Source: a virus | Direction: 5' to 3' (one strand) | Length of the DNA: 64,000 bases | IMG/VR virus record: IMGVR_UViG_3300030107_002332 | Shown: in pieces, positions 1 through 64,000 of the stretch | Position numbering within the stretch: position 1 is the first letter of the stretch | How the letters are laid out: every line of letters starts with the position of its first letter | Program-made: the position numbers and the translations under genes | Notes under the pieces: model-generated | Told to the model about the DNA's origin: nothing | Database searches by the model: none | What the model saw: only the letters and a program-made list of their open reading frames with translations

Positions 1-741
1 AACTCCATCATTATAGTACAACTTATGGAAAGTGTCAAAGGGATTTCTATAAAAAGTTGTCTTAAGAGTTTCTGTATCAAATACATGGAACCCTCTCTTA
101 GTACCATAATCATTCCAATACAACTGATAAGGATTACCAAGATAATATACGTTGTCTGTATTTGACTTCTGATGATAATGTCCTGAGAATACCTTCTTAA
201 ATTTACTGAATGGAGACACCTCCATACCAGCATCCATCACATGACCAGGATGAGCCTCAAAGCCGTTAAGCTCAAGATGGCCCATACAGACAGGAGCAGT
301 ACTGTCTGCGATGCTTCGGAAGGTTCTGTCGTAGTTGTCATCACATATCCAAGGAAGAAGTAGAATGTCAATACCACCAAAGTTACTGGTAGTAGGCTCT
401 TCAATGATATCCATGTTGTCGTATTCTCCCAATAGTTCTGTTGGGGAATTAATTCTAAGAGTATTTTTATAGTAGATATCATGGTTGCCTATTAATGTAG
501 TCATATGACAACCCAATTCTTTTACAGGGTCAAACCACATCTCCTTTGCCTCATCAAGAGACATGAAATTAATAAACCGTCTTCTATCAAAGGTATCACC
601 TAAATTTATAATGGTTTTAATCTTTGATGCTTTTAAAAACGGTACTACTATCTCACCATAAAACTTCTTATAATGAGAAATGAAATGTTGATTGTCATTC
701 CGTACACCGAAATGCTGATCTGTTATTAATAATATCTTCAT
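1..741 (-). CDS. g47: Recombination endonuclease subunit gp47 (Mre11/SbcD-like metallophosphoesterase); N-terminal part, runs off the window edge
   Basis: Not in the ORF track. Manual translation from the ATG at 739-741 gives [16 protein letters not shown]...NLGDTFDRR...[12 protein letters not shown]...FSGHYHQKS...[12 protein letters not shown], the metallophosphoesterase motifs of gp47. ATGA overlap with the pyrE stop; the frame is open to base 1. Confidence 0.93.
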
Positions 742-1256
742 GACAGATCATCAATAGTATACAACGAATATAATTCTACCTCTTGATCATACCATAAAAA
801 TGGTTCATACTCTTTCCTATCTACAATAGTAACAACTCTTTCTACATCATATCCTGCTTCACGTAACTTTGCTACTGCCTTAAGAGATGATCCACCAGTG
901 GTAACAACATCTTCTAATACTGTAACCTTAGTACCTTCTGGATGCACTGGACCTTCTATCCATGCACCAGTACCATGACCTTTAGGTTCCTTACGGATAA
1001 TTAAGGCATCAAGACTTCCCTTCATAGCAACACCTGCTACTAAAGGATCTGCACCAAGAGTAAGACCTGCCACTACAGGGGTATCAACATACTTCAATAG
1101 CATTGTAGCAGTAAGGTTCAACCCATAACCATTTAGTATGACAGGTTTGCAATTGACATAATGCTCACTGGTCTTACCAGAAGACAATTTATACTCACCC
1201 TTACGGTAAGCCCTCTCTTTTATCAGTGTTAGTAAGGCTTCTTTAACGCTTGGCAT
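738..1256 (-). CDS. pyrE: Orotate phosphoribosyltransferase (auxiliary metabolic gene)
   Basis: [24 protein letters not shown] and the PRPP-binding motif [13 protein letters not shown]. Confidence 0.93.
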
Positions 1257-1716
1257 TCATCTCAACGCGATTTTTAATCTGATTATAATCGGTATGCCCA
1301 TCTCCGTCAACCGAGAATACATGATCGTATCCTGATTTCTCTAAAATTTTATCTTTGATATCCATCTGACGTTTCTCTTTAGCAATACGTCTTAGGAATG
1401 CATAGTAAACTATCTGCGTAAAATAAGCAAAGGGATTCTTACTCTTCGCTGGATCAAAGTTATCTATGTACTGTATACAATTCTCTATACCATCACACAC
1501 CATATCATCCTTATACATGTAGTTGATGAAATTTGGTCTGTATGATAAGTGTGTTGCTATCTTTAAGAAGCATCCACCAATGTAATTATTAACTCTTGGT
1601 TTAGGTAATCCTTGCTCTTCAGCAATCTTAACCTTTTCTTTATACTTTACAATAGCAGCAAGAAAGTCAGCATTATTAACGTAATGTTGCTTCTTCTTAG
1701 GTGCAGTTTTCTTCAT
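1243..1716 (-). CDS. g55: Sigma factor for late transcription gp55
   Basis: HYVNNADFL...[14 protein letters not shown]...[42 protein letters not shown] is characteristic of T4-like gp55; upstream of g47. Confidence 0.95.
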
Positions 1717-1740
1717 TATTTACATTCCCTTTGCCTTATT

Positions 1741-1769
1741 ATTATATCAAAGCTTGACACGTTTGTCAA
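1741..1769 (-). promoter_or_regulatory. Consensus sigma70-type (early/middle) promoter for g55-pyrE-g47
   Basis: Minus strand TTGACA (1769-1764), 17-nt spacer, TATAAT (1746-1741), with an extended -10 TG; 25 nt upstream of the g55 ATG. Confidence 0.85.
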
Positions 1770-1782
1770 TTTCCTGTACACT
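1754..1782 (+). promoter_or_regulatory. Putative antisense sigma70-type promoter interlocked with the g55 promoter
   Basis: Plus strand TTGACA (1754-1759), 17-nt spacer, TACACT (1777-1782); points antisense into the 147-aa gene and uvsW. Confidence 0.5.
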
Positions 1783-1807
1783 AACCGTGTAAGGGTTCAG
1801 GGCAATA

Positions 1808-2251
1808 TTATAAGTTAAATAGTTTTTCAAACTTGGCACGTGCCTCATCAATTTTTCCAAGATATCCTTTAGCATTTTGAATACTAGATCTCTTACGTGC
1901 TACTCGTTCCTTTTTTGCATCATTATTTTCATCCTTTTCATTAGCAAGATAAGTTTCATACATTAATACTACTTCCTTACTCATAGAGGCGACGGCAATG
2001 ATATCTTTTTCACGAATAATATAAAATTCTTCATCAGATAATTGCATCCAGCGATGGAAACCCATTCCACGCATCATCTTATCTTCTGATATTCTTTTTT
2101 CTATAACTTGTATCACAACAGGATCACTTATGAAACATAGAGTTTCATTACTTTCATTCGTTAAAACAGCTTTACCAAGGATCTCTTCTCCATTAAGGAG
2201 TTTAAAAACTCCGTAAAACTCTTCATCATGTTTAGCGTAATTAATTGCCAT
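1808..2251 (-). CDS. Conserved cyanomyovirus hypothetical protein (possibly Sm-like fold)
   Basis: 147-aa ORF in the usual uvsW-to-g55 slot; FKLLNGEEILG...PVVI...W...SDEEFYIIREKDII pattern; overlaps the uvsW stop. Confidence 0.75.
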   Translation of the reverse strand: MAINYAKHDEEFYGVFKLLNGEEILGKAVLTNESNETLCFISDPVVIQVIEKRISEDKMMRGMGFHRWMQLSDEEFYIIREKDIIAVASMSKEVVLMYETYLANEKDENNDAKKERVARKRSSIQNAKGYLGKIDEARAKFEKLFNL

Positions 2252-3713
2252 TTGATTTTACTTTTACATCTATGATTTCATAATTAAATTTTTCATCTCT
2301 ATAGATTTTGAGTCTTTCAAAGAGATGAAGGAGAGTATAGTTCTTTCCATTATCTCTACTAATATTGTCAGCTATATCATATAATGTTGCTACTTCTTTT
2401 CCAATGCCGACCCGAAGTACCCGTCCAATTGATTGGAGATTTCGGATTCTGGACTTGGAGGGACTGGCGAAGACGATGTTGTGCAACCGTTTAATGTTAA
2501 CCCCAGTACTGAAAGTGCCATAACTGGCAACAATAATCGAATCATTTTCATTTTCTACTAAGTGTCTTATTTGTTCACGGTCATCAACATCCACCCCACC
2601 ATAAACGAAGTGTACTGGTTTGTCCGTATGACTATTTATCATCTCATACAAAGGCATACCGTGCTTCTCTACATAGTTAAAAAGGACAAGGGTATTACCT
2701 TTAAGATCACATGCTAAATTACGAATAAATTTATTACGTTGTTCATGCTCACAAAGGTATTCTATTTCATCTTGATATCCATCAAAGACTTGTTCATCAT
2801 GTTTAAGTACAATAACTTTAACTTTAAGCTGAGCAACATGACCTTTCTTCATCAATTGATGAGTCCTAGTTACTTGAGAACATCTACCAAAGACACCCTC
2901 AAGTACAAGTTGATTAACATTAGCACCGTCTAATGTACCAGTAAAACCGTATCGGTATTTACATCCATGCAATTTATGCATAATCGTAGTAAGAGATTTG
3001 GCTTTGAACTGGTGAGCCTCGTCACCTATGACGACATTAAACCTCTCAAACCATTTACGAGGTTGCTTATAAACAGATTGCCAAGTGGTAATTATGCAAT
3101 CAGCTTCCGAATTTTTCTCTTCCCCCGCATATATTTTGTGGCAGTGTTTGGATGCCATCCATCCATATTCTTCAAAGTCTTTATACATCTGCTCAACAAG
3201 AGACGTAGTAGGTACTACGATTAAAACTTTTCTTTTAACATTTACATGAAACCGAACCAATGAATAAATCATTAAGGATTTCCCGCTTGCAGTTGGGGAC
3301 AATAGGAGTCGTCTGTTGTATCGTAGGCATTCGTATATTGCTGAATATTGGTAGTCGCGAGCCTTTACAGGAATCCCCAGTGCCTTCACAAAGCCCACAA
3401 CAGATTCAGGAGTTACAAGATTATTCTGATCTATGGGATGACCGAAATTTTCTGACTCCTGAAATTGATAAGTATATCCCTTCTCCTGAGCCCAGTCCGT
3501 CAGATAGTCAACTAGACCGCAATATATCTCTCCAGTAGCAGGAGAGTATAAATGTACCTTACCATCCCAACCTCTATATCTGTTCTTCCTCTGCATATAT
3601 TTCGCAGACTCAACATCAAAAGAAAAATATTCTGCTGCTTCTTTATGAAGATGAGGTTCTGCTTCAACCTTTAGATAGACTTCGTTCTTTTTCTTGATCG
3701 ACAAGTCCATCAT
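2241..3713 (-). CDS. uvsW: RNA-DNA/DNA-DNA helicase UvsW (SF2)
   Basis: Walker A SPTASGKS, DEAH box, GFTGT, YGTFSTGVNI, QSIGRVLR. The start is probably 3713 (TAATG overlap with the uvsY stop) rather than 3740. Confidence 0.95.
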   Translation of the reverse strand: MMDLSIKKKNEVYLKVEAEPHLHKEAAEYFSFDVESAKYMQRKNRYRGWDGKVHLYSPATGEIYCGLVDYLTDWAQEKGYTYQFQESENFGHPIDQNNLVTPESVVGFVKALGIPVKARDYQYSAIYECLRYNRRLLLSPTASGKSLMIYSLVRFHVNVKRKVLIVVPTTSLVEQMYKDFEEYGWMASKHCHKIYAGEEKNSEADCIITTWQSVYKQPRKWFERFNVVIGDEAHQFKAKSLTTIMHKLHGCKYRYGFTGTLDGANVNQLVLEGVFGRCSQVTRTHQLMKKGHVAQLKVKVIVLKHDEQVFDGYQDEIEYLCEHEQRNKFIRNLACDLKGNTLVLFNYVEKHGMPLYEMINSHTDKPVHFVYGGVDVDDREQIRHLVENENDSIIVASYGTFSTGVNIKRLHNIVFASPSKSRIRNLQSIGRVLRVGIGKEVATLYDIADNISRDNGKNYTLLHLFERLKIYRDEKFNYEIIDVKVKSNGN

Positions 3714-4141
3714 TACATACCTGCTTGAAATTTCTCCCACTCAATAGCGTTTTTAATTTGAAAATTACGACTGTTGATTTGCCGTAAAACACCGTCAAGA
3801 AAGAAGAGTACTTGTTCTATGTAGTCGATCTTGTACTGAAGTTTTCTGACATCATCATCAGCATCGATAAACATATTAACTTCTTCTTTAGTAGTTAATT
3901 TAAAATCAAAAGGCACCTCACGATACACTGTCGCAGGTGCCTTTCCTTTATAGTATATCCATTTCTCTTTAATCAAACCTCTCATCTCACCTTCTCTATC
4001 TTTCTTCATTAAAGAAAAGGTATTATAAAACTCCATCCATCTCTGATGGAGTTGAGGTATTATTATAGAGGCATTACCATATTGATCAGTATCTATTTGG
4101 CAATCACTCTTCCACTTTTCCTGAAGTGTTTCCAGATTCAT
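3713..4141 (-). CDS. uvsY: Recombination mediator UvsY
   Basis: MNLETLQEKWKSDCQID...LHQRW...YYKGKAP..VY...PF.....K......I.AD...RNFQIKNAIEWEKFQAG; adjacent to uvsW; start placed at the second Met (4141). Confidence 0.9.
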   Translation of the reverse strand: MNLETLQEKWKSDCQIDTDQYGNASIIIPQLHQRWMEFYNTFSLMKKDREGEMRGLIKEKWIYYKGKAPATVYREVPFDFKLTTKEEVNMFIDADDDVRKLQYKIDYIEQVLFFLDGVLRQINSRNFQIKNAIEWEKFQAGM

Positions 4142-4370
4142 AACTATCTTGCTTCTTATAAAATTCACTTAGACTGGATTGACAGTCTGGGGGTTCAGGA
4201 TCCTTGATCCCTTTCATCTTTTTCCAGTTGCCGTGCATCGCTCCGAGGATCCAACTTTGGGAAAGAGACTTGGGTCCGTTCTCCAAAAGCTCGATTTGAA
4301 ATTTCGAGAGACCAGCCTTCATCCCCAAATACTCCTGTCTCCACGATGTGTCTATGGTTTGTTCTGTCAT
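4104..4370 (-). CDS. Small hypothetical protein (88 aa), largely overlapping its neighbours
   Basis: MTEQTIDTSWRQEY...ELLENGPKSLSQSWILGAM...WKKMKGIKDPEPPDCQSS. GGAG Shine-Dalgarno about 5 nt before the ATG at 4370; resembles small cyanophage proteins seen upstream of uvsY. Confidence 0.7.
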   Translation of the reverse strand: MTEQTIDTSWRQEYLGMKAGLSKFQIELLENGPKSLSQSWILGAMHGNWKKMKGIKDPEPPDCQSSLSEFYKKQDSYESGNTSGKVEE

Positions 4371-4581
4371 TATTCTCCCATTCTTGTACGATATTAGCAG
4401 CTTGAAGGTCAACCTCCCTCATGGTATTCTGTATTTTAGCATCAATCCAGATTTTTTTCAACCATTCTATGAGTCCCTGTGCCAGAAAATTAATTGGCAC
4501 AGGTTGTTTCTTTGCCCATCTTTCGAGCTTCAGATACCATGTATCCTTACCACCCCAGTGATGTTCAAACTCAAACTTCAT
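4195..4581 (-). CDS. Hypothetical protein (128 aa)
   Basis: ATGA-coupled to the g3 stop; MKFEFEHHWGGKDTWY... Confidence 0.7.
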   Translation of the reverse strand: MKFEFEHHWGGKDTWYLKLERWAKKQPVPINFLAQGLIEWLKKIWIDAKIQNTMREVDLQAANIVQEWENNDRTNHRHIVETGVFGDEGWSLEISNRAFGERTQVSFPKLDPRSDARQLEKDERDQGS

Positions 4582-5129
4582 CGTCTCTTCTGAGTATTCT
4601 TATCTCTGATCTCGTATAACATATACTCAAAGGTAGCACTTGCAGTAAAGTATTCATTATCTGTTCCCGTAACATCAAAGTTAACAGTAGATAAAGATAC
4701 AGGAAATAAACTCTTAAATACAACATCAAAATTTATAATATTATTATTGTTCAATACTTGTAGTGTAGCATCAGAGAACCTTGTCTCTTGTGATGGACTA
4801 AACCTTGCATACTTATTATTCCAATCTTCTCTTTCCTGAGCATCTTGAGGTATACCTAATGCTCTGATCCAATTGTGAATCTCCATATAGTTTCTTAAAT
4901 CTTCATCAACTATAAATTCAAGATTAAGATTTCCATACTGGATATTTCCGTCAATTGGGATAGGTACCATACCCCTAGTAGGTATATCGACCTTACCTAA
5001 AGTGATTTCAGGTATCTCTGCTTTCTGGCATAAAAACGATACCTTCTTCGCCTTATCCAATACGAATAAGAATCCTATTGGAGAAAGATAATTTTTATTT
5101 GTTAATTGATCCTTATACCAGTTTGCCAT
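4578..5129 (-). CDS. g3: Tail tube terminator / tail completion protein gp3
   Basis: NYLSPIGF.F...K...FLCQ.A.IP.ITLG...IPT......G..I.YG.L...F.VDED..NY.EI..W...LG...SDATL.VL...F..LFP.SL....FD motif string of gp3. Confidence 0.9.
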   Translation of the reverse strand: MANWYKDQLTNKNYLSPIGFLFVLDKAKKVSFLCQKAEIPEITLGKVDIPTRGMVPIPIDGNIQYGNLNLEFIVDEDLRNYMEIHNWIRALGIPQDAQEREDWNNKYARFSPSQETRFSDATLQVLNNNNIINFDVVFKSLFPVSLSTVNFDVTGTDNEYFTASATFEYMLYEIRDKNTQKRR

Positions 5130-5130
5130 T

Positions 5131-5721
5131 TTATGCGTTAATATTTTCTAACCATGATGTAGCAATGTACTTTTCTCCTGAGAGTGGTGGATTGCCTCTA
5201 TGAGTATGAGTGAATCCTCCTGGCCAAATTAATACTTGTCCTCTCTTAGGTTGGAACCGTTTTGATTGATATAGAAATTCAGTTTCTCCACCATCAGTAA
5301 CAGTGTTTAGGTACATCATCGTTGCTAATATGCGACGATTACATCCCACACTACCATCTTCTGAATGCCAAGAGTGATACCCCTCTTGTGGTAGAGTTCT
5401 CTGTACATTTAAGTATACCTGTTGGTAACGAAAATGAATCATTTGTTCAAACTTATTGACATAATCTTCTAAGCATGCACCAATAATTTGATTGTATTGC
5501 TGCATATAAAGATAACCGCAGTTATGATCTACCATGAAATCTTCTGTAGCAAGACAGGTATCTTTTCTGGTATGAGGTTTTCTCTCCTTACCAAAGATGC
5601 CTCTCCTTTTAAAAGTAGCACCTACCTTATCTTGATACTTCCAATATTCAATCAATGGATCACAGTCATATTCAGTATCATAGATACCGATAAACCCTTC
5701 ATAGTTTATGTCAGTAATCAT
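5131..5721 (-). CDS. 2OG-Fe(II) oxygenase (prolyl 4-hydroxylase-like)
   Basis: GYHSWHSED (HxD/E-type iron ligands), RILATMMYLN, GGETEF, WPGGFTHTHRGNPP...KYIATSW. Confidence 0.9.
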   Translation of the reverse strand: MITDINYEGFIGIYDTEYDCDPLIEYWKYQDKVGATFKRRGIFGKERKPHTRKDTCLATEDFMVDHNCGYLYMQQYNQIIGACLEDYVNKFEQMIHFRYQQVYLNVQRTLPQEGYHSWHSEDGSVGCNRRILATMMYLNTVTDGGETEFLYQSKRFQPKRGQVLIWPGGFTHTHRGNPPLSGEKYIATSWLENINA

Positions 5722-5740
5722 AGCAAAGTCATAATTTTAA

Positions 5741-6640
5741 CTATTTAGTCACGTACCCAATGACCCCATCTATCTCTATTTCAGGTGGAACAATTAGTAC
5801 AAAACCAATACCCATATTAAATACTCTTCTCATTTCTTCCTCTTCTATCTCACCTGCTTCTTTTATCTTATTAAAGATCTCTGGCCTCTCCCAAGAAGTC
5901 CAATCAATATTAGCCTTTAATCCTTCAGGTAATATACGTGGAACATTCTCAATCAATCCACCACCTGTGATATGTGCCATACCTACAATAGGTATCTCAT
6001 CCAGTAGATCTTTAACCTGTGGCCAATAGATTGTAGTTGGTGTAAGTAACTCAGGAGTATCCTTATAATAAATCTTATGTCTCCATAACATATCATTGAT
6101 AAGACTGTATCCATTACTATGCAGTCCACTACTGGGTAATCCTACTATCTTATCACCTTCTTTAATTAGACTACCATTAATAATTTCATTCTGTTCTACA
6201 ACACCTGTACAAAATCCTGCAAGATCATAGTCTTTAGCAAACCTACCATGTTCAGCAGTCTCACCACCTAAGAGATGTACCATTGCCAGATCACATCCCT
6301 TGATAATACCTTCCATTATCTGATCTGCTTTATCATCTAACTTCTCACAAGAAATATAATCTAAGAAGTATAATGGATGTGCTCCACAACAAATCACATC
6401 ATTAACACACATAGCAACAAGATCTATACCAATGGTTGTCCAATCATTGAACACCTGTGCCATATTAATTTTAGTACCTACACCATCAGTACCAGAAACT
6501 AATACAGGTTTCTCATAACCAGATGGTAATGGTATCATTCCATTAAACCCACCAATGTGAGGAAGTTTTGATTTTAATCTTTGAACAAATGCATTACCAG
6601 CATCTATATCAACACCAGAGTCTTTATAATTCATAATCAA
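5741..6640 (-). CDS. purM: Phosphoribosylaminoimidazole (AIR) synthetase (auxiliary metabolic gene)
   Basis: YKDSGVDIDAGN, LVSGTDGVGTK, IGIDLVAMCVND, PLYFLDY, GGETAE, SSGLHSNGYSL, HITGGG, FNMGIG. Confidence 0.95.
   Translation of the reverse strand: MIMNYKDSGVDIDAGNAFVQRLKSKLPHIGGFNGMIPLPSGYEKPVLVSGTDGVGTKINMAQVFNDWTTIGIDLVAMCVNDVICCGAHPLYFLDYISCEKLDDKADQIMEGIIKGCDLAMVHLLGGETAEHGRFAKDYDLAGFCTGVVEQNEIINGSLIKEGDKIVGLPSSGLHSNGYSLINDMLWRHKIYYKDTPELLTPTTIYWPQVKDLLDEIPIVGMAHITGGGLIENVPRILPEGLKANIDWTSWERPEIFNKIKEAGEIEEEEMRRVFNMGIGFVLIVPPEIEIDGVIGYVTK
5742..5748 (-). promoter_or_regulatory. Putative late promoter (CTAAATA) for the 2OG-Fe(II) oxygenase and g3
   Basis: CTAAATA overlaps the purM stop, 21 nt upstream of the ATG at 5721; T4 late consensus is TATAAATA. 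Confidence 0.5.
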
Positions 6641-6849
6641 TCAGTTATTCCATATTTTGTTAGATCATACTTAGGTAACCTTAATGGTTCATGTTCCACT
6701 TTGGGTGGTTTACCTATTATATCCTCAACATCAGATACTATCTTCTTCTTAGAGATATGATATGGTGTTGGTGCATTTTGTAAGCACACTTGTAAACACA
6801 GTAGTTGCTCATCAGTGAATGTAAAGGTATGATCAGGCATGAACTGCAC
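6637..6849 (-). CDS. Hypothetical protein (70 aa)
   Basis: Stop overlaps the purM ATG (ATGA); same strand, tight packing. Confidence 0.6.
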   Translation of the reverse strand: MQFMPDHTFTFTDEQLLCLQVCLQNAPTPYHISKKKIVSDVEDIIGKPPKVEHEPLRLPKYDLTKYGITD

Positions 6850-7033
6850 AAGAAGAATGAGGATCCCAACAATCAGGACATTCCATTTCCGTCTGATAGT
6901 TTTCTAACTTATGGATTAAATCATCCATCTGTCTATCAAAATAATCAGCACCTTTTTTCTTGTGGTCAATACGTTCCTTTCTCCATTGACATGTCCATAT
7001 CAATCTTTGGATATCACGTTCGTTAAATTGCAT
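6833..7033 (-). CDS. Hypothetical protein (66 aa) with a Cys-rich C-terminus (CPDC...CAVH)
   Basis: First ORF downstream of the tRNA; overlaps the next ORF. Confidence 0.6.
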   Translation of the reverse strand: MQFNERDIQRLIWTCQWRKERIDHKKKGADYFDRQMDDLIHKLENYQTEMECPDCWDPHSSCAVHA

Positions 7034-7072
7034 TAGAGGATATAATCATAATAAGATATATAGTATTTTAAA

Positions 7073-7160
7073 CTGTGAGGGATGGAGTCGAACCATCAAG
7101 TCCCGCAAGCAGAACAGCAGGGAAACAGCCTGCCACGTTTACCAGTTTCGTCACCTCACA
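7073..7160 (-). tRNA. trnN: tRNA with Asn (GTT) anticodon, long variable arm and U37; CCA not encoded
   Basis: Minus strand folds as TGTGAGG TG ACG AAACTGGTAAA CGT G GCAGG CTGTTTC CCTGC T GTTCTG CTTG CGGGAC TT GATGG TTCGACT CCATC CCTCACA G: 7-bp acceptor stem, D-loop GG, 5-bp anticodon stem, TTCGA T-loop. Confidence 0.88.
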
Positions 7161-7168
7161 TTGAAGCC

Positions 7169-7966
7169 CTATTTAAGGGCTGAGATTATACGGGTCATTC
7201 CGATCCCTCCACCACTTCTGGGGAAGAAGTCAAAGTCAAGGAACTGTTCAAGTTCTTGCTCTACCCTACTTCTACCAAACTTGTCTATAATCAGTTGAGC
7301 ATAACCTCCATCTGATATAGTATAGAATGTATCACGCATTTGATCCTTGTCGGTACTCCTTTCAGCACTACCGATAGTTTCCATGCCACCTAATATAACG
7401 TCAATCTTTTTACTTGTCCCATCAGTATTTCTTGCCATATTCCAGAATGGTGATGTCCACTCAGGGAAGTCAGTAATCATACCTCTACCAATTTGTTTCT
7501 CATGATCATGGTCTATCTCCTTAGTCTTAAATGCCTCAGCCCATGATGCATATTTTTTAATGTTATATTCTTCCAATGGTACACCTAACCATTGACACAA
7601 TTCTATCTCCATTTCTTTTAGTTCTTCTACACCACCCTTCATTTCAAATTCAAACATGGGGAAGATAGTCTCATGTCTACCTGGTACAGGATTTGGTTCT
7701 GCTCTATAAGATGTAGAGACACAGAAAAACCCTTCTTCTGAAGGGTTAGAAAGTAATTCATGTTCAAGCCACATCTGACCTGTCTGTGGTAGTGGCCAGA
7801 TATTACCACCATAATTATAACTTGCTACGGTTTCTGGATCTTCACAAGCAGCAAGGATGCTTAATCTATTTTGTGTGTGAACTTCCAGAAAGTTTTTAGA
7901 CAAAAAAAACGACCTCAATAGGCCGACAGCATCTGAAAATTCTCTTGGATCAATCAAACTCGTCAT
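7169..7966 (-). CDS. Class II (AsnRS/AspRS-like) aminoacyl-tRNA synthetase catalytic-core paralog lacking the anticodon-binding domain (265 aa)
   Basis: Motif 1-like LRSFFLSKNFLEVHT, motif 2 SYRAE...GRHETIFPMFEFE, ETIGSAERS, motif 3 PRSGGGIGMTR. The start is placed at Met 7966 because the ORF-track extension to 8047 crosses the g23 terminator. Confidence 0.85.
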   Translation of the reverse strand: MTSLIDPREFSDAVGLLRSFFLSKNFLEVHTQNRLSILAACEDPETVASYNYGGNIWPLPQTGQMWLEHELLSNPSEEGFFCVSTSYRAEPNPVPGRHETIFPMFEFEMKGGVEELKEMEIELCQWLGVPLEEYNIKKYASWAEAFKTKEIDHDHEKQIGRGMITDFPEWTSPFWNMARNTDGTSKKIDVILGGMETIGSAERSTDKDQMRDTFYTISDGGYAQLIIDKFGRSRVEQELEQFLDFDFFPRSGGGIGMTRIISALK

Positions 7967-7986
7967 TATTTTTGGACAAACTAATC

Positions 7987-7993
7987 TATTTAG
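7987..7993 (-). promoter_or_regulatory. Putative late promoter (CTAAATA) for the aaRS-like/tRNA cassette
   Basis: Directly after the g23 terminator U-tract and 21 nt upstream of the ATG at 7966. Confidence 0.65.
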
Positions 7994-7994
7994 C

Positions 7995-8024
7995 AAAAAA
8001 AAGAGACCCCTCTGGGGTCTCTTT
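7995..8024 (-). terminator. Rho-independent terminator after g23
   Basis: AAAGAGACCCC-AGA-GGGGTCTCTTT followed by a T run on the minus strand. Confidence 0.9.
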
Positions 8025-8043
8025 GAAGTATGTATCCGAAGGA

Positions 8044-9444
8044 TCACATTAGGTTTGCAACCTGTACACGTCTGTAATACTTGTTAGTATTAGCAGTAAG
8101 TGCTCCAGAACCTTGGGTAAGACCTTGTGCGAAGGGGTTAGAAACCATTCCGTAACGAGTCTTGAAGCCAATTTTTGGTTGGAAGGTGTTAGGGTTGATC
8201 GCTCTGACTTGCTGTAGAGGAACGTAAGGACAGTAGAACAGTCCAGCGTCATATGCAGAAGTACCTTTGTAACCAGCAACATAGAAGTGCTTGTCACTAA
8301 CGTTAGCAGAGTATGGGTCAACGTATACCTTGATGCGTCCGTTAAGAGTACCAACAAGAGTTGAAGATGTATCGTCTACACCAGTCAATCCGTTGTTACC
8401 ATTAAGAGCAGGAGCGTAGTCAAGAACGCCAGCCATTCCAAGAGCAGATGCAACGTCTGCAGAGCAAATTAGAATGTTGCCCTTCCCGCGACGAGTTTGC
8501 TGCCCGATAGCGTTAGCATCTCTTTCGATCTGGAACAGAAGTCCTTTGAACTTCTCAACAGACCATCTACCATTACTGTCAACGTCAAGGTCAAATATAC
8601 CTGCGTCAGCAACGTTATTCTGAGCACCTTCTACTGCGTTAACATAGATCGTACGAACGACTTCTCTGTTAATTTCAGCAAGGATCTCAGTTGAGAGGAT
8701 GTTAGCTAACTCTTGCTCGGCATCAAGACCATGAATTGCTTTCAAGTCTTGAGCAAGCTCGATACTGTACTCAGCTTTTAGAGCACGTGACTTAGCAGTA
8801 ACCGTCACCTTCTCGATGGAGAATCCCATCTCTCTGAAGGCTGTGTTTACAGCACTGTCATCTAATGCTTCAGCAGTGGCTGTTGCCATACCTTCAGCAT
8901 CACCAGTCTTCTCGTAAGTACCAGCAGAACTGTCGTTAAGAACAGCAGGGTTAGCACCTTCTGCGTCGTTAACAGCACTTGATGATGCAGTTGGGTCATA
9001 CTTAGCAAGACCTGTTCCTGGACCACCTGAGAAACCTGCGTTAGGCTCGTTGAAGAATGCTTCTCTGAAGTCGGAAGAAGCAGGACTTCTCTCGTCTCCG
9101 TAAGCAGTTCTCATTGCAAAGATAAGTCCTGTTGGACCTGTCATTGGTTGAACGCCAGCAATATCATAGGCGATCAACATAGGCATTGAACGTCTGATTA
9201 GTGAGATCAGTACGGGGTCGAAACCAGCAACTGGACCAGTTGCGGTTGCACCAGCACCATATCCACCTGTGCCTACTGTTTGTAAAGTCTCATTAAGGAT
9301 CTGTCCTTCTTCGACTTGTGCTTTTTCTTGGTTCTCTAAGAGTTGTGCGACTACGCCTTTCTTATAAGAATCTTCTATCTCTGGAAGAGCATCGTGATTC
9401 AGAACGGGTGCCCACTTCTCTTGGAGTTGCTTAATATCAGCCAT
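8044..9444 (-). CDS. g23: Major capsid protein gp23
   Basis: KWAPVL..., FDPVLISLIRRSMP, GVQPMTGPTGLIFAMR, KSRALKAEYSIELAQDLKAIHGLDAE, GLFYCPYVPL, QPKIGFKTRYG. Confidence 0.98.
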   Translation of the reverse strand: MADIKQLQEKWAPVLNHDALPEIEDSYKKGVVAQLLENQEKAQVEEGQILNETLQTVGTGGYGAGATATGPVAGFDPVLISLIRRSMPMLIAYDIAGVQPMTGPTGLIFAMRTAYGDERSPASSDFREAFFNEPNAGFSGGPGTGLAKYDPTASSSAVNDAEGANPAVLNDSSAGTYEKTGDAEGMATATAEALDDSAVNTAFREMGFSIEKVTVTAKSRALKAEYSIELAQDLKAIHGLDAEQELANILSTEILAEINREVVRTIYVNAVEGAQNNVADAGIFDLDVDSNGRWSVEKFKGLLFQIERDANAIGQQTRRGKGNILICSADVASALGMAGVLDYAPALNGNNGLTGVDDTSSTLVGTLNGRIKVYVDPYSANVSDKHFYVAGYKGTSAYDAGLFYCPYVPLQQVRAINPNTFQPKIGFKTRYGMVSNPFAQGLTQGSGALTANTNKYYRRVQVANLM

Positions 9445-9474
9445 TTTTCTCCGTTAAAAGTAGTTGTTTGTTAA

Positions 9475-10560
9475 TTATTTGTCAGACCAGCGAGAGATTG
9501 CCTCTACGTATTTACCCATAGGGCCACTTGCAGTGGTCTCTTCTACCAAAGGTGCAGATGCTTCTTCGGTGGGTTCAACTGCTGATGCAGTCTCGGCCTT
9601 CCTAGTGAAGTATGATTCCTTGATAGTTTCGACTTTACTTGTAAAGTCTTCTTCAGTTTCAAACTCAACACCCTCTGCAAGTTTAACTAGCTTCTCCTTT
9701 TCAGTCTCTGCTAATCCAACTGCAATTTCGTTCACGATTTCCATTTTTCTAAACTCACCAATGCGCTTGTTAAGGTCAACATTAGTGTCGATTTGTTCGT
9801 TGAGCTTCTTCTCCATATCATCTAGCTCTTCAGCCATACCGTCAAGTAGGTTGAATTTTTCTTCGGGAACGCTAAAGTTATGTTCCACAAAGAGTTCTTT
9901 TATACCGTTAAAGAATGACTCAGCCATCTCAGTCTTAATACCGTGCTCAATCTGGAGTTCGTTCTCTTTCATCCATGATTCAGCAGCATAAGATAGATAG
10001 TCATCTACTTTCTCGGCCAATTCTGATTTAACCTTATCGATCTCCTCTGTGAGAGCAGACTCGAAAGATTCTTGCATTACCTTAAGCTCGTCATTAACAC
10101 GAGAGGTAACTGCAGCCTCGAAGATTGTCTTCGCTTTGGATCTGAACTCTTCATTCAGTTCTTCACCAGCGACAAGAGCGTCAACATCTTCAGTAAAGTC
10201 GTATTCGGTTTGAGGGGTCTCTTCTTGGATAACTTCCTCGCTTTCGTTTTGTACGTCATCGAAAATTTTCCCAGATAGAGGTGCGCCAACATTAGCAGTC
10301 GAAGCGTCAGACGGCTTTGTCTTAATAGATTTGTCTCCTTCTACAGAAGTAGATCCAGCTGCTGATGCACCAAGGTTCTTAGTTCCTTTGGCACCTTCGC
10401 TTGACTTACTATCAGATCCACCGATAGCATTAAACTTTCCTTGGGAAGTATCTATTTTTTCTCCTGCTGTTGCGCCCTTTTTGATAGCGGTAACACCAGT
10501 AGCTGCGTCTTCGCTCACTTGCTCCATGTTATCTAGCTCTTTGTTAGAGGTGTCAGACAT
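9475..10560 (-). CDS. g22: Prohead core scaffold protein gp22
   Basis: Acidic coiled-coil; EEFRSKAKTIFEAAV, VDDYLSYAAESWM.EN, AESFFNG.KELF.EH, F..K..TIKESYF; lies between g21 and g23. Confidence 0.92.
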   Translation of the reverse strand: MSDTSNKELDNMEQVSEDAATGVTAIKKGATAGEKIDTSQGKFNAIGGSDSKSSEGAKGTKNLGASAAGSTSVEGDKSIKTKPSDASTANVGAPLSGKIFDDVQNESEEVIQEETPQTEYDFTEDVDALVAGEELNEEFRSKAKTIFEAAVTSRVNDELKVMQESFESALTEEIDKVKSELAEKVDDYLSYAAESWMKENELQIEHGIKTEMAESFFNGIKELFVEHNFSVPEEKFNLLDGMAEELDDMEKKLNEQIDTNVDLNKRIGEFRKMEIVNEIAVGLAETEKEKLVKLAEGVEFETEEDFTSKVETIKESYFTRKAETASAVEPTEEASAPLVEETTASGPMGKYVEAISRWSDK

Positions 10561-10597
10561 TTGTTTTAACTCCGAATACTGTGCTTTTGTCTACGAT

Positions 10598-10605
10598 TAT
10601 TTATA
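10598..10605 (-). promoter_or_regulatory. T4-type late promoter TATAAATA for g22-g23
   Basis: Exact consensus 38 nt upstream of the g22 ATG. Confidence 0.8.
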
Positions 10606-10607
10606 AA

Positions 10608-11252
10608 TTACAAACTTCTCAAAAACTTATTGAACGCGGCAACCTTGCGTTCTTGGATATTTATGAGAGTTGCTTGGTCAATTTCTTGCTTAATTTCCGC
10701 TACAGCAGATTCTTTTAGCAATCCATTATCCCAAATCCATTCCTTTCCTTCCATGATTCCATCAACAAATGCGTCAGGAGCTGAAGGATCTGCTACTATA
10801 TCTGCAGCAGTTGCAAGCATAAAGTCATCTTGAACAACCTGTACTCCCTCTACTTTCTGTAGAGAACCCATACCTCTGGAAGAAACTCCCAACTGTATGC
10901 CTTCATCTAATAGGTTCTTAGCAATGTTGCCCATAGGTGTGTCAAGAATTTTGGCACGTCCTATAAAGTTATTACCTTCTCCTTTTAATGAGAGTATTTT
11001 ATGTGATACACGATCTAAATTAATAGATGGTCCATCTGGATGACCAAGTTCTCCGAGAGCACGACCTTTATTAATAGTGCTTTCTTCATACTTAGCAACC
11101 TCACGTTCTAGAGTTTTGAATGGATACTTGCGACCATTCTTGTTCTCTATCTCTGCCTGAAGAAAGACACCTTCAATAAAGTGTGACCTCTTGCCGTCCT
11201 TTTCCTCAGATAGAAATTTTACTTGAGTAATTTCTTCAGCTATCAGTCTCAT
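10608..11252 (-). CDS. g21: Prohead core protease gp21
   Basis: MRLIAEE...FIEGVFLQAEIENKNGRKYP...ALGELGHP...LDRVSH...GVSSRGMGSL...DIVADPSAPDAFV; start at Met 11252. Confidence 0.96.
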   Translation of the reverse strand: MRLIAEEITQVKFLSEEKDGKRSHFIEGVFLQAEIENKNGRKYPFKTLEREVAKYEESTINKGRALGELGHPDGPSINLDRVSHKILSLKGEGNNFIGRAKILDTPMGNIAKNLLDEGIQLGVSSRGMGSLQKVEGVQVVQDDFMLATAADIVADPSAPDAFVDGIMEGKEWIWDNGLLKESAVAEIKQEIDQATLINIQERKVAAFNKFLRSL

Positions 11253-11631
11253 CGGGTTCCTCCTCTTCGGGTTGTTCTTCGGTGGGTGTCTCAGCAGATG
11301 CTTCAATTTCAGGTTCTTCATCCTCAACGGAACTTGGAGTTCCTGGTGCCTCCTCTTCTGGAGGTGGCTCATGAGGCATTCTTTGAGCAGCAGGTTCAAC
11401 CTTTGGTTCTCCCTCTTCACCATCAGCGACGAGTTTGTCCTCCAGTTCATCAGCAGCAGCTTGAGCAGTTTGATCTAAATCAAAACCCATACGTGCAGCA
11501 AATTCAGCTTTCTTTTGCTGAATCAAATCATATGTAGTCGCAGCTAATGCGTCATTAGTAGCATCAATAGCACGAGATTTCTCGTCACTAAAAATGTGAT
11601 CTACGATTCCATTGGCTATTTCACTTGGCAT
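11236..11631 (-). CDS. Acidic small protein between g20 and g21 (positional analogue of prohead core gp67/68)
   Basis: Very E-rich C-terminus; ATAAATA late-promoter motif upstream; position matches T4 g67/g68. Confidence 0.7.
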   Translation of the reverse strand: MPSEIANGIVDHIFSDEKSRAIDATNDALAATTYDLIQQKKAEFAARMGFDLDQTAQAAADELEDKLVADGEEGEPKVEPAAQRMPHEPPPEEEAPGTPSSVEDEEPEIEASAETPTEEQPEEEEPDETDS

Positions 11632-11649
11632 AATAATCCCACTTTTACT

Positions 11650-11660
11650 TATTTATTTAT
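11650..11660 (-). promoter_or_regulatory. Putative late promoter (tandem ATAAATAAATA)
   Basis: Overlaps the g20 stop, about 19 nt upstream of the ATG at 11631. Confidence 0.6.
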
Positions 11661-13273
11661 TAAATTTCTCCTCTGCGTTGATCTGCGGAGGGCATTGTCC
11701 TTGATTGATCAGGTGTTGGTGCCATTCCTGGTGCCAATTGACCGTTACCACCAAGCATAGGATCTTGCATTGCTTCAAGTTCCGCAGCTGGATCAGCGAT
11801 CAATCCTTCTTCCATCTCTTTCTCAATCTGTTTATCCATCTCTTTGATCTCAGGATCCTGTTGTTTCAAGACCTGACGACGGATATAGTCAATGGAGAAA
11901 TACTTACCAACGTAAGGATCCATAGCATTAACTACGTTTAACCTTTCGTTGCGTATCTCAATCTCCTTGAGTTCAGTGAAGTAGTTATCAGCGATATAAT
12001 CAAACTGAATATGCTCCTTCATATCCTGCCAATCTTCCAAGGTAACAATACCCTTTAAGACTAATTGCGTCTTAAGAAGATCAGAGAATAATTCGGAGAA
12101 ACGTTTACGTAATCTTGCAACAAACTTCTGGAACTTAACTTCATCCCTTGTGATTTCAGCAGCACGACCAATGTTAAATGTAGTCTCTGTCTCTAATCTT
12201 GAGGAAGGAACATTTAATGCTTTGTATAATTTCTTCTGGAAGTACTTGACATCCTCAAGTTCTCCAAGATTTTGTCCACCTGGGAGCGTAGTGATCTCAG
12301 TTCCTCTACCACCTTCCCTTCTTGGTAGCCAGAAGTCCTCAAGCATCGACATGAACTTCTTGTCATCTTTAATTTCTCCTGTATTTGCATCGTATACAAG
12401 TTTATTCCTGTAACGACCCATTACTTCACGGAGGTATTGTTCCGCTTTATTCTTTGGAAGATTACCTACATCAATATAGAAAATTCTTCTTTCTGGTGCT
12501 CTTGATAATCTATAGATTACCAGAGAGTCCTCAATCATTCTTAGCTGATTGACTGCTTTAATTGCTTTATGTAAGTGTGATAATACTAGATTCTTATTAA
12601 GATCTTGTACACCTGAGTGACAATAGCAAATAGAATCAGGTGCAATTTTCATTCCCTGATTAGTACTATTCCTTAAACCCTTAGGATTGTAAAGGAAATA
12701 ATCTGCACTCTTCTGTGTTAACTGAGTGTTTAAATCTTGAGTACGTAACTGTTGAGGATTCTTTGCCTCATACTCAGTTACCTTACGGATCTTTCTTGGA
12801 TCAACATACCGTAGTTCTGTTAATCCTTTTCTTGGTTGCTTTGGATCAATTACTTTATGGAAAAATAATCTACCATCGACATACCAACGACGAAATATTT
12901 CATATGATCTGTTATCAAAATCAAGTAGTCGAAGAATTTCATCGAATTCTTCACGTATTAACTTCTTGATCTTTTCAGATGTTTTTAAGTTTGATAATTC
13001 TACAGAGACAGGAACGTCATCAAAGTTACCACAAATGGTTTCATTAACAACGTCATCAACAGCACTATCACATTCTGGGTTAAGAACCATCTCCCTATAT
13101 CGGGTGATTAGTTCATACTCATTACGTAACTGACCATCAAAATCAACAGAATAACCATAATATCCGCCACCAACAACAGGTTGCGAACCATCTAAGCTAT
13201 CCTTTTGAACAAAAGAAGGTCCCTTAGGAACCTTCTTTGCCCTCTCTAAACTAAATCCAAAGAGCTGCGACAT
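11660..13273 (-). CDS. g20: Portal vertex protein gp20
   Basis: YREMVLNPECDSAVDDVVNE, FRRWYVDGRLFFHK, EDSLVIYRLSRAPERRIFYIDVGNLPK.KAEQYL, EDFWLPRREGGRGTEITTLPGG. Confidence 0.98.
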   Translation of the reverse strand: MSQLFGFSLERAKKVPKGPSFVQKDSLDGSQPVVGGGYYGYSVDFDGQLRNEYELITRYREMVLNPECDSAVDDVVNETICGNFDDVPVSVELSNLKTSEKIKKLIREEFDEILRLLDFDNRSYEIFRRWYVDGRLFFHKVIDPKQPRKGLTELRYVDPRKIRKVTEYEAKNPQQLRTQDLNTQLTQKSADYFLYNPKGLRNSTNQGMKIAPDSICYCHSGVQDLNKNLVLSHLHKAIKAVNQLRMIEDSLVIYRLSRAPERRIFYIDVGNLPKNKAEQYLREVMGRYRNKLVYDANTGEIKDDKKFMSMLEDFWLPRREGGRGTEITTLPGGQNLGELEDVKYFQKKLYKALNVPSSRLETETTFNIGRAAEITRDEVKFQKFVARLRKRFSELFSDLLKTQLVLKGIVTLEDWQDMKEHIQFDYIADNYFTELKEIEIRNERLNVVNAMDPYVGKYFSIDYIRRQVLKQQDPEIKEMDKQIEKEMEEGLIADPAAELEAMQDPMLGGNGQLAPGMAPTPDQSRTMPSADQRRGEI

Positions 13274-13297
13274 TCTATTAAAAAATTGGTCCTGACT

Positions 13298-13304
13298 TAT
13301 TTAG
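13298..13304 (-). promoter_or_regulatory. Putative late promoter (CTAAATA) for g20
   Basis: Intergenic, 25 nt upstream of the g20 ATG. Confidence 0.65.
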
Positions 13305-13324
13305 GTACTTTTTAAAACCCTATT

Positions 13325-13921
13325 TTATGATCCCTTCTCGTTCTTAGGAGGGATAGGAGTCCAGTATTGAGTCTGTAACTCAACAGTGAATTCTTCAATT
13401 GCATCATTATTTCCAAAGTCGAGATCTATTGCAGCAATACTTGATGGGAATACATTATAGAACTTGTATGACTTGATGACCTTATGAGCACCGCTTTCTT
13501 GATCATCTCTTGAAAGTTGATGAACTTCCATGTCTGCAAAGTAACCAGTCTTATCATCTGGTGAATGTAATCCTGATGCAGAAGTAAAGTTCTCATCATA
13601 CGCTTGGATTGCTTGTGCCCATTTTTCAAATGCGCTCCTTATCAAGAACTTAGAATCATTCTGAACTGTAATAGTCCAAGGTTCAAAGGTTCTATCTCCA
13701 GCAATCTTCAGTACCCTTCCTCGGAAAGGAACTTCAATAACACCAATTTGCGAAGCAGGTAGATTCGCTGCACGAATAGTAAACTTTGCTAAGTCTACTA
13801 ATCCACCTGACTGGCTAATAATCTCTCCTGGAAAGTTGATATCTACTTGGAATAGATTAGGGCGAGCAAAGTCCGCATTGACCTTACTCTTAAAGTTATC
13901 AATTGTTCCTCTAACTGCCAT
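13325..13921 (-). CDS. g19: Tail tube protein gp19
   Basis: ARPNLFQV, LPAS.IG.IEVPFRGR.LKIAGDRTFEPWTITV.ND, YKFYNVFP, IEEFTVE. Confidence 0.97.
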   Translation of the reverse strand: MAVRGTIDNFKSKVNADFARPNLFQVDINFPGEIISQSGGLVDLAKFTIRAANLPASQIGVIEVPFRGRVLKIAGDRTFEPWTITVQNDSKFLIRSAFEKWAQAIQAYDENFTSASGLHSPDDKTGYFADMEVHQLSRDDQESGAHKVIKSYKFYNVFPSSIAAIDLDFGNNDAIEEFTVELQTQYWTPIPPKNEKGS

Positions 13922-13949
13922 GATTGTTCCCAGAAATTCCGTGTGATAT

Positions 13950-13956
13950 TATTTAG
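13950..13956 (-). promoter_or_regulatory. Putative late promoter (CTAAATA) for g19
   Basis: Between the g18 terminator and the g19 ATG. Confidence 0.65.
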
Positions 13957-13977
13957 AATAATGAACTTTTTCAGCAT

Positions 13978-14002
13978 AAAAAAGAGACCCCGTAGGGTCT
14001 CT
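13978..14002 (-). terminator. Rho-independent terminator after g18
   Basis: AGAGACCC-TACG-GGGTCTCT followed by TTTTT. Confidence 0.88.
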
Positions 14003-14026
14003 AATCCATCTCGAACTCAGAGTTAT

Positions 14027-16279
14027 TTAGGTTGCTACTTCTGAGAAAGATACACCAGTACGTGTTGCAACAAAGGATAATGTGATGTAGTTAATAGTAC
14101 GTGTTGGTTTCACATATATTTCAGCATAAAACTCACCACGATCAACTGCGTCAGCAGGGTTGTTGTCACCGTCACACTTAACTAAGTAATCAGTTACACC
14201 ACGACGACCTTGAACATCACGGAGATAAGGCTCAACTATGTTGAGGAATAGTGCTCTCTGTGTCTCATCATTCTGCTCGAACAATTGTGCTTTAGCAGCA
14301 CCAGATATAACTCTTTCGATTGTTAGGAACAAACGACGAACGTTAATTCTGTCGAAGGCAGATGCATATCCAAGAGCAGTCTTATCACCGTATAGTACAA
14401 CTCCCTGTCCTGGGAATGAAACTACTGGGTTAACTCTATCAGAGTAAAGTTGATCTCTTTGAGTCTTGTTAGGTGTATAAGCAAGTTTAATTGCATTCCG
14501 TACGATTCCTCTTTGGAAACCTGCAGGTGAGAACCAAGGCTCTGAAGTCTCAGTTGTCTGCAAGCATAGACCAGCAACGTCACCGTTACAAGGAACGTAA
14601 CGATAAACATCATTGTACTTATCGTAGATATACTTGTATCCAGAATCAAATACTGTATAAGAAGAACTTGGTAATTGCTTAAAGAAATTACTAATGTTAT
14701 CTGTAATAGAAGTTGTATTGGTTATACCAATTACATTTGCTCTACGTGGAGAAACGAATGCGATACAGTCACGACGCTCTTCAACAATATTAACTATTGA
14801 AGTGATCTTAGCAATAGCAGCAGCATCATCAGCACCAGAAGGACCAGTCAAAATATAATCGATTGTCTGTGATTCTGGGTCAGATACTAAACCGTATGCT
14901 GTAGATAGATCTCCATTAGTAATTGTGTAATTACCACCTGAAGCAGAATAATCAGCACCACTTCCAAGTCTATAGTAGTAAGTTGCGTTGTTGTCAGAAC
15001 CAACTGTTGTGCGTCCTGCAGGATAATCTTGTGTACCAGAAGCAGAACGTAGTATATTAAACTGACGTGAAGCAGCAGTCAGTCCCCAGTTACCATCTGA
15101 AGGAGTTGAAGTTGCATTAAAGACTGTAGTCTCATGCTCTGCCCAGTAGATATACTCTGAACGTTGCTTAATAACTTCTGGATAGTAGTTAGTCTCACCA
15201 ACAGATGTCTTAGCATCAGATGCTTTAGAGACATTAACAAATCTTTCAAGAACTGCACCAGCAGTACCAGAAATCTTACCATCAACGTCAACTACAAGAA
15301 CGTGTAGTTCGTCACGATATCCACCATTGTTTTGTGCATATAGTGAAGTACCTGGACGTGGAGCAACATTGATCCACTTAACACCAGGAAGATACTCACG
15401 CTCATTATACTCTACACGTACTGCACTAATAGCAACAGCAGCAGAGTTTGTGTCAGTAACGCTGTCAGCAGCAGCGAAATCAATCTTATCCTTATCCTTA
15501 GCGATATATAAACGACGCTCAATACCACCTGTAGCAATATCACAAGTGTTAGTGCCTTGAGTTACGGTCTGACCGTCAGCAATAATACCAGTTACACCAC
15601 CACCAGGAAGTGAAATCTCAAGGAACTTATTACCTGGATCCCATGCTTCAACAGTAACAGATTCATTAGAACCACCAATACTAATTGTAGTAGCAGTACC
15701 AGGAGTGAAGTCTCCAACAATAGTATCAACCGTTAGACGGATTGCATACTTAAATACTTTACCAGCAGCACCTGAAGATGCAGTTAATGCAGCATCAGCA
15801 ACAAACTCATACTCGTTACCTGAACCTGGAGCAGGGATGACAGCAATTTGATCAGCACCAGCATCAGTTACGAATATACCAATTGAATTTCCTTTTGAAC
15901 CAGCAGTTCTAGCAGCCCACTTAAAGTTATTATTTGCACCCTCATATGTTGTCTCGTAATCTTGAAGATTCTTAATCAGAGGAGCAGTACCCGAATCAAC
16001 AGCATTCTTTAGTGCTGCAGATGAAACTCTAATTGTCTTTAGTACTCCACCATATGAAAGAAACTGAGCAGCAGTAAACCAATATTCGTAGTTATTTTCA
16101 TTTGGTTTTCCGAAACGCTCGACCAGTCCTCTTTCGTTAGAGATAGTAACGATTTCCTCGACTGGTCCTAATTCAAACGGTGCAGCAATTACGCCTGTGT
16201 TTGCTGTTGACAGGGTTGTAATAGTGGTCAGGTCTCTCTCCTGTATTACTACACCTGGCGATGATTGATTGGCTGCCAT
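14027..16279 (-). CDS. g18: Tail sheath protein gp18
   Basis: SPGVVIQERDLT, PWFSPAGFQRG, QRDQLYSDRVNPV, FDRINVRRLF, FEQNDETQRALF...YLRDVQGRRG, KPTRTINYITL.FVATRTG. Confidence 0.97.
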   Translation of the reverse strand: MAANQSSPGVVIQERDLTTITTLSTANTGVIAAPFELGPVEEIVTISNERGLVERFGKPNENNYEYWFTAAQFLSYGGVLKTIRVSSAALKNAVDSGTAPLIKNLQDYETTYEGANNNFKWAARTAGSKGNSIGIFVTDAGADQIAVIPAPGSGNEYEFVADAALTASSGAAGKVFKYAIRLTVDTIVGDFTPGTATTISIGGSNESVTVEAWDPGNKFLEISLPGGGVTGIIADGQTVTQGTNTCDIATGGIERRLYIAKDKDKIDFAAADSVTDTNSAAVAISAVRVEYNEREYLPGVKWINVAPRPGTSLYAQNNGGYRDELHVLVVDVDGKISGTAGAVLERFVNVSKASDAKTSVGETNYYPEVIKQRSEYIYWAEHETTVFNATSTPSDGNWGLTAASRQFNILRSASGTQDYPAGRTTVGSDNNATYYYRLGSGADYSASGGNYTITNGDLSTAYGLVSDPESQTIDYILTGPSGADDAAAIAKITSIVNIVEERRDCIAFVSPRRANVIGITNTTSITDNISNFFKQLPSSSYTVFDSGYKYIYDKYNDVYRYVPCNGDVAGLCLQTTETSEPWFSPAGFQRGIVRNAIKLAYTPNKTQRDQLYSDRVNPVVSFPGQGVVLYGDKTALGYASAFDRINVRRLFLTIERVISGAAKAQLFEQNDETQRALFLNIVEPYLRDVQGRRGVTDYLVKCDGDNNPADAVDRGEFYAEIYVKPTRTINYITLSFVATRTGVSFSEVAT

Positions 16280-16321
16280 GATTGTAAAACTCCTAGTATG
16301 CTGTCAGCTTTTGTCTGTGAT

Positions 16322-16329
16322 TATTTATA
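16322..16329 (-). promoter_or_regulatory. T4-type late promoter TATAAATA for g18
   Basis: Exact consensus in the g17-g18 intergenic region. Confidence 0.8.
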
Positions 16330-16340
16330 TTTTTGAATAC

Positions 16341-17993
16341 TCACCTGAAGTCTAGCATGTGCTGTACATCTCCGTATTCCGCGATTTCCCAACGTTCTCC
16401 TTGAGCATCAACAAAGGACTCTTCTTCTTGTCCATCACTAATGAATCCGAACGGTGCCATATCTTGTTCTATAGAGTCTCTTTGATCCGCATATATTCTT
16501 GCTCGAACATCATTATCATGCATCTCCTTAAAGTAATCTTGCATAGCCATCCATGCAAACATAACCAAGCACATAGCAAGGTCATCATGACATCCATCTT
16601 CTGCTTGGAAACTATTACCCTTTTGAATAAAGGTTGTCAATTCTGCAATAGTATCATAATCAGATATGTGTAATTTATCCTCTTCTATTAATGCTTTGAG
16701 ATTAGAACATCCAACTTGCTTTGTGGCAGTTGACATCTTAACTCCTAACTGAGTTTTCTTACCTGAGAATCCCTGTCCTAATTGTTGACCTGCTCTTCCT
16801 CTCATAGCAGCCATCAATAGGTTTTCATACTCCAAATCAAATTGAATTATATCTGCAACCTGACCTCCTATATCATTTACTTCACATAAAATATATGCAT
16901 TATTATAATTCTTAGCAACATCTACTATGATATTGGGAAATATAATAGGTTTAATTTCATTGTTTTTATATCTTGCTACCAGTTTATATGGTATCTCTGT
17001 AGTATCCATCACAGTAAAAGCAGATGCATCTCCACCAATACCACGAGATACATCAACCGTCACAATATAATTATGCTCTTCTTTAACATCTTCATATACT
17101 GCAAGACCTCTATTCTGTCTTAATGGATCTTCATATGGCATGACCCTTAACTTACTTGCTGATATTAAAGTATCAACAGATCCTAAGAATTCACATTCAA
17201 ACTCAACTTTAAACTGTGCCTCTGATGTGTTAGCAATGGTTTGTTCTTTCCATGCATCATCTCTACCAGGAACTTGAGACCAATGTACATCAGTAGTTAC
17301 ATATTCATTCTTCTTTAACTCAGCATCATGCCAGAGTTTATAGAACATGTTCATACCGTGAGGTGTAGATATGATAATAACTTTAGTTTTCTTACCAGAA
17401 GATACAGTAGGATAGACAGAACTAAAGAACTGTTCAGCAATATGATTCGGAACGAAAGCGAACTCGTCCAAAAATATGATATTAAACGACATACCCCTAA
17501 CAGCAGATGCAGAAGTAGAAGCAGCCAAGATTTTACTTCCATTCTCCAGTTCCAAAGATCCTTTGTTCCATCCGAGGATTCCTTGTTGGAGCCATTTAGG
17601 GAGGTTTTCATAACTTAATTGCAATCTTTGTAACATCTCTCTTGCAGTAGCAGCCTTGTTAGCAAGAATTGCTACGTTCACATTAGCATTGAATAAAACA
17701 TACCAAAGCAAATAAGAGGTAACAATAGTAGACTTACCAGACTGCCGTGGTAGTTTTGCTATGTTAAATCTATAGTCATGAAATTTTTCAACCATCTTCT
17801 CTTGAAAGTCATACATTCTAAATGGTATGACACCTTCATCAAGAGATACAATTCTTACATACTTCTGTATGAAGTATACAGGATCCTCAGCGCACTTTAA
17901 AAACTCAGCAACTTGCTTCTTAGTGAAGTTCTGAGCAACGTTTGCCTTTTTAAGATTAGGATTACCTAAGTATACTTCTTGTGCTGCACTCAT
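16341..17993 (-). CDS. g17: Terminase large subunit gp17
   Basis: YLGNPNLKKAN, LPRQSGKST (Walker A), IIFLDEFAFV (Walker B), STPHGMNMFY, VDVSRG, HDDLAMCL. Confidence 0.98.
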   Translation of the reverse strand: MSAAQEVYLGNPNLKKANVAQNFTKKQVAEFLKCAEDPVYFIQKYVRIVSLDEGVIPFRMYDFQEKMVEKFHDYRFNIAKLPRQSGKSTIVTSYLLWYVLFNANVNVAILANKAATAREMLQRLQLSYENLPKWLQQGILGWNKGSLELENGSKILAASTSASAVRGMSFNIIFLDEFAFVPNHIAEQFFSSVYPTVSSGKKTKVIIISTPHGMNMFYKLWHDAELKKNEYVTTDVHWSQVPGRDDAWKEQTIANTSEAQFKVEFECEFLGSVDTLISASKLRVMPYEDPLRQNRGLAVYEDVKEEHNYIVTVDVSRGIGGDASAFTVMDTTEIPYKLVARYKNNEIKPIIFPNIIVDVAKNYNNAYILCEVNDIGGQVADIIQFDLEYENLLMAAMRGRAGQQLGQGFSGKKTQLGVKMSTATKQVGCSNLKALIEEDKLHISDYDTIAELTTFIQKGNSFQAEDGCHDDLAMCLVMFAWMAMQDYFKEMHDNDVRARIYADQRDSIEQDMAPFGFISDGQEEESFVDAQGERWEIAEYGDVQHMLDFR

Positions 17994-18199
17994 GACTTAG
18001 TTTCTTCTATTGCTTCTTTAATTACAGTCTTTAATTGTCTTAATTTCTTTTTACCAAGACCTGCTCTTGTATCTATCTTAACCTTTAACCAATATACAAA
18101 GGCAAGTACCAGTATAAATTGAATACCTTCACCCCATGATAGGTTCCATGCTTCATTAAGATCTAATGATGCAGCAGCAAATGTGTTTAATAAATTCAT
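17990..18199 (-). CDS. Small single-pass membrane protein (69 aa)
   Basis: One hydrophobic stretch (IQFILVLAFVYWL) then a basic tail; ATGA-coupled to g17. Confidence 0.7.
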   Translation of the reverse strand: MNLLNTFAAASLDLNEAWNLSWGEGIQFILVLAFVYWLKVKIDTRAGLGKKKLRQLKTVIKEAIEETKS

Positions 18200-18390
18200 T
18201 TTTCAGCAGCGTATAATGCAAATGTAGAAGTAGTTATAACAGTCATCATGTTAGCAATGTGTTGCTTCACATCAGAGTCACATACCTTACCAGGCATAAA
18301 GCAACCAAATATAGTTGCTCCTACTATTCCTAACTGGAATAAGATCACAATCCTTATGAGATCTATAACCCTATCTTTACTATCCCTCAT
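18196..18390 (-). CDS. Small membrane protein (64 aa, two hydrophobic segments)
   Basis: LIRIVILFQLGIVGATIFGCF and MMTVITTSTFALY; ATGA-coupled to the next ORF. Confidence 0.65.
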   Translation of the reverse strand: MRDSKDRVIDLIRIVILFQLGIVGATIFGCFMPGKVCDSDVKQHIANMMTVITTSTFALYAAEK

Positions 18391-18844
18391 TCAATGTTCC
18401 AAAAGATCTACGAATCTCTCGTAGATCCTCAAAATTTTTCTGCTTAGTTCCACCATCGTATGCCCAAGCATACCCTTCGGTGATCATCTGTTCATTTAAT
18501 GAAATATCAGCATCGCCAATGTAGAGCCAACCAAGAAGCCTACCATACTTCCCAACGCCACCCTTAAGTTCAGTTCTAATAAGGAGTTCTTCATCACCCT
18601 TGATCGTTTCTGTAAGTTTTTCCTTCATCCAGTTCGTAGCGTCTATCCCAAGGGCTTTCTCCTCCAAGTCCCTTGTCCTCTTCTCTGGAGTGTCCACACC
18701 CGCAATTCTTACCCGTTCTTTCTTGTATAAATCGAATCCAAGATCTATGGTGACATCTATCGTGTCTCCGTCCAGTACCTTGTTTATCTTCGTCACTCGG
18801 AAGTTGTAACAACTCTTCCGACTCGGTGGTGTCATCGCTCCCAT
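18380..18844 (-). CDS. Staphylococcal nuclease (SNase/thermonuclease)-like protein
   Basis: KVLDGDTIDV, RVRIAGVDTPE, GKYGRLLGWLY, LNEQMITEGYAWAY. Confidence 0.9.
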   Translation of the reverse strand: MGAMTPPSRKSCYNFRVTKINKVLDGDTIDVTIDLGFDLYKKERVRIAGVDTPEKRTRDLEEKALGIDATNWMKEKLTETIKGDEELLIRTELKGGVGKYGRLLGWLYIGDADISLNEQMITEGYAWAYDGGTKQKNFEDLREIRRSFGTLNEG

Positions 18845-18980
18845 CTAGTTCGTACTCCGTAAGTGATCTATTTATAGATTCTTCAATGGGAGTACGATTC
18901 TGCTCCGACTGCCAATTCCTCATATCCTGAATCGCTTGATTCGGGGTCATCATTAATAATGGGGTTAGGATTCCAATCAT
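18594..18980 (-). CDS. Overprinted hypothetical protein (about 128 aa)
   Basis: MIGILTPLLMMTPNQAIQDMRNW...; the frame stays open for 251 nt inside the nuclease gene, where nuclease codons avoid creating stops. Confidence 0.5.
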   Translation of the reverse strand: MIGILTPLLMMTPNQAIQDMRNWQSEQNRTPIEESINRSLTEYELDGSDDTTESEELLQLPSDEDKQGTGRRHDRCHHRSWIRFIQERTGKNCGCGHSREEDKGLGGESPWDRRYELDEGKTYRNDQG

Positions 18981-19068
18981 CGTATTTGAATATCCAGTAT
19001 ATTGTAACACCAACCCCTACCAAAAGTAAAGCCAGCATAATATTTATTGACCAGACTACCTCAGACAT
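18883..19068 (-). CDS. Small single-pass membrane protein (61 aa)
   Basis: MSEVVWSINIMLALLLVGVGVTIYWIFK...; start overlaps the upstream stop (ATGTCTGA). Confidence 0.7.
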   Translation of the reverse strand: MSEVVWSINIMLALLLVGVGVTIYWIFKYDDWNPNPIINDDPESSDSGYEELAVGAESYSH

Positions 19069-19159
19069 ATGCCTGTGCAGCAAGCCATGTTGATAGACCC
19101 AAAGAAGTTCCCATGATGGTGAGTCGGCTCATCCACCACATTATTTCGTGCTTATTCAT
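19061..19159 (-). CDS. Very small hydrophobic protein (32 aa), not in the ORF track
   Basis: MNKHEIMWWMSRLTIMGTSLGLSTWLAAQAYV*; ATGA overlap upstream and ATGTCTGA overlap downstream, so it fills the gap exactly. Confidence 0.65.
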   Translation of the reverse strand: MNKHEIMWWMSRLTIMGTSLGLSTWLAAQAYV

Positions 19160-19359
19160 ATCATTGACCCTTGTGAACGTAACCAGTCTAATCCTGTTTC
19201 GTTAGTACACCTATCAATAAAATGAGGATGCTCCCGTAGAAACGGGACATCCTCTTTACTGTGTTCTATTGCTTCGTACGAGTCTGTAGCGTACTCGCAT
19301 ATTTCTAAATGATGCTGTTCAGCATCGTGATACCCTACGGTATAGTGTGACAGGGGCAT
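19156..19359 (-). CDS. Small His-rich hypothetical protein (67 aa)
   Basis: MPLSHYTVGYHD...EICEYA.D.YEA...SKEDVPFL.EHPH.ID; ATAAATA motif 26 nt upstream. Confidence 0.7.
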   Translation of the reverse strand: MPLSHYTVGYHDAEQHHLEICEYATDSYEAIEHSKEDVPFLREHPHFIDRCTNETGLDWLRSQGSMI

Positions 19360-19384
19360 GATCTTTCAATCCCAGATACGTACT

Positions 19385-19391
19385 TATTTAT
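19385..19391 (-). promoter_or_regulatory. Putative late promoter (ATAAATA)
   Basis: Intergenic, upstream of the small-gene chain and g17. Confidence 0.55.
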
Positions 19392-19409
19392 TATAGCACG
19401 TAAGTATAA

Positions 19410-19565
19410 TTAACTACTATTATCCTCTTTTGAACACAATTTATCGTAGTGGTCTGGGTGACTATATGGTTTCAACCCTTTCTCTTCTTCTTGCTTAGCC
19501 TGACGGTTTAAGAGCTGCCTATAACGATCCAGCTCTTCCCTGTACTTCTTTTCAGAATCAGTCAT
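19410..19565 (-). CDS. Small charged hypothetical protein (51 aa), not in the ORF track
   Basis: MTDSEKKYREELDRYRQLLNRQAKQEEEKGLKPYSHPDHYDKLCSKEDNSS*; fills the gap between the 223-aa gene and the next promoter. Confidence 0.55.
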   Translation of the reverse strand: MTDSEKKYREELDRYRQLLNRQAKQEEEKGLKPYSHPDHYDKLCSKEDNSS

Positions 19566-19585
19566 TTAATTGTACCAATAAGTGT

Positions 19586-20257
19586 TTACTTATAATGATA
19601 CGCTGGTTTAGAAGTCTTCTTAGGTAATTTTCCTGACCTGATCTTTGTTCCAGAGGTTTCTCCGTCTCCCTCCTTGTGTTTTCCTGGTTTGGATTTACCT
19701 AAATTTACTGATTTGCCTGGTTTCTTGGATTGAGTGTCATGTAATCTTGCAGGTTTGTCCTTATCTTTGGTGATAACTGACTCCTGTCCATGTTTCCGTC
19801 CGAGTCGTCTCATAGTCTTACCAAACCTTCTCTTGCTCATCTTATCTGGTTTACTTGTTTGGTACGAAACTTCTCTTCCAGTCCCTTCTTTTCCACCATC
19901 GGATGTATATTTGTATTCGCCTACACCCTTCTTATATCCAATCCCCTTTTTCTTTAAATCTTTTTCAAGACCTTTACGCTTCTTCCTATTATCTTTTTCA
20001 GAGCTACCACGGTCTGCAGATATATTACCAGTCGTTTTTGTCTTCGACTTAGTTAACATTCTTGTAGTTGGGTTGCCTTCAACGAGAGCAATAAAGTCTT
20101 TATAATACATAACTTTGAGATTTTCTTTTTGTGCTAACTTATTGGCAGTAGCATACATTACTTTCTTCGCATCATTTCCATATCGTGATTTGAAGTCTTT
20201 GGTACGACGTTTCATACCTTTGACTATCTTCTCTGCCTTTTGGTTAACCAGAGGCAT
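19586..20257 (-). CDS. Highly basic hypothetical protein (223 aa), candidate internal head protein
   Basis: K/R-rich; contains MYYKDFIALVE, similar to the T4 capsid-targeting sequence MKTYQEFIAE. Confidence 0.7.
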   Translation of the reverse strand: MPLVNQKAEKIVKGMKRRTKDFKSRYGNDAKKVMYATANKLAQKENLKVMYYKDFIALVEGNPTTRMLTKSKTKTTGNISADRGSSEKDNRKKRKGLEKDLKKKGIGYKKGVGEYKYTSDGGKEGTGREVSYQTSKPDKMSKRRFGKTMRRLGRKHGQESVITKDKDKPARLHDTQSKKPGKSVNLGKSKPGKHKEGDGETSGTKIRSGKLPKKTSKPAYHYK

Positions 20258-20258
20258 G

Positions 20259-20795
20259 TTAGCCTCCTACCACTTGAACTTCCTCTACGATAACCGCACT
20301 TGTTGCAACAGTTATCTTAACACAGCGTTGTATTAGTGCTTTTCTACCTGATGACCAAGTATAGTCTGCACTTGCACTAGATGAATCTATATCTGTACTG
20401 AGCATATTAGTAAAGTTAGTAGCAGTAATCTTTTTACCAGCAGTTCCTGCAGATAAGAAGTTACTATCAATTGTCGGAGATGTGCTATCATCTACAACTG
20501 CAATATAATCATCTACTGAAAATGGATGGTTGGTAGAAGTATCTTGGATATGTTCACCAACATAATAATCAGCAGTAGAATCATCAACTGCTTTTATAAC
20601 TTTTGCTTGACCTGGTTTACCACCTCTCACAAGTATAAATTCATTTTGAACTAATGTTATTGCTGGACCTCCATTAAAGGAAACGGTAGCAGCACCTGCG
20701 GTGGAACCTACTCTATAAAAACCTGTTTGTACAACCTGATATTCAGATGCACCTGCGGCCACAGAGTTCGTACTTAATACGTTCAGAACTGTCAT
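20259..20795 (-). CDS. Hypothetical, probably virion-associated beta-rich protein (178 aa)
   Basis: S/T/A/V-rich composition; has its own TATAAATA late promoter. Confidence 0.7.
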   Translation of the reverse strand: MTVLNVLSTNSVAAGASEYQVVQTGFYRVGSTAGAATVSFNGGPAITLVQNEFILVRGGKPGQAKVIKAVDDSTADYYVGEHIQDTSTNHPFSVDDYIAVVDDSTSPTIDSNFLSAGTAGKKITATNFTNMLSTDIDSSSASADYTWSSGRKALIQRCVKITVATSAVIVEEVQVVGG

Positions 20796-20803
20796 TGTCG
20801 TGT

Positions 20804-21226
20804 CTATGTAGTTTCTTCTGGTTTATTTATATTTTTTAACATCTTCTGTAAGTCACTTGTACTTCCAACGAACATTGCATTAGTGACACTGGTTGGTCCT
20901 TTCTTATCTTCCTTATCTAATTCTTTCATCTTTGTTTGCAGATCAATCAACTTGTCTGTCGTATCTGCCACGTGTTTGATGAGTTGACCAGCAACTTCAT
21001 AAGCTCTTGGATGATCACTTGCTCGTGCCACATCAAGTATTCCATCTACTGCCTCCTGTCCTTTCATTACCAAGCTATGTAGTTGAGCACGAGAAGTCTC
21101 ATAATCCTGTTGCACATCAGGACTTTCGCTCTTTTTAATTTCAGTTTTAACACTCTCTACGTGCTTTTGTAATTCAGATGGTTCATCACCAAATGCTTTA
21201 TCTAATCCACCAAATAAGTCTGCCAT
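20804..21226 (-). CDS. g16: Terminase small subunit gp16
   Basis: DYETSRAQL..L..KGQEAVDGIL.VA..SDHPRAYEVAGQLIK..AD..DKL.DLQ.KMK...TNA.FVGST.DLQK.LK. Confidence 0.95.
   Translation of the reverse strand: MADLFGGLDKAFGDEPSELQKHVESVKTEIKKSESPDVQQDYETSRAQLHSLVMKGQEAVDGILDVARASDHPRAYEVAGQLIKHVADTTDKLIDLQTKMKELDKEDKKGPTSVTNAMFVGSTSDLQKMLKNINKPEETT
20824..20831 (-). promoter_or_regulatory. T4-type late promoter TATAAATA inside the 3' end of g16
   Basis: Exact consensus 29 nt upstream of the ATG at 20795. Confidence 0.7.
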
Positions 21227-21228
21227 AA

Positions 21229-22260
21229 TTAAATTGCCACATCAGCACCACTAACAGGATCACGTTTCTTCATGTCCTCAAAGTCTGAGGTCATTTCACC
21301 AAATCCAAAGTCATCATCAGAATCTACAAGATCATGATCTGCACTATCTATCTTAAGAACTGGTGCACTGGCAGCATGTGCTGCTGCTGTACTACCATAC
21401 CATCCACGACTAACATGAAGAGTACTACCAACTACTCTATTGACATGCATAACCTCAGTACCAATCTGAAGTTCATCTCCTTGAGAGAATGAGGATACAC
21501 TTGCAAGAGTGATAATACCATCTGTAGCAGTTATAGCATTAGTGACTGAAGTTACTCCAACACCATCTCTATCAATCTGTGATTCTGGTACTACTGTATA
21601 ACGCTTCTGTCTTGGTGCTCTTGTTGTATTAGTATCTGTATAGTAATCTGTAATTGCCTTTCTGATAACCTTGCTGTCTGTAACAGGACCGTATAGGTAA
21701 GTCTTGGCAGTAAATGATAAGGTATAAATTATTGCTCTACGGGATGTGAAGTCTCCTTCATAATCATCTTGATAGTTTATATTGTTTAAAACTACAGGAA
21801 CATCTTTTATTTCTCCTACAGTTGTTAAGAGTTTAACTGCGAGATTATAATGAGGTTGAAAGAAAGGAAGAATTTGTTCAATGATTTGTAATCCGTCATC
21901 CTGATTCTTTGATATAATTGCCAATTCAAATCCAATATTGTAAGGCACAGGCATAAAGACGTTCTTGTTCTCATCCGTATCCTTTTTAAATTTTATTTTT
22001 TGTGTAGGAGATACTTTCCTTTGAGGGTCGTAACTAACTCCATTAATCTCAAATGATAATCTTGGTAGTGTTATCTGAACTCTTTTATTAGTAGGATCAG
22101 GATTTTGATCTAACCGTGCTAAGAATTTCTGTTGAGGTCCATAGGCTAAAGGAACCTTCATAACCTCATCTTGTCGTCTGATCTCTATGTTATTGAATAG
22201 AGTACCAAAGGCAACAATGGTCTTGCGAAATATTTCGTTATAACTATAAGTTCCAAGCAT
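21229..22260 (-). CDS. g15: Tail sheath terminator/stabiliser gp15 with a C-terminal inserted module
   Basis: FRKTIVAFGTLFNNI, KVPLAYGPQQKFLARL, TLPRLSFE, PVPYNIGFEL, DGLQIIEQILPFFQP, YQDDYEGDF..RR.IIYTL.FT.K.YLYGP. Confidence 0.95.
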   Translation of the reverse strand: MLGTYSYNEIFRKTIVAFGTLFNNIEIRRQDEVMKVPLAYGPQQKFLARLDQNPDPTNKRVQITLPRLSFEINGVSYDPQRKVSPTQKIKFKKDTDENKNVFMPVPYNIGFELAIISKNQDDGLQIIEQILPFFQPHYNLAVKLLTTVGEIKDVPVVLNNINYQDDYEGDFTSRRAIIYTLSFTAKTYLYGPVTDSKVIRKAITDYYTDTNTTRAPRQKRYTVVPESQIDRDGVGVTSVTNAITATDGIITLASVSSFSQGDELQIGTEVMHVNRVVGSTLHVSRGWYGSTAAAHAASAPVLKIDSADHDLVDSDDDFGFGEMTSDFEDMKKRDPVSGADVAI

Positions 22261-23186
22261 TAGATTGATACGTCAGTTGAACTGCCAACACTTCCAAATG
22301 GGTTGGCTTCAGTAAAGTCAATGATGTCATTGTCAGCCTGTTCAAACTGATAACTCTCATCGTATTCACTATTTTTATTATCTATCGTATTATATGTAGC
22401 AGTTGTCCAAGAAGCACTTGAAGTACCACCTGTAATAGTTTCTGGTATAGTGAAAGTACCAGAACGATTAAGAACAATAAGTGTTCTGGTAGCACTATCC
22501 CAAGACTTAACCTCAGCAGTTACATTAGAACTACCACCAGTTACTGTCTCACCAACAGTAAAGTCTCCACTACCACCTGCTACGAGACCGACTGTAATTG
22601 CATTAGCAAAGGCAGTCTCAATAGCATCAAGAGCAGCAATACCAGTGTCAATCTCCTCGTCACTGTACTCGAAGAGTTCACATTGACATTCCCAAACATA
22701 CCCTTTACCTAACTGATAGAAAGGACGTTCTACTTCTACGAATTGTATTTCAAACAAATGTCTTGTTATTGGGAACCATATTAGATCCCCCTCGTTTGGT
22801 CTTCCTTCGACATTAAGGACTGTAGAGTCGTCAACCTTTTCTTTAAACTTTTCACGGGAGAATATAAACGTCGTTTTATCTTCGATACGTACTCCGAATT
22901 TGCTAAGTAACTCGCCTTGGCCTTCCCATCCTTCGACATTATTGACATATGCTCGGATTGGTTTTGCCGATTCAAATTTGCCATCCGAATCTTCTCCGAA
23001 AACTGTGTCACGATTGACGATAGTCCTCGGTACATAATATATGTCTTGGCCATAAATTTCAATGCTTTCAACGATAAGGTTTTCTATAAATTTTTGTTCC
23101 TGAGCAGAACCATTAATGTTTAAACGTGCAGAATTTGTATAATCTGACTGAACATAGTCCTGTGCTGGCGAGTTAGAAATTGCCAT
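22260..23186 (-). CDS. g14: Neck protein gp14
   Basis: EQKFIENLIVESIEIYGQDIYYVPR, FGED, LLSKFG, RPNEGDLIWFP, FEIQFVE...PFYQLGK, NPFG. Confidence 0.95.
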   Translation of the reverse strand: MAISNSPAQDYVQSDYTNSARLNINGSAQEQKFIENLIVESIEIYGQDIYYVPRTIVNRDTVFGEDSDGKFESAKPIRAYVNNVEGWEGQGELLSKFGVRIEDKTTFIFSREKFKEKVDDSTVLNVEGRPNEGDLIWFPITRHLFEIQFVEVERPFYQLGKGYVWECQCELFEYSDEEIDTGIAALDAIETAFANAITVGLVAGGSGDFTVGETVTGGSSNVTAEVKSWDSATRTLIVLNRSGTFTIPETITGGTSSASWTTATYNTIDNKNSEYDESYQFEQADNDIIDFTEANPFGSVGSSTDVSI

Positions 23187-23189
23187 AGT

Positions 23190-23996
23190 TTATCCAATCA
23201 AGTCTAACGGTGGTAATTCATAACGATCACGTAGTTCTTTTTCAAGATCTAACTTGTACTGACTGCCATCTTCAAGAATCTGACGACCATTGAGTGTTAC
23301 TCCACCCAACATTTGAATGCCATCATACTTACTTAGGTTACGTCCCCATTGCTGTTGAAACAATGCTTCAACGTAATCTTTTAGCCAATTGTCATTAAAC
23401 ATACTAGTGTATGTAGTAGGATCCTGACGCATGGTACAGTCAACCATAATATGATCACCTGCTTGGAGTTCATTCCAATCCATGTCCATACTTAATCTAC
23501 CTGAGTGTTCATTCCACCCTATCCTACGATTTTGTTGAGAGTTTGTAACCCAGTCTAATGTTTCCAGATATTGAGATGTTAAGAAGTAATGTAATATTTG
23601 TCCATGCGTCATCGCATAGATGTCATTCAAAAAGATTTGGTATTTAATATTGAATATGTTACCTGGGACTATACTTGAAGCACCAATACTTGTGTATACA
23701 TGATTGACACCTAAGAGTCCTGGTGGTGTTGAAATATAATTATTAACACCATACCATGTAGTTGATCCTTGCTGAGTTTCTGATTGAGCTGCAGTTTTAA
23801 TTGCATCAGTAACCTCAACCTTCATCCATGCACGATAACTTCCATTATAATGATACTCTTGGTAGTAATCAATTGCTTCTTCTACCAAGTCATCAAGTTG
23901 CTCAGTCGCCACATTAATATCTACCGTAGGATACCCTAATCTACGAAGAGCATAGTCTTTTAACTCTGTTTTAGTTGCAGGTCTAGTTGTGGACAT
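23190..23996 (-). CDS. g13: Neck protein gp13
   Basis: ELKDYALRRLGYPTVDINV..EQLDD.VEEAI.YY.EYHYNG, WLKDYVEAL.QQQWG.NL.KYDG..MLGGVTLNG. Confidence 0.95.
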   Translation of the reverse strand: MSTTRPATKTELKDYALRRLGYPTVDINVATEQLDDLVEEAIDYYQEYHYNGSYRAWMKVEVTDAIKTAAQSETQQGSTTWYGVNNYISTPPGLLGVNHVYTSIGASSIVPGNIFNIKYQIFLNDIYAMTHGQILHYFLTSQYLETLDWVTNSQQNRRIGWNEHSGRLSMDMDWNELQAGDHIMVDCTMRQDPTTYTSMFNDNWLKDYVEALFQQQWGRNLSKYDGIQMLGGVTLNGRQILEDGSQYKLDLEKELRDRYELPPLDLIG

Positions 23997-24001
23997 TTAT
24001 T

Positions 24002-27000
24002 TTAAGCGAATGAGGAAATAGTCAAGTTAGTTACATCATTAGCACCAACGGTTTCTCCGACCTTGAAGAATCCATCAACATTATCAACGGTGACTGAAGT
24101 AGCACCAAGAGCAGTAATAACTCCAGTTGTACCAGAGGTTCCACCTGTTACAGTTGCACCAACTTCCATCGTTGTGATATCAGATAGAGCGAACGTAGCA
24201 TTAGTGAATACGGTAGAAGTATTAATCGTTGCGTTAGCAAAGATAGTAGCAATATCAACCGTTGCACCATTACCATGTATAGCAGATACAGGGAAGGATG
24301 CAGTGCTACCGTGAATAGCAGATACAGGAATTGTGGCACTATTACCATGAATTGCTGTAACATCAAAGGTAAGAGCAGCACCACCACCTCCACCAAGTTG
24401 TGCGTCAGCAACAGTAACTGTTTCATTAGCAATCCAAGTATCACCATCATTAACAACGGTAACTGTAGCAGCACCAGAACCATTAACTACAATAGTAAAG
24501 GTTGCATTCTGACCAGATGCTTGAGAAGCATAGTCAGTAGCAGCAATATTATATGTACCAGAACTTCTTGATGCGTCAGCAGCACCAATGTTACCTACAG
24601 TGTTAATACCAGAGGCATTAGCGTTAGTGATAGTCAAGACTTCAGATGCTGCATATCCAGAACCATCATCATTAATTGTAACTCCAGTAACAGCACCGTT
24701 AGCACCAACTGTTATATCAACAGTTCCACCAGTTCCAGATCCAGATGATGTAGTTGCAATAGCAGATCCAGCAGAGTATCCAGTACCAGCAGTAGCGATA
24801 GAACCAAGAGTCTTGGCACCAGTAGCATTTGCGTTAGTAATTGTGATTACTTCATCAGCAGCATAACCAGATCCATCATCATTAATAGTAACTCCAGATA
24901 CAACACCAGAACTTACAGTAACATCTACTGTCAATCCAGTTCCTGAACCAGCAGAAGTTGTTGCAATTCCAGATCCAGCAGCATAACCAGTACCACCTTG
25001 AGAAATAGATCCAAGTGTCTTAGCACCAGATGCATTAGCGTTCACAATAGTGATTGTGTCATCTACTGCGTATCCTGATCCTGCAGCATTTATAGCAGCA
25101 CCAGTTACAACACCATTAGATGTTGTGAGGTTAAGTGTTAATCCTGAACCTCCACCACCTGTAGTAGCGATTGCAGTTCCGTTGGCATATCCTGTACCAC
25201 CTACAAGGGTGTCAACAGTCGATGCACCACCTGCATTACTATTCGCAATAGTGATTGTCTCACCAATAGCATATCCAGATCCTGCAGCGTTTATAGCAAC
25301 GTTAGTGATTGCTCCATTTCCATCAACAGTAGTGTTAAGAGTTAATCCAGTTCCTGATCCAGATGAACTTGTTGCAACTCCAGTAGCAGCAGAGAATCCT
25401 CCAACACCACCTGATAGAGTACCCAAGTTAAGAGTATCAACACCACCAAGATTAGGGTTAGTAATTGTTAAAGTATCACCAATTAAGTATCCAGTACCAG
25501 CAGCATTTAATGCAAGACCAGTTATAATTCCATCAGCATTTACTGTAGTATCAACAGTTAATCCAGATCCAGTTCCACCTGTTGTAGCAACGTTTGTTGC
25601 TCCTGTGAATCCACCAACTCCACCAGCTGAAATAGATCCAAGTGTTACAACAGATCCAGGAGTAGGATCTCCAGATAAGTTAAGTGTTAATGTTGTTGCA
25701 GTAGCAAGGTTATTCAACATAGCACTAAGTTGTGCGTATGCATTATCAAGTTTTGCTTGAACTCTTGCTTCTGTATAATATTGATTAGTTCCTTCAGAAA
25801 GGTTAGTTGTAGACTTACTGGATAGATCTAAGTTAGCACCCGTTGCAGCAGCGACTCTTGCATTCGCTCTTGCATCTGTATAGTAAAGGTTAGATCCTTC
25901 TGATAGATCTCCAGTATCAGCAGCAGCAATACGTGCGTCTGCTCTTGCATCTGTAAAGAATAATTTACTTGATCCTTCAGTAATATTATCAGTATTAATA
26001 TCTGCCTGTGTTACAGATAGAGTACCACTACTATGTGTGATACCTGTGCCGTATGTAAAGTGTGTCCTTGTTCTGGCAGCAGTAGTAAAGAGATTTGTTG
26101 ATCCCTCAGTTATGTTATCAGAGTTAACGTCTGCCTGAGTAACAGATAGTGTGTATGTATTAGCAGCGTCATCATATACCTTAGTAACACCAGTACCAGC
26201 AATGATAACAGCATTAAGTCTGTCATCTACACGCTCGTTAGTGAAGTAAAGGTTAGTTGATCCTTCAGATAATGCATCAGTATCATGGTTTGCAATACTT
26301 GAAACTGTTCCAGTTACGTTACCAGTTACAGCACCAGTGATAGGACCAGCGAATCCAGTAGCAGTAAGGATTCCAGTATTTGAATTGAATGTTAAGTTTG
26401 TACCACTCTTAACTGCAAGAGAACCAGTCGCTGCAGTTGTGAATAGAACATTACATGAGGTGTCTGTTGACTCATCAGCAACGGTTACTGTAGCAGCAAG
26501 AGTTGCAGAATCAGCGTTACCTGTAAGATCACCAGTTACATCACCAGTCAAGGTACCAGTAATCGCTGTAATATTTGCAGCATCACCGTAAATATTTTGC
26601 CATCTGACTGAAGTAGTACCAAGATCATATGTACTATCAGCAGCAGGATTTAAGTTCTTAGCAGTTGATGTAGTTCCAACAATATTACCTGTTAGATCTC
26701 CAGCAACATTACCTGTTATATTACCAGTTACATTACCAGTTAGAGTTCCTGTAATAGCAGTGATGTCTGCAGCATCTGCGTAGAGCTTCTGCCAACGAAC
26801 TGTATTAGTACCAAGATCATATGAACTATCTGAAGCAGGATTAAGATCCTTAGCAGTAGAAGTAGCACCTGTAAGGTTACCAACTAAATCTGAAGTAATC
26901 TCATTAGCAGCAAAGTCACCAGATGCATCACGTATGACTAAGTTATTTGCAGCGTTTGTGCTTGAAGAAGCAACGTTAATTGTTGTGTTACCTGATACAC

Positions 27001-30000
27001 CATCAGGGTTTGTAAGAGTAATACCAGAGGATGCTGTAACAGCAAGTGTTCTTTGTGCGTAAGTATTTGCAGCAGTCCTTACAACGTATCCTGTGCCAGA
27101 CATTGCTGCCAAAGCAGTTATATCAGCATCAACGAATGTTGTAGTAATGCTTACATCAGCAGATCCGTTAAAGGATACAGTACCAGAAACAACACCAGCA
27201 ACTGCGATATTCCTTGCAGTCTCAAGTGTAGTTGCTGTAGATGCATTACCTGTTAGAGCAGCAGTAATTGTTCCTGCAGCAAAATTACCAGATCCATCTC
27301 TATTAACAACTGTAGATACTGTATTAGCAGTAGCAGTTGTCATACCATCCAGTAAGTCTGCGTTAAGGTTTGAAACCTTAGTTGTAGATGCAACTACAAA
27401 TGGAGCAGTACCTTGAGCAAGTTGAGAAATTATTTGTCCATCAACTGTTGCTGTACCATCTACGTTTAAATTATTGTCTATATCAACTGATGTACCAGCA
27501 CCAGTTACATTAAGTGATCCAACTCTTAAAGCACCATCAGTACCTGATAGAACTTCAGAACTATTAGTTGCACTTGTTAGGAATGCGAATTGTTGCGATG
27601 ATCTATCGAAACCAAAGAAGCCGATTTTAGCAGAGCCGTCGTAGTAACGGAACTCAATACCCCTATCCTTAGCATCGTTAGAAGATGGTGCTGTGTCACC
27701 ACCCAAAGTAACAATAGGGTCATCGTAAGTTGTGACCGTACTGTTGACTGTAGTTGTTGTTCCATTGACTGTAAGATTACCTGTGACTACAAGATCAGAT
27801 TGTAATGCCGTATCACCAGCAACCTGAAGTTCTCCTGCAGATACGATATTACCATTGTCAGTATCAACTGTAAATTTATCAACAGCTGAAGCATTCTGTA
27901 CTTTAAAGAACTTGTTATCTGCTTTAACTATTGTCTGATCATTAACAGTTAATGTGCCAGAAATGTCAGCATTATTATTAAGATCTAATGTACCTGTTAA
28001 TTCTGTATTGCCGTAGACTCGTGCCCCGCCACCAACTGCTAAGTTCTTAGCTAAACCAATACCACCAGAGAATCTTGCAGAACCATCAGCAGCGTATGAC
28101 CCTGTTAGAGTTTGCTCTGTGTTGTTAGTGAATGTATTAACACCAGATGTTCCGAATGTATCGTTGATCTGTGTAGCATCACCAACTGTTAATGTACCAA
28201 TTATATTTGTATTACCATTGTCTGTATCAACACCAAACTTCTCAACTGCAGAACCGTTTCTGATAGAGAAGATTTCATTTGCCTCATCAATAACAACTGA
28301 GTCATTGACATTGATCTGACCATCAACTTGTAAGGTTCCTGAGATTACAGTATTACCGTTATCAGTATCTACTGTGAACTTATCTGCTGCAGCAGCAGTC
28401 TGAACCTTGAACATCTTGTTGTCAGACTTGACAATAAGATCATCTTGGATAGTTGTAGCACCATCTACATTAAGTGTAGTATCAAAATCAACTGCACCTT
28501 TTACATTTAGATCTCCTTCATTTACTGCATTACCAGTAGCAGAAGCAATAGTAAACTTATCAGTTGTACCAGAACGAACTGCAAAGTTGCCATCAACATC
28601 TACAGTTCCATTAAACTCAGCGTTACCATTCTGTGTTAGTGTACCTTCAGATGTTATATTACCTGTAGCACCTAAGACTGTAAACTTAACTGTGTCTCCA
28701 GAGTTCTTTTTACCAACGAATAGACCTTCTCCAGATCCAGTAGCACCAACATGTAGGTTCTGGTTAACACCAGCACCACCATATACTCTTAAGTTAGAAG
28801 TGTTATGATTTGAATAGGAAGGATTGTAAGAAACACTTGAACCAGCCCTGATCTTATATCTGACCTGCAACCAGTTCCGTAAACCCCAACTCTCAGTTCC
28901 ACTATCTCTCTGGTTGAAGTCTCCGTTCAGGTAGATATCACTATCAAACAATACTGCCTTATCAAAGAATCCACCACCATCTACTCTTAATGCACCATAG
29001 TCAGAACTCTGTATCTCGTACAAGTCTGTAGCATTGTTTAGTGCAATGTTAGGTTCATCAGTAGATTCAAAATGAACTAAAGATCCAACATTTAATGTAC
29101 CTTCAAGATCTGTATTACCATTATCTGTATCAACTGTAAACTTGTCTGCAGCTGCAGCAGTTTGAATTTTAAAGAACTTGTTATCTGCCTTGATAGTAGT
29201 AGCATCAGATACTGTTAAAGTACCTGCTATAGCAGTGTTACCAGATGCTGCTGTGATATTAAACTTGTTACTATTAACATCAACGTTACCTGTAACAGCA
29301 AGAACACCTGCCATTGTTAGGTTACCAGATGTAGTTACTGCAGTAATTTTAGCGTTATTACTACCATCCTTAAGTATGAAATTCTTAGAAGCACCTTTAA
29401 TTACTACTTCATCAGTAAAGAGTGATGTGCCTGTGACACCTAAGTTAGTATCGATATCTACTGAACCACCGATATTGACACTACCACCGATACCAGCACC
29501 ACCTGCGACCACTAAGTCACCAGTAGTATTAGTTGTAGATGCTGTACCAGTTGTAAGTTTTAAGTTACCAGCGATGATCCCTGCATCTGTTCCAGAGAAT
29601 ACCTCTGCGGTATTTGTGGCATTGTAGAGGAACGTGAATGATCCTGCATGTCCTCCAAGATCGTTGGCCGAATCGTCGTAACCAAAGAATCCAACTCTTG
29701 CTTGAGAGTCGTAATATCTGAACTCAACACCTCTGTCTTTGTTATCGTCTGTTGAAGGAGCAGTGTCACCACCAAGAGTGATAATAGGATCATCCAGAGT
29801 AGTAACTGCTGAGTTAATTGTTGTAGTCGTTCCATCAACTTGCAAGTCCCCCATTATCTGAACTTTACCACTTGTTGCTCTGTCATCACCAGGATCAAGG
29901 ATCATAGTGGCAGAAGAGGAAGCGATATAGTCCCCTTGGAAATATGTGTCTTCTACTTGTACTTTACCAGCAGAATCTGATGCAGTGATTGTAACAGCAT

Positions 30001-31489
30001 TCTCTGCAGTTACTATAACACTACTATTACCAGAACCAGAGTTAGATGCTGATACAGTTAAAGATCTTGCAGAAGTTGAGTTCTGTGTAGTTGTGAAGGT
30101 AAGATTACCATCACCAGTCTTGTTTAGAGTTTGTGCAACCCCTCCGTCGAGGGTAATGTCTGCATCACTGAAATAGGATCTGACGTTGACATCAATCTCT
30201 CCAGCACCACCATCACCCGTATTATTTGCGCCAAACAGTAAATTACCACTTGTATCATTAATCTTGACATAGTTAAGTTTATTGAATCCACGATATCCTG
30301 TAGTAGCAGTTAATTCTTGGTCGAGGTCGAAGTCCTCTTTCGCGTTGCCGTCAGCAAAGGAAATTCTACTGTTTTGTAATTGATTATTGTCAATAGAACC
30401 AAGAGACATAGTAACGTGACCTGCTGCAGATACGTCAAAGTCTTCCTGATCAAAGGACGCGAGTCCTTTTTGTGGTGTTGCACTCGCACCAAGATACTCC
30501 CACGATCCCGCATCGCTAGCATCAGAATGAGTAGGTGCCCCAGCTCCTGCTGCAATACCTGCAATGGCCTGATAAAGTTTCGATGCATTAGTGATTTGAT
30601 CACCACGGGAATAGGTCGTTCCTGCATTATATGCTGCTGCTAATGTTCCTTGTGTAGCAGTCGCAATCGGAATTGTCGCTGCTGCAGTTATTCTACCATA
30701 AGTATCAACGCTATATTGCCCTGCGTTAACAGTTTCTGATCCAGCAACAGAAGTAGTACTTGCTGTATTGTAATCAGCAGCAGTTACAGCAGTTGCAACT
30801 AAATCAATAGTTGGGTTACCATTAAGACCAGCACCTTCATTAACTTGAATTCTTTGTGCAGTACCAGTAATAGTTCTGGTTTGCATATTACCAGCACTGG
30901 TTCTGGAAATCATACCAGTAGTGGTAAGACCAGCAATAGAAACAAGATCTAAATCATATGGTTGTGCAGATGAACCTTCTACTGTTCCATTAAGGTTATA
31001 ATCTGCTAACGTTGAAGGAGTTGAAGCATTTTTAATTCTACCCTGAGCATCTACAGTAACCTTCGTATAGGTTGCGGAAGATTCAGCAGTACCATCATAA
31101 TGTGGTAATGTTGATATAAGTTCTAGAGTTGTTACAAGGTTTAAGTTCTGAGAACCGTCAAATACACCAGAACCTTGAATGTCTCCTGATAATTGAATCT
31201 GACGAGTTGAAGCAAGTCTTGTGGAAGTTGAAGCATTACCAATAAGAGTTGATGTAATAGTACCTGCAGCGAAGTTACCGTCTGCGTCTCTCTGTACTAA
31301 AGTATTTGCAGTATTAGATGTCGATTCAACTGGACGCTCGTACCTCAAAGAGTTCCACGCTGAAACGCCATCTCCAATTTTAAATCGTCCAGTATCTAAT
31401 TCTATCCCTAATTCGCCTTGTGCTAATGTAGGGTTGGAGTTTGCCCATTCTTGGGCACCACCTCTTCTTAATTGAATTCTATTTGCCAT
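24002..31489 (-). CDS. Long fibre protein (2495 aa) in the T4 wac/fibritin position
   Basis: N-terminal IQLRRG...W...NP.LAQGE.G.E.DTG.FK.GDG..AW..L.Y (Mtd-N/hyaluronidase-type anchoring domain); many G/T/A-rich repeats; immediately upstream of g13. Confidence 0.85.
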   Translation of the reverse strand: MANRIQLRRGGAQEWANSNPTLAQGELGIELDTGRFKIGDGVSAWNSLRYERPVESTSNTANTLVQRDADGNFAAGTITSTLIGNASTSTRLASTRQIQLSGDIQGSGVFDGSQNLNLVTTLELISTLPHYDGTAESSATYTKVTVDAQGRIKNASTPSTLADYNLNGTVEGSSAQPYDLDLVSIAGLTTTGMISRTSAGNMQTRTITGTAQRIQVNEGAGLNGNPTIDLVATAVTAADYNTASTTSVAGSETVNAGQYSVDTYGRITAAATIPIATATQGTLAAAYNAGTTYSRGDQITNASKLYQAIAGIAAGAGAPTHSDASDAGSWEYLGASATPQKGLASFDQEDFDVSAAGHVTMSLGSIDNNQLQNSRISFADGNAKEDFDLDQELTATTGYRGFNKLNYVKINDTSGNLLFGANNTGDGGAGEIDVNVRSYFSDADITLDGGVAQTLNKTGDGNLTFTTTQNSTSARSLTVSASNSGSGNSSVIVTAENAVTITASDSAGKVQVEDTYFQGDYIASSSATMILDPGDDRATSGKVQIMGDLQVDGTTTTINSAVTTLDDPIITLGGDTAPSTDDNKDRGVEFRYYDSQARVGFFGYDDSANDLGGHAGSFTFLYNATNTAEVFSGTDAGIIAGNLKLTTGTASTTNTTGDLVVAGGAGIGGSVNIGGSVDIDTNLGVTGTSLFTDEVVIKGASKNFILKDGSNNAKITAVTTSGNLTMAGVLAVTGNVDVNSNKFNITAASGNTAIAGTLTVSDATTIKADNKFFKIQTAAAADKFTVDTDNGNTDLEGTLNVGSLVHFESTDEPNIALNNATDLYEIQSSDYGALRVDGGGFFDKAVLFDSDIYLNGDFNQRDSGTESWGLRNWLQVRYKIRAGSSVSYNPSYSNHNTSNLRVYGGAGVNQNLHVGATGSGEGLFVGKKNSGDTVKFTVLGATGNITSEGTLTQNGNAEFNGTVDVDGNFAVRSGTTDKFTIASATGNAVNEGDLNVKGAVDFDTTLNVDGATTIQDDLIVKSDNKMFKVQTAAAADKFTVDTDNGNTVISGTLQVDGQINVNDSVVIDEANEIFSIRNGSAVEKFGVDTDNGNTNIIGTLTVGDATQINDTFGTSGVNTFTNNTEQTLTGSYAADGSARFSGGIGLAKNLAVGGGARVYGNTELTGTLDLNNNADISGTLTVNDQTIVKADNKFFKVQNASAVDKFTVDTDNGNIVSAGELQVAGDTALQSDLVVTGNLTVNGTTTTVNSTVTTYDDPIVTLGGDTAPSSNDAKDRGIEFRYYDGSAKIGFFGFDRSSQQFAFLTSATNSSEVLSGTDGALRVGSLNVTGAGTSVDIDNNLNVDGTATVDGQIISQLAQGTAPFVVASTTKVSNLNADLLDGMTTATANTVSTVVNRDGSGNFAAGTITAALTGNASTATTLETARNIAVAGVVSGTVSFNGSADVSITTTFVDADITALAAMSGTGYVVRTAANTYAQRTLAVTASSGITLTNPDGVSGNTTINVASSSTNAANNLVIRDASGDFAANEITSDLVGNLTGATSTAKDLNPASDSSYDLGTNTVRWQKLYADAADITAITGTLTGNVTGNITGNVAGDLTGNIVGTTSTAKNLNPAADSTYDLGTTSVRWQNIYGDAANITAITGTLTGDVTGDLTGNADSATLAATVTVADESTDTSCNVLFTTAATGSLAVKSGTNLTFNSNTGILTATGFAGPITGAVTGNVTGTVSSIANHDTDALSEGSTNLYFTNERVDDRLNAVIIAGTGVTKVYDDAANTYTLSVTQADVNSDNITEGSTNLFTTAARTRTHFTYGTGITHSSGTLSVTQADINTDNITEGSSKLFFTDARADARIAAADTGDLSEGSNLYYTDARANARVAAATGANLDLSSKSTTNLSEGTNQYYTEARVQAKLDNAYAQLSAMLNNLATATTLTLNLSGDPTPGSVVTLGSISAGGVGGFTGATNVATTGGTGSGLTVDTTVNADGIITGLALNAAGTGYLIGDTLTITNPNLGGVDTLNLGTLSGGVGGFSAATGVATSSSGSGTGLTLNTTVDGNGAITNVAINAAGSGYAIGETITIANSNAGGASTVDTLVGGTGYANGTAIATTGGGGSGLTLNLTTSNGVVTGAAINAAGSGYAVDDTITIVNANASGAKTLGSISQGGTGYAAGSGIATTSAGSGTGLTVDVTVSSGVVSGVTINDDGSGYAADEVITITNANATGAKTLGSIATAGTGYSAGSAIATTSSGSGTGGTVDITVGANGAVTGVTINDDGSGYAASEVLTITNANASGINTVGNIGAADASRSSGTYNIAATDYASQASGQNATFTIVVNGSGAATVTVVNDGDTWIANETVTVADAQLGGGGGAALTFDVTAIHGNSATIPVSAIHGSTASFPVSAIHGNGATVDIATIFANATINTSTVFTNATFALSDITTMEVGATVTGGTSGTTGVITALGATSVTVDNVDGFFKVGETVGANDVTNLTISSFA
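24176..25645 (-). repeat. Six tandem ~70-aa G-rich beta modules followed by five short closing strands
   Basis: Units G.G.T.D.TV..G.VT...IN..G.GY...E.ITI.N.N, then HGNSATIPVSAI / HGSTASFPVSAI / HGNGATVDIATI / FANATINTSTV / FTNATFALSDI. Confidence 0.85.
25750..26290 (-). repeat. Five T-x-N-L-x-E-G-x-N-L-Y-(F/Y)-T-x-x-R fibre repeats
   Basis: DALSEGSTNLYFTNER, DNITEGSTNLFTTAAR, DNITEGSSKLFFTDAR, GDLSEGSNLYYTDAR, TNLSEGTNQYYTEAR. Confidence 0.8.
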
Positions 31490-31526
31490 TTTATTAGGAC
31501 AACTCTATGAGAACATGCTTCCAAGT

Positions 31527-31533
31527 TATTTAT
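31527..31533 (-). promoter_or_regulatory. Putative late promoter (ATAAATA) for the fibre gene
   Basis: Directly downstream of a terminator, 38 nt before the ATG at 31489. Confidence 0.65.
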
Positions 31534-31539
31534 GTCACT

Positions 31540-31565
31540 AAAAAAGGGGAACTAAGTTCCCCCTT
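31540..31565 (-). terminator. Rho-independent terminator
   Basis: GGGGAAC-TTA-GTTCCCC followed by TTTTTT on the minus strand, just after the stop at 31568. Confidence 0.85.
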
Positions 31566-31567
31566 GA

Positions 31568-31825
31568 TTATTCTTCAGTTGTTGTTCCAGGGGATGTATC
31601 TGTGTCGAGATTATCTACCGTTTCGGAACCTGGAGGATTTTCATCATAATATTCCAAAGCTTCGATGGCACCTTGTAATTTGAGTGCTACGATTTCATTA
31701 TCTTTAATTTTTTTTGAATACTCTTGATTTTCATTAATCAAGGTTTGTAGTCTTTCCTTAAACTGTGCCAGCATTACAGGTTGCGTAACCTTTTCTACTG
31801 GTTGTTCAGGTGTGCTAGTCGTCAT
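31568..31825 (-). CDS. Small coiled-coil hypothetical protein (85 aa)
   Basis: QFKERLQTLINENQEY..KI......LKLQGAIEALEY heptad-like pattern. Confidence 0.7.
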   Translation of the reverse strand: MTTSTPEQPVEKVTQPVMLAQFKERLQTLINENQEYSKKIKDNEIVALKLQGAIEALEYYDENPPGSETVDNLDTDTSPGTTTEE

Positions 31826-31827
31826 AA

Positions 31828-32058
31828 TTAAGTCCTTTCTTTGTTAGCTAACTGGAGTAAGAGGGCTTTAATCTCACTCATCTCTGATTTTAACTCAGAA
31901 ACCTCATTTTGTAAAGAGCCAAAATCTTTTTCTTTACGTTGCTCAGCCCTATATCCTTTCATGTACTGATTATACACTGACGTATCAGAACAGTTTATAG
32001 AACCTGAGTTCTCATCTCGGAACCATTTATCATGGTCCTTAACTGGAATTTGACTCAT
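31828..32058 (-). CDS. Conserved small cyanomyovirus protein (76 aa) with a C-terminal coiled coil
   Basis: V.DH...FRDENSG.I...D...Y..Y...L..EV.ELK.EM.EIK.LL; coupled to the upstream stop. Confidence 0.75.
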   Translation of the reverse strand: MSQIPVKDHDKWFRDENSGSINCSDTSVYNQYMKGYRAEQRKEKDFGSLQNEVSELKSEMSEIKALLLQLANKERT

Positions 32059-35000
32059 TATACTGCGAGTGCGATTGCCCTAAGATCTTTAATGATTGGA
32101 ACGTATGCTTGATTTGATGATACGAACAATATCTTAATCTGATACTGATCGAAGTTCAAACCAGAAGCTTCATATTCATAATCATAATATATCTTCCTAT
32201 CTGTAGTTGCTGGTATAGTAGCACCTGTAGTTGGGAAGTAAGAGAAACCATAGGTATCAATGGAACTTGATGAACCAACAGGTCTCACCCTATATAGAAC
32301 CTTAATTGTTGTGTTTGGTGGACGGTATCCCGCAAACATAAGTTTAATAGATCCAGATGGATTAGCAAGGTTTGCAACACGTGTAATGTATACAGCATCA
32401 TGCTCATCACCTACTGATTTCAGTGCACTATCAGTAGCAGTTGGACTATTAATTCTATTTGTTACTAAGATAGCAGATAGTCTATCTGTATCAATAACAG
32501 GTGAAATATTAGGTTCTAAACTCTTTAACTGAAGATCCATTCTGAATGACTTAGCACCACTCAATTCAGAAGATTCATTAATCTCTGAACATATAAGTGC
32601 AGGAGCAGCAAATTGATTATCTTCACTTAATATAATATCACTAAAGACTCCATCATTTGCAAATGATGCTTCAGTAACTGAAGAACCATCACCAATAGAT
32701 GTTCCACTAATAACATTGGCTCTTGCAGTAATCTCAGTCTGTGGAAGCAACATCCTTTCGATCTGCGGAACTAATGTCTCATATTGAATGTTTTGAGTAG
32801 CAAATATATTAGAACCACCTGCTCTAATACCTAATCTTCCGATAGATGTAGTTACTAATTCATAACTATCTAACGTTGGATTCTGTATAGCAGTATGGAT
32901 TTTATTAATTTCTGTTAGAGGAATACCATCAAGGTTATAGCATTTAACTACAGATTCATCTACATGAGATACTCCTGTAGTACCATTCAATCCTCTCTCA
33001 TGAACAGTAATAGTTTTATTATCATTACTAATAGCACTGTAAGACATAATTTCATTATCAATCATAATGTATCCCACATTGGTTGAACCAATAGCAACAC
33101 CATTAATAACCTTATGGAAAGCACTGGCATCATTAACAGCAATACTTGTGTCAGATGCAGAAATAGCAGCAGTTAAATACGTATCTGATACTTCAGAAAT
33201 AACTCCACTAAGAGTAACATTGTTAGATGTTGAATGCATACAATGATTACTATGAGATATCCTAATCTTCCTATTTGCAGCAGCAAATGTAGGTGTTGAT
33301 TGAGGATATGCATCTTGAATTGTTGGAGTACCACCTGCAGTGGCATCACCACTATAAGTAATCGATGCAACTGTTGCAGTTACAGAGGATAGTCCACCTG
33401 TAATTGTTTCAGAAGTTGCAGTGAAATTAGTAGAAACATACTTCAATGTTAGTGTGTTTGTACCTGAAACCCAAGTAACAACTTCAGCAGTAGGAGCAGC
33501 AGAAGTACTACCTGTAATTGTTTCACCCACTGTAAAGTCTCCAGAAGCACCTGAGACGACCATAGTAGCAAGTGTCTTAGACGATACAAGTCTGTTAGTA
33601 ATAACACCACCTGTAGCGGATCCTTGAGCGAATGTACCACTGATGTCATCAACAGTCAGTAGAGCAGCACCACCAGCACCAGTAGTAATCTTTCTAATTG
33701 TACCTTCAGCAAGTGTAGTCTTCTGATAAACTCTTGATCCAACTGTATATGTTAATGCAGTATTCATTAACAAATCAATGGATGGTACTACTGTTTCAAT
33801 AGCATCATTTCTAAGATTCAATACTCCACCGTTACCGATATCTAATTTAGCATTGTTTAAAACAACAGTAGATGTTCCTGTAGTGGTAAAGTCTGCTCTA
33901 TTAATAGCAAACTTTAAATCTTCAAACTGGTCTGCAGTCCAAGTAGATGCGTTCTGTGACTTGAATAGAACACCAGCATAAGGTTGATCAGATATAGTTC
34001 TGTCACCCGTAATATCAAGTTCTCCCATCCTTGAAATCCAAACCTGATATTCATTAGAGTCAGACAATAGAACAAAACAATGTTCAATAGACTGAGGGAT
34101 ATAAACAGGAGCTTGGAATGTAAATTTAGTTGCAACTGAACCAGTTTCAGATATCTGAATATTTGTTGGTTCTATAGTTACGTCAGAGAATGGTAATATA
34201 CTCTTTGTAGGATAACCATTTTCCATTGTTCTAATTTGCATAGAAACTGGAATGTTAGTATCCTTAGTATTAAAGTATACATCAACAGATGTCAAGAATA
34301 CTCCACCCTTCTCATCCAAAATAAAGGATTGAGCAAGAGGGTCATACCAACCAATCTGTCTTGTTTCTGTTCTTGTAGTACGAACTGTTACGGTTTCACT
34401 TACAGTATCACGTACGACTTCAGCATTTCTTACAGCAAGAATATTCTCACGTACTCTATTCAAAGTACCATTTGATTCATATTCTGCTTCAGCAGAAGAA
34501 GCAACAACTCCTCCTACACGTGAATCTACATCAGATGTAGTAAATCTTAATGTTCTTGTACCAGTTCTCCAACGAGGATTAGTATCTACTCCTGGTCTTG
34601 GTATGAAGAACGATGCTTTCATCTTACCGAATCTGTCGCTGATCAATCTACGATCTTTAACGACTGCCTTAGCACCAGAGGTTCCCTCTAGTACCTCACC
34701 TACTTGCATATTACCGTAGTATTGTCCTACTGCCTGTTTAGCAAGTGCATCAGTATCAATGTTCAAATATTCTGTAGTAGAAGCATAAGAACTTGGGAGT
34801 GTAGAATCATCATAAGGACTAAACTGATAGAAGTCATTAGGATTAGCAACCTTAAACTTCAATCCACTTGTTAATCCTGTTACGGTCTCACCAACAACAA
34901 ATGGTGTTGAGTTAGTTCTTGTATCAACTGTAGGATCTTTAATAAGTTCTATCAGTTTTGGAGAAACATAAACATCAACCTTTCTACCATCAAAGAATGT

Positions 35001-38000
35001 ATAGAATTGTGTTCTTGGTTTCAAACGTGCAATATCTACTTCTAAATTTCTGGAACGAATCCAAGGAATAACAGTACTGGAAACAACACTATCACCCATA
35101 GAAGTACGTTCAATTCTTGGGATAACACGAGTTCTAATACCACTTCTTGTTTGTATTCTATTACTTTCAATAGTTTCAACTCTGTTAATACGACGCATAC
35201 CACGACCACCCCATACCTGAGGATGAGGTGAACGTCCTCTATCTTCTTCTAACCAATGTCGGTTATGAACAGTTCTTCCACTAATAGTAGTATCAGCACT
35301 CCAAACAGTTCTCCATGCTCTCCACTGAACAGGAGCAAAACCATTTTGGTCAACATTTAATTCAGAAGCAGTTGCTTCAAAATCACCTTCAATCTGCTGT
35401 ACTCTAGCTGGTAGTCTCTCTGTATCTACCCAGTCATCAGAAGATGGTAATAATGTAACACGTCCAATATAAGTGAACACGTTAAATGGGTTTACGTTCT
35501 CTACTCTTGAAGCATAAGGTTGATCAATAACTTTCTTCTCAACATAAGGAAGAGTTATTATCGGACCTGTCTGCTGATAGTTTGTAGATAATGTTGTATT
35601 AATTTGAAGAGGAATATTAGTTGTATAGTGACCTGGACGGCACTCACCTTCTTGGAAATCTACAGAAGCAGCAAAATCTTCATGGTCTGTAGCAGACTTT
35701 CCATGATCAGAGAAGTCATCTACAATGAAACCATTCTTAAGACGATCCTTACCAGAAGAATCAAGAACTTTAGTATTAAATGTATCAGTCTCAAGCATGT
35801 TGAGTGAAGTATAATATTCAACCTGATCTAATCTACGCTCAAGTTGACCAATATCCTTCATGGTATATCTCTTATGGTCTGAACGTACTATTGCAGCATC
35901 TAACTCAGGATCAAATCCATATGGTTTATGATTAATAACAGCAAGTAGCATACCATCAACTAAATCATCTGGTTCCTGAGGAGCTTCTTCAGACTTACCT
36001 TTAATGATCTGGAATTCACCATCTGGAGTAATAAAGCATTTATCAACTCTTGGTAGATACCAATCAAAGTCAGCACGGAAACTACTATTCAACTTAGGAA
36101 TATCAAAGATAGTAGCAATAGGACTTCCACCTGTAGTGAATACTCTTGATTTGAAATCAAATGTAGAACAGTTTACATAACCAGGAGATGCTACTGTACC
36201 AGTTCCACTAAAGAGATTCTTAGCACCTGGACGGAAATCTAAGTAATCTGCTAAGAACTTGAATTGATAGAAAGGAATATCTGCATATGGAGTATCTAAG
36301 TATGACTGACCACCAAAGTAATCACCAGTTGCAGAGTGTGTATAATAATCGAGAACAATTTTTAACTTTCTAATAGGAGTTGAAACACCTTTCTTACGAA
36401 CAATCTTAGATATGTCATACATGAATCCAGTTTGTCCAACTTCAAGGAAATAATTATCAGTTACAACCTTAGAACCTGCGACAATAGATCCTGCACTATC
36501 ATTGATGATTGCTGAAATTGCTGTACCACTACTATTAACACCAGTAATACTTTCACCAGCAACAAAACTACCTTCAATATAAACCAAACTTAATGTTAAA
36601 CTACCTGAAGCAAAGTCAACAACTTTTGCTCTTGCTTTAGATGTTTTACCTGTAACAATACTTCCTGTTGCAAAGAATGTAGGTTCTACAAGAACTACAG
36701 AAGGAATAACAGGATCATTATTATCATTAGATTCATATACAGCATGAAGTCTATAAGCATCAACAAGTCCTAATGAAAGATCTCTATCCTGAATTCTTGT
36801 ACCATAAAGATTAGAATATGTTAAACCATAATTCTGTTTGTCAAGATCTGCAGTAGTTTTATTAACTTTAAGAACAACCATCTGCTGACCAGATTTAGTC
36901 TTTCTTGCAGTAACGTTCTTAGAAATTGTTGCTGTTACTTTAATAGATGTTATATTTGTTAGATTTACAATCTGAATAGTAGTTCTATCAGCAGAAGTAA
37001 ATGTTGTATAACCTACGTTACCACTATTTGTAGTATCAATTAATATCTGATCACCTACAGGATGAGTAGAGTTTGTACCTGCAAGAACTGTAAATGTATA
37101 ATTTTCATCTGTAATAGATTCAAACTGTTCATTTGCTGGTAGAGTAATAGATACTGAATTTGATGCTACAGTCTGAGCATCGAATGTTCTTCTAACAACA
37201 GATGATTCATCAGAGATACTCTTAATATACTTCTTAGGCATTTCACTAAGAAGATCAGCATTCTGAACATCATTTAATTTTCCTCTATATCTAACAAGTG
37301 TTGTATAAGTACCTGCTGAAGGAGCAGCTGCACCAGCACCAGGAGTTACATTAACTGTTTGATTTAGATAATTGAATATAGCAGGTATACCAGTACCAGC
37401 AAGGTTTGATATAGTTACATAATCAACATCAACATACTGAGTTGCATTAAAGTAAATTCTATCACCAGGACGTAAGTCAAGTGCAAAGTTAGAGTTTAAA
37501 CCCGTAATCTTTTCAGAACCACCAGTAGCATCATAGGTGAATGTATCACCTTCTAATCTAATAATATCTTCTAATATAAGGTCAGCAGTAAATTCTGTAG
37601 CAGAAGTACTTTCATCTTTAGCAACAAACTGACGAGTATCAGAATACTTATACTCATGGAAATTAGCAATAGTATCTAAATTCTGCCCATCAAGAGTAAG
37701 CATTTCACCCTTTTCAAATGTTCCTTCTACTTGATAAAGAAGTAAATCTGTAGAGTTTGTAGTAGCATTAACAATATATCCTCTAGCTCCAGTATTAGCA
37801 CCAACTAATAATGAACCCTGTGAAATAGTCTCTGTACTTGATAGAGTCATCACAGTGAACATTTGAACATCAAAGATGTTTAATTTATATTGATCGTCTG
37901 CAGTACCAAACGTAGTGTCTGGATCTGCCATATGTTCAAATGCAGCAGTACGAGCATATCCTATAAGTTGTCCCTGTGCATCACCAGCAGTTACACTAAA

Positions 38001-39275
38001 GTTATCACGTAATTCTAAAGTCTGATATGAATTAGCAACAGTAGATCCAGATAGGTTTAAGAAACCATATACGTTACTAACTTTAGACCAATTACCCATT
38101 TCAAATGGGATAATAACGTTCTGTGCTGACTTTGTATCTCTTGGTTTTGCTAAGTCAACATAAGTTGGTGATAATGTTTTAACTCTATATCCTTTAACAT
38201 ATGCTGCACCTGCTCCAAATTCTACTGCATACTTAGTTTCCGAAGCTGTATCGCCCTGTGCTGTAGTACCACCAATATCATAAACACCATTGTTAAACCC
38301 ATCATCAAGGTTCTCTCTAAGGTTGATAGCAAAGTCTTTTACAACATAATCACCAGACTCTTCATAAGTTCTGATAGCAAGAGACTTTTCTAACTCATCA
38401 TATGCACTACGATCTAAAAGTTTCTCAACTTTACTTGCGTTAATTCTTAATAGCTCAATGAAGTTCTTATCAGCATCATCTGTAAGAAGTTTCTTAATAA
38501 GCTTGGTTGTTATTCTGAACCTGTGAGAACCAGGAGCAGCATAATTAGATGTTCCTGCAGCGTTATCATTGAGGCTAAGGTCATCTTCTGGGGTAATGAT
38601 GGATTCTTGTATGTCAAGTCCAACTCTATAGGAGGGGTTACTTCCATATTGATCAAGGAGAATATATTGATAAGGTACGTCTACAAAGAAACCTCTGATA
38701 TAGTATACACCAGTTTGCACGTATGCAACAGATCCAATTTGTAGAGCTGCGGTTGGAAGAAGTTGAGCAAATGGAGACCCAATTTCAATCAGTGTAGTAC
38801 CAAACGTAATGGCAGACGTGGTAACTAACTGTTCATTATTTGAAAATGTCTTTTGAGTATTTGCTGTACCACCAGACTCAGTATACTTAACATAAAGGGT
38901 AATATAACCTTTCTCTGAATCGGTAGATGAAATACTATATAATACTTTTGCTTTAACTCCTGAAGTCAAACCAGTAATAATTTTACCAGTTAACTGAGAA
39001 CGATACAATTCAATATCAGCACCCAAGAATGACTCTTGAAGCATGATACAATCAACGTTCAGGTCATATCCTATCTGACCAGGAATAACCATCGCACCAT
39101 CTTTAAATAAGTGCGAACCAATATTTTCAACCTGATTCTGTTGAATCGATTGTAGTGTTGTAAGTTCCCTTGCCTGTATCGGGAAGCCAGGTCTAAAAAG
39201 TACTCGATAAAAGTTCTTACTCTTATCAAAGTCGTCGTAATACGGGGTTACATTTAAGTTAGTATTTTGTGCCAT
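32058..39275 (-). CDS. VrlC-like (DUF4815-type) large baseplate structural protein (2405 aa)
   Basis: MAQNTNLNVTPYYDDFD..KNFYRVLFRPGFPIQARELTTLQS, RTYEESGDY, KRYTMKDIGQLERR, KNGFIVDDF, YDPLAQSF, YAGVLFKSQNASTWTADQ.EDLKF. Confidence 0.85.
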   Translation of the reverse strand: MAQNTNLNVTPYYDDFDKSKNFYRVLFRPGFPIQARELTTLQSIQQNQVENIGSHLFKDGAMVIPGQIGYDLNVDCIMLQESFLGADIELYRSQLTGKIITGLTSGVKAKVLYSISSTDSEKGYITLYVKYTESGGTANTQKTFSNNEQLVTTSAITFGTTLIEIGSPFAQLLPTAALQIGSVAYVQTGVYYIRGFFVDVPYQYILLDQYGSNPSYRVGLDIQESIITPEDDLSLNDNAAGTSNYAAPGSHRFRITTKLIKKLLTDDADKNFIELLRINASKVEKLLDRSAYDELEKSLAIRTYEESGDYVVKDFAINLRENLDDGFNNGVYDIGGTTAQGDTASETKYAVEFGAGAAYVKGYRVKTLSPTYVDLAKPRDTKSAQNVIIPFEMGNWSKVSNVYGFLNLSGSTVANSYQTLELRDNFSVTAGDAQGQLIGYARTAAFEHMADPDTTFGTADDQYKLNIFDVQMFTVMTLSSTETISQGSLLVGANTGARGYIVNATTNSTDLLLYQVEGTFEKGEMLTLDGQNLDTIANFHEYKYSDTRQFVAKDESTSATEFTADLILEDIIRLEGDTFTYDATGGSEKITGLNSNFALDLRPGDRIYFNATQYVDVDYVTISNLAGTGIPAIFNYLNQTVNVTPGAGAAAPSAGTYTTLVRYRGKLNDVQNADLLSEMPKKYIKSISDESSVVRRTFDAQTVASNSVSITLPANEQFESITDENYTFTVLAGTNSTHPVGDQILIDTTNSGNVGYTTFTSADRTTIQIVNLTNITSIKVTATISKNVTARKTKSGQQMVVLKVNKTTADLDKQNYGLTYSNLYGTRIQDRDLSLGLVDAYRLHAVYESNDNNDPVIPSVVLVEPTFFATGSIVTGKTSKARAKVVDFASGSLTLSLVYIEGSFVAGESITGVNSSGTAISAIINDSAGSIVAGSKVVTDNYFLEVGQTGFMYDISKIVRKKGVSTPIRKLKIVLDYYTHSATGDYFGGQSYLDTPYADIPFYQFKFLADYLDFRPGAKNLFSGTGTVASPGYVNCSTFDFKSRVFTTGGSPIATIFDIPKLNSSFRADFDWYLPRVDKCFITPDGEFQIIKGKSEEAPQEPDDLVDGMLLAVINHKPYGFDPELDAAIVRSDHKRYTMKDIGQLERRLDQVEYYTSLNMLETDTFNTKVLDSSGKDRLKNGFIVDDFSDHGKSATDHEDFAASVDFQEGECRPGHYTTNIPLQINTTLSTNYQQTGPIITLPYVEKKVIDQPYASRVENVNPFNVFTYIGRVTLLPSSDDWVDTERLPARVQQIEGDFEATASELNVDQNGFAPVQWRAWRTVWSADTTISGRTVHNRHWLEEDRGRSPHPQVWGGRGMRRINRVETIESNRIQTRSGIRTRVIPRIERTSMGDSVVSSTVIPWIRSRNLEVDIARLKPRTQFYTFFDGRKVDVYVSPKLIELIKDPTVDTRTNSTPFVVGETVTGLTSGLKFKVANPNDFYQFSPYDDSTLPSSYASTTEYLNIDTDALAKQAVGQYYGNMQVGEVLEGTSGAKAVVKDRRLISDRFGKMKASFFIPRPGVDTNPRWRTGTRTLRFTTSDVDSRVGGVVASSAEAEYESNGTLNRVRENILAVRNAEVVRDTVSETVTVRTTRTETRQIGWYDPLAQSFILDEKGGVFLTSVDVYFNTKDTNIPVSMQIRTMENGYPTKSILPFSDVTIEPTNIQISETGSVATKFTFQAPVYIPQSIEHCFVLLSDSNEYQVWISRMGELDITGDRTISDQPYAGVLFKSQNASTWTADQFEDLKFAINRADFTTTGTSTVVLNNAKLDIGNGGVLNLRNDAIETVVPSIDLLMNTALTYTVGSRVYQKTTLAEGTIRKITTGAGGAALLTVDDISGTFAQGSATGGVITNRLVSSKTLATMVVSGASGDFTVGETITGSTSAAPTAEVVTWVSGTNTLTLKYVSTNFTATSETITGGLSSVTATVASITYSGDATAGGTPTIQDAYPQSTPTFAAANRKIRISHSNHCMHSTSNNVTLSGVISEVSDTYLTAAISASDTSIAVNDASAFHKVINGVAIGSTNVGYIMIDNEIMSYSAISNDNKTITVHERGLNGTTGVSHVDESVVKCYNLDGIPLTEINKIHTAIQNPTLDSYELVTTSIGRLGIRAGGSNIFATQNIQYETLVPQIERMLLPQTEITARANVISGTSIGDGSSVTEASFANDGVFSDIILSEDNQFAAPALICSEINESSELSGAKSFRMDLQLKSLEPNISPVIDTDRLSAILVTNRINSPTATDSALKSVGDEHDAVYITRVANLANPSGSIKLMFAGYRPPNTTIKVLYRVRPVGSSSSIDTYGFSYFPTTGATIPATTDRKIYYDYEYEASGLNFDQYQIKILFVSSNQAYVPIIKDLRAIALAV

Positions 39276-39279
39276 TCGT

Positions 39280-40812
39280 TTAGAACTCGATTACGATTTT
39301 AATGTCTTCTACTTGGTCGTTTGCACGACTAATGGATCTCCTATTATCTATGTAAACAACCTGACCGCTATTTGATTCGATCTCAGGTTTTGCATATCCA
39401 TTATTAAATTTCATACCCAAGTCATACTCTGTGTTGTTAATAGTTCTTGAAGAAGAATTAGGAACAGCAGGGAAGTTAACATCAGGAGCACCAGCAGCAC
39501 CAGAAGTAGCACCACTAATAACATTAGAACCATCGAATTCATTCTGTGTACCAGTAACTTCAGGGAAGATACCGTCTACAGCATTCTGATAGTATTTCAA
39601 AAGCTTTGTAGTTGCGTTCCATGATATAACACGAGCACGAGCAGTAACGTTAGTACCACCAACAACTCTTGTTTGTGTTATGATTTCATCAGGAACATAG
39701 TTACCTTGGAAGGTAGGAGCAAATATAACTGCCTTACAAGCAGAAACTGTTAGGTCTGATATAAGTTCAGCAGTACCATACTTAAGTGGGTTTGTAATTA
39801 ACCCAATTCTTCTGTAGTCATTATCTACAGGGAAGTCACCTGCACCCTCATCATATGAGAGTTTAGCATTAATCATTGTTCGGAAAGCACCGACTTCAAC
39901 AACTGAATCATATCCATGTCCATTTGGAGGAGGAATGATTACATCAACTTGTCCACCAGTACCAGTACCGATACCAGTTATGTTGTCTACACTGATTTTA
40001 CCGAATGTATATCCAGTACCACCAGATGTTACAGTTGCAGAGATGATTTTACCACCATCAACGACAATACTAACGCGACCTCCAGTACCATCACCATTAA
40101 TAGCGACGTTATCGTACGTTCCATTGTTGTATCCTGCTCCAGCAGCGTTAATTACTACAGTATCAACTTCTCCAGAAACAGCATTCGTCTTTACGGCTGC
40201 GTTAGTGAAGACGGGCATATAATCATTAGAGAAGAATTTAAGGACGGAAGCAACGGGGATGGTGTACATATACTTCCAACGATATCCATCACCAGTAGTG
40301 ACAATGGAAGTAGAAGTACCAGTAGGCTCAACTGTAGAAGGTTTACCATTAGGATCAGACGGTGAAGTGCCATTATAGATGCACTTATATACCTGATACT
40401 GAGAGTTTACAACATAAAAGTCAGAGTCATATAGTTTAGTAGCACCTGAGGCAGCAGTTTTACTTGGAGAATAGTCATGACGATACATGTCATAGGTGAA
40501 ACCTAATCCACCAGTAGTTTGTTCTGGGGAAACCCAGTCAATTCTACGAACAACCTGTACGGTATCAGAAGCAAGGACTCTCTTCAAAGATACCATATCA
40601 TCATAAGAACCCGAAAATTCGGAGAATGAATCTACTGCCTGTGGAGGCGAGTTTTCATTATCCCAAGATTGCGGTCTTCCGATAAACAGATACACCCTAT
40701 CACGATTGGCACCAGCAGCCGTATCGGATTGAGTCGCATCTGGACCTTCAAGTGCCTTAATGAATTTTTGCGCTGAAAAAATTCTAAATTGATCTGTTAA
40801 TAGAGCTGCCAT
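39280..40812 (-). CDS. g8: Baseplate wedge subunit gp8
   Basis: YLFIGRPQSW, YDMYRHDYS, YVVNSQYQVYKCIYNG, EPTG, DGYRWKYMYTI, NDYRRIGLI.NP, YIDNRR.I.R..DQ.EDIKIVIEF. Confidence 0.95.
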   Translation of the reverse strand: MAALLTDQFRIFSAQKFIKALEGPDATQSDTAAGANRDRVYLFIGRPQSWDNENSPPQAVDSFSEFSGSYDDMVSLKRVLASDTVQVVRRIDWVSPEQTTGGLGFTYDMYRHDYSPSKTAASGATKLYDSDFYVVNSQYQVYKCIYNGTSPSDPNGKPSTVEPTGTSTSIVTTGDGYRWKYMYTIPVASVLKFFSNDYMPVFTNAAVKTNAVSGEVDTVVINAAGAGYNNGTYDNVAINGDGTGGRVSIVVDGGKIISATVTSGGTGYTFGKISVDNITGIGTGTGGQVDVIIPPPNGHGYDSVVEVGAFRTMINAKLSYDEGAGDFPVDNDYRRIGLITNPLKYGTAELISDLTVSACKAVIFAPTFQGNYVPDEIITQTRVVGGTNVTARARVISWNATTKLLKYYQNAVDGIFPEVTGTQNEFDGSNVISGATSGAAGAPDVNFPAVPNSSSRTINNTEYDLGMKFNNGYAKPEIESNSGQVVYIDNRRSISRANDQVEDIKIVIEF

Positions 40813-40838
40813 GTCCTAGTGACTATTGTCCTCTTGTT

Positions 40839-40845
40839 TATTTAT
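40839..40845 (-). promoter_or_regulatory. Putative late promoter (ATAAATA) for g8 and downstream genes
   Basis: Intergenic, 27 nt upstream of the g8 ATG. Confidence 0.65.
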
Positions 40846-40850
40846 GATGG

Positions 40851-43800
40851 TTACGAACGAACAGTTGTCTGATATTCAATTCGTTTGATTCTATATGATG
40901 CTCCAGCATTACCATTAATCTTTTCTCCACCCAAAACTGCTTGTGCTATAGCACCATTTGGAGTTGAAGCAAACTTACCATCAGAGATATTATTAGATGC
41001 ATCTGTGAAAAGAATGAATGGATGGGTCTTGTATGAGTTATCGATTGATTGCGTATACCCATACCCACCATTAATAATATTGATAGAAGCAACTTGGTCT
41101 GCTGCAGTTGTCATATTGACGGTTGCAGTTGCTTGTATATCTCCTAATGCACCACCCCAGTTAATAGTCTCACTATTTCTACTTTCGGTAGCAGGAGAAG
41201 TCGGACCCTGAATCTCTAATAATGGAGTAGCACTATAGTTCTGTCCAGCATCCTGAATAACAAAGTCAATGATTGATGAATCATGAGAGAATTCATAAAG
41301 ATAACCAGCAATACCAACATTAATATTGCCTGTATTATATGGAACAATATCCTTAAGTGTAAGAATACCATTTGAAGGATCCCATGATACACATGTTCCT
41401 CTAACTCCAGAAATAGCACCAGTTACTAGTTCATCAACACCGAAGTTCTGACCATTATTGTCTGTACTCAATTCAACATATATCTTAACAAGTGCTGTAT
41501 GGTCTACACCATCACTTAGACCACCTGCACCTGTAATAGTTGCATACTTAAATGGTATATCTGCGTCTTTAATATTGTCTCCAACTTGGAAGAGAGTAGT
41601 ATTTTGACCACCAAGGGTTTCTTCAATACCATATAATGATGTATGAATACCACCATCAAGACTAATTTGATTGAGGAAATCTGTACCTGTATTTACCAGA
41701 TCAGGAATACCATCTCCAACTGGTGGACCTGCAGGTATAAGATCTTGGAATGCTTTATCTTGTAAAGTTGAAATAGGAACTGTTAAAGTTGTAATTACAC
41801 TTCCAGTAGAATCAACAACTACGTGAGGATTAAATCCTGATGGAGCACTATCTGCAACACCAGCATCAAATTGTACAATAGCATCCTCAGTAGAAGGAAG
41901 ACCACCATCAATAAATGCTAATTCATCAATTTCAAATGTAACTAATAGTGCTCTTGAAACTGGATCCCAATCATATACTTTAGCAACTTTATTACTAGAG
42001 TTTTCAACCTTTCTAATAACTCTGTCACCAACATTAAACTTATAATTTGAACTACCATCTGCATTATTCTGTCCAGCATCAAGAACAATACGCTGATCAT
42101 AGTTAAAGTTTACACCTCTTGTTAAACCTGAGAACTTACCAGCAGATTTAGAAGTATAAGAAATAGTTTCTGTATCTACAATAATCTTACCTGAACCTGG
42201 ATATGCGTCTGTAGAATCAACAAACACATCTGAATCAGATGCACCAAGTTTTTTAACTAATCCAGTTAAGTAGATTGCAGAAGAGTTAAATGCCTGTCTT
42301 GCTCTTGACTTACGCTTAAGATTAACAAGTTTAGTGAATATTATATTTGGTGAAGATGTATATCCAGTACCAGGTTCAATAACATTAATACCAGTTATAG
42401 CACCTTGACTAATAGTTGCCTCTGCCTTAGCACCTAATCCTCCTCCACCAGTAATTAAAATATATGGTGCCTCTTGATAGTATTCACCAGAATTTACAAC
42501 ACTAATTGATGTAACCTTACCAAGTTTATCAATAGTAGCTGCACCTTCAGCACCTTGTCCACCACCACCTTCAAATATAAGAGTTGGTGGAGTTGCATAA
42601 TCTCTACCAGTATTGTTTAGTGATAAACCAGTAACTGTTTGTACAACTGGACTACCAGTTGCACCAGTTCCACCACCACCTAAAATTCTTGCAGTAGCAG
42701 CACCAAAATAATTATCACCCTTTTGGGTCATCTTAATATAAGAAAGTTGACCAGGATTATCTGTACTTAATACAATCTCACCCTCAGCACCTTCTGGGAA
42801 TACTGATGGCATTTGTGGTACTGAACTGCCTTCAAATATAGGAGCACCATAGAATTTTAAACCAATAGCATAAGGATATACAGGATTACCTGAACCATCC
42901 TCTGTCATAAAGTAAGCATAAGTTCCATTTGGATACTCAGGAGTTACAGCAAACTTACCATTATACTCATCAAGAGTACCAACACCAGAAGCCCAAATAT
43001 AATCTTGTGTTAAATCTCCAAGAATATAACCACCCTGAACAGTTCTTAATCCTAAATTAGATGTTGAATATCCAAAAACATATAGAGCAGGAGGAGCATC
43101 TACAGGAACTGTCCACCTCATCTCTCTGGTAGTTGCCAACTGGAAACCACTTATATAATTTGTATATGTTACTTCAGAACCATTAATATAATACTTAATT
43201 CCTTGACCTGTATAAAGATATGATGTATCTCCTAAATCGCTTGGATTACCAGTAGAGTGCCAACCATTTTCTGTAGTAGAGAGTAATAGATGGTTTACAC
43301 TTGGTTGATCATCATTACTTGAATCATTCTGTTGGAAGACATAAGTCTTTCCTCGTTTAAAATCTAAGAAGTTTGGTCTTGCACCATCAAATAAGAATTG
43401 TCCACCTGATACTGTAACAGCATAAGTGACTGTTGTTGCAGTAGTTACTTCAGGACGAGCACCTGGAAGTTCTGCAGTAGTTCTTAATCTATATCCAGAT
43501 ACCTCTCTAGCAACAGTACCAGAAGAATTATATCCCCAAGGTCCATAAATTGGATATCCATCATAGGACATACCCAATATCTTAGAGTGACCATCTACAT
43601 GCCTTCCATAATCAGGACCAGTAGCAAAGAAGTTTCTAACATAATAATCATTAGCTGGTGTATGAGACTCAACAGTAGGATCCAGAATCATATAACCTTC
43701 ATCACCTTCATGCCCAGACATATATCGATGATTTTTACAATAATAATAAATTTTATTAGTCTCATCCGCATTCATTAAGAATAGCGGTTGTAACTCAGTT

Positions 43801-45113
43801 TCATAATCTACAGCAGGTGCTGCACTTGAACCTGTACTATTGTAATATAATGCTCCATTATTCAATAAACCATCTTGTGTAGTACTGAATTGCATTGGAT
43901 GTCCATCAGTATGATGTGATCCAGGAGAGTTAGTAGGATCTGATTGATCCCATATAATTAAATAATTTCTTTGAACTTTAATATTTTCTGGAGAGAAATA
44001 ATATTGACCTGGAACAAATGCACCAAATTCTGCAGCATCAGCACCAAAATCAATATAAAATATTCCGTTAACAAAGTTATATGGAACAGCATTAACTGTA
44101 AATGAGAATCCTGTAGACCCTAAGAACTTATCATTTTCAGCAAAATCTCCACTTGTTTCTCTTAAATATATTCTTGTTACTTGATTTGTATTATCTCTTA
44201 CTACCTTAGCAATAGTACCCTGAGCATTACCACCAATTTCATCTACAACTCTTCCAACTTCTACATTACCTAAAGTCTCATCAACTTGATTAACTGTCAG
44301 CATTATATTATCAAATTCTACCTTAATCTTCCAAACAAATTGTTGTATATCACCCCATCCAAATACTCCATTCGTTAAAGCAAATTGATCAATAGTTTTA
44401 CTTGATTGGTAATATTGAATATTACTATCAGTAATGGTATCATAAGTATCTGTATTTTTTATATAATCATACTTAACAGTATCAATAGAAAATCCTACTG
44501 GAGCATTACTAATAGAACCCCATTCTGGAGTGTGTAGTAATCCACCATTTGCTAATACACCAGTTACCTTATTTGTCTGTTCTTCTCTTGCTGCAGGATT
44601 AGGTACGTCTTTACCACCCCTGTAAATAAATGTTTGATTGAAATTTCTATCAACTAAAGGACCACCACCAGGAACTCTTTCTGCTGCAATTGGAGTTGGT
44701 CTTGGATGATTATCCGATGTAATAGTAAGTCTGTCTGTCTTCTTATTATCACTATTAAGAGTAAAAACTCCAGCAGTAGGAGAGTTTGGATGAGTCTGCC
44801 AAATTCTATTAACATCAAAAGATGTTACAACATTAGGAGTTTCATCCTGAGGAACAATTTGTAATCTTAAAGGATCATATCCTCTACCTCGATTTAAAAC
44901 CCTAACATGAATAATCTGACCTGAGTCATCATCAATAATAGGATATAATAATGCTTCAACATCTGGTGTACCACATCCCTGTATAGTCAAACGAGGAGGA
45001 TCATCCGATGTATAAAGACTACCACCGTTAACTACTTTGACCGCACGAACTCCAAATATTTCATCAAAAATAGGTTCAATGACGGCACCAGAACCAGGAA
45101 CTGTTCTTGCCAT
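40851..45113 (-). CDS. Large baseplate wedge-associated protein (1420 aa; often labelled gp7-like in cyanomyoviruses) with YHYH-like and cupredoxin-like inserts
   Basis: Directly upstream of g8; HSKILG.SYDGYPIYGP.GY and LDEYNG.F.VTPEYPNGTYAYF (YHYH-type); repeated I.V..PG.GY modules. Confidence 0.7.
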   Translation of the reverse strand: MARTVPGSGAVIEPIFDEIFGVRAVKVVNGGSLYTSDDPPRLTIQGCGTPDVEALLYPIIDDDSGQIIHVRVLNRGRGYDPLRLQIVPQDETPNVVTSFDVNRIWQTHPNSPTAGVFTLNSDNKKTDRLTITSDNHPRPTPIAAERVPGGGPLVDRNFNQTFIYRGGKDVPNPAAREEQTNKVTGVLANGGLLHTPEWGSISNAPVGFSIDTVKYDYIKNTDTYDTITDSNIQYYQSSKTIDQFALTNGVFGWGDIQQFVWKIKVEFDNIMLTVNQVDETLGNVEVGRVVDEIGGNAQGTIAKVVRDNTNQVTRIYLRETSGDFAENDKFLGSTGFSFTVNAVPYNFVNGIFYIDFGADAAEFGAFVPGQYYFSPENIKVQRNYLIIWDQSDPTNSPGSHHTDGHPMQFSTTQDGLLNNGALYYNSTGSSAAPAVDYETELQPLFLMNADETNKIYYYCKNHRYMSGHEGDEGYMILDPTVESHTPANDYYVRNFFATGPDYGRHVDGHSKILGMSYDGYPIYGPWGYNSSGTVAREVSGYRLRTTAELPGARPEVTTATTVTYAVTVSGGQFLFDGARPNFLDFKRGKTYVFQQNDSSNDDQPSVNHLLLSTTENGWHSTGNPSDLGDTSYLYTGQGIKYYINGSEVTYTNYISGFQLATTREMRWTVPVDAPPALYVFGYSTSNLGLRTVQGGYILGDLTQDYIWASGVGTLDEYNGKFAVTPEYPNGTYAYFMTEDGSGNPVYPYAIGLKFYGAPIFEGSSVPQMPSVFPEGAEGEIVLSTDNPGQLSYIKMTQKGDNYFGAATARILGGGGTGATGSPVVQTVTGLSLNNTGRDYATPPTLIFEGGGGQGAEGAATIDKLGKVTSISVVNSGEYYQEAPYILITGGGGLGAKAEATISQGAITGINVIEPGTGYTSSPNIIFTKLVNLKRKSRARQAFNSSAIYLTGLVKKLGASDSDVFVDSTDAYPGSGKIIVDTETISYTSKSAGKFSGLTRGVNFNYDQRIVLDAGQNNADGSSNYKFNVGDRVIRKVENSSNKVAKVYDWDPVSRALLVTFEIDELAFIDGGLPSTEDAIVQFDAGVADSAPSGFNPHVVVDSTGSVITTLTVPISTLQDKAFQDLIPAGPPVGDGIPDLVNTGTDFLNQISLDGGIHTSLYGIEETLGGQNTTLFQVGDNIKDADIPFKYATITGAGGLSDGVDHTALVKIYVELSTDNNGQNFGVDELVTGAISGVRGTCVSWDPSNGILTLKDIVPYNTGNINVGIAGYLYEFSHDSSIIDFVIQDAGQNYSATPLLEIQGPTSPATESRNSETINWGGALGDIQATATVNMTTAADQVASINIINGGYGYTQSIDNSYKTHPFILFTDASNNISDGKFASTPNGAIAQAVLGGEKINGNAGASYRIKRIEYQTTVRS

Positions 45114-45118
45114 TTATA

Positions 45119-46342
45119 TTATGCTACGTTGATTGTGCCATTCATGGCAGCGTGTAATGTACATTGATAATAAAGTGTTGCAGGAGCATCCATTGGTACA
45201 GTCCAATAGAGCACTGTTGTTCCACTACCACTTTGTCCAGTAGTATAAGGAGTACCAGCTAAACCTTGAGTACTCTGAATCCTAAAGGGGTGACCACCAC
45301 CTTGGATTGAGTTATCAAATGCATAGGTAAATCCTTTATACACAGTGAAAGTAGGATCATTTACAACCCCACTAAATCCTGGTCCAGAAACTGTATAATC
45401 TCCAGTTCCTACTGCATTCAACTCAAACCAAATAAGTGGACTTCTATTAGGTTTCCAAACAGAACCATCATAAAATACTGAATCTCCTTGAGTAATACCA
45501 GCAATATCAGTGTCAGTTAGAGCAGCAAATGTTGTTGTTAAAGTTCCAGAGAAATCAACTGTTACCGTATCTCCAGCAACAGATGTAGTGATATTAGTAC
45601 CACCAGCAATAGTCAATGTATCTGTTTGAGTATTTGCTGTTGTGTTACCAGTATCTCCAGCAACAGTAGCAAATAAATTAATAGATGCAATACCAGATGC
45701 ATCATCACCAGGTTTCCACTTACTTGCTGTAGAATCCCATTTCAAAACTTGGTTATTAGTAGGAGCAACCGTAGTAGTATCAACGTCTACTAAATCATTA
45801 GCACCTGAATATTGTGTTAAAAGTTTTGCTTTTGTATTACCTACACCACCAGCAGTGATATTAATATTAACATATGGATTATCATCACCACTTACAGTAT
45901 AAAAAATTCCTCTATAATCTGCTTCAGCAGGAGCAACACCTGTACTTGCATACTCATTCTTATACTTTAGTTTAGTCGGGAAATCGATGTCTCCAGTCGT
46001 ACCATTAAAACTATTAGTGATACCCCCAACACCGAGAGTAAGGTTGCCTGTTCCGTTGGTAGCGATATTAATGTTTCCATTAGACGAGGATATGATAGAA
46101 CTTCCATTTACGTCTAAATTAGCAGTTAAGTTTGTATAATCTGAAGGTAAGAATGTTGACCCATTATAGCGCAAAACTTGTCCAGTCGCAGGGTTAGTGG
46201 TATTAACAGTTAATGTTGTACCATTACCTAACGCAGCATAGACTTCATCGAAATTGTCGTTAATCTTGTCTCCACCTGCTCGAAGGGTATCACCCGTATT
46301 ATCGTTAGCATTCGTTCCAAGACTTAATGATTGTTTAGCCAT
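45119..46342 (-). CDS. Baseplate tail-fibre connector-like protein (gp9/gp10-type N-terminus) with a C-terminal cupredoxin-like domain
   Basis: MAKQSLSLG..AND.TGD.LR.GG.KINDNF.EVY is the gp9/gp10-type N-terminus; C-terminus HPF...LYYQCTLHAAMNGTINV. Confidence 0.75.
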   Translation of the reverse strand: MAKQSLSLGTNANDNTGDTLRAGGDKINDNFDEVYAALGNGTTLTVNTTNPATGQVLRYNGSTFLPSDYTNLTANLDVNGSSIISSSNGNINIATNGTGNLTLGVGGITNSFNGTTGDIDFPTKLKYKNEYASTGVAPAEADYRGIFYTVSGDDNPYVNINITAGGVGNTKAKLLTQYSGANDLVDVDTTTVAPTNNQVLKWDSTASKWKPGDDASGIASINLFATVAGDTGNTTANTQTDTLTIAGGTNITTSVAGDTVTVDFSGTLTTTFAALTDTDIAGITQGDSVFYDGSVWKPNRSPLIWFELNAVGTGDYTVSGPGFSGVVNDPTFTVYKGFTYAFDNSIQGGGHPFRIQSTQGLAGTPYTTGQSGSGTTVLYWTVPMDAPATLYYQCTLHAAMNGTINVA

Positions 46343-46362
46343 TACTCGCTACAATTTTTAGT

Positions 46363-46370
46363 TATTTATA
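46363..46370 (-). promoter_or_regulatory. T4-type late promoter TATAAATA
   Basis: Exact consensus overlapping the giant gene's stop, 21 nt upstream of the ATG at 46342. Confidence 0.75.
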
Positions 46371-49300
46371 AAGGTGTCTCAGGGTCAACTGGTTCTTCAC
46401 CATATAGACTTAGATCAGGAGCAGTCCAATCATCAGGAACTGATGTTTCAACTGCGATAGTTGGATTCGCATATCCAGATCCAGGATTACTAACTTCAAC
46501 ACCACCAACTCCAACAAGAGCTCGTATAGCACCCTCAAATCCAGATATAGAGTCAATTCTTACAGTTGGTCTGGTAGTATATCCAGATCCACCTGAGGTA
46601 ACTTGTACATCCTTAAGTGTGCCAGAAGTTAGATTTGCGTTTGCAATCGCACCTGAACCAAATACAGATCCAAGATAATCGAAGGTAATTAGTGAGTTAG
46701 AGGATTCAATAACAGCAACTTCTCTATCTGAAGTCTCACCTTGGATGTCAATAAAGTCACCAGGTTCGACTGGAGGTACAACCTCAGCAGCGTCAACGTC
46801 TGCTTCAGAACCAACGTAGGAGAATGCAACGAATGTTGATCCCACACGAGGAATTTCAGAGAATAGAATTCTTGAACCAACAATCTCAAATCCAATTCCA
46901 GGTTCCTGTATAACACCATTCAGTGAAACGATGATGTTATTTTCTGGACGTATGGTAGAAGATTGTACACCCTCAGTTAGCGTTAGTGAGTAGAATACGT
47001 CATTACGCTTGAGGTTAAATGACTGACGTAAGGAGTCGAACTCGAATGAAATATCATCCAACTGTCTCAACTTACCTACGTAGAATCCTGTGAATGATGC
47101 TCCTAAATCTGGTGCCTCTTGGAATTGAATCTCATCAGAGAACGCTGTATATGCGTTAGATGCACCTGGAGGTTGTAGAATACCATTAATGAATACAAGT
47201 AGATGTCCTGCAGGATCTGGTAGATATGGAGTACCATTTTGCTGAGTTAACTTGAAGTTTGTAGTAGTTCCATCAAATCCCTTGAATGAACGCTTAACAC
47301 GTGCCTTGAGACTTACTATATCTTCAATAACTGAAGCATATCCGTCTGGACCTTTAATAGAATCCTTAGGATCAAAGGTACCTTTGATACTTGAAAGATA
47401 AAGTCTTCTATTAACACCAACTGTTCTAATGTCCTGAACAACTGCAGCTGCAGCACCAGCAGTAGTAACCTTAGTGTTAATACTTGCGTAACCAACTGGG
47501 TTAGATAAACCAGCACCATAGTCACCTACAACATCACCGTTAGTAATGGTTCCTTGATACTCTTGCATATAGATGAAACTATTATCAAGATCAACTGCAG
47601 TAATAATACCGTAAGTATTCTGGTCTTGTATACCAGATACAACCTTATAAAGTCTGTTACCAACAGTGAAGTTGTTAAGACCACTAAGGACTGTAACACC
47701 AAGTCTTATGTAACCATTAGATGCGATTCTTGCACCAACACCTATATCAAGTCCAGCATACTTGACAACATCAAGATACTGTCTGGAAGATTCAGGATAA
47801 ACAACAGCAGTAGTTTCAAATGTACCTGTAAGAGTTGCGGTATCAACTGTTAGAGTACCACCAGTATTATCTAATGTAGCAGCCTCTCTTCTAAGGAATC
47901 CAGTAGGAGTTGCGGTAGCACCTGAAGTATATCCCTTAAATGGAACATTATCTTCAAATTCACCCTTAAGGTCGATAACATGAATTCTACTTTCTATAGC
48001 ACTAATCTGAGCAGTTGTGGAGTTTTCAGCACCAACAACATTATCAGTGATAGCCCAAGGTCCAGCAGTTACCTTAACATCAAGATACTTGTAGTTGGCA
48101 TCTGACCAGAAACCATATACAACACCAGTGATTGAAGGTGCACCTTGCTTGGCAACAGTCTCACCCATAGTGTAAGGACCATCAGTGATATCACCATCAA
48201 TTCTAAATCTTTGGAACACCTGTACGATCTTACCTTCATTTAAGGTAAGATTTTCAAGTTCACCGTATGTGTTACTTAATAAACCATACATGTAATCAGC
48301 ATTCTGTATACCACCACCAACACCTTGAGGAATTGATCTTGTTCCATATGTCTTAGTTGGTAGAGAAACACCATTTACACTAATGTAATTAGTATAAGAT
48401 GAATCAACAGTTAATTGCTGACGAATAATATCGAGACAGTATCTAACTATAGCACTTGCTGAATCTGCATCATACCATGCAGCAGCTTCATCATAGAATG
48501 CTTTATAGAAACCAGAATTAGGTGATGGAGAAGTTAGACCATTATTAAGTGCCTGAGACATATAAGTCTCCATCAAATCTAAAGCATAATTCTTAATATT
48601 ATACTCAGCGTCAGAATAGAAGATCTTAGCATCTTGAGATTGATATGGATCTAAGGCATTCTTATTGAGTTTAGCACCCCAGACATAAAGTCCATCACTA
48701 TTATTACCAGCGTATGTTTGAGCACCAGAGGCATTCTTAACATAAACTTGTGCTCTCATTTCTGCGAAACCGAAGGAGAATGTTAGAGTAATATATGCTC
48801 TATACCATCCATCTCCAAGAGGTACAACACCGTATGCATCACCAGTTACACCATTTTGAGGTGTGAATAATGTTCCAACTACACCTGTGTCAAGTGCAAC
48901 ATCAAAGAATGCATTCTGAACAGCAGCAGTGCCATAGTTCAGTGATAACATTACACGAGCGTTATCATATTCACCCTTCTTAAGGAAGACGGAATATGTG
49001 TATTGCTGTGTAGGAGATGTTCCAGAAGCACCTTCGTCAAATCTTTGATTGTTTGCGTCCCACTTGATAGTATCATCATCAAATGTATCATAAGCAGATA
49101 GATTATAAACTCTATGAATTGTATGATCTGCGTTAGTAGAAGAAGCAATTAATTTATCAGCAGTTAATGTTCCATCAGGAGCAAGTAGAGCATCATCAGT
49201 AAATGAAACCTCAGTACCAGTCCAATTAATTGAGAATTGCTCTGGGTTAGTGAGTAGGTTAGTACCAGCAAGTTGACCACTTACATTAGAAGTGATAAGT

Positions 49301-52300
49301 CTTGCACTACCAAGTGTCTTAACATTAGAAACACTATCGTACCACTTGTAACTATTACCAATACCAGCAGGATCAATAGTTGCAGTTGCACCAGAATCGT
49401 TACCTGTTAATACATCATAATCCTTCCATTCTGTACCAGTAACAGTACTGCATACGAAGAATTCTGTATCGATATTATATTCACGAACTATTGCAGTACC
49501 ACCACCATCAGATGTAACTGTTTCACCAACTTTAAAGTTACCAGTTATATCACCAATAGCAATATTACGAGCAACTGAATTCTTAGTCATATCAGTTGTG
49601 ATAATATCATGAACGGTATCATCTACAAGTTGATCAATGAATGTATTATAAGTCCAAGCACCAGCACCAAACTGTGAATTAACTAGAGTTGTAATCTCCT
49701 CTTTATAGTAATTTCTGTTGTAAAGTAAGTTCTTAGCAGCACCCCGTCCCTCCATCTTAGCAGGAGCAAGAATATCAACTGCTAAATCAGTTAATTCTTC
49801 TAATCTACGAACTACATCTTCAATTGCTACTGGAGATAAAGAATCTGTATAAGGAGCTTCATCTGTATGTTGAGCAACATATTGTTGAGCAGTTGAAGTT
49901 CCATTAAGAGCAACTAAACGATTTCTAAGTGCATGCTCACCAATAATCTTAATTTGTTCAATACCATAAACTGTTGCTAATAGTTCAGTTTCAACATGAT
50001 TTAAGTTTCCTGCGGAAGTTAAGTAGTATTCCATAGCAGCAACGGTACTATTATTACCACCTGTCTGAAGGTCAGAAATAATACCAAGAATGATTAACTT
50101 AATATCTCTTTGACACTTACCTTCACCTAAAGCACCCTCTGGATAAGTATGTGCATTATAGTTTACACTGTTAAGTACATAAGTGAACTCAGCAGTTATT
50201 AATCCTGTAATCTCCTCTGCAATATATTTTCTATTGAAGTAAAGTCTATCAGCAGCGATAGCATAATCATTATCTGTAGGAGCAATAATATCATTAACAG
50301 ATGTAACTAAAGTATCGATAGCAGACTTAACGTTTGCACATCCACCACCATCTTGAGTAATACCCCAATCACCAACAATAATATCATCAGTATTATCATA
50401 AGTTAAATCACCAGTAATTGCTTGCTTCATGTAATGAGCAAGACGATTATGTGCATAAACTGACTGGAATACTTGTAATCTGATGTGTAATAGAACATCA
50501 TTAGTACCAAGATAGAACTTACCAACATTAGTACTATTCAAGTTACCACCATCTTCAATATCTTTACAGAACTCTTCAAGGAGTAATGTTAAGTCAGTCT
50601 TACATTGTAAAGTACCATCTTGAGTACCACCTACGTTACGAGGCATTTCAAGTACAAGATCTGGATATAATGTAAGCATATCGTGAGATGTCTTATCTAC
50701 GATAGGTCCAGTATTTGCACGAATTAATGCAGCAGCATCTCTAAATCTGTTGCGTGTAGTCTCATCAATTTGATTAGTAACAATGATATCATTAGTAGCA
50801 TCATGATAAGAAATTGGGAATGGAACCTCATAGTATGCACTAACTTTACCACCAAGGAAATCATGCTTAGGAGTTAACTTAGTAACAGTTGCAAGATGAT
50901 CTACAGCAGGTGATAGATTTGCTTGAGTGACAGTATCAACCAAGATATCCATCAAGTTATCAATAGTTGTGTATACATCAGTACAATCTGCCCAACTGTA
51001 ATCTAATACTGAAACAGCATTATTTGCAATAGAAACTAACTGATGAGTATTCTTAACTTTCTTAACAGCACCATACTTAGCAGAAACAAATGTATGTGCA
51101 GACTGTGGTAAGAAGGCTACAGCGTTAGTTGTAGCACTTACGAATGTATGAGTGTAATCTCCACCAGAACTAATTACTGCTCTCTTGATTCCATTAGCAG
51201 TTGCAGACTGGAATGCATGAGACATAACGTTAGTTGATGGTACTGCATCAAGAACCTGAACGTCAAATGTATTTGTAGTAACTCCAGAAATAGTAACCCA
51301 CTTACCACTAACAGGATCACTCTTTCTTGGATAAGTCTTAGTTACAGTATTACCATCAAGAGCACAAGTAAATGATAGTGAATTATCAGCGATCTTGACT
51401 TTCTCACCGTTAACGAATCCATGATTAGCAACTGTGATTGTCATAACACCTGTAGTTGGGTTATATGCAGCATTAGTTGCTGTAAAGTCGCTATTAGCAC
51501 TAACGAATGTGTGAGCAGTTGTGTTAGAAGATGTACCAACATTAACTGTAATTGTGTTACCTGTTACAGCAGTAATGTTAACAGCATCGTTGTATGCTGG
51601 ATCATCAGCAGATGCACCACCCTGACCGTTTGCACGAGGATAAGTATGGTTAGAACCATGACTATCTTGAGCACAAGTAAAGGTTAATGAATTATTAGCA
51701 ATTCTTATTGATGTACCAACTGTAAGATTATGGTCACCAATTGTTAGAACTAATAAACCAGAAGCAGGAGTAAAGCTTGCAGCAGATACTTCATGACCGA
51801 TAATAGGTGAAGAACCAACATTAACTGTAATTACACCAGTCTTTCTTCTAAGTCCCTTTGTAGCAAATGACTTGAATGTATGAGTTGTTGTATCAGAAGA
51901 AATACCAAAGTTAACATCAAATGTATTAGTTGCAACGTTGGATATTTGCATCCACTTATTCTGATAAGGATCAGTTGCTCTTGGATATGAATGATCTGTT
52001 TGATTTCCATCTAAAGAACATGTCATAGTTAAAGCATTATCAACAATCATTACCCAATCACCGTTAGACCATCCATGATTAGCAAGAGTGATTGTTGCAG
52101 CACCTGTTGCTGGAGTGTATGAAACGTTAGTTGGTGTATGATGTGTATGTCCTACATGCTTAACAGGAATAGACTTAAGATTACCATAAGGATCTGTTGA
52201 ACGAGGATAAGTCTTATTAGAAGATCCTCCATCCATTGTGCAATTAAATGTTAATCCATTATTTGCAACTGTAATACTTGATCCAACACTGATACCATGA

Positions 52301-55300
52301 CCACTACCAATAGTTAGAGTCATATCACCAGTATAAGCATCATAAGTTGCTGCAGAAGGTGTAAATGTCTGGTTAGTACCAGCAGGATTTACATTAACTG
52401 TAATTGTTCCAGTTTGTCTCTTAACACCACCAGAAGTAGCAGATACAAATGTATGAGCAGTTATGTTAGAAGAAATACCAACATTAACTTCAAATGTATC
52501 AGCAGTGATAGCAAAGATATCCAACCATCTATTATAAGTTGGATCAGTTACTCTTGGATAAGCATGGTTAGAACCATTACTGTCTTGAGCACAAGTAAAG
52601 GTTATTGCATCAGCATCAAACTTAACTCTATCACCAGCAACTAATCCATGTGAAGCAGATGTAATTCTTAAAATACCAGTTGTAGGTTCATAGTTAGCAG
52701 TTGAAGGAGTAAGACTTGAAGTACCAACAGAAGCAACAGGTATCGCTTTTGCAGAGAACTCATCTTTATTAGTACGAGGATAAGTCTTATTAGCTTGATT
52801 GTTATCCATTGCACAAGTGAATGTCAATGAATTATCATCAATAGTAATACTATCATCGTCTGTTATATCATGTGATCCAATAGTTAATACTAAGTTACCA
52901 GTAGCAGGATCATATGTTGCAGCAGTTGGAGTATATGGTTGATCAATAGTATCACCAAGAGACTTACCAATATCAACAGTAAATGTATTTGTTGTTGCCT
53001 TTCTTACTCTTAGAGCAGAAGTATAAGCAGGATCTGTGACACGAGGATATGCATGATCTGTTCTCTTACCATCGATATGACATCTGAAGGTTAATGAACC
53101 AGCATCAAGTTTAATTGCATCACCCATCTTATGAATACCATTTGCCTTAGCAGATACAAATGTATGGGTATAGTCACCACCAGTACTTACTACAGATCTG
53201 GTAATACATCCAGTAGTAGCAGATACAAATGCGTGTGTTGTAGTATTAGTTGGGGATGTTCCTTGTAGAACATTGATAGTAAATGTATTTGTTGTTACAG
53301 CAGTAATTGGAACAAATCTGTTACTAATTGGGTCTGTAGATCTTGGATAAGCATGGTTTGTTGCATTACTATCCTCAGCACAAGTGAATGTTACTCCACC
53401 ATCAGCAATCTTAATATGCTCTCCAACCTTGAATCCATGATTATTAACAGTCAATACCATGTTACCAGTGGATGCTGTATATGAAACAGTTGATGGAGTA
53501 TAAGTGTTATTTGCGTCTATAAATGTATGATCGTAGTTACCACCAACAATTAGACCACCAGTCTTAGCAGATACAAATGCGTGTGTTGTAGTATTAGAAG
53601 AAGTATTAACATTCAGGGTAATAGTTCCATCCTGAACCTTGATACCATTAGATGTAGCACTTACATAAGTGTGTGCAAAATCACCAAATCCAGTAATACC
53701 AACATTAACATCAAATGTGTTAGTTGTGGAAGCAACAATAGGAGTCCATTGGTTAGCAACTGGGTCGGTAGCACGAGGATAAGTATGGTTTGTTGCATTA
53801 CTATCTCTTGTGCAAGTAAAGGTTAATGAATCAGCATCAAACTTAACTTGACTATTTGCCTTCATAACACCATTAGTTGTGGCAGATATGAACGCATGAG
53901 TTGATTGATCATTTGCAACACCAATATTAACATCGAATGTATTGGTTGTTACATTTTGAACAGTCAACCACTTGAGGTATGAAGGATCAGTAGCACGAGG
54001 ATATGAATGTTGTGATTCATGATTATCCTTATTGCAACTGAATGTTAAAGCACCTTCTTTAATTAAAATTCTATCTCCATTAGTATATCCATGACTTGAT
54101 TTTGTCAAAGTCAGAACACCTGTTGCTGGTACATATACAGCACCAGTTGGTGTAATCTCTGAAGCAGCAGTCAAACCATGACCATTGCTAGTGATTTGTA
54201 GAACACCTGTAGTAGGAGCATAAGTTGCACCTGTAGCAGTCTTATTGGAAGTACCAACAGCAGAGATCTCGATAGGAGCGTCATATGCTCTATCTCTCTT
54301 TTGCTTGATGCAGTTTGTAACAGCAGATACAAATGCATGAGTAGAAGTATTAGTAGAAGGTATAGTCTGTAATACTTGTACTGTAAATGTGTTTGTAGTT
54401 ACAGCAGAAACTTTCAACCACTTACCGCTAACTGGATCAGTTGATCTTGGGTAAGTATGGTTAGTTTGGTTATTATCTAACTGACATGTAAATGTAAGTG
54501 AATTATCATCTATCTTAATCCAATCACCAACTCTAACACCGTGAGAGTTAACTGTGAATACTAAGAGACCTGTTGTACCACTATATGTCGCAGTAGATGG
54601 TGTGAACTCATCTATAAATGGTCTTGGATAAGAGTGGTTAGATGCATTGCTATCTTCAGCACATGTGAATGTTAATGCTCTATCAACTAATCTAACTGTT
54701 TGACCAACGTTTAAATTATGTGTTCCAACTGTCAATACTAAGTTACCATTTGCAGGAGTATATGCTGCATTGGTCATATCATGCTTCACAGTAGGTGACT
54801 TACCTACATCAATACTAATAGATCCATCTTGCTTAACGATACCATTAGGATATGCAGACTTAAATGTATGAGCAGACTTATCTGGAGATACACCAACATT
54901 AACAGTAAATGTCTTATCTGTTAGAGAATTAATTCTCAACCATCTTCTATAGAATGGATCTGTAGATCTTGGATAAGCATGATCAGTAGCGTTATTATCT
55001 TTCTCACATGTAAATGTTAGAGACTTCTCAGCAATTCTGATCTTATCACCAACAGAATAACCGTGCTTATCAGATAGAACACTGTTATTTCTTGCACTTA
55101 CGAATGTATGAGTATAGTCACCACCAGTTGTCACAACTGCTCTTGTTACACAGTTAGCAGCAGCAGAAACGAAACTATGAGTTGTAGTATTTGTTGAAGG
55201 TACTACATCAAGAACTTGGATAGTGAATGTATTTGTAGTTACTGATTGAATATCAATAAACTTACCGCTAATTGGGTCAGTAGTTCTTGGATAGGTATGA

Positions 55301-58300
55301 TTAGTAGCATTGTTATCCTTACCACATGTAAATGTTAATGAGTTGTCAGCAATCTTAATCTTCTGTCCAGCTAACATTCCATGACCTGCAACAGTAAATG
55401 CTAATAAACCGTTAGTTGGGTTGTAAGTAACAGAAGTTGGAGTTAATGTTCCTGCTTTTGGTACAAATGTATGAGTACCAGCAGTTGCATCATTAGCAGT
55501 TCCAACATTGACTGTAATTGATGTTGAGGTTACAGCAGTAATTGTTGTTGCAGCATCATATACAGGGTCAGTAGTACGAGGATATTTGTGCTCAGTAGCA
55601 TTACTATCCTTAGTACATGTGAATGTTAAGGATGCAGGTTCAAATCTAACAGATGTACCAACAGTCAAACTATGACTACCGATAGTCATAACCATATCAC
55701 CTGTAGTAGGAGTATAGGTGACTGCTGATGGGTTAAAGGATACTAAAGGTGATGCACCAACATTAACATCAAATGTATTAGTTGTTACATTTGCAATGTT
55801 TATAAAGTCACCACTTAGAGGATCAGATGATCTTGGATAAGGGTGAAGAGTAGCATTATCATCCATATCACAAGTAAATGTGATTGCACCATCTTCAATC
55901 TTAACCTTATCACCAAGAACCATTCCATGATTAGGAACAGTTAATGTCATTATACCTGTTCTTGCAACATATGAAGCAAGTGTAGGAGTAAGGTTAGTAC
56001 CAGAAGTAATTGTTAAATCGCCTGTTGTAGGAGTATAACTTGCATTAGTTGCTGTACTATGAACTCCATCACTTACAATCTCAACTGAATCATTATAGAT
56101 TGGATCTGTTGTTCTTGGATAAGTCTTATACTCAGTAGTACCACCCATAGAGCACAAATACTTCAGAGAGTTATTTGCAATCTTAACATTGGTTCCTACT
56201 TCTAAACTATGATCTCCAATACCTAACTTCAACCAACCCGTCTCAGGATCATAAGTAGAGGATGTTGGAGTGAAACTCTTAATTGGTGATGGACCAACAT
56301 TAACATTAAATGTATTAGTTGTTACACCAGAGACTTCTAAGTATCCAGAACTTGCTTCGTCGGATATTCTGGGATAGGTGTGTTCAGACCTATCTTGGTC
56401 CATACTACACGTAAAAGTGAGTGAGTCATCAACAAGTTTGATTCTATCGCCATTTGAAAGTCCATGACTATTGCTCGTAATAGTTAATACACCAGTATTC
56501 GCTACGTATGCTGCATTAGACGCTGTAAGAGACGAGGCACCATTAATACCATGAGAAGACTTGGTTAATGTTAATTCACCTGTTGCAGGGTCATATACTG
56601 CTGATGTAGGAGTAATGGAAGTAAGTGAATTTGTTGTGGAATCAGTGATAGTAGTATCAGTTGTCTGAGTTAAACCATGATCACCTTGAACTTCCCAAAG
56701 AGTGTTGGTTCCAATGTACTGAACCATTTCCTGAGTCTTCTTAAATGCCCAAAGACTTTCAGTAACTTCACTCTTAATTTCTTTTAATTGGATAGGATTA
56801 GCAGTTCTATCAACATAGAATGCAGATGCATCCCAGATATGACTGTTACTACCGTTGCGAATATCATCTACAACACTCTTCAATACATCAACAATATCAT
56901 CAGCACAGTTAATAGATCCACCCTTAACAGTGAAGTTAGGGAATCTCTTCTTCATTAACCATACAACTTCTTGAGCAATAAAGTCTAAGTTTGCAAGTAC
57001 TAAATCGCCAGCGTTGATATATCTCTGAGTATTCTTATTAAATCCATTGTTGGCAATACCAACATTAACAGTAAGAGTTGTCCCTGAAACCGCAGTGATA
57101 GCAAGGGTTGTGTCGTATGCAGGGTCAGTTACTCTTGGATATGTATGAGAGGTTTGATGATTATCCTTAGAACAAGTGAAGGATAACTTATTAGCACCAA
57201 TCTTAAGAGTATCACTTGTTGTGAAACTATGAGAACCAATAGTTAATACCAAGTCTCCTGTATTAGGATCATATGTTGCATCAGTTACATCCTTCTGTAC
57301 ACTATTAGCAGTTATTGTAATAGCATTAACTGCAGTACTACCATTATAGATGTGCTTACCAGCAACATCTCTTACAGTTGCAAGAATAGCATCATTATTG
57401 AAGAATTCTCCTTCAGTAAATCCTTCTACACCAGACCAATCATCAATATAATTAACACCATCATTACCATCACAGTGTAATAGTAGTTTTGTATTAGCAT
57501 CACCTTGGAATATACCAGCAACAGGAGTAAATGCACCAGTATAACGGTTAGTTGTAGAAACTCTTACCTCATCAACATGACCAACAAATCCATTAGCACC
57601 ATTCCAATCAGCACCAATTCTTATTGGTTTAGCAACATAGGTTGTACTGTCAGTACCAGTTCCAGCTTCAACACCATTAATGTAGATCTTACCAGTTGTG
57701 CTGGACTTAACATATGCAATATGAGTCCATGTATTAGCAGAAATCGTTGTTGCACCTGAAGTTACAAGATCAGAATTATTAACATTTACACGAACTTGAC
57801 CTGCCTCTAAGTATAATCTGAAGGCAACTTCATTAGCACTACTTGCTCTTGTATCGAATATATCAGCAGTACCACTTACTGAAGCAGTAGCAGGACGGAT
57901 ATACATCTCAATAGTAAATGCACCAGATCCAAATGCTATTTCATCAGTAGATGCATTAACAATATAATCAGCAGCAGCAAATTCTAAAGATGCTGTTCCA
58001 AACTTCTTCTGTGCGGTATCGATAGCAGCAGCATTTTCAAAGGTAAAGTCAAAGTAATCTTCACCATTTGCTTTACATCTACCAATCTTACCAAGATAAA
58101 CAATATTACGTGCTTGATTAAATCCAATAACTTCAGCTTTAGTATCTCTGGTTCTAATTACTTGTCCAGTATTAAAGAATCCATCACCAATTCTATTAGT
58201 GAAACTTAATTTTCTAACTCTTCCATCTTCTCCAGCAATAAAATCACCATTACTATTACCATATTCAATCTTATAATTACGGATATTCTCATTTTCTACA

Positions 58301-61300
58301 AGAGTTCCTACTGCATTATCATAAGGAATAGTATAGTTATTGATACGCTCATTAGAAGGGAATTTAGAATCAAATGCAGTAGCATTGTCTGTAAAGTCAA
58401 CAATACTAATCTGAGACTTAGAAATATCGTCTAATACAACGTTTGGATAAGTCTGAGAGGTAATTCTGTTGAATAGTAGACCAAAGAATGATGAACCTTC
58501 AGATATATTAACTTGACCAATAAATTCATTAGTTGTAGGATCTTGATATGCTGCAGTTGCAGTAACAGTAGCAACAACACCAGATGATGCACCAAGAATA
58601 ACATCATTTAATTGAATATCAAATAAACCAGGAGTTGATTGATAAGTACCAGCAGTCTTACTTAGGGTTAATGTATTAGTAACGCTAATGTCTGTACCGT
58701 AAATTGGAGTATTCTCTTGTACAGATTGAGCAGTAGTACCAAGTTGTCCTCTGGTAACACCTATAGTTGTAGATGATGATCCATCAGTAATACTATCAAC
58801 TCTGAATATTTCAGAACCAAACTGATAATTCTTAGTAGCAGTAAATGTTCCAGCTGGAACAGGACCAGGATCGCCAGTTAGAGGAACTACTTCAAATGAT
58901 ACAGTAGAAAGACCAATAGTATAACGAACCTTAGCTACTGGTGTTTCAGCACCAGATTCAAGGTTAATTTGTTCAACCTTTGCAGTATCTCCAGTTAAGT
59001 TAGTGATCTGCTCACCAAATGTGAATAGACCAATATTTGATACAGCAGTATTTGTTGCTAAGTTAGCAGAGAATCCAGTAGCACTAACAGTACATAATTC
59101 ACCAACAATAAAGGTTCCTTCAATAATATAACCATTAATTGTAGTACCAACAACTGTTGTTACAGTTAACTTTGCACCAGATGATATACCAGTTAATACG
59201 TTACCTAATGATGGGTAAATACCACTCTGATTAGTAAATGTAAGTGCAACAGTAGACTTCTGAGAAATTGTTATGTTTGCATACTTAACACTTGCTGGAG
59301 GTTGTGGTGGTTCGGAGAATACAATAGAGTCTTGCTGAATACTAAATGAAGTCTTAGGATTCTGTACAACACCATTCAATACAATCATTAACTGGTTTGC
59401 GTTTGCAACAACATTACCACCATCAACAGTTAGAGGGAATGAGATTCTCTCACCGTCAAATAAGTTAGAAATATCATCGACACGTTGTACAACAGAGGTC
59501 AAAATGTTCTCTGAAGATGTCAGTCTCTTCTGCCTGAATAGAACTTCAGTATTATTGAAGTCAGAGTAAATTGGTTCAACAAGAGCAAAGTTTTGAATAT
59601 TAGGAACGATTGATTCCTGAGCAAGTTCAACAGACTTAGTTAACTGGAAGAATGTCTCTTTGTTAGGAACAAATCCATACTCATTAAGGTTTAATTCACC
59701 AAATACTTTAAATGATGCAGGGTGAACGTTCTTAATAAGGATCTCTTTCCAATCGCTGATAGAAACAGCAGATTTAACAGCATAAGAGAAGTCCTGATAG
59801 TAGTAAGAGTCTTGAATCTTTTGAATAATTTCGGAAGGTTTACCAACATCATCGATAAACTGACCTGTTGTTTTGGTAATAGAACCAATTTCAAGAACAC
59901 CTTTAGCGATCTTCAGATCACTGATAGTACCTGAAGACTTAGAAATAACACCAGTAACTTTTTCATTTTCTGTAAATGAACCAGTGTAATCAACAATCTT
60001 AAGAATTCGAGGTCCAACCTGCCAACCAGAGTTAGTAGAAACATAACCTTGAGCAGTAGCATTTTCAAGTGAATCACCTTGATATATCAATTCTCCTTCT
60101 AAGAAAGTAGAAGTGATAACGTTAGCAGTAGCAGCACCACCAAATGATTCAGTTAATACACTTTGACGACCTTCACCAGCGTTAACGAAGGAAAGAGCAT
60201 CACCAAGAGCAGCGTTAGATGCAGTAATAGCAAGTTTTAACTGATCTGGTTCCAATGAGTTTGCTGTACCAGCAATAGCAAAGTAAGTAGTAGAAGCATT
60301 TAATCTACCAGTTGCACCAGCAGCAAGTGGGAAATCAGCACCATCTCCAGTATCAGTTACAGTAACTGTTACTTCAGAACCATTTACAATACCATGAGGA
60401 TAAGCAAATTGAAGTAATCCTAAGTCAAGGTTTACAACATAGTTGAATGAAGACTTAAGATTAATAGTTGGTGTAGATGAATAACCAGCACCAGGATCTT
60501 TAACAAAGATTTGATCTAATCGACCATTCTTGATAGTTGCTTCAGCAACAGCACCAGTACCACCACCACCTGTAATTACAACAGCAGGAGGTAAGGAATA
60601 ACCAGAACCTGGGTCAGTAACTGTAATACTTGAAAGTATACTTGTAGATGTTAACTGAGCGTTAATCGGGAAGGTAATCTCAGGACGTAAAGTATAGTCA
60701 TGAGGATAATCATATCCAAAGTTATTATTCTTAAGTTTCTTGATTTTTCCGACATTTGTACCCTTAGTAAAGATAGATGCCCCTGTACCAGCAGAAGGAA
60801 TAACAACTACTAATTCAGCACCAGATCCAGTTAAACCAGATCCAAGAATACCTGAAATTGAGTTAATATCAATAGTTGCAGTAGTATATCCTTTACCTGG
60901 ATCAATAACATCAACTTTTTGAATTTGACCTGGTATAGTAGTACCTTCATCATCAGTGCCATCAGCAACAGTAATAGAAACTAATCCACCTTCTCCATCA
61001 CCAGCAATAGGTACGTTATTGTATTCTCCAACAGCATATTCAGTACCTGGAGCATTAATTTGAACTCTTTCAATCTTTCTTGTTGATACAATACCTGTAA
61101 CAACTGGTAATTTAGTATAGAATCCACCAGAGTTAACAATACGGATATTATTAATAGAACCAACAGCTTTTAGTGAACTTGTACTATAACTTGTCCTACT
61201 TACATCTGCAGAACCTTCTGGCTCATTTTGTAGAGGGAATTTGAATATATCAGGTCCAGTAGTAATAGTCTGACCAGCAGTAGAACTAATTTGGAATGTA

Positions 61301-64000
61301 CCCTTATATGGAGAATCTACAACATCTAAGTAACTACCAGGAATTACAGGAGAATCATCCCCAGTTCTTGATGGGTCAAAGTAATATGAAATATTTGTAA
61401 CAACGCTTTGATCAACTTTCAGTTTAACTGTAGGTGTAGGTTGTCCTTGACCAGTTACACCAGGAGTACCAATTCTTTCAATAGAGTTGAATGAATATTC
61501 CAACTTATAAAGGTTATCCTTAGCAAATGATAGGTTACCCCCAACCAATGAAGAGTGACTTAGGTCAAACAGATACTGGTGACCATAATACATCTTCAAC
61601 ACAGGAGACTTAACAAATATACTAACATTACCAGGAGTGCTTGTCTCAGGATCAGTTATTGCTGCTTGAGGTAATTTGTAAGTAAATTCAAGTGAACTTA
61701 CAACAGTATCAACAGGGAATGCACCATCATACTCATCATATACAACACCACCAGAAGTACGTTCTGGGTTACCATCAATATAAAGCATTTCACCTGCATT
61801 GAGGTAATGCTTAGTAGCAGTAATTACATAAACTTCATCACTATTAGCAACTGCAGTTACCTGAAGAATCTTAGTAAGGTTTGCAACTAAAGTAATCTTT
61901 AGAACACCAGTTAAATTAACTATTGTTGCTTGAGAATAATCAGCATTATAAGAAATATCACCTGAATTGATTGTAACAACAGATCCAACAATATATGGTG
62001 AAGAACCAGAAACTTCATCAATTCTTATAGAGTAATCTGCATCAGCATATGGTTTGAATGTTGCAAATGTGTGTAGATTATTAGCTCCACCAACTTCTAA
62101 AGGATAACTTGAAAGAGGAATGATAAAGGTTCCAGGAGTTTGATTAACAACTTGTGCAAAAGTATATCCTATTATCTCATTAATATCATTAGGAATTGGT
62201 CCAACAATGTTATAAGTAGACTGCTCACTAAACTGAACTGTGCTTAATTGACCAGTATTAAGATCATCTGACCAAAGATTATTATTAACAGCAACATATA
62301 TCTTATTGTTATCATTATCAACTCTAATGATATAACCGCTATTTTTAAATGTAGATCCTGTATAAAGTTGTAATTTAGCACCAACTGTGAAATTAAATGC
62401 CTGATTAACAGTAAGAATCTGAATATTATCAATCTTAACAGTATCAGTAACTTTAAAGTAATATCTGTCTTTAACTACAGCAGATACCTTAAGTTTCTGT
62501 GAACCTGGAGAAGGAACAGTAGCAGTTCTTGAACCCCAAATATCCTGAGTATAAGTTAGAGTCTCAGTATCTTGAGACATCGTAGTTGTTGTATCGTCAA
62601 AGTCAAGAGTCTGTAAACCTGCATCACCTAAACTATATCCAGTAGCAGAAACAGTTATAGCAGAACCAGTAACAGGAGTTACAGCAGTTCTAACAAATCC
62701 TAATTTAGTATTAGTTCTTTCACTATAAGTTCCAATTCTTCCAGATTCAGCATTCTTATCAACCTTAATACCCCAACCAACATAATCAATATTATCATAA
62801 CGATTCAAGTAAGAAGTAAACCATGCATCATCTACCCAATCAAATGTCTGACTATAACTTGCAGTTGGAGGTAATGTTACAACATCAGTAGGAACTGTAG
62901 GAGTTACAAATCTATTCCTTAATTTAATGTTATCAATGTAGAATTGACCCTGCTTAGATTGAGCAAAATCAGTTGCTCCACTACCAAAACCAATTTGGTT
63001 ACCAAAGTATATGTTTTTAGTACCAAGAGCAGTATTTGATAATGTACCAGTAATAACTGCAATACCATTAATATATGCCTTGAACTCATTACCATTCTTA
63101 GTTAATGCTACAAACTGCCAAGAGTTATCAGCATACATGTTGGTCTGAGATGATGACTGACCAGAACCGCTTATAAGTTGTGTTGTGTTATTAGTAATTA
63201 CTAATTGTAACTCTCCACTACCATTATCATAACCTAACCATAGACCACCAGTAGCATCTCTTGCTCCACCAATACCACATAAGGTTTGAGCACCTTGAGA
63301 TAAAGTCTGTGATTCACTACCATTCTTATAGATCATGAACTCTAAAGTCCAATCACCAGCAAGAGTCTCTTTTAATGTAGTACCTGGAACACTTAAGTAA
63401 GAATTAACCCAAGTAGAATTAGAACCTGCAGGATTATAACCATAGATCTTAGCAAGGTTACCTGTATAGGTTATTGCATTAGTAGCACCAACAGATGTTA
63501 AAACATGATGACCTGTTATATCAACTTGCTCATTATTAGCAAAATCGTAGATAAATTCATTTCTATTCCACTGAGTTTGACCAAATACATGAACATCACC
63601 TGATTCATCAACATCAAGTGCATGTGCAGTTACACCCTCAATATTATTAATATTGAAATTATTAGTTGTATGATTCTTAATCTTACCATCATAACCAATC
63701 TTAACTGTATCTACAGTTGTTTGAGTATTTGTATTATTCTTTCTTGTAAATGCAACGTTTAAATCACCAAATAAATCAATTTCAGATGAAGTTGTTACAT
63801 GAACTTCTCTACCTGGAGCAAGATAACGATAATTCCAGATTAAAGTACCATCAGTAGAATTAACCTTACCAACCCAGAAACTATCTCTAGTTGTATCATC
63901 ACTCTTCATTCTGCAAGAAGCAGTAAGATAAATTTCCTTAAATTCATCAATACAAAGTGTAGAATCTAAGAATGAGTAAGTTGCATTACTAAATTCCTTA
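46366..64000 (-). CDS. Giant baseplate/fibre structural protein (>5,870 aa, 5'-truncated by the window)
   Basis: The frame stays open upstream of Met 63909 to the window edge (KEFSNATYSFLDSTLCIDEFKEIYLTASCRM). Contains two LamG-like domains, a gp7-like YYQDFSY...HPASFKVFGE segment, about 19 C-x-D-x-H-x-YPR repeats and a carbohydrate-binding-like domain. Confidence 0.9.
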   Translation of the reverse strand, partial: KEFSNATYSFLDSTLCIDEFKEIYLTASCRMKSDDTTRDSFWVGKVNSTDGTLIWNYRYLAPGREVHVTTSSEIDLFGDLNVAFTRKNNTNTQTTVDTVKIGYDGKIKNHTTNNFNINNIEGVTAHALDVDESGDVHVFGQTQWNRNEFIYDFANNEQVDITGHHVLTSVGATNAITYTGNLAKIYGYNPAGSNSTWVNSYLSVPGTTLKETLAGDWTLEFMIYKNGSESQTLSQGAQTLCGIGGARDATGGLWLGYDNGSGELQLVITNNTTQLISGSGQSSSQTNMYADNSWQFVALTKNGNEFKAYINGIAVITGTLSNTALGTKNIYFGNQIGFGSGATDFAQSKQGQFYIDNIKLRNRFVTPTVPTDVVTLPPTASYSQTFDWVDDAWFTSYLNRYDNIDYVGWGIKVDKNAESGRIGTYSERTNTKLGFVRTAVTPVTGSAITVSATGYSLGDAGLQTLDFDDTTTTMSQDTETLTYTQDIWGSRTATVPSPGSQKLKVSAVVKDRYYFKVTDTVKIDNIQILTVNQAFNFTVGAKLQLYTGSTFKNSGYIIRVDNDNNKIYVAVNNNLWSDDLNTGQLSTVQFSEQSTYNIVGPIPNDINEIIGYTFAQVVNQTPGTFIIPLSSYPLEVGGANNLHTFATFKPYADADYSIRIDEVSGSSPYIVGSVVTINSGDISYNADYSQATIVNLTGVLKITLVANLTKILQVTAVANSDEVYVITATKHYLNAGEMLYIDGNPERTSGGVVYDEYDGAFPVDTVVSSLEFTYKLPQAAITDPETSTPGNVSIFVKSPVLKMYYGHQYLFDLSHSSLVGGNLSFAKDNLYKLEYSFNSIERIGTPGVTGQGQPTPTVKLKVDQSVVTNISYYFDPSRTGDDSPVIPGSYLDVVDSPYKGTFQISSTAGQTITTGPDIFKFPLQNEPEGSADVSRTSYSTSSLKAVGSINNIRIVNSGGFYTKLPVVTGIVSTRKIERVQINAPGTEYAVGEYNNVPIAGDGEGGLVSITVADGTDDEGTTIPGQIQKVDVIDPGKGYTTATIDINSISGILGSGLTGSGAELVVVIPSAGTGASIFTKGTNVGKIKKLKNNNFGYDYPHDYTLRPEITFPINAQLTSTSILSSITVTDPGSGYSLPPAVVITGGGGTGAVAEATIKNGRLDQIFVKDPGAGYSSTPTINLKSSFNYVVNLDLGLLQFAYPHGIVNGSEVTVTVTDTGDGADFPLAAGATGRLNASTTYFAIAGTANSLEPDQLKLAITASNAALGDALSFVNAGEGRQSVLTESFGGAATANVITSTFLEGELIYQGDSLENATAQGYVSTNSGWQVGPRILKIVDYTGSFTENEKVTGVISKSSGTISDLKIAKGVLEIGSITKTTGQFIDDVGKPSEIIQKIQDSYYYQDFSYAVKSAVSISDWKEILIKNVHPASFKVFGELNLNEYGFVPNKETFFQLTKSVELAQESIVPNIQNFALVEPIYSDFNNTEVLFRQKRLTSSENILTSVVQRVDDISNLFDGERISFPLTVDGGNVVANANQLMIVLNGVVQNPKTSFSIQQDSIVFSEPPQPPASVKYANITISQKSTVALTFTNQSGIYPSLGNVLTGISSGAKLTVTTVVGTTINGYIIEGTFIVGELCTVSATGFSANLATNTAVSNIGLFTFGEQITNLTGDTAKVEQINLESGAETPVAKVRYTIGLSTVSFEVVPLTGDPGPVPAGTFTATKNYQFGSEIFRVDSITDGSSSTTIGVTRGQLGTTAQSVQENTPIYGTDISVTNTLTLSKTAGTYQSTPGLFDIQLNDVILGASSGVVATVTATAAYQDPTTNEFIGQVNISEGSSFFGLLFNRITSQTYPNVVLDDISKSQISIVDFTDNATAFDSKFPSNERINNYTIPYDNAVGTLVENENIRNYKIEYGNSNGDFIAGEDGRVRKLSFTNRIGDGFFNTGQVIRTRDTKAEVIGFNQARNIVYLGKIGRCKANGEDYFDFTFENAAAIDTAQKKFGTASLEFAAADYIVNASTDEIAFGSGAFTIEMYIRPATASVSGTADIFDTRASSANEVAFRLYLEAGQVRVNVNNSDLVTSGATTISANTWTHIAYVKSSTTGKIYINGVEAGTGTDSTTYVAKPIRIGADWNGANGFVGHVDEVRVSTTNRYTGAFTPVAGIFQGDANTKLLLHCDGNDGVNYIDDWSGVEGFTEGEFFNNDAILATVRDVAGKHIYNGSTAVNAITITANSVQKDVTDATYDPNTGDLVLTIGSHSFTTSDTLKIGANKLSFTCSKDNHQTSHTYPRVTDPAYDTTLAITAVSGTTLTVNVGIANNGFNKNTQRYINAGDLVLANLDFIAQEVVWLMKKRFPNFTVKGGSINCADDIVDVLKSVVDDIRNGSNSHIWDASAFYVDRTANPIQLKEIKSEVTESLWAFKKTQEMVQYIGTNTLWEVQGDHGLTQTTDTTITDSTTNSLTSITPTSAVYDPATGELTLTKSSHGINGASSLTASNAAYVANTGVLTITSNSHGLSNGDRIKLVDDSLTFTCSMDQDRSEHTYPRISDEASSGYLEVSGVTTNTFNVNVGPSPIKSFTPTSSTYDPETGWLKLGIGDHSLEVGTNVKIANNSLKYLCSMGGTTEYKTYPRTTDPIYNDSVEIVSDGVHSTATNASYTPTTGDLTITSGTNLTPTLASYVARTGIMTLTVPNHGMVLGDKVKIEDGAITFTCDMDDNATLHPYPRSSDPLSGDFINIANVTTNTFDVNVGASPLVSFNPSAVTYTPTTGDMVMTIGSHSLTVGTSVRFEPASLTFTCTKDSNATEHKYPRTTDPVYDAATTITAVTSTSITVNVGTANDATAGTHTFVPKAGTLTPTSVTYNPTNGLLAFTVAGHGMLAGQKIKIADNSLTFTCGKDNNATNHTYPRTTDPISGKFIDIQSVTTNTFTIQVLDVVPSTNTTTHSFVSAAANCVTRAVVTTGGDYTHTFVSARNNSVLSDKHGYSVGDKIRIAEKSLTFTCEKDNNATDHAYPRSTDPFYRRWLRINSLTDKTFTVNVGVSPDKSAHTFKSAYPNGIVKQDGSISIDVGKSPTVKHDMTNAAYTPANGNLVLTVGTHNLNVGQTVRLVDRALTFTCAEDSNASNHSYPRPFIDEFTPSTATYSGTTGLLVFTVNSHGVRVGDWIKIDDNSLTFTCQLDNNQTNHTYPRSTDPVSGKWLKVSAVTTNTFTVQVLQTIPSTNTSTHAFVSAVTNCIKQKRDRAYDAPIEISAVGTSNKTATGATYAPTTGVLQITSNGHGLTAASEITPTGAVYVPATGVLTLTKSSHGYTNGDRILIKEGALTFSCNKDNHESQHSYPRATDPSYLKWLTVQNVTTNTFDVNIGVANDQSTHAFISATTNGVMKANSQVKFDADSLTFTCTRDSNATNHTYPRATDPVANQWTPIVASTTNTFDVNVGITGFGDFAHTYVSATSNGIKVQDGTITLNVNTSSNTTTHAFVSAKTGGLIVGGNYDHTFIDANNTYTPSTVSYTASTGNMVLTVNNHGFKVGEHIKIADGGVTFTCAEDSNATNHAYPRSTDPISNRFVPITAVTTNTFTINVLQGTSPTNTTTHAFVSATTGCITRSVVSTGGDYTHTFVSAKANGIHKMGDAIKLDAGSLTFRCHIDGKRTDHAYPRVTDPAYTSALRVRKATTNTFTVDIGKSLGDTIDQPYTPTAATYDPATGNLVLTIGSHDITDDDSITIDDNSLTFTCAMDNNQANKTYPRTNKDEFSAKAIPVASVGTSSLTPSTANYEPTTGILRITSASHGLVAGDRVKFDADAITFTCAQDSNGSNHAYPRVTDPTYNRWLDIFAITADTFEVNVGISSNITAHTFVSATSGGVKRQTGTITVNVNPAGTNQTFTPSAATYDAYTGDMTLTIGSGHGISVGSSITVANNGLTFNCTMDGGSSNKTYPRSTDPYGNLKSIPVKHVGHTHHTPTNVSYTPATGAATITLANHGWSNGDWVMIVDNALTMTCSLDGNQTDHSYPRATDPYQNKWMQISNVATNTFDVNFGISSDTTTHTFKSFATKGLRRKTGVITVNVGSSPIIGHEVSAASFTPASGLLVLTIGDHNLTVGTSIRIANNSLTFTCAQDSHGSNHTYPRANGQGGASADDPAYNDAVNITAVTGNTITVNVGTSSNTTAHTFVSANSDFTATNAAYNPTTGVMTITVANHGFVNGEKVKIADNSLSFTCALDGNTVTKTYPRKSDPVSGKWVTISGVTTNTFDVQVLDAVPSTNVMSHAFQSATANGIKRAVISSGGDYTHTFVSATTNAVAFLPQSAHTFVSAKYGAVKKVKNTHQLVSIANNAVSVLDYSWADCTDVYTTIDNLMDILVDTVTQANLSPAVDHLATVTKLTPKHDFLGGKVSAYYEVPFPISYHDATNDIIVTNQIDETTRNRFRDAAALIRANTGPIVDKTSHDMLTLYPDLVLEMPRNVGGTQDGTLQCKTDLTLLLEEFCKDIEDGGNLNSTNVGKFYLGTNDVLLHIRLQVFQSVYAHNRLAHYMKQAITGDLTYDNTDDIIVGDWGITQDGGGCANVKSAIDTLVTSVNDIIAPTDNDYAIAADRLYFNRKYIAEEITGLITAEFTYVLNSVNYNAHTYPEGALGEGKCQRDIKLIILGIISDLQTGGNNSTVAAMEYYLTSAGNLNHVETELLATVYGIEQIKIIGEHALRNRLVALNGTSTAQQYVAQHTDEAPYTDSLSPVAIEDVVRRLEELTDLAVDILAPAKMEGRGAAKNLLYNRNYYKEEITTLVNSQFGAGAWTYNTFIDQLVDDTVHDIITTDMTKNSVARNIAIGDITGNFKVGETVTSDGGGTAIVREYNIDTEFFVCSTVTGTEWKDYDVLTGNDSGATATIDPAGIGNSYKWYDSVSNVKTLGSARLITSNVSGQLAGTNLLTNPEQFSINWTGTEVSFTDDALLAPDGTLTADKLIASSTNADHTIHRVYNLSAYDTFDDDTIKWDANNQRFDEGASGTSPTQQYTYSVFLKKGEYDNARVMLSLNYGTAAVQNAFFDVALDTGVVGTLFTPQNGVTGDAYGVVPLGDGWYRAYITLTFSFGFAEMRAQVYVKNASGAQTYAGNNSDGLYVWGAKLNKNALDPYQSQDAKIFYSDAEYNIKNYALDLMETYMSQALNNGLTSPSPNSGFYKAFYDEAAAWYDADSASAIVRYCLDIIRQQLTVDSSYTNYISVNGVSLPTKTYGTRSIPQGVGGGIQNADYMYGLLSNTYGELENLTLNEGKIVQVFQRFRIDGDITDGPYTMGETVAKQGAPSITGVVYGFWSDANYKYLDVKVTAGPWAITDNVVGAENSTTAQISAIESRIHVIDLKGEFEDNVPFKGYTSGATATPTGFLRREAATLDNTGGTLTVDTATLTGTFETTAVVYPESSRQYLDVVKYAGLDIGVGARIASNGYIRLGVTVLSGLNNFTVGNRLYKVVSGIQDQNTYGIITAVDLDNSFIYMQEYQGTITNGDVVGDYGAGLSNPVGYASINTKVTTAGAAAAVVQDIRTVGVNRRLYLSSIKGTFDPKDSIKGPDGYASVIEDIVSLKARVKRSFKGFDGTTTNFKLTQQNGTPYLPDPAGHLLVFINGILQPPGASNAYTAFSDEIQFQEAPDLGASFTGFYVGKLRQLDDISFEFDSLRQSFNLKRNDVFYSLTLTEGVQSSTIRPENNIIVSLNGVIQEPGIGFEIVGSRILFSEIPRVGSTFVAFSYVGSEADVDAAEVVPPVEPGDFIDIQGETSDREVAVIESSNSLITFDYLGSVFGSGAIANANLTSGTLKDVQVTSGGSGYTTRPTVRIDSISGFEGAIRALVGVGGVEVSNPGSGYANPTIAVETSVPDDWTAPDLSLYGEEPVDPETPL
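51030..57300 (-). repeat. Array of about 19 ~90-aa modules with the consensus Y.P.TG.L..T...HG...G..I.I....LTFTC..D.....H.YPR.TDP......I..VT.NTF.VNVG....H.FVSA
   Basis: I counted 19 YPR motifs preceded by a Cys: one isolated copy near 57100-57300 and the main block at about 51030-56620. Confidence 0.9.

Follow-up and report, generated by a model that had tools for sequence, protein, structure and literature searches.

What is the role of a gene for a cut-down asparaginyl-tRNA synthetase which, in a marine cyanobacterial virus, lies directly next to an unusual tRNA with an asparagine anticodon? The gene pair is located in a 64,000-nucleotide stretch of IMG/VR record IMGVR_UViG_3300030107_002332 (hereafter the window), a segment of a T4-like cyanophage encoding gp20-gp23, gp3, uvsY and uvsW. 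In the original prediction, a terminator and a late promoter were proposed to open a unit encoding a class II synthetase core without an anticodon domain and a long-variable-arm tRNA(GUU), and the two were suggested to form an orthogonal aminoacylation pair. The observation itself was confirmed, as all of these features were found on the minus strand at the positions collected below. The gene is hereafter called X.

Features of the X-tRNA locus and associated genes in the 64,000-nt window.
Position	Strand	Feature	Support
8000..8024	-	Intrinsic terminator closing the gp23 major capsid gene	11-pair stem plus T run; gp23 ORF at 8044-9444
7987..7993	-	T4-type late promoter box CTAAATA (putative)	Consensus match only; TAAATA upstream of X in 66 of 66 cyanophage-clade loci
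7169..7966	-	Gene X, 265 aa, ATG at 7966, TAG at 7171-7169; stand-alone class IIb (AsnRS-derived) catalytic core; T4-GC194 'tRNA ligase', PHROG 29758; proposed dihydroorotate-forming enzyme	Pfam tRNA-synt_2 at residues 11-264; AlphaFold model, pLDDT 96
7161..7168	-	8-nt spacer between the stop codon and the tRNA 5' end	Spacer 4-12 nt in most homologues
7073..7160	-	88-nt tRNA(GUU): tRNA-Leu-type body (3-bp D stem, nucleotide 20a, long V arm with 6-bp stem), U1-A72, G73, anticodon loop CU-GUU-UC (U37), no encoded CCA; proposed non-ribosomal Asn/Asp carrier	ARAGORN call tRNA-Asn(GUU)
6637..7033	-	Two small unknown ORFs between the tRNA and purM	phrog_5190, phrog_37679
5741..6640	-	purM, purine synthesis gene (context only)	AIRS domains, phrog_1207
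738..1256	-	pyrE, orotate phosphoribosyltransferase (unlinked but functionally associated)	TIGR00336, 128 bits against a cut-off of 106.8; co-occurs with X in cultured cyanophages

The sigma-70 promoter and terminator scans as such gave hits only at the level of shuffled sequence. A longer ORF of X with a GTG start at 8047 was rejected, since it crosses the terminator and the homologues start at the same Met as the shorter one. The tRNA is not a chance fold: the cloverleaf together with the V stem covaries across 50 homologues, with 99.3% of cells paired and compensatory changes in 20 of 24 pairs, whereas slid controls gave 43-54%. An Rfam search returned only a sub-threshold tRNA-Sec hit, which was rejected.

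To determine what kind of protein X is, its sequence and predicted structure were compared with known families. The only Pfam hit was tRNA-synt_2, and no NCBIfam model was matched at its cut-off; the asnS model gave 17 bits against 342.6 and the PRK06462 model 20 bits against 389. A phmmer search against PDB found nothing, and PDB matches were obtained only with the family profile. The AlphaFold model matched AsnRS catalytic domains best (Z 26.1, rmsd 2.0 over 239 residues), followed by AspRS (24.9), archaeal asparagine synthetase A (23.5) and EpmA (22.8). The AsnRS structures from human (8TC9), Brugia (2XTI), T. thermophilus (9SH8) and P. horikoshii (1X54) share with X the fold (Z 25-26, rmsd 2.0-2.4 over about 240 residues), motifs 1-3, the ATP/Mg residues and the Asn side-chain pair E106/R203. 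However, X is only about 20% identical to them, is acidic, and lacks both the N-terminal OB-fold anticodon domain and a C-terminal tail after motif 3. The ORF starts at motif 1 behind the terminator, and none of 15 longer relatives carries a listed OB domain. Moreover, X co-exists with a full AsnRS in 29 of 50 carrier genomes. By alignment to P. horikoshii AsnRS, X keeps E42, Q61, Q64, R88, E90, R97, H98, F102, E106 (E228 in P. horikoshii), D189, E196, R203 (R364) and R259 and lacks the AspRS lysine, which indicates an asparagine-type pocket with the ATP site intact. The pocket residues, together with the family-specific R34, C41, S200 and R250, are 94-100% conserved in 162 tRNA-linked phage and 67 cellular proteins.

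Archaeal asparagine synthetase A (AsnRS2, PDB 3P8T/3REU) and bacterial AsnA resemble X as stand-alone class IIb cores, X being likewise proposed to work without charging tRNA, but the archaeal enzyme is 18% identical with a lower Z than AsnRS, no AsnA Pfam hit was obtained, a profile comparison with AsnA (hhalign) gave a probability of 1.6%, and X is linked to pyr genes and to a dedicated tRNA. EpmA/GenX (PDB 3A5Y) is likewise an anticodon-less class IIb paralogue with a non-canonical acceptor; its pocket is of the lysine type, while that of X is of the asparagine type, and neither EF-P nor EpmB was found among the recurrent neighbours of X. The gene is already annotated as 'tRNA ligase' in P-SSM7 (89% identity), P-SSM2 and P-SSM5 (76%), and Sullivan 2010 (PMC3037559) lists it as T4-GC194 without comment. 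No description of the family, the tRNA or the pathway proposed below was found in the literature searched.

The next question was whether X and the tRNA belong together. In P-SSM7 and in P-SSM2/5, the tRNA follows X at different genomic sites; the RefSeq tRNA-Asn feature of P-SSM2 (NC_006883.2, 6825-6910) is placed about 2 kb from the real tRNA, which lies right after the 'tRNA ligase' gene. Of 181 distinct viral X genes, 159 have a parsed tRNA downstream, 8 are truncated, and 14 show none, at least two of these being parser misses, so that 159 of 173 non-truncated genes carry it. In reverse, 93 of 102 viral contigs found by a tRNA pattern have X within 500 nt upstream, and four of the other nine are different tRNAs. 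Among metagenome contigs with enough upstream DNA, 24 of 25 have X. The tRNA occurs in about 92% of the loci, whereas the next commonest neighbour of X occurs in 16 of 172. A 287-aa 2OG-Fe(II) oxygenase-like gene without an NCBIfam hit follows X-tRNA in 13 phage loci (for example locus L177, 5944-6804). X-tRNA loci inside MAGs labelled Poseidoniia, Bacteroidetes, Legionellales, Marinimicrobia and Pacearchaeota (L086-L091, L103) group with phage proteins and look like mis-binned viral contigs. The tree, a quick version with SH-aLRT support only, was used solely to establish that tRNA-adjacent phage proteins form one group.

Among 144 distinct copies of the tRNA, U1-A72 is present in 143, G73 in 144, GUU in 143, nucleotide 20a in 144, and U37 in 125 and A37 in 13, while the V region runs from 6 to 39 nt. 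Since ARAGORN miscalls long-arm copies as His, Asp, Glu or Gly, these were re-parsed, and as the parser allowed only GYY anticodons, the anticodon counts are conditional on that. One copy (L273, 3868-3963) has a GUC (Asp) anticodon on a U1-A72 acceptor; this single sequence would misread Asp codons if amidated and used in translation. A model built from the copies hit tRNA-Leu best in 28 of 30 cellular genomes read. The tRNA therefore has a leucine-type body, although with G73 instead of the A73 discriminator of tRNA-Leu, and asparagine marks, although without the short variable loop and the usual A37 of a canonical translating tRNA-Asn. This combination, with U37 and V regions of up to 39 nt, matched no paper searched and no Rfam family at threshold.

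X does not need the tRNA everywhere. A GTDB scan returned homologues at 43-62% identity in Patescibacteria, DPANN archaea, Bacteroidota, Alphaproteobacteria, Myxococcota, Chlamydiota and Dependentiae, and none of the 67 cellular homologues has the tRNA next to it. Two huge phages have X and only ordinary tRNA-Asn among the model hits read. Conversely, a group of phages of about 195 kb (L433, L478, L486), including two complete 195-kb phages, carries the long-arm tRNA(GUU) without X. Thus, the separate occurrence of enzyme and tRNA, which had been named beforehand as evidence against a charging pair, was observed outside the phage clade. The family also includes a giant-virus homologue (Pithovirus LCPAC304, 43% identity) and divergent members that have lost catalytic residues (together BFVD A0A481Z9R2, F2Y2K4; P0188, P0225), as well as an X core fused behind a GIY-YIG/NUMOD3 homing-endonuclease-like region (P0283).

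The neighbourhood of the cellular homologues pointed to pyrimidine synthesis, a link missed in the original prediction. Two cluster representatives are fusions of X to dihydroorotate dehydrogenase (DHODH) and to OMP decarboxylase; DHODH fusions recur in 9 protein clusters from several sources, and the OMP decarboxylase fusion lies beside pyrE and pyrD. No MGS-domain fusion was recovered among the 15 longer relatives. Genes for pyr enzymes lie within 3 kb of X in 17 cellular loci of Bacteroidota, Alphaproteobacteria, Myxococcota, Chlamydiota and Nanobdellota. In 50 carrier genomes, pyrF was found in 37, DHODH in 29, pyrB in 5, carB in 10, and PyrC over its cut-off in 3, and the dimeric PyrC type was absent in the 5 tested. 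Of 27 carriers with both pyrD and pyrF, 24 lack pyrB and 17 of these also lack carB, whereas 14 of 14 controls have pyrB. One is a single 3.2-Mb chromosome (genome G033) with X directly behind pyrD. However, most carriers are MAGs of unreported completeness, so the absences are soft; 21 of 50 have no DHODH hit, and three keep pyrB with pyrD/pyrF. In one locus (L110) X heads pyrR-pyrB-pyrC with an intact HxH motif. Within two families X and pyrB exclude each other: in Weeksellaceae pyrB is present in 0 of 6 X carriers and 90 of 115 others, and in Saprospiraceae in 0 of 2 and 94 of 99 (Fisher p 0.0002 and 0.004, overstated because the carriers are kin).

The association extends to phages. Among 50,697 phage records, the pyrE of the window hit cultured cyanophages only in P-SSM7, P-SSM5 and P-SSM2, exactly the set that has X, at a distance of 17 to over 100 kb from it. 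The one complete IMG/VR carrier tested also has pyrE, while an 85% complete one does not. In other marine phages, a miniature 229-aa family-1 DHODH with its Asn and catalytic Cys motifs sits just upstream of X or directly downstream of the tRNA (L546, 12205-12891; L087, 1276-1962); it gave only one hit among annotated phage records. One huge phage, on the other hand, has DHODH and a pyrE-like gene without X.

These results are best explained if X is not a working tRNA synthetase but an AsnRS-derived ATP-dependent ligase that feeds de novo pyrimidine synthesis, most likely making dihydroorotate in place of CarAB, PyrB and PyrC, with which it shares the pathway position by genome context but no homology. 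Dihydroorotate is asparagine plus one carbonyl, so the shortest reaction filling the genomic hole would be N-carboxylation of Asn, adenylation of the carbamate, and ring closure by the side-chain amide (Asn + HCO3- + ATP to dihydroorotate + AMP + PPi), one 265-aa adenylating enzyme thereby replacing three steps through carbamoyl phosphate. The threonylcarbamoyl-AMP synthase TsaC/Sua5 offers a chemical precedent, as it forms a carbamoyl-adenylate from an amino acid, bicarbonate and ATP, although it has an unrelated fold and its product is transferred intermolecularly to tRNA A37 rather than cyclized. In the phage, X would be a late auxiliary gene that raises pyrimidine supply together with pyrE. 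The tRNA would be a dedicated carrier, charged by host enzymes (non-discriminating AspRS then GatCAB, or AsnRS) and kept out of normal translation, so that asparagine reaches X where free Asn may be scarce. It keeps the marks read by AspRS/AsnRS and GatCAB (GUU, G73 and U1-A72; PMC9976931, PMC1635274) and loses A37, which fits such a role. The co-inheritance, the pocket residues by alignment, the fold of the structural model, the genomic link to PyrD/E/F and the exclusion with pyrB are results of the analysis, whereas the substrate, the product, the chemistry, any catalytic activity and the role of the tRNA are inferred. The probability of this model as a whole is about 0.5; the pyrimidine role is likely, while both the formation of dihydroorotate from Asn and the tRNA as a host-charged supply are only slightly more likely than not.

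Some observations fit this model less well. Nucleotide 20a is a described antideterminant of bacterial GatCAB (PMC1635274), so the tRNA might stay Asp-charged or be charged by AsnRS. A pocket kept in AsnRS form would normally activate the alpha-carboxyl, which the proposed reaction does not use. In favour of the model, two X-carrying alphaproteobacteria with GatB and no AsnRS have the same kind of tRNA elsewhere in the chromosome, with a Leu-type D loop, U1-A72, G73 and CCA, next to a beta-lactamase-like gene (G036, L321:1501-1590; G004, L324:1498-1587), a finding without a control from X-less relatives. However, nine other AsnRS-less carriers showed no such tRNA by pattern, and AsnB-family genes are present in the five alphaproteobacterial and proteobacterial carriers tested.

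Other explanations are less probable. Within the pyrimidine role, X may act on the aminoacyl-tRNA itself, with Asn-tRNA N-carboxylated and cyclized to dihydroorotyl-tRNA and then released, cells using ordinary tRNA-Asn and phages bringing a private one. The near-obligate adjacency agrees with this view, as does the occurrence of the pairing at three separate places in the family: the phage clade, a distant phage X (L516) with an A1-U72 version of the tRNA 270 nt downstream, and G004/G036, the latter two lying outside the main tRNA-linked phage group. With the alpha-carboxyl esterified, the carbamate could, by inference, take the site at the motif-2 Arg. This reading remains unlikely, because X has a net charge of -6.4 per 100 aa (phage clade -7.0, against +0.7, -3.5 and +1.0 for three AsnRS/AspRS cores), its motif-2 loop has no basic residues, and no pocket position separates tRNA-linked from cellular X. 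It is also unlikely, though possible, that X makes carbamoyl-aspartate or a carbamoyl donor, replacing only CarAB or CarAB and PyrB, or closes the ring of carbamoyl-aspartate by beta-carboxyl adenylation. AsnA and archaeal AS-A use beta-carboxyl adenylation, X heads pyrB-pyrC or pyrB-pyrI in two genomes without carB, and the tRNA would stay Asp-charged if 20a blocks GatCAB; but most carriers with pyrD and pyrF lack both pyrB and any PyrC, so a single-step replacement leaves holes, and the pocket is of the Asn type.

The original interpretation was only partly supported. X and the tRNA form a co-inherited and, judging from sequence, co-transcribed unit, the pocket is of the asparagine type with ATP- and Asn-binding residues intact, and a non-ribosomal output is likely. 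That X reads the V arm or acceptor stem and charges its own tRNA, for Asn decoding or as an aminoacyl donor, was not supported: the same pocket occurs in 67 cellular homologues tied to pyr genes and without the adjacent tRNA, the V arm varies in length, the anticodon is conserved although X cannot read it, position 37 varies, and X is acidic with no added RNA-binding domain. Still less likely is an ammonia-dependent asparagine synthetase like AsnA or archaeal AS-A, with the tRNA as passenger or partner. The architecture is the same, and two chlamydial carriers have AsnRS but no AsnB hit; however, AsnRS matches better, one carrier genome (G022) has AsnA, AsnB and X, AsnRS-less carriers would not need free Asn for translation, and the loss of pyrB is left unexplained. 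Equally improbable is an ordinary translating or nuclease-resistant replacement tRNA-Asn linked to X only by shared mobility: the GUU anticodon, the T-stem and often CCA are conserved and two complete phages carry the tRNA alone, but no other neighbour approaches its frequency beside X, and one copy has the GUC anticodon.

In its broadest form, which is less likely than not, the model describes a one-enzyme dihydroorotate synthetase evolved from AsnRS that builds the pyrimidine ring from asparagine delivered on a dedicated, non-translating tRNA, replacing the three carbamoyl-phosphate steps in many bacteria, archaea and phages, so that nucleotide synthesis would be fed through the aminoacyl-tRNA machinery. 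The carbamoyl phosphate route to dihydroorotate is the textbook and only described entry to de novo pyrimidines. A single aaRS-derived enzyme replacing it would be a new pathway, would change auxotrophy calls for many reduced genomes (CPR, DPANN, Chlamydiae, Dependentiae) and some free-living Bacteroidota, and would add a nucleotide-supply gene to marine phage metabolism, while the dedicated tRNA would be a new non-ribosomal tRNA use.

What the first reader, a model, noticed from the sequence alone, without database searches (positions are those of the whole stretch)
24176..25645. Matryoshka (nested-bracket) domain architecture at the fibre tip
Seen: five consecutive ~70-aa modules each end at N-x-N-x-x-G without their final strand. 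A sixth, divergent module is complete (...GGGGAALTFDVTAI). Exactly five short segments follow (HGNSATIPVSAI, HGSTASFPVSAI, HGNGATVDIATI, FANATINTSTV, FTNATFALSDI), each resembling the missing G-x-A-T-x-x-V-x-x-I strand. Inference: each domain was inserted into the same loop of the previous one, so the chain goes out and returns, closing domains in reverse order. This would give a double-stranded rigid stalk with a swappable innermost tip domain, a simple way to tune fibre length and receptor specificity.
Basis: inference. Interest (0 to 1): 0.7.

Follow-up and report, generated by a model that had tools for sequence, protein, structure and literature searches.

The report
Self-nested barrel rod in cyanophage fibre
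The last 560 residues of a giant fibre protein of a marine T4-like cyanophage most likely build a rod of six small beta-barrels plugged one inside the next, each finished by one short strand that the chain supplies on its way back, and related phages carry from one to eight such barrels.

Summary
The 2,495-aa fibre protein (24002-31489, minus strand) ends with five open ~70-aa modules, one complete module, five 11-12-aa strands and a 57-aa end domain. In 146 distinct relatives the number of open modules (0 to 7) predicts the length of the strand block (11.67 aa per module, r = 0.994); one outlier looks like a recombinant or chimeric assembly. Where relatives differ by one level, the extra module and the extra strand sit at mirrored ranks in 31 of 35 pairs, never at parallel ranks only. 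Relatives with 0 or 1 level show the closing strand directly after a tight glycine hairpin, which is exactly where the next domain is inserted. An AlphaFold2 model of a two-level relative is confident (pLDDT above 90 in the nest). Single-barrel PDB domains align to module 1 plus the last strand, module 2 plus the strand before it, or the inner domain alone. The window's own six-barrel model failed, so its fold rests on homology. Recursive self-insertion is known from cyanobacterial RNA polymerase Si3; I found no description of it in a phage fibre. This scan has already reported the same nest in other cyanophage genomes. Function (reach or receptor choice) is inferred.

The parts
24002..31489 (-). 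Whole gene: 2,495-aa giant fibre / virion structural protein (cyanophage 'T4-GC 402', annotated elsewhere as 'YadA domain-containing structural protein' or 'fiber')
   Evidence: ORF, translation. phrog_697 structural protein, E = 0. Mtd_N at residues 5-43. Homologues in P-SSM4, P-RSM4, S-TIM4 and others lie directly upstream of gp13.
25442..25678 (-). Open module O1 (residues 1938-2016, starts LSGDPTPG, ends NPNLGG): outermost barrel, lacks its last strand
   Evidence: module HMM hit i-E 3.9e-27. The homologous O1 of the folded relative forms one barrel with the last closer.
25226..25441 (-). Open module O2 (residues 2017-2088, ends NSNAGG)
   Evidence: The homologous O2 + its closer form one barrel in the model.
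25025..25225 (-). Open module O3 (residues 2089-2155, ends NANASG)
24818..25024 (-). Open module O4 (residues 2156-2224, ends NANATG)
24608..24817 (-). Open module O5 (residues 2225-2294, ends NANASG)
24350..24607 (-). Innermost complete 'core' barrel X (residues 2295-2380), closed by its own strand LTFDVTAI after a GGGGG hairpin; the predicted far end of the rod
   Evidence: Homologous to the regular complete module: hhalign probability 95%, E 3.7e-8, with the hairpin and last strand aligned. A contiguous barrel in the model of the relative.
24314..24349 (-). Closer c5 HGNSATIPVSAI (residues 2381-2392): predicted sixth strand of O5
   Evidence: mirror pairing.
24278..24313 (-). Closer c4 HGSTASFPVSAI (2393-2404): predicted sixth strand of O4
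24242..24277 (-). Closer c3 HGNGATVDIATI (2405-2416): predicted sixth strand of O3
24209..24241 (-). Closer c2 FANATINTSTV (2417-2427): predicted sixth strand of O2
   Evidence: Against a four-level relative, the window-type protein has one extra outer module and exactly this 11-aa closer extra (L037 vs L001).
24176..24208 (-). Closer c1 FTNATFALSDI (2428-2438): predicted sixth strand of O1
   Evidence: The homologous c1 is a strand with high pLDDT, and it is the last aligned residue of the O1 barrel in structural alignments.
24005..24175 (-). Conserved 57-aa C-terminal domain (2439-2495), which the return path places at the base of the rod; fold and role unknown
   Evidence: Conserved in all relatives, n = 0-7. 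pLDDT only 40-53 in the monomer model. No Pfam match.

Best explanation
The C-terminal 560 residues form one chain-internal nest of six homologous six-stranded beta-barrels. The chain builds strands 1-5 of barrel 1 and leaves at a conserved N-x-N-x-x-G exit, the position of the tight glycine hairpin that precedes strand 6 in un-inserted modules. It then builds strands 1-5 of barrel 2, and so on. The sixth (core) barrel closes itself. On the way back the chain gives each waiting barrel its sixth strand in reverse order (HGNG-type entry for inner levels, F-x-N-A-T for the two outer ones). Neighbouring barrels are therefore joined by two antiparallel connections instead of one linker. The far end of the rod is the innermost barrel, and the conserved 57-aa C-terminal domain returns to the base of the rod. 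Depth is an allelic character: relatives have 0 to 7 open modules, and depth changes by gain or loss of one module together with its mirrored strand. Shown: the anatomy, the count rule, the mirrored indels, the homology of closers to strand 6, and the nested topology in a confident model of a two-level relative. Inferred: that the window's six barrels fold the same way; that the rod is stiff; that it sets the reach and the receptor contact of the fibre; and that folding proceeds from the inside out.
For: (1) Anatomy in the window. (2) Count rule: 113/114 by regex. By HMM, 146 distinct sequences with n = 0-7 give a slope of 11.67 aa of tail per open module, r = 0.994, one outlier. Named isolates follow it: P-SSM4 has n = 5, P-RSM4 and S-TIM4 have 3, P-SSM7 and S-SSM4 have 2, and S-SM1, P-RSM1 and S-ShM2 have 1. 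(3) Closers are strand 6. In n = 0 relatives one module reads ...ITITGGGGNATIDVSAV and is followed at once by the C-terminal domain. In n = 1 the inner module ends ...TIVQAGGAGGTVDIATV. In n = 2 the same flanks read ...TIANANASG[86-aa core]HGNGATVDIATV. (4) Mirror order: module similarity against closer similarity gives Pearson 0.72 under mirror pairing, 0.22 under parallel pairing and 0.02 +/- 0.015 for random pairing. In 35 nearest (n, n+1) pairs the extra module and the extra closer have mirrored ranks in 31, and parallel ranks only in 0. These include non-innermost cases: module 2 of 4 with closer 3 of 4, and module 4 of 6 with closer 3 of 6. (5) AlphaFold2 of a two-level relative (71% identical to the window type) with a 69-sequence family alignment gave mean pLDDT 82, above 90 through the nest, with both closers as strands. 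VIA-align matched ~75-80 residues of single-barrel PDB domains to three kinds of model range: 77/80-244/246 (O2 + c2), 5/8-256/262 (O1 + c1) and 155/164-236/237 (X). (6) The core domain is a homologue of the regular module.
Against: The window's own 571-residue C-terminus did not fold with confidence (pLDDT 39), so its structure rests on homology to the two-level model. I could not read model coordinates. The pairing is inferred from the first and last aligned residues and from aligned lengths, at weak Z (3-4.7). AlphaFold2 saw a monomer, but fibres are usually trimers, so strand exchange between chains is not excluded. The comparative mirror signal is partly what any protein with conserved ends and a variable middle would give, although the non-innermost mirrored indels go beyond that. 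One sequence (P0058) has three open modules and two closers.
Confidence: 0.8

Rival explanations
1. Same out-and-back topology, but in the assembled (probably trimeric) fibre each closing strand completes the barrel of a neighbouring chain (three-dimensional domain swapping). The rod would then be one intertwined three-chain body and not three separate nests.
For: Phage fibres are typically trimers, and the N-terminus carries Mtd_N, a domain of a trimeric fibre protein (established knowledge of Bordetella phage Mtd). The C-terminal domain is poorly predicted as a monomer. The count rule and the mirror order fit this equally well.
Against: The monomer model closes both barrels within one chain at pLDDT above 90. 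Connections between successive closers are 0-3 residues long, which fits return along the same chain's barrels.
Confidence: 0.1
2. The modules are self-sufficient five-stranded domains in tandem. The short strands form their own structure (a strap, sheet or beta-helix) running back along the rod. Their number matches the modules only because the chain must cover the same distance back to place the C-terminal domain at the base.
For: A 12-residue extended strand (about 4 nm) is roughly the size of one small barrel, so a geometric count rule is conceivable (inference). c2 and c1 are adjacent strands separated by 3 residues in the model.
Against: In n = 0 and hairpin-type inner modules the homologous strand follows strand 5 after a 4-residue glycine hairpin as part of the module. 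hhalign aligns it with the last strand of the core domain. Structural alignments of single barrels extend to the last residues of c2 and c1.
Confidence: 0.07
3. No special architecture: a low-complexity G/T/S/A-rich repeat region whose apparent bracket structure is coincidence or an assembly artefact.
For: The composition is strongly biased. Metagenomic assemblies of repeats can be chimeric; P0058 probably is.
Against: The same rule holds in 145 of 146 distinct sequences, including complete genomes of eight cultured phages. The two-level relative gives a confident fold.
Confidence: 0.01

Closest known systems
Si3 insertion of cyanobacterial RNA polymerase beta' (RpoC2): recursively inserted sandwich-barrel hybrid motifs
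   Same: Copies of one small beta-barrel-type domain are inserted into each other, so several domains are built from distant parts of the chain. A 2026 survey calls it a six-level recursive insertion, A1-B1-C-B2-A2 (PMC13114784; PMC10895346). It occurs in the hosts of these very phages.
   Different: A different protein and process (transcription, not a virion). Si3 is branched and has irregular connections and a fixed architecture. The fibre nest is strictly linear, always uses the same hairpin, and its depth varies from 0 to 7 between close relatives. No RNA polymerase chain was among the 50 best structural matches, so a shared fold is not shown.
'Russian doll' domain organisation of contractile sheath proteins (T4 gp18, diffocin CD1363)
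Nested barrel domains of gp7 in the same phage (window 46366-63909; earlier finding e1-5876538)
   Same: The same genome and the same building principle: open barrels closed in reverse order.
   Different: The fibre module HMM gives only one weak hit in gp7 (i-E 7e-7).
Distal tip of the T4 long tail fibre gp37 (PDB 2XGF; from my own knowledge, not tested here)
   Same: The chain runs out to the tip and returns, so the far end of the fibre is a turn and not the C-terminus.
   Different: gp37 forms an intertwined trimeric needle held by His-x-His iron sites, not a string of globular barrels. The closers here carry a single His and no H-x-H motif.
Other members of the same unnamed barrel family (e.g. 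P0155, P0130, P0123)
   Same: The same module (profile E down to 1e-59), also self-nested: k N-terminal halves, one complete module, then k C-terminal halves.
   Different: The insertion point is the beta3-beta4 turn in mid-module, not the beta5-beta6 hairpin. The host proteins are different: 350-1,300 aa, and one has a signal peptide. This rests on sequence only; nothing was folded.

Membership tests
Recursive nested domain insertion (architecture class A1-B1-C-B2-A2, as defined in PMC13114784) | A domain's sequence is interrupted by another complete domain, and the host domain still folds from its two parts | tested here: met
   In the model of the two-level relative, single-barrel targets align to 77/80-244/246 and 5/8-256/262 with only ~75-80 aligned residues. 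The clean insertion block sits at the hairpin in n = 1 versus n = 2.
Recursive nested domain insertion (architecture class A1-B1-C-B2-A2, as defined in PMC13114784) | The inserted domain is itself a host (two or more levels) | tested here: met
   Five open modules and five closers in the window. Relatives have 0-7 levels with matching counts. For the window itself this is shown at sequence level only, because its own model failed.
Sandwich-barrel hybrid motif (SBHM) / hybrid-motif fold of RNA polymerase Si3 | Structural similarity of the module to SBHM domains | tested here: inconclusive
Cyanophage T4-GC 402 fibre ('YadA domain-containing structural protein', phrog_697) | Sequence membership | tested here: met
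   phrog_697 E = 0 over residues 1-1707. 59-73% identity of the C-terminus to P-SSM3, P-SSM4, P-RSM4 and S-TIM4.
Cyanophage T4-GC 402 fibre ('YadA domain-containing structural protein', phrog_697) | Position directly upstream of the gp13 neck gene, downstream of the baseplate wedge genes | tested here: met
   In the window, the fibre (24002-31489) is followed by 23190-23996 (phrog_211, adaptor), then head closure, sheath stabiliser and small terminase. Eight named phages have the same order.
Cyanophage T4-GC 402 fibre ('YadA domain-containing structural protein', phrog_697) | Presence in the virion | not testable with these tools
   PMC6224464 reports that proteins of 14 of 20 mutated S-TIM4 genes were detected in particles, and it treats ORF108 as a tail-fibre component. 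I did not check its supplementary table.
YadA-type trimeric autotransporter adhesin | Match to YadA head, stalk or anchor families | tested here: not met
   A Pfam scan of the whole protein at E <= 0.1 found only Mtd_N and a sub-threshold CBM_5_12. The database label 'YadA domain' is not supported for this protein.
T4 gp37-type fibre tip needle | His-x-His metal-binding motifs on outgoing and returning strands | tested here: not met
   The sequence of residues 1938-2438 has single His residues only at the start of three closers and no H-x-H.

The most novel reading that the evidence does not exclude
The nest is a quantised, evolvable ruler for host recognition. Each level adds one barrel to a doubly connected rod that carries the innermost barrel as the receptor-contacting tip. 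Phages change reach and specificity by exchanging the contiguous inner cassette (module(s) + tip + closer(s)) through recombination. The underlying barrel belongs to a large, unnamed family (about 1,900 representative proteins) that is intrinsically prone to self-insertion at two different hairpins, which would make it a natural scaffold for nested protein design.
Probability: 0.3. Interest if true: 0.8.

Novelty: new variant of a known kind. Interest (0 to 1): 0.6.

Why it matters
Recursive self-insertion of a domain has so far been documented mainly in one protein, cyanobacterial RNA polymerase Si3, where six levels were called the extreme case in a 2026 survey (PMC13114784). Here a different barrel builds a strictly linear nest of up to eight barrels in a virion fibre, and the depth differs in whole steps between closely related, partly cultured phages (P-SSM4, S-TIM4, P-SSM7, S-SM1). 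That gives a natural series for testing three questions: how such chains fold (outer barrels cannot close until everything inside has been made), whether double connections stiffen a rod, and whether fibre reach or tip type sets host range in the ocean's most abundant phototrophs. It also corrects a misleading database label ('YadA domain') and defines an unnamed barrel family.

Tried and rejected
(1) AlphaFold2 on the window's own 571-aa C-terminus with 18 close homologues gave pLDDT 39, unusable.

(2) A sequence search of the PDB found no real match. Foldseek against the PDB found nothing at E <= 0.001. Pfam found no family for the module, the core or the C-terminal domain. The ESM Atlas returned only unnamed clusters (one search was a size slip).

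(3) Complex prediction with three copies of the two-level C-terminus gave no verdict (score 0.00, controls not run). It says nothing for or against a trimer.

I used the search for related loci instead.

(5) Parallel pairing (first closer with first module) was rejected: correlation 0.22 against 0.72 for mirror pairing, and no indel pair consistent with parallel pairing only.

(6) The first regex count showed 20 mismatches. All but P0058 were variant terminators or 12-aa F-type closers missed by the pattern.

(7) The n = 0 modules align better to O2-type than to O1-type modules, so I left them out of the fold alignment. I make no claim about which module is ancestral.

(8) Literature searches for an earlier description of this nest in a phage fibre found none. 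The held library is incomplete.

(9) BFVD matches were mainly homologous fibre fragments and single modules in other cyanophage tail proteins. They added nothing on topology.

Full report
OBSERVATION. The finding lies in the C-terminal fifth of a 2,495-codon ORF on the minus strand (24002-31489). Mapped to residues, the layout is:
- five modules of 67-79 residues (1938-2294), each ending N-x-N-x-x-G;
- an 86-residue divergent module (2295-2380) that ends ...AQLGGGGGAALTFDVTAI;
- five segments of 12, 12, 12, 11 and 11 residues (2381-2438);
- a 57-residue terminal domain.

WHAT THE GENE IS. The protein matches phrog_697 ('structural protein', E = 0) and begins with an Mtd_N domain. [quoted passage not shown]

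In the window it is followed by genes for a head-tail adaptor, head closure, sheath stabiliser and small terminase, and it is preceded by baseplate wedge genes. In eight named phages the same gene sits directly upstream of gp13. This is the slot that gp12 and wac occupy in T4 (my knowledge of the T4 map). No YadA family is detectable, so that label is not supported.

In S-TIM4 the orthologue (ORF108) was mutated in all experimentally evolved populations and is treated as a tail-fibre component. Intragenic recombination between its repeats was reported (PMC6224464).

COUNT RULE. From 120 database homologues and 160 viral-contig loci I obtained 146 distinct C-termini.
- A regex count on the first 114 gave equal numbers of open modules and closers in 113, with n = 2-7.
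- A count that does not rely on my regexes used module HMM hits and the length of what follows the last hit. It gave tail = 12.6 + 11.67 x n_open, r = 0.994, for n = 0-7.
- Cultured phages follow the rule: P-SSM4 has 5, P-RSM4 and S-TIM4 have 3, P-SSM7 and S-SSM4 have 2, and S-SM1, P-RSM1 and S-ShM2 have 1.
- The single outlier, P0058, has the modules of a three-level allele and a closer block identical to that of a two-level allele (L102), joined in the innermost module they share. I read it as a recombinant or a chimeric assembly.

THE CLOSERS ARE STRAND SIX. The shallow relatives make the homology explicit.
- With no open module, the single module reads ...TITITGGGGNATIDVSAV and runs straight into the C-terminal domain.
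- With one open module, the inner module ends ...TITIVQAGGAGGTVDIATV and one closer (ATNATLTLTDV) follows.
- With two, the same flanks read ...TVTIANANASG [86-residue core] HGNGATVDIATV ATNATLTLTDI.
The N-x-N-x-x-G exit and the HGNG entry are therefore the two halves of the former glycine hairpin. Pairwise alignment of n = 1 with n = 2 gives a single 83-90-residue block at that hairpin. The core domain is itself a divergent copy of the module (hhalign 95%, E 3.7e-8, hairpin and last strand aligned).

MIRROR ORDER. Across 44 non-redundant proteins, similarity between modules tracks similarity between their assigned closers. Pearson r is 0.72 under mirror pairing, 0.22 under parallel pairing, and 0.02 +/- 0.015 for random assignment.

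A sharper test uses nearest pairs that differ by one level. The extra module and the extra closer have mirrored ranks in 31 of 35 pairs, and parallel ranks only in none. Several cases are not at the innermost position (module 2 of 4 with closer 3 of 4; 4 of 6 with 3 of 6; 4 of 5 with 2 of 5). Compared with a four-level relative, the window type has one extra outer module and exactly the 11-residue penultimate closer extra. The four exceptions are off by one among near-identical closers.

STRUCTURE PREDICTION. The window's own 571 residues with 18 close homologues gave pLDDT 39. I then folded a two-level relative (L081, 314 residues, 71% identical to the window type). I used a 69-sequence alignment in which deeper relatives contribute their outer layers and carry the inner ones as insertions.

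The result was mean pLDDT 82, with 87-97 through almost all of the nest and 40-53 in the C-terminal domain. Each open module has five strands, the core has six, and both closers are strands.

- 77/80 to 244/246, which is O2 plus c2;
- 5/8 to 256/262, which is O1 plus c1;
- 155/164 to 236/237, which is the core.

FAMILY BREADTH. A profile of complete modules hits 1,908 representative proteins at E <= 1e-3 and 358 at 1e-10. Their lengths run from 100 to 5,353 residues, with 1 to 28 matched stretches. Pfam has no model for it.

Many of these other proteins show k N-terminal half-modules, one complete module, then k C-terminal half-modules. P0155 is a clean one-level case and P0130 a three-level one. 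This looks like the same barrel nested at its beta3-beta4 turn. It is sequence evidence only.

HOW IT PROBABLY WORKS. The following is inference from the anatomy. The chain goes out through five unfinished barrels, makes a self-closing tip barrel, and zips the others shut in reverse order. Neighbouring barrels are joined twice (exit and return, with 0-3 residues between successive closers), which should make a stiffer rod than beads on a single string. The far end is the innermost barrel, of which two types exist at several depths. The conserved C-terminal domain comes back to the base. Outer barrels cannot finish folding before the whole interior has been made. Depth can change in one step only by moving a contiguous inner cassette. 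This fits the mirrored indels and the reported recombination in the S-TIM4 gene.

COMPARISON AND NOVELTY. Recursive self-insertion is documented for cyanobacterial RNA polymerase Si3, and nesting of unlike domains for contractile sheaths. I found no description of this fibre nest.

The scan itself has reported the same architecture in other cyanophage genomes (e1-5790637, e1-5790640, e1-5935248, e1-5750332, e1-5750229), and a different nested repeat in gp7 of this genome (e1-5876538).
- the complete 0-7 series with a regression;
- the mirrored-indel test;
- the confident two-level model;
- the breadth of the barrel family;
- its second insertion site.

CAVEATS.
- The window's own protein was not modelled successfully.
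- Pairing is read from alignment ranges, not from contacts.
- The oligomeric state is unknown; the trimer job gave no verdict.
- Function is untested.

Noticed in passing
window 46366-63909 (-): The neighbouring giant gp7-like baseplate protein carries a second, unrelated self-nested repeat (motif LTFTC..D.N.T.H.YPR..DP), already reported by the scan (e1-5876538). One phage thus uses the nesting principle with two different domain families.
   Followed up: partly
window 60457-60624 (-) and 42342-42503 (-): The fibre module HMM gives single weak hits in gp7 (residues 1126-1181, i-E 7e-7) and in the 1,420-aa baseplate protein (residues 871-924, i-E 1e-4). The same barrel probably occurs singly in other tail proteins. 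BFVD also shows single modules in a 'tail protein' of S-CAM1 and an 'Ig-like' protein of MED4-213.
   Followed up: no
proteins P0155, P0130, P0137, P0123, P0136: Non-fibre members of the same barrel family show k N-terminal halves, one complete module and k C-terminal halves. This is a second kind of self-nest, with the insertion at the beta3-beta4 turn (after LTVDI.A). P0123 has a signal peptide and looks bacterial.
   Followed up: partly
protein P0058; compare L102:5504-6421 and L069:340-1503: This is the only sequence that breaks the count rule (three open modules, two closers). Its modules match a three-level allele and its closers a two-level allele, joined in the shared innermost module. 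It is a recombinant or a chimeric metagenome assembly.
   Followed up: partly
L089, L093, L098, L100, L105, L117, L160 (S-SM1 type); L166, L167, L168: In one-level relatives the closing hairpin of the inner module is either short (QAGGAGG) or 7-8 residues longer (e.g. QPTGLDGSNPGSGG). The same hairpin that hosts whole domains is also a hot spot for small indels.
   Followed up: no
window 24002-31489 and 23190-23996: The fibre gene stands directly upstream of the gp13-type neck/adaptor gene in the window and in eight named cyanophages. That is the slot of gp12/wac in T4, so it may be a neck- or baseplate-attached fibre and not a long-tail-fibre equivalent. The database label 'YadA domain' has no Pfam support.
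   Followed up: partly
window 25050-25760 (+), 24588-24866 (+), 24275-24571 (+): There are long antisense ORFs (up to 236 aa) inside the module region. They are most likely by-products of the G/T/A/S-rich repeats, not genes.
   Followed up: no
window 24005-24175 (-): The 57-aa C-terminal domain is the most conserved part of the whole region across n = 0-7. It has no family match and folds poorly as a monomer (pLDDT 40-53). It could be an oligomerisation or assembly element.
   Followed up: partly

What the first reader, a model, noticed from the sequence alone, without database searches (positions are those of the whole stretch)
51030..57300. About 19 Cys/His-bearing modules arranged by recursive insertion in the giant protein
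Seen: modules are often interrupted by a whole copy and then resume. Example 1: an outer N-half ...ITSNGHGLTA (about 54170-54250), a complete inner module, then the outer C-half NSQVKFDADSLTFTC...YPR (about 53640-53860). Example 2: NHSYPRPFI, an inner module, then RDRAYDAPIEISAVG (about 54270-54620). Orphan closing strands (GGDYTHTFVSA, HAFVSA) are stacked after inner modules. Each module keeps HG, C, H-x-YPR and H-x-F, enough His/Cys for a metal site. Inference: a branched, tree-like multivalent adhesin, possibly metal-loaded (compare the proposed iron binding by phage fibres in the ocean).
Basis: partly seen in the sequence, partly recalled or inferred. Interest (0 to 1): 0.7.

Follow-up and report, generated by a model that had tools for sequence, protein, structure and literature searches.

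The report
Nineteen nested barrels in cyanophage baseplate giant
A roughly 7,900-residue baseplate protein of a marine T4-like cyanophage carries 19 copies of one small beta-barrel that are inserted inside one another like Russian dolls, not strung in a row. Related phages gain and lose whole barrels at the same insertion points.

Summary
Window 51028-57291 (minus strand, aa 2207-4294 of the giant ORF) holds 19 copies of a ~95-aa module. Each has one invariant Cys, an invariant YPR and a His in the turn after strand 2.

AlphaFold models (pLDDT 94.8 and 82) and structure searches show a six-stranded beta-barrel. It resembles the E1 FCCH domain and the phage endosialidase barrel.

Only 9 modules are contiguous. 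The others are interrupted at four sites: after the HG turn, after YPR, in the beta6/beta7 hairpin, and before the last H-x-F strand. They are closed later in last-in-first-out order. A strict stack parser reads the array with no defects, six levels deep from M2, against a null mean of 22.6 defects.

Orthologues at 52-63% identity lack or gain whole modules at three of the four sites. Single solved barrels align to the predicted split halves.

Metal binding is untested, because I had no model coordinates. Cys is kept in 99.85% of modules and two His in 93-99%, but the H-x-YPR His in only 63%.

The scan had already noted nesting on this stretch, and also in another protein of this window built from a different module. 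The closest known analogue is the Si3 insertion of cyanobacterial RNA polymerase.

The parts
46366..64000 (-). Giant virion protein gene, cut at its 5' end by the window. 5,877 codons lie in the window. The full gene is about 7,938 codons in a 93%-identical relative. It matches phrog_701/18802 'virion structural protein' and sits in the gp7 position, upstream of gp9- and gp10-like baseplate genes.
51028..57291 (-). The nested array: 19 barrel modules, M1-M19 (aa 2207-4294)
57043..57291 (-). M1 (aa 2207-2289), strands A, B and C only. No certain closing strand was found, so it may be the root of the tree.
56614..57042 (-). Helical block (aa 2290-2432) between M1 and M2; absent from the orthologue L016
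56527..56613 (-). M2 opening hairpin (aa 2433-2461, ending HGINGASSL). It resumes at aa 3595-3659 (nt 52933-53127) and is probably closed by THQLVSI at aa 4282-4294 (nt 51028-51066).
   Evidence: inferred from the parse and the orthologue alignment; not folded
56272..56526 (-). M3 strands A, B and C (aa 2462-2546). Return strand GGDYTHTFVSA at aa 3576-3594 (nt 53128-53184).
   Evidence: parse
56056..56271 (-). M4 (type I), A, B and beta6 (aa 2547-2618). Beta7 at aa 3020-3045 (nt 54775-54852). Return strand GGNYDHTFIDA at aa 3455-3470 (nt 53500-53547).
55990..56055 (-). M5 opening hairpin (aa 2619-2640). It resumes with HGYS plus B, C and D at aa 2945-3019 (nt 54853-55077), after 304 residues holding M6-M8.
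   Evidence: pLDDT 81-85; nine solved barrels align to model range 75/76..486/487
55735..55989 (-). M6 strands A, B and C (aa 2641-2725). Return strand GGDYTHTFVSA at aa 2928-2944 (nt 55078-55128), after M7 and M8.
   Evidence: 15 solved barrels align to model range 96-98..408; return strand kept in L013 and L023, which have one inner module fewer
55129..55734 (-). M7 (aa 2726-2820) and M8 (aa 2821-2927), contiguous leaf modules inside M6
   Evidence: ranges 182..272/278 and 280..386
54604..54774 (-). M9 (type I), A and B (aa 3046-3102). Beta6 at aa 3204-3223 (nt 54241-54300). Beta7 plus own D at aa 3425-3454 (nt 53548-53637).
   Evidence: (L023 has this module contiguous, without M10)
54301..54603 (-). 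M10 (aa 3103-3203), a leaf inserted directly after YPR of M9
53638..54240 (-). M11, split: A at aa 3224-3252, then B, C and D at aa 3351-3424. It encloses leaf M12 (aa 3253-3350, nt 53860-54153).
   Evidence: pLDDT 94.8, pTM 0.85; single barrels align to range 1..208-211; BFVD homologue, TMq 0.92
53185..53499 (-). M13 (aa 3471-3575), a contiguous leaf. Orthologues carry an extra module inserted after its YPR (L005/L021/L022) or between its C and D strands (L023).
52363..52932 (-). M14 (type I: A, B and beta6 at aa 3660-3733; beta7 at aa 3832-3849), enclosing leaf M15 (aa 3734-3831). Return strand LPQSAHTFVSA at aa 4266-4281 (nt 51067-51114).
   Evidence: (L016 and L034 lack M15 and have M14 contiguous)
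51793..52362 (-). M16 (type I: aa 3850-3924, plus beta7 at aa 4023-4039), enclosing leaf M17 (aa 3925-4022). Return strand GGDYTHTFVSA at aa 4248-4265 (nt 51115-51168).
51169..51792 (-). M18 (aa 4040-4142) and M19 (aa 4143-4247), contiguous leaves before the final stack of return strands

Best explanation
The region encodes the middle part of a giant virion protein of a T4-like cyanomyovirus. The protein sits in the gp7 position of the baseplate gene block.

Its repeating unit is a ~95-residue closed beta-barrel of the FCCH / endosialidase-barrel type. The strands can be grouped as:
- A: beta1-beta2 plus a His-Gly turn.
- B: beta3-beta5, with ..TFTC..D..H.YPR.
- C: beta6-beta7, ..VTTNTF.VNVG.
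- D: beta8, ..TH.FVSA.

The 19 copies are not beads on a string. New copies sit inside loops of older copies at four permissive sites: A|B, after YPR, within the beta6/beta7 hairpin, and C|D. The interrupted parent barrel is completed later by the rest of its strands. Often this is a single H-x-F return strand, so return strands pile up after the innermost modules in last-in-first-out order.

The result is a tree six levels deep from M2, seven if M1 is the root. It has 9 contiguous leaf barrels. Nine barrels (M2-M6, M9, M11, M14, M16) are split and closed later, and M1 lacks a certain closing strand. Each split parent is joined to the barrels inside it by two polypeptide links, one going out and one returning.

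The architecture is shown: by prediction, by structure alignment, by the sequence grammar, and by gain or loss of modules in orthologues.

The function is inferred. The double links should give a stiffer, more breakage-tolerant and branched display of many barrels at the baseplate periphery. The barrels most likely make weak multivalent contacts with host surface glycans. Insertion or loss of whole modules would tune reach and avidity between related phages.

The invariant Cys and the two near-invariant His may form a small metal or structural site that helps hold the return strand. This is unproven.

The confidence given (0.8) applies to the nested architecture. For the glycan-contact function I would give about 0.4.
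For: **Module and fold**
- Twelve contiguous copies align with invariant G, T, H, C, D, Y, P, R and D.
- Model 1 has pLDDT 94.8 and pTM 0.85.
- The inner module matches the phi92 endosialidase barrel (Z 8.2, rmsd 1.9 A, 77 aligned, 21% identity), E1 FCCH domains (Z 7.9, 7.4, 6.4), and phage FCWL1 and N4 virion barrels.
- Sub-threshold Pfam PF12195 hit, E 0.012.
- The nearest named ESM Atlas cluster carries PF16190, in viruses.

**Nesting, by structure**
- Contiguous 77-113-residue solved barrels align with 70-90 residues to model-1 range 1..208-211, which spans the inner module.
- In model 2 (pLDDT 82), nine chains align to 75/76..486/487 and fifteen to 96-98..408. These are the boundaries I predicted for split M5 and for M6 plus its return strand.
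- An independent public prediction of a homologue superposes on the whole nested pair with TMq 0.92; one annotated 'baseplate wedge initiator' gives TMq 0.84.

**Nesting, by evolution**
- L016 and L034 lack M15 and have M14 contiguous.
- L023 lacks M10 and has M9 contiguous.
- L005, L021 and L022 have an extra module after YPR of M13.
- L023 has an extra module between C and D of M13.
- L013 and L023 have one inner module fewer but keep M6's return strand.

**Nesting, by grammar**
- 19 A and 19 B tokens; the orphan halves form a valid bracket word.
- A strict stack parse gives 0 defects at depth 6, against a null mean of 22.6, with 0 of 300 null trials as good.
- All 52 complete homologues have fewer defects than their own null mean, and 9 parse perfectly. 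Three of those read ABABABAB-DDDD.

**Context**
- phrog_701, upstream of gp9- and gp10-like baseplate genes.
- The module occurs in 372 cyanophage records and in 730 representative protein clusters.

**Function leads**
- The endosialidase barrel binds polysialic acid and discriminates between hosts (PMC13564897).
- FCCH barrels face outward on siphovirus tail tubes (PMC13576161).
Against: - I never saw model coordinates. Strand complementation rests on pLDDT, pTM, DSSP and the first and last aligned residues reported by the aligner, not on measured contacts.
- The two largest brackets were not folded: M2 (about 1,130 residues between its halves) and M3. They rest only on the parse and on parsimony.
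- M1 has no certain closing strand. The parser's D calls for M1 (HIWDAS) and M2 (HDFLGG) are probably false positives. I replaced M2's with THQLVSI on the basis of an orthologue alignment.
- The homologues used in the statistics are related to one another, so the counts are not independent.
- Many homologues show parse defects, which may come from missed tokens.
- Nothing tests glycan binding, metal binding or the position in the virion.
- The structural Z-scores (at most 8.2) lie in the range the tool calls common arrangements.
Confidence: 0.8

Rival explanations
1. Linear beads on a string. On this view the orphan hairpins, the B-first modules and the extra H-x-F strands are decayed fragments, linkers or a separate cap sheet, and every barrel folds only from contiguous sequence.
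For: - Most tandem repeat proteins are linear.
- 9 of the 19 modules are contiguous.
- pTM of the five-module model is only 0.58.
- Many homologues give imperfect parses.
Against: - The orphan halves are conserved in orthologues at about 60% identity and carry the family's invariant residues.
- They are predicted with pLDDT 81-96.
- Solved single barrels align across them.
- The number of modules lacking a D strand matches the number of surplus D strands, in valid last-in-first-out order.
- Orthologues have the parent module contiguous exactly where the inner one is missing.
Confidence: 0.06
2. Inter-chain complementation. On this view the protein is an intertwined oligomer, as T4 fibres are trimers, and the orphan halves are completed by another subunit and not by the same chain.
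For: Many phage fibre proteins are trimeric and strand-swapped (general knowledge). The monomer predictions used here cannot see oligomers.
Against: - Every opening half has exactly one matching closing half within the same chain, in nested order.
- The monomer models are confident.
- The gene sits in the gp7 position, and a homologue is annotated as baseplate wedge initiator. T4 gp7 is present as a single copy per wedge (my own knowledge).
Confidence: 0.05
3. The nesting is real, but the main role of the modules is to bind a metal (Zn, Fe or Cu) through Cys/His. The array would then be a metal-loaded structure, or a metal store, in an ocean virus.
For: - Across 1,342 modules the single Cys is kept in 99.85%, the turn His in 92.7% and the return-strand His in 98.7%.
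- An unpaired, invariant Cys in an extracellular virion protein is unusual.
- The Cys ends beta4 and the H-x-YPR His starts beta5 of one tight hairpin (DSSP).
Against: - The H-x-YPR His is Lys in 25% of modules and in 4 of the 19 here.
- No co-loss signal links the His residues.
- The pattern is not the HxH motif of T4 gp37.
- No spatial clustering could be measured.
- The strand pattern L-x-F-x-C suggests the Cys points into the core, so it could be purely structural.
Confidence: 0.25

Closest known systems
Si3 insertion of cyanobacterial RNA polymerase beta' (eight SBHM domains; PDB 8emb; PMC10895346)
   Same: One small beta-rich domain is repeated within a single chain and is not in simple tandem. 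SBHM-2 to -5 are built from distant segments with other copies between them. This is the same architectural principle, and it occurs in the host lineage of these phages.
   Different: - The fold family differs or is unproven (Foldseek probability 0.04).
- Eight domains against 19.
- It is an enzyme insertion, not a virion protein.
- Neither four defined insertion sites, nor stacked single return strands, nor copy-number polymorphism between relatives are reported in the passages of the paper I read.
Beta-barrel domain of phage endosialidases (phi92 4hiz, K1F; Pfam PF12195)
   Same: - Best structural match: Z 8.2, rmsd 1.9 A, 77 aligned, 21% identity.
- Weak Pfam hit.
- It belongs to a phage host-recognition protein, and its sequence range (residues 256-340 of a 658-residue chain) lies inside the catalytic domain.
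- It binds glycan and affects host discrimination (PMC13564897).
   Different: - It is a single copy inserted in a beta-propeller, not self-nested.
- The C, YPR and H-x-F signature was not tested in that family.
- The Pfam threshold is not reached.
E1 FCCH-type barrels used as outward decorations of phage tail tubes (Pfam PF16190; PMC13576161)
   Same: - Six-stranded closed antiparallel barrel, Z 6.4-7.9.
- PF16190 is precomputed on some homologues.
- The nearest named ESM Atlas cluster carries it.
- It faces outward on virions.
   Different: One copy per tail-tube subunit, fused end to end. No nesting.
Self-nested barrel rod at the C-terminus of the 2,495-aa fibre protein of the same window (earlier scan note e1-5876531)
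   Same: Same phage and same principle: barrels inserted one inside the next, each finished by a short return strand.
   Different: - A different module (..GSGLTVD..INAAGSGY.. with ..VSAIHG return strands).
- My module HMMs do not hit it.
- It is a simple chain of six, not a branched tree using four sites.
T4 gp37 long-tail-fibre tip with HxH iron sites ('Ferrojan Horse' proposal)
   Same: A His-bearing repeat in a host-contact protein of a T4-like phage.
   Different: There is no HxH motif here. The unit is a monomeric barrel, not a trimeric intertwined needle, and it carries a Cys. Metal binding is untested.

Membership tests
FCCH / endosialidase-type six-stranded beta-barrel (PF16190, PF12195) | Closed six-stranded antiparallel barrel superposable on solved members | tested here: met
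   4hiz_A Z 8.2, rmsd 1.9 A, 77 aligned; 4p22_B Z 7.9; 9mc4_A Z 7.4; 2v31 Z 6.4. One search gives the same families for model 2. The Z values lie in the range the tool calls 'common arrangement', so this shows fold-level similarity only.
FCCH / endosialidase-type six-stranded beta-barrel (PF16190, PF12195) | Sequence match above Pfam's curated threshold | tested here: not met
   no Pfam family on the array. PF12195 best E 0.012 in 2 of 12 modules, and PF16190 not hit. PF16190 is precomputed on only a few homologues.
Recursively nested repeat-domain architecture (Si3/SBHM type) | Copies of one domain built from distant chain segments, with other copies inserted between them | tested here: met
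   models and alignment ranges; orthologue presence or absence; defect-free stack parse.
Recursively nested repeat-domain architecture (Si3/SBHM type) | Homology to the SBHM fold itself | tested here: inconclusive
   8emb_F listed by Foldseek with probability 0.04. It is not among the VIA rows.
T4 gp37-type iron-binding fibre | Repeated HxH motifs | tested here: not met
   the conserved motifs are H-G, H-x-Y-P-R and H-x-F. No conserved HxH appears in the module consensus.
T4 gp37-type iron-binding fibre | Bound metal coordinated by the conserved His | not testable with these tools
   No coordinates and no metal-aware prediction were available.
gp7-like baseplate wedge protein of T4-like phages | Position in the baseplate gene block, next to gp9- and gp10-like genes | tested here: met
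   the downstream genes match phrog_677 (connector), phrog_708 and phrog_438 (wedge subunits); homologues are annotated gp7 or 'baseplate wedge initiator'.
gp7-like baseplate wedge protein of T4-like phages | Sequence or fold homology of the non-repeat core to T4 gp7 | not tested
   Only PHROG names were obtained (phrog_2885 'baseplate wedge subunit'). No comparison with T4 gp7 itself was made.

The most novel reading that the evidence does not exclude
The whole 19-barrel array is one self-similar protein tree, rooted in M1 or M2. It would fold from the leaves inward. Every barrel would be clasped shut by a Cys-His-His metal ion that pins its return strand. Each virion would then carry on the order of a hundred structural metal ions in this protein alone (19 sites times about six copies, if gp7-like), and module insertion would be a general, heritable way for cyanophages to grow rigid branched host-contact structures.
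Probability: 0.15. Interest if true: 0.85.

Novelty: new variant of a known kind. Interest (0 to 1): 0.72.

Why it matters
Repeat proteins are almost always linear strings, and deep self-insertion of one domain is documented in very few cases. This is a natural family with a simple four-site insertion grammar and nesting to depth 6-8. It spans 730 representative protein clusters and 372 cyanophage records. Module gain and loss is visible between related phages.

That makes three general questions directly testable:
- How discontinuous domains fold.
- Which loops tolerate insertion.
- How doubly linked domains change stiffness.

It also points to the giant baseplate proteins as a fast-evolving host-contact surface of abundant ocean cyanophages. 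The invariant Cys/His set gives a concrete, cheap test of whether marine phage particles carry structural metal.

Tried and rejected
- **Pfam on the whole protein:** only Laminin_G_3 outside the array.
- **PDB sequence search with the module profile:** nothing meaningful; the best hit, E 0.1, was a chance match.
- **Foldseek against the PDB:** no hit with E below 1e-3.
- **Stacked GGDYTHTFVSA strands:** I first read them as part of a module subtype ('IIb'). I dropped that reading after the 96-98..408 alignment ranges, the L023 insertion between C and D and the last-in-first-out parse.
- **Co-loss statistics for a metal site:** only D43-H49 co-vary (odds ratio 10.9). H21 and H86 are too conserved to be informative.
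- **Sub-HMM token balance on 120 homologues:** noisy, because opening hairpins are missed. It improved after rebuilding the HMMs.
- **Close relatives L001-L003:** no indels, so uninformative about module gain or loss.
- **The window's own genome:** not held, so the full gene length was taken from a relative's contig.
- **Literature searches:** no prior description of this nesting in cyanophage proteins was found. The library is incomplete, so this is weak evidence of novelty.
- **Model files:** not exposed to scripts, so no contact or distance could be measured.

Full report
**1. What is there**

The finding lies inside a single minus-strand ORF that runs from 46366 to the window's end. The ORF is open at its 5' end. 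In a 93%-identical environmental relative, the same gene spans contig positions 6690-30506, about 7,938 codons. The extra N-terminal 1,835 residues contain none of the modules.

PHROG profiles call the protein a 'virion structural protein' (phrog_701 and phrog_18802). The next genes downstream are gp9-like (phrog_677) and baseplate wedge subunits (phrog_708, phrog_438). Homologues in cultured cyanophages are annotated gp7 or 'baseplate wedge initiator'. The phage is a T4-like cyanomyovirus: tblastn finds the module in 372 phage records, all from Synechococcus or Prochlorococcus phages or marine viruses, and all below 60% identity.

**2. The module**

Aa 2207-4294 contain 19 YPR motifs and 19 Cys-bearing strands. 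Twelve contiguous copies align over about 98 columns with invariant G12, T17, H21, C40, D43, Y51, P52, R53 and D56.

I divided the unit into four blocks:
- A: beta1, beta2 and the His turn.
- B: GD.IKI..SLTFTC..D..T.H.YPR.
- C: .DP....W..I..VTTNTF.VNVG.
- D: ...TH.FVSA.

A 'type I' flavour has H-S/N/D instead of H-G, and ITAV..G.TITVNVG in block C.

Over 1,342 near-complete modules from relatives, conservation is as follows:

| Residue | Kept |
|---|---|
| Cys (C40) | 99.85% |
| P52 | 99.7% |
| G12 | 99.4% |
| D-strand His (H86) | 98.7% |
| Turn His (H21) | 92.7% |
| H-x-YPR His (H49) | 63% (Lys in 25%) |

H49 co-varies strongly with D43 (odds ratio 10.9).

**3. The fold**

No Pfam family and no PDB sequence match covers the array.

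An AlphaFold model of aa 3220-3430 was built on 46 segments of the same architecture from other viral contigs. It has pLDDT 94.8 and pTM 0.85.

A search of 48,161 solved chains places the inner module with these structures:
- The beta-barrel domain of phi92 endosialidase: Z 8.2, rmsd 1.9 A, 77 aligned, 21% identity.
- E1 FCCH domains: Z 7.9, 7.4 and 6.4.
- Phage FCWL1 and N4 virion proteins.
- The FNR / riboflavin-synthase / EF-Tu domain 2 class of six-stranded barrels.

Weak sequence signals agree. Pfam PF12195 (endosialidase barrel) scores E 0.012 in two modules. The nearest named ESM Atlas cluster carries PF16190 in viruses, and PF16190 is precomputed on a few homologues.

**4. Nesting: sequence grammar**

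HMMs for A and B find 19 of each. Three A blocks have no B directly after them (aa 2433, 2619, 3224) and three B blocks have no A directly before them (aa 2954, 3354, 3596). Their order is a valid bracket word.

Four type I modules stop after beta6. They resume later with ..G.I.V/L/D.V/G.. after one or more complete modules. Several modules end ..VNVG.SP...F and run straight into the next A, while surplus H-x-F strands pile up later.

I treated A as push, B as 'must extend the top of the stack' and D as pop. On that rule the window's token string parses with 0 violations, nothing left over, and depth 6. When the D strands are redistributed at random, the mean is 22.6 defects and none of 300 trials does as well.

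The resulting tree (with two probable false D calls corrected by hand) is:
- M2 encloses M3 (at the A|B site) and M14.
- M3 encloses M4 and M13.
- M4 encloses M5 and M9.
- M5 encloses M6.
- M6 encloses M7 and M8.
- M9 encloses M10 and M11.
- M11 encloses M12.
- M14 encloses M15 and M16.
- M16 encloses M17, M18 and M19.

M1 may enclose everything. Nine modules are contiguous leaves.

Among 52 complete-looking homologues, all have fewer defects than their own null mean and nine parse perfectly. Three proteins read ABABABAB followed by DDDD, and one reaches depth 8. These proteins are related to one another, so the counts are descriptive, not independent tests.

**5. Nesting: structure**

I could not read coordinates, so I used indirect measures.

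In model 1 the outer halves (residues 1-30 and 132-211) show the same strand series as the inner contiguous module, at pLDDT 88-98. The pTM of 0.85 indicates one rigid body. Several contiguous solved barrels of 77-113 residues align with 70-90 residues to model range 1..208-211, which spans the inner domain. Examples are aEF1-alpha domain 2, a phage tail-tube decoration and siderophore-reductase barrels.

A second model covers aa 2541-3048 (five modules, 23-row alignment) and has pLDDT 82 and pTM 0.58. The orphan hairpin at aa 2619-2640 has pLDDT 81-85. In this model:
- Nine solved single barrels align to 75/76..486/487. This is the predicted split M5, across 304 inserted residues.
- Fifteen align to 96-98..408. 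This is M6's A-B-C plus the GGDYTHTFVSA strand that follows M7 and M8.
- M7 and M8 appear as contiguous units.

A public BFVD prediction of a homologue superposes on the whole nested pair at TMq 0.92, rmsd 2.1 A.

**6. Nesting: evolution**

Pairwise alignment with orthologous arrays at 52-63% identity shows whole-module differences exactly at the junctions:
- L016 and L034 lack M15 and have a contiguous type I module in place of M14 (..LTITAVSAQG....KTITINVG..).
- L023 lacks M10 and reads YPR-LTDP....IKAVG straight through.
- L005, L021 and L022 carry an extra module right after YPR of M13.
- L023 carries an extra type I module between ..VNVGTSP and T.TTAH.FVSA of M13.
- L013 and L023 have one inner module fewer inside M6 but keep its return strand.
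- L013 has a canonical THTFVSS where the window has THQLVSI. This identifies a third return strand at the end of the array.

The A[ABCD]BCD unit occurs in 66 distinct segments among 79 related loci. Brackets holding two or three modules recur.

**7. What is shown and what is inferred**

Shown:
- The module, its fold class and its family-wide distribution.
- The four insertion sites.
- The last-in-first-out grammar.
- Gain and loss of modules at three of the four sites.

Supported by prediction only: physical completion of split barrels M5, M6 and M11.

Inferred from the parse alone: closure of M2, M3, M4, M14 and M16 over 400-1,900 residues.

Inferred function: an outward-facing, multivalent host-contact array on the baseplate. 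The nearest solved barrel binds polysialic acid and is a host-discrimination hotspot (PMC13564897). FCCH barrels decorate the outside of siphovirus tails (PMC13576161). The double links between parent and child should stiffen the array.

Metal binding remains open. The conserved Cys and two His allow a site, but H49 is dispensable and the motif is unlike the HxH motif of T4 gp37.

**8. Comparison and novelty**

The closest known architecture is the Si3 insertion of cyanobacterial RNA polymerase, where four of eight SBHM domains are assembled from distant segments (PMC10895346).

It had also followed up a nested barrel rod built from a different module in the 2,495-aa fibre protein of this window (e1-5876531; its sequence was read).

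My literature searches found no description of this architecture in cyanophage proteins.

I rate it a new variant of a known kind. It is larger and deeper than Si3, uses four defined sites and single return strands, occurs in a virion protein, and differs in copy number between related phages.

Noticed in passing
window 63909-64000 and beyond; L002 plus L084: The ATG at 63909 is not the true start. The frame is open to the window's end, and in a 93%-identical relative the gene is about 7,938 codons, preceded by a 677-aa ORF. This is among the largest phage genes.
   Followed up: partly
window 56614-57042 (aa 2290-2432) and about 50900-51020 (aa 4295 onward): Helical blocks flank the array, each with a Cys-bearing helix (..CADDIVDVL.., ..ADCTDVYTTIDNL..). 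The first block is absent from orthologue L016. One homologue (P0010) carries a precomputed phycobilisome-protein Pfam hit (PF00502).
   Followed up: no
window 24002-25741 (-): The C-terminus of the 2,495-aa protein has a different repeated module (..GSGLTVD..INAAGSGY..) followed by stacked ..VSAIHG.. strands. This is a second, unrelated nested array in the same phage, already followed up by the scan.
   Followed up: partly
giant protein aa ~940-1330 and the last ~100 aa (window ~46366-46700 and ~59900-61100): Repeated ..PG.GY.. / ..GGSGYT.. short motifs lie at both ends of the giant protein. They match phrog_460 ('head closure Hc2') and resemble the motif in the 2,495-aa fibre.
   Followed up: no
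window ~57550-57950 (aa 1988-2119) and ~62900-63200: Two Laminin_G_3 / concanavalin-like lectin domains (Pfam E 2e-25), one of them directly upstream of the barrel array. They fit a carbohydrate-contact role for this part of the protein.
   Followed up: no
module columns 43 and 49 (for example aa 3292/3298 in M12): Asp43 and His49 co-vary very strongly across 1,342 modules (odds ratio 10.9, p 1.6e-45). When His is replaced by Lys, the Asp is often lost. The cause is unexplained; it may be a direct side-chain pair.
   Followed up: partly
L063, L062, L027 (related viral contigs): Some relatives end their arrays with five or six stacked H-x-F strands, which implies even deeper C|D nesting than in this window.
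   Followed up: no
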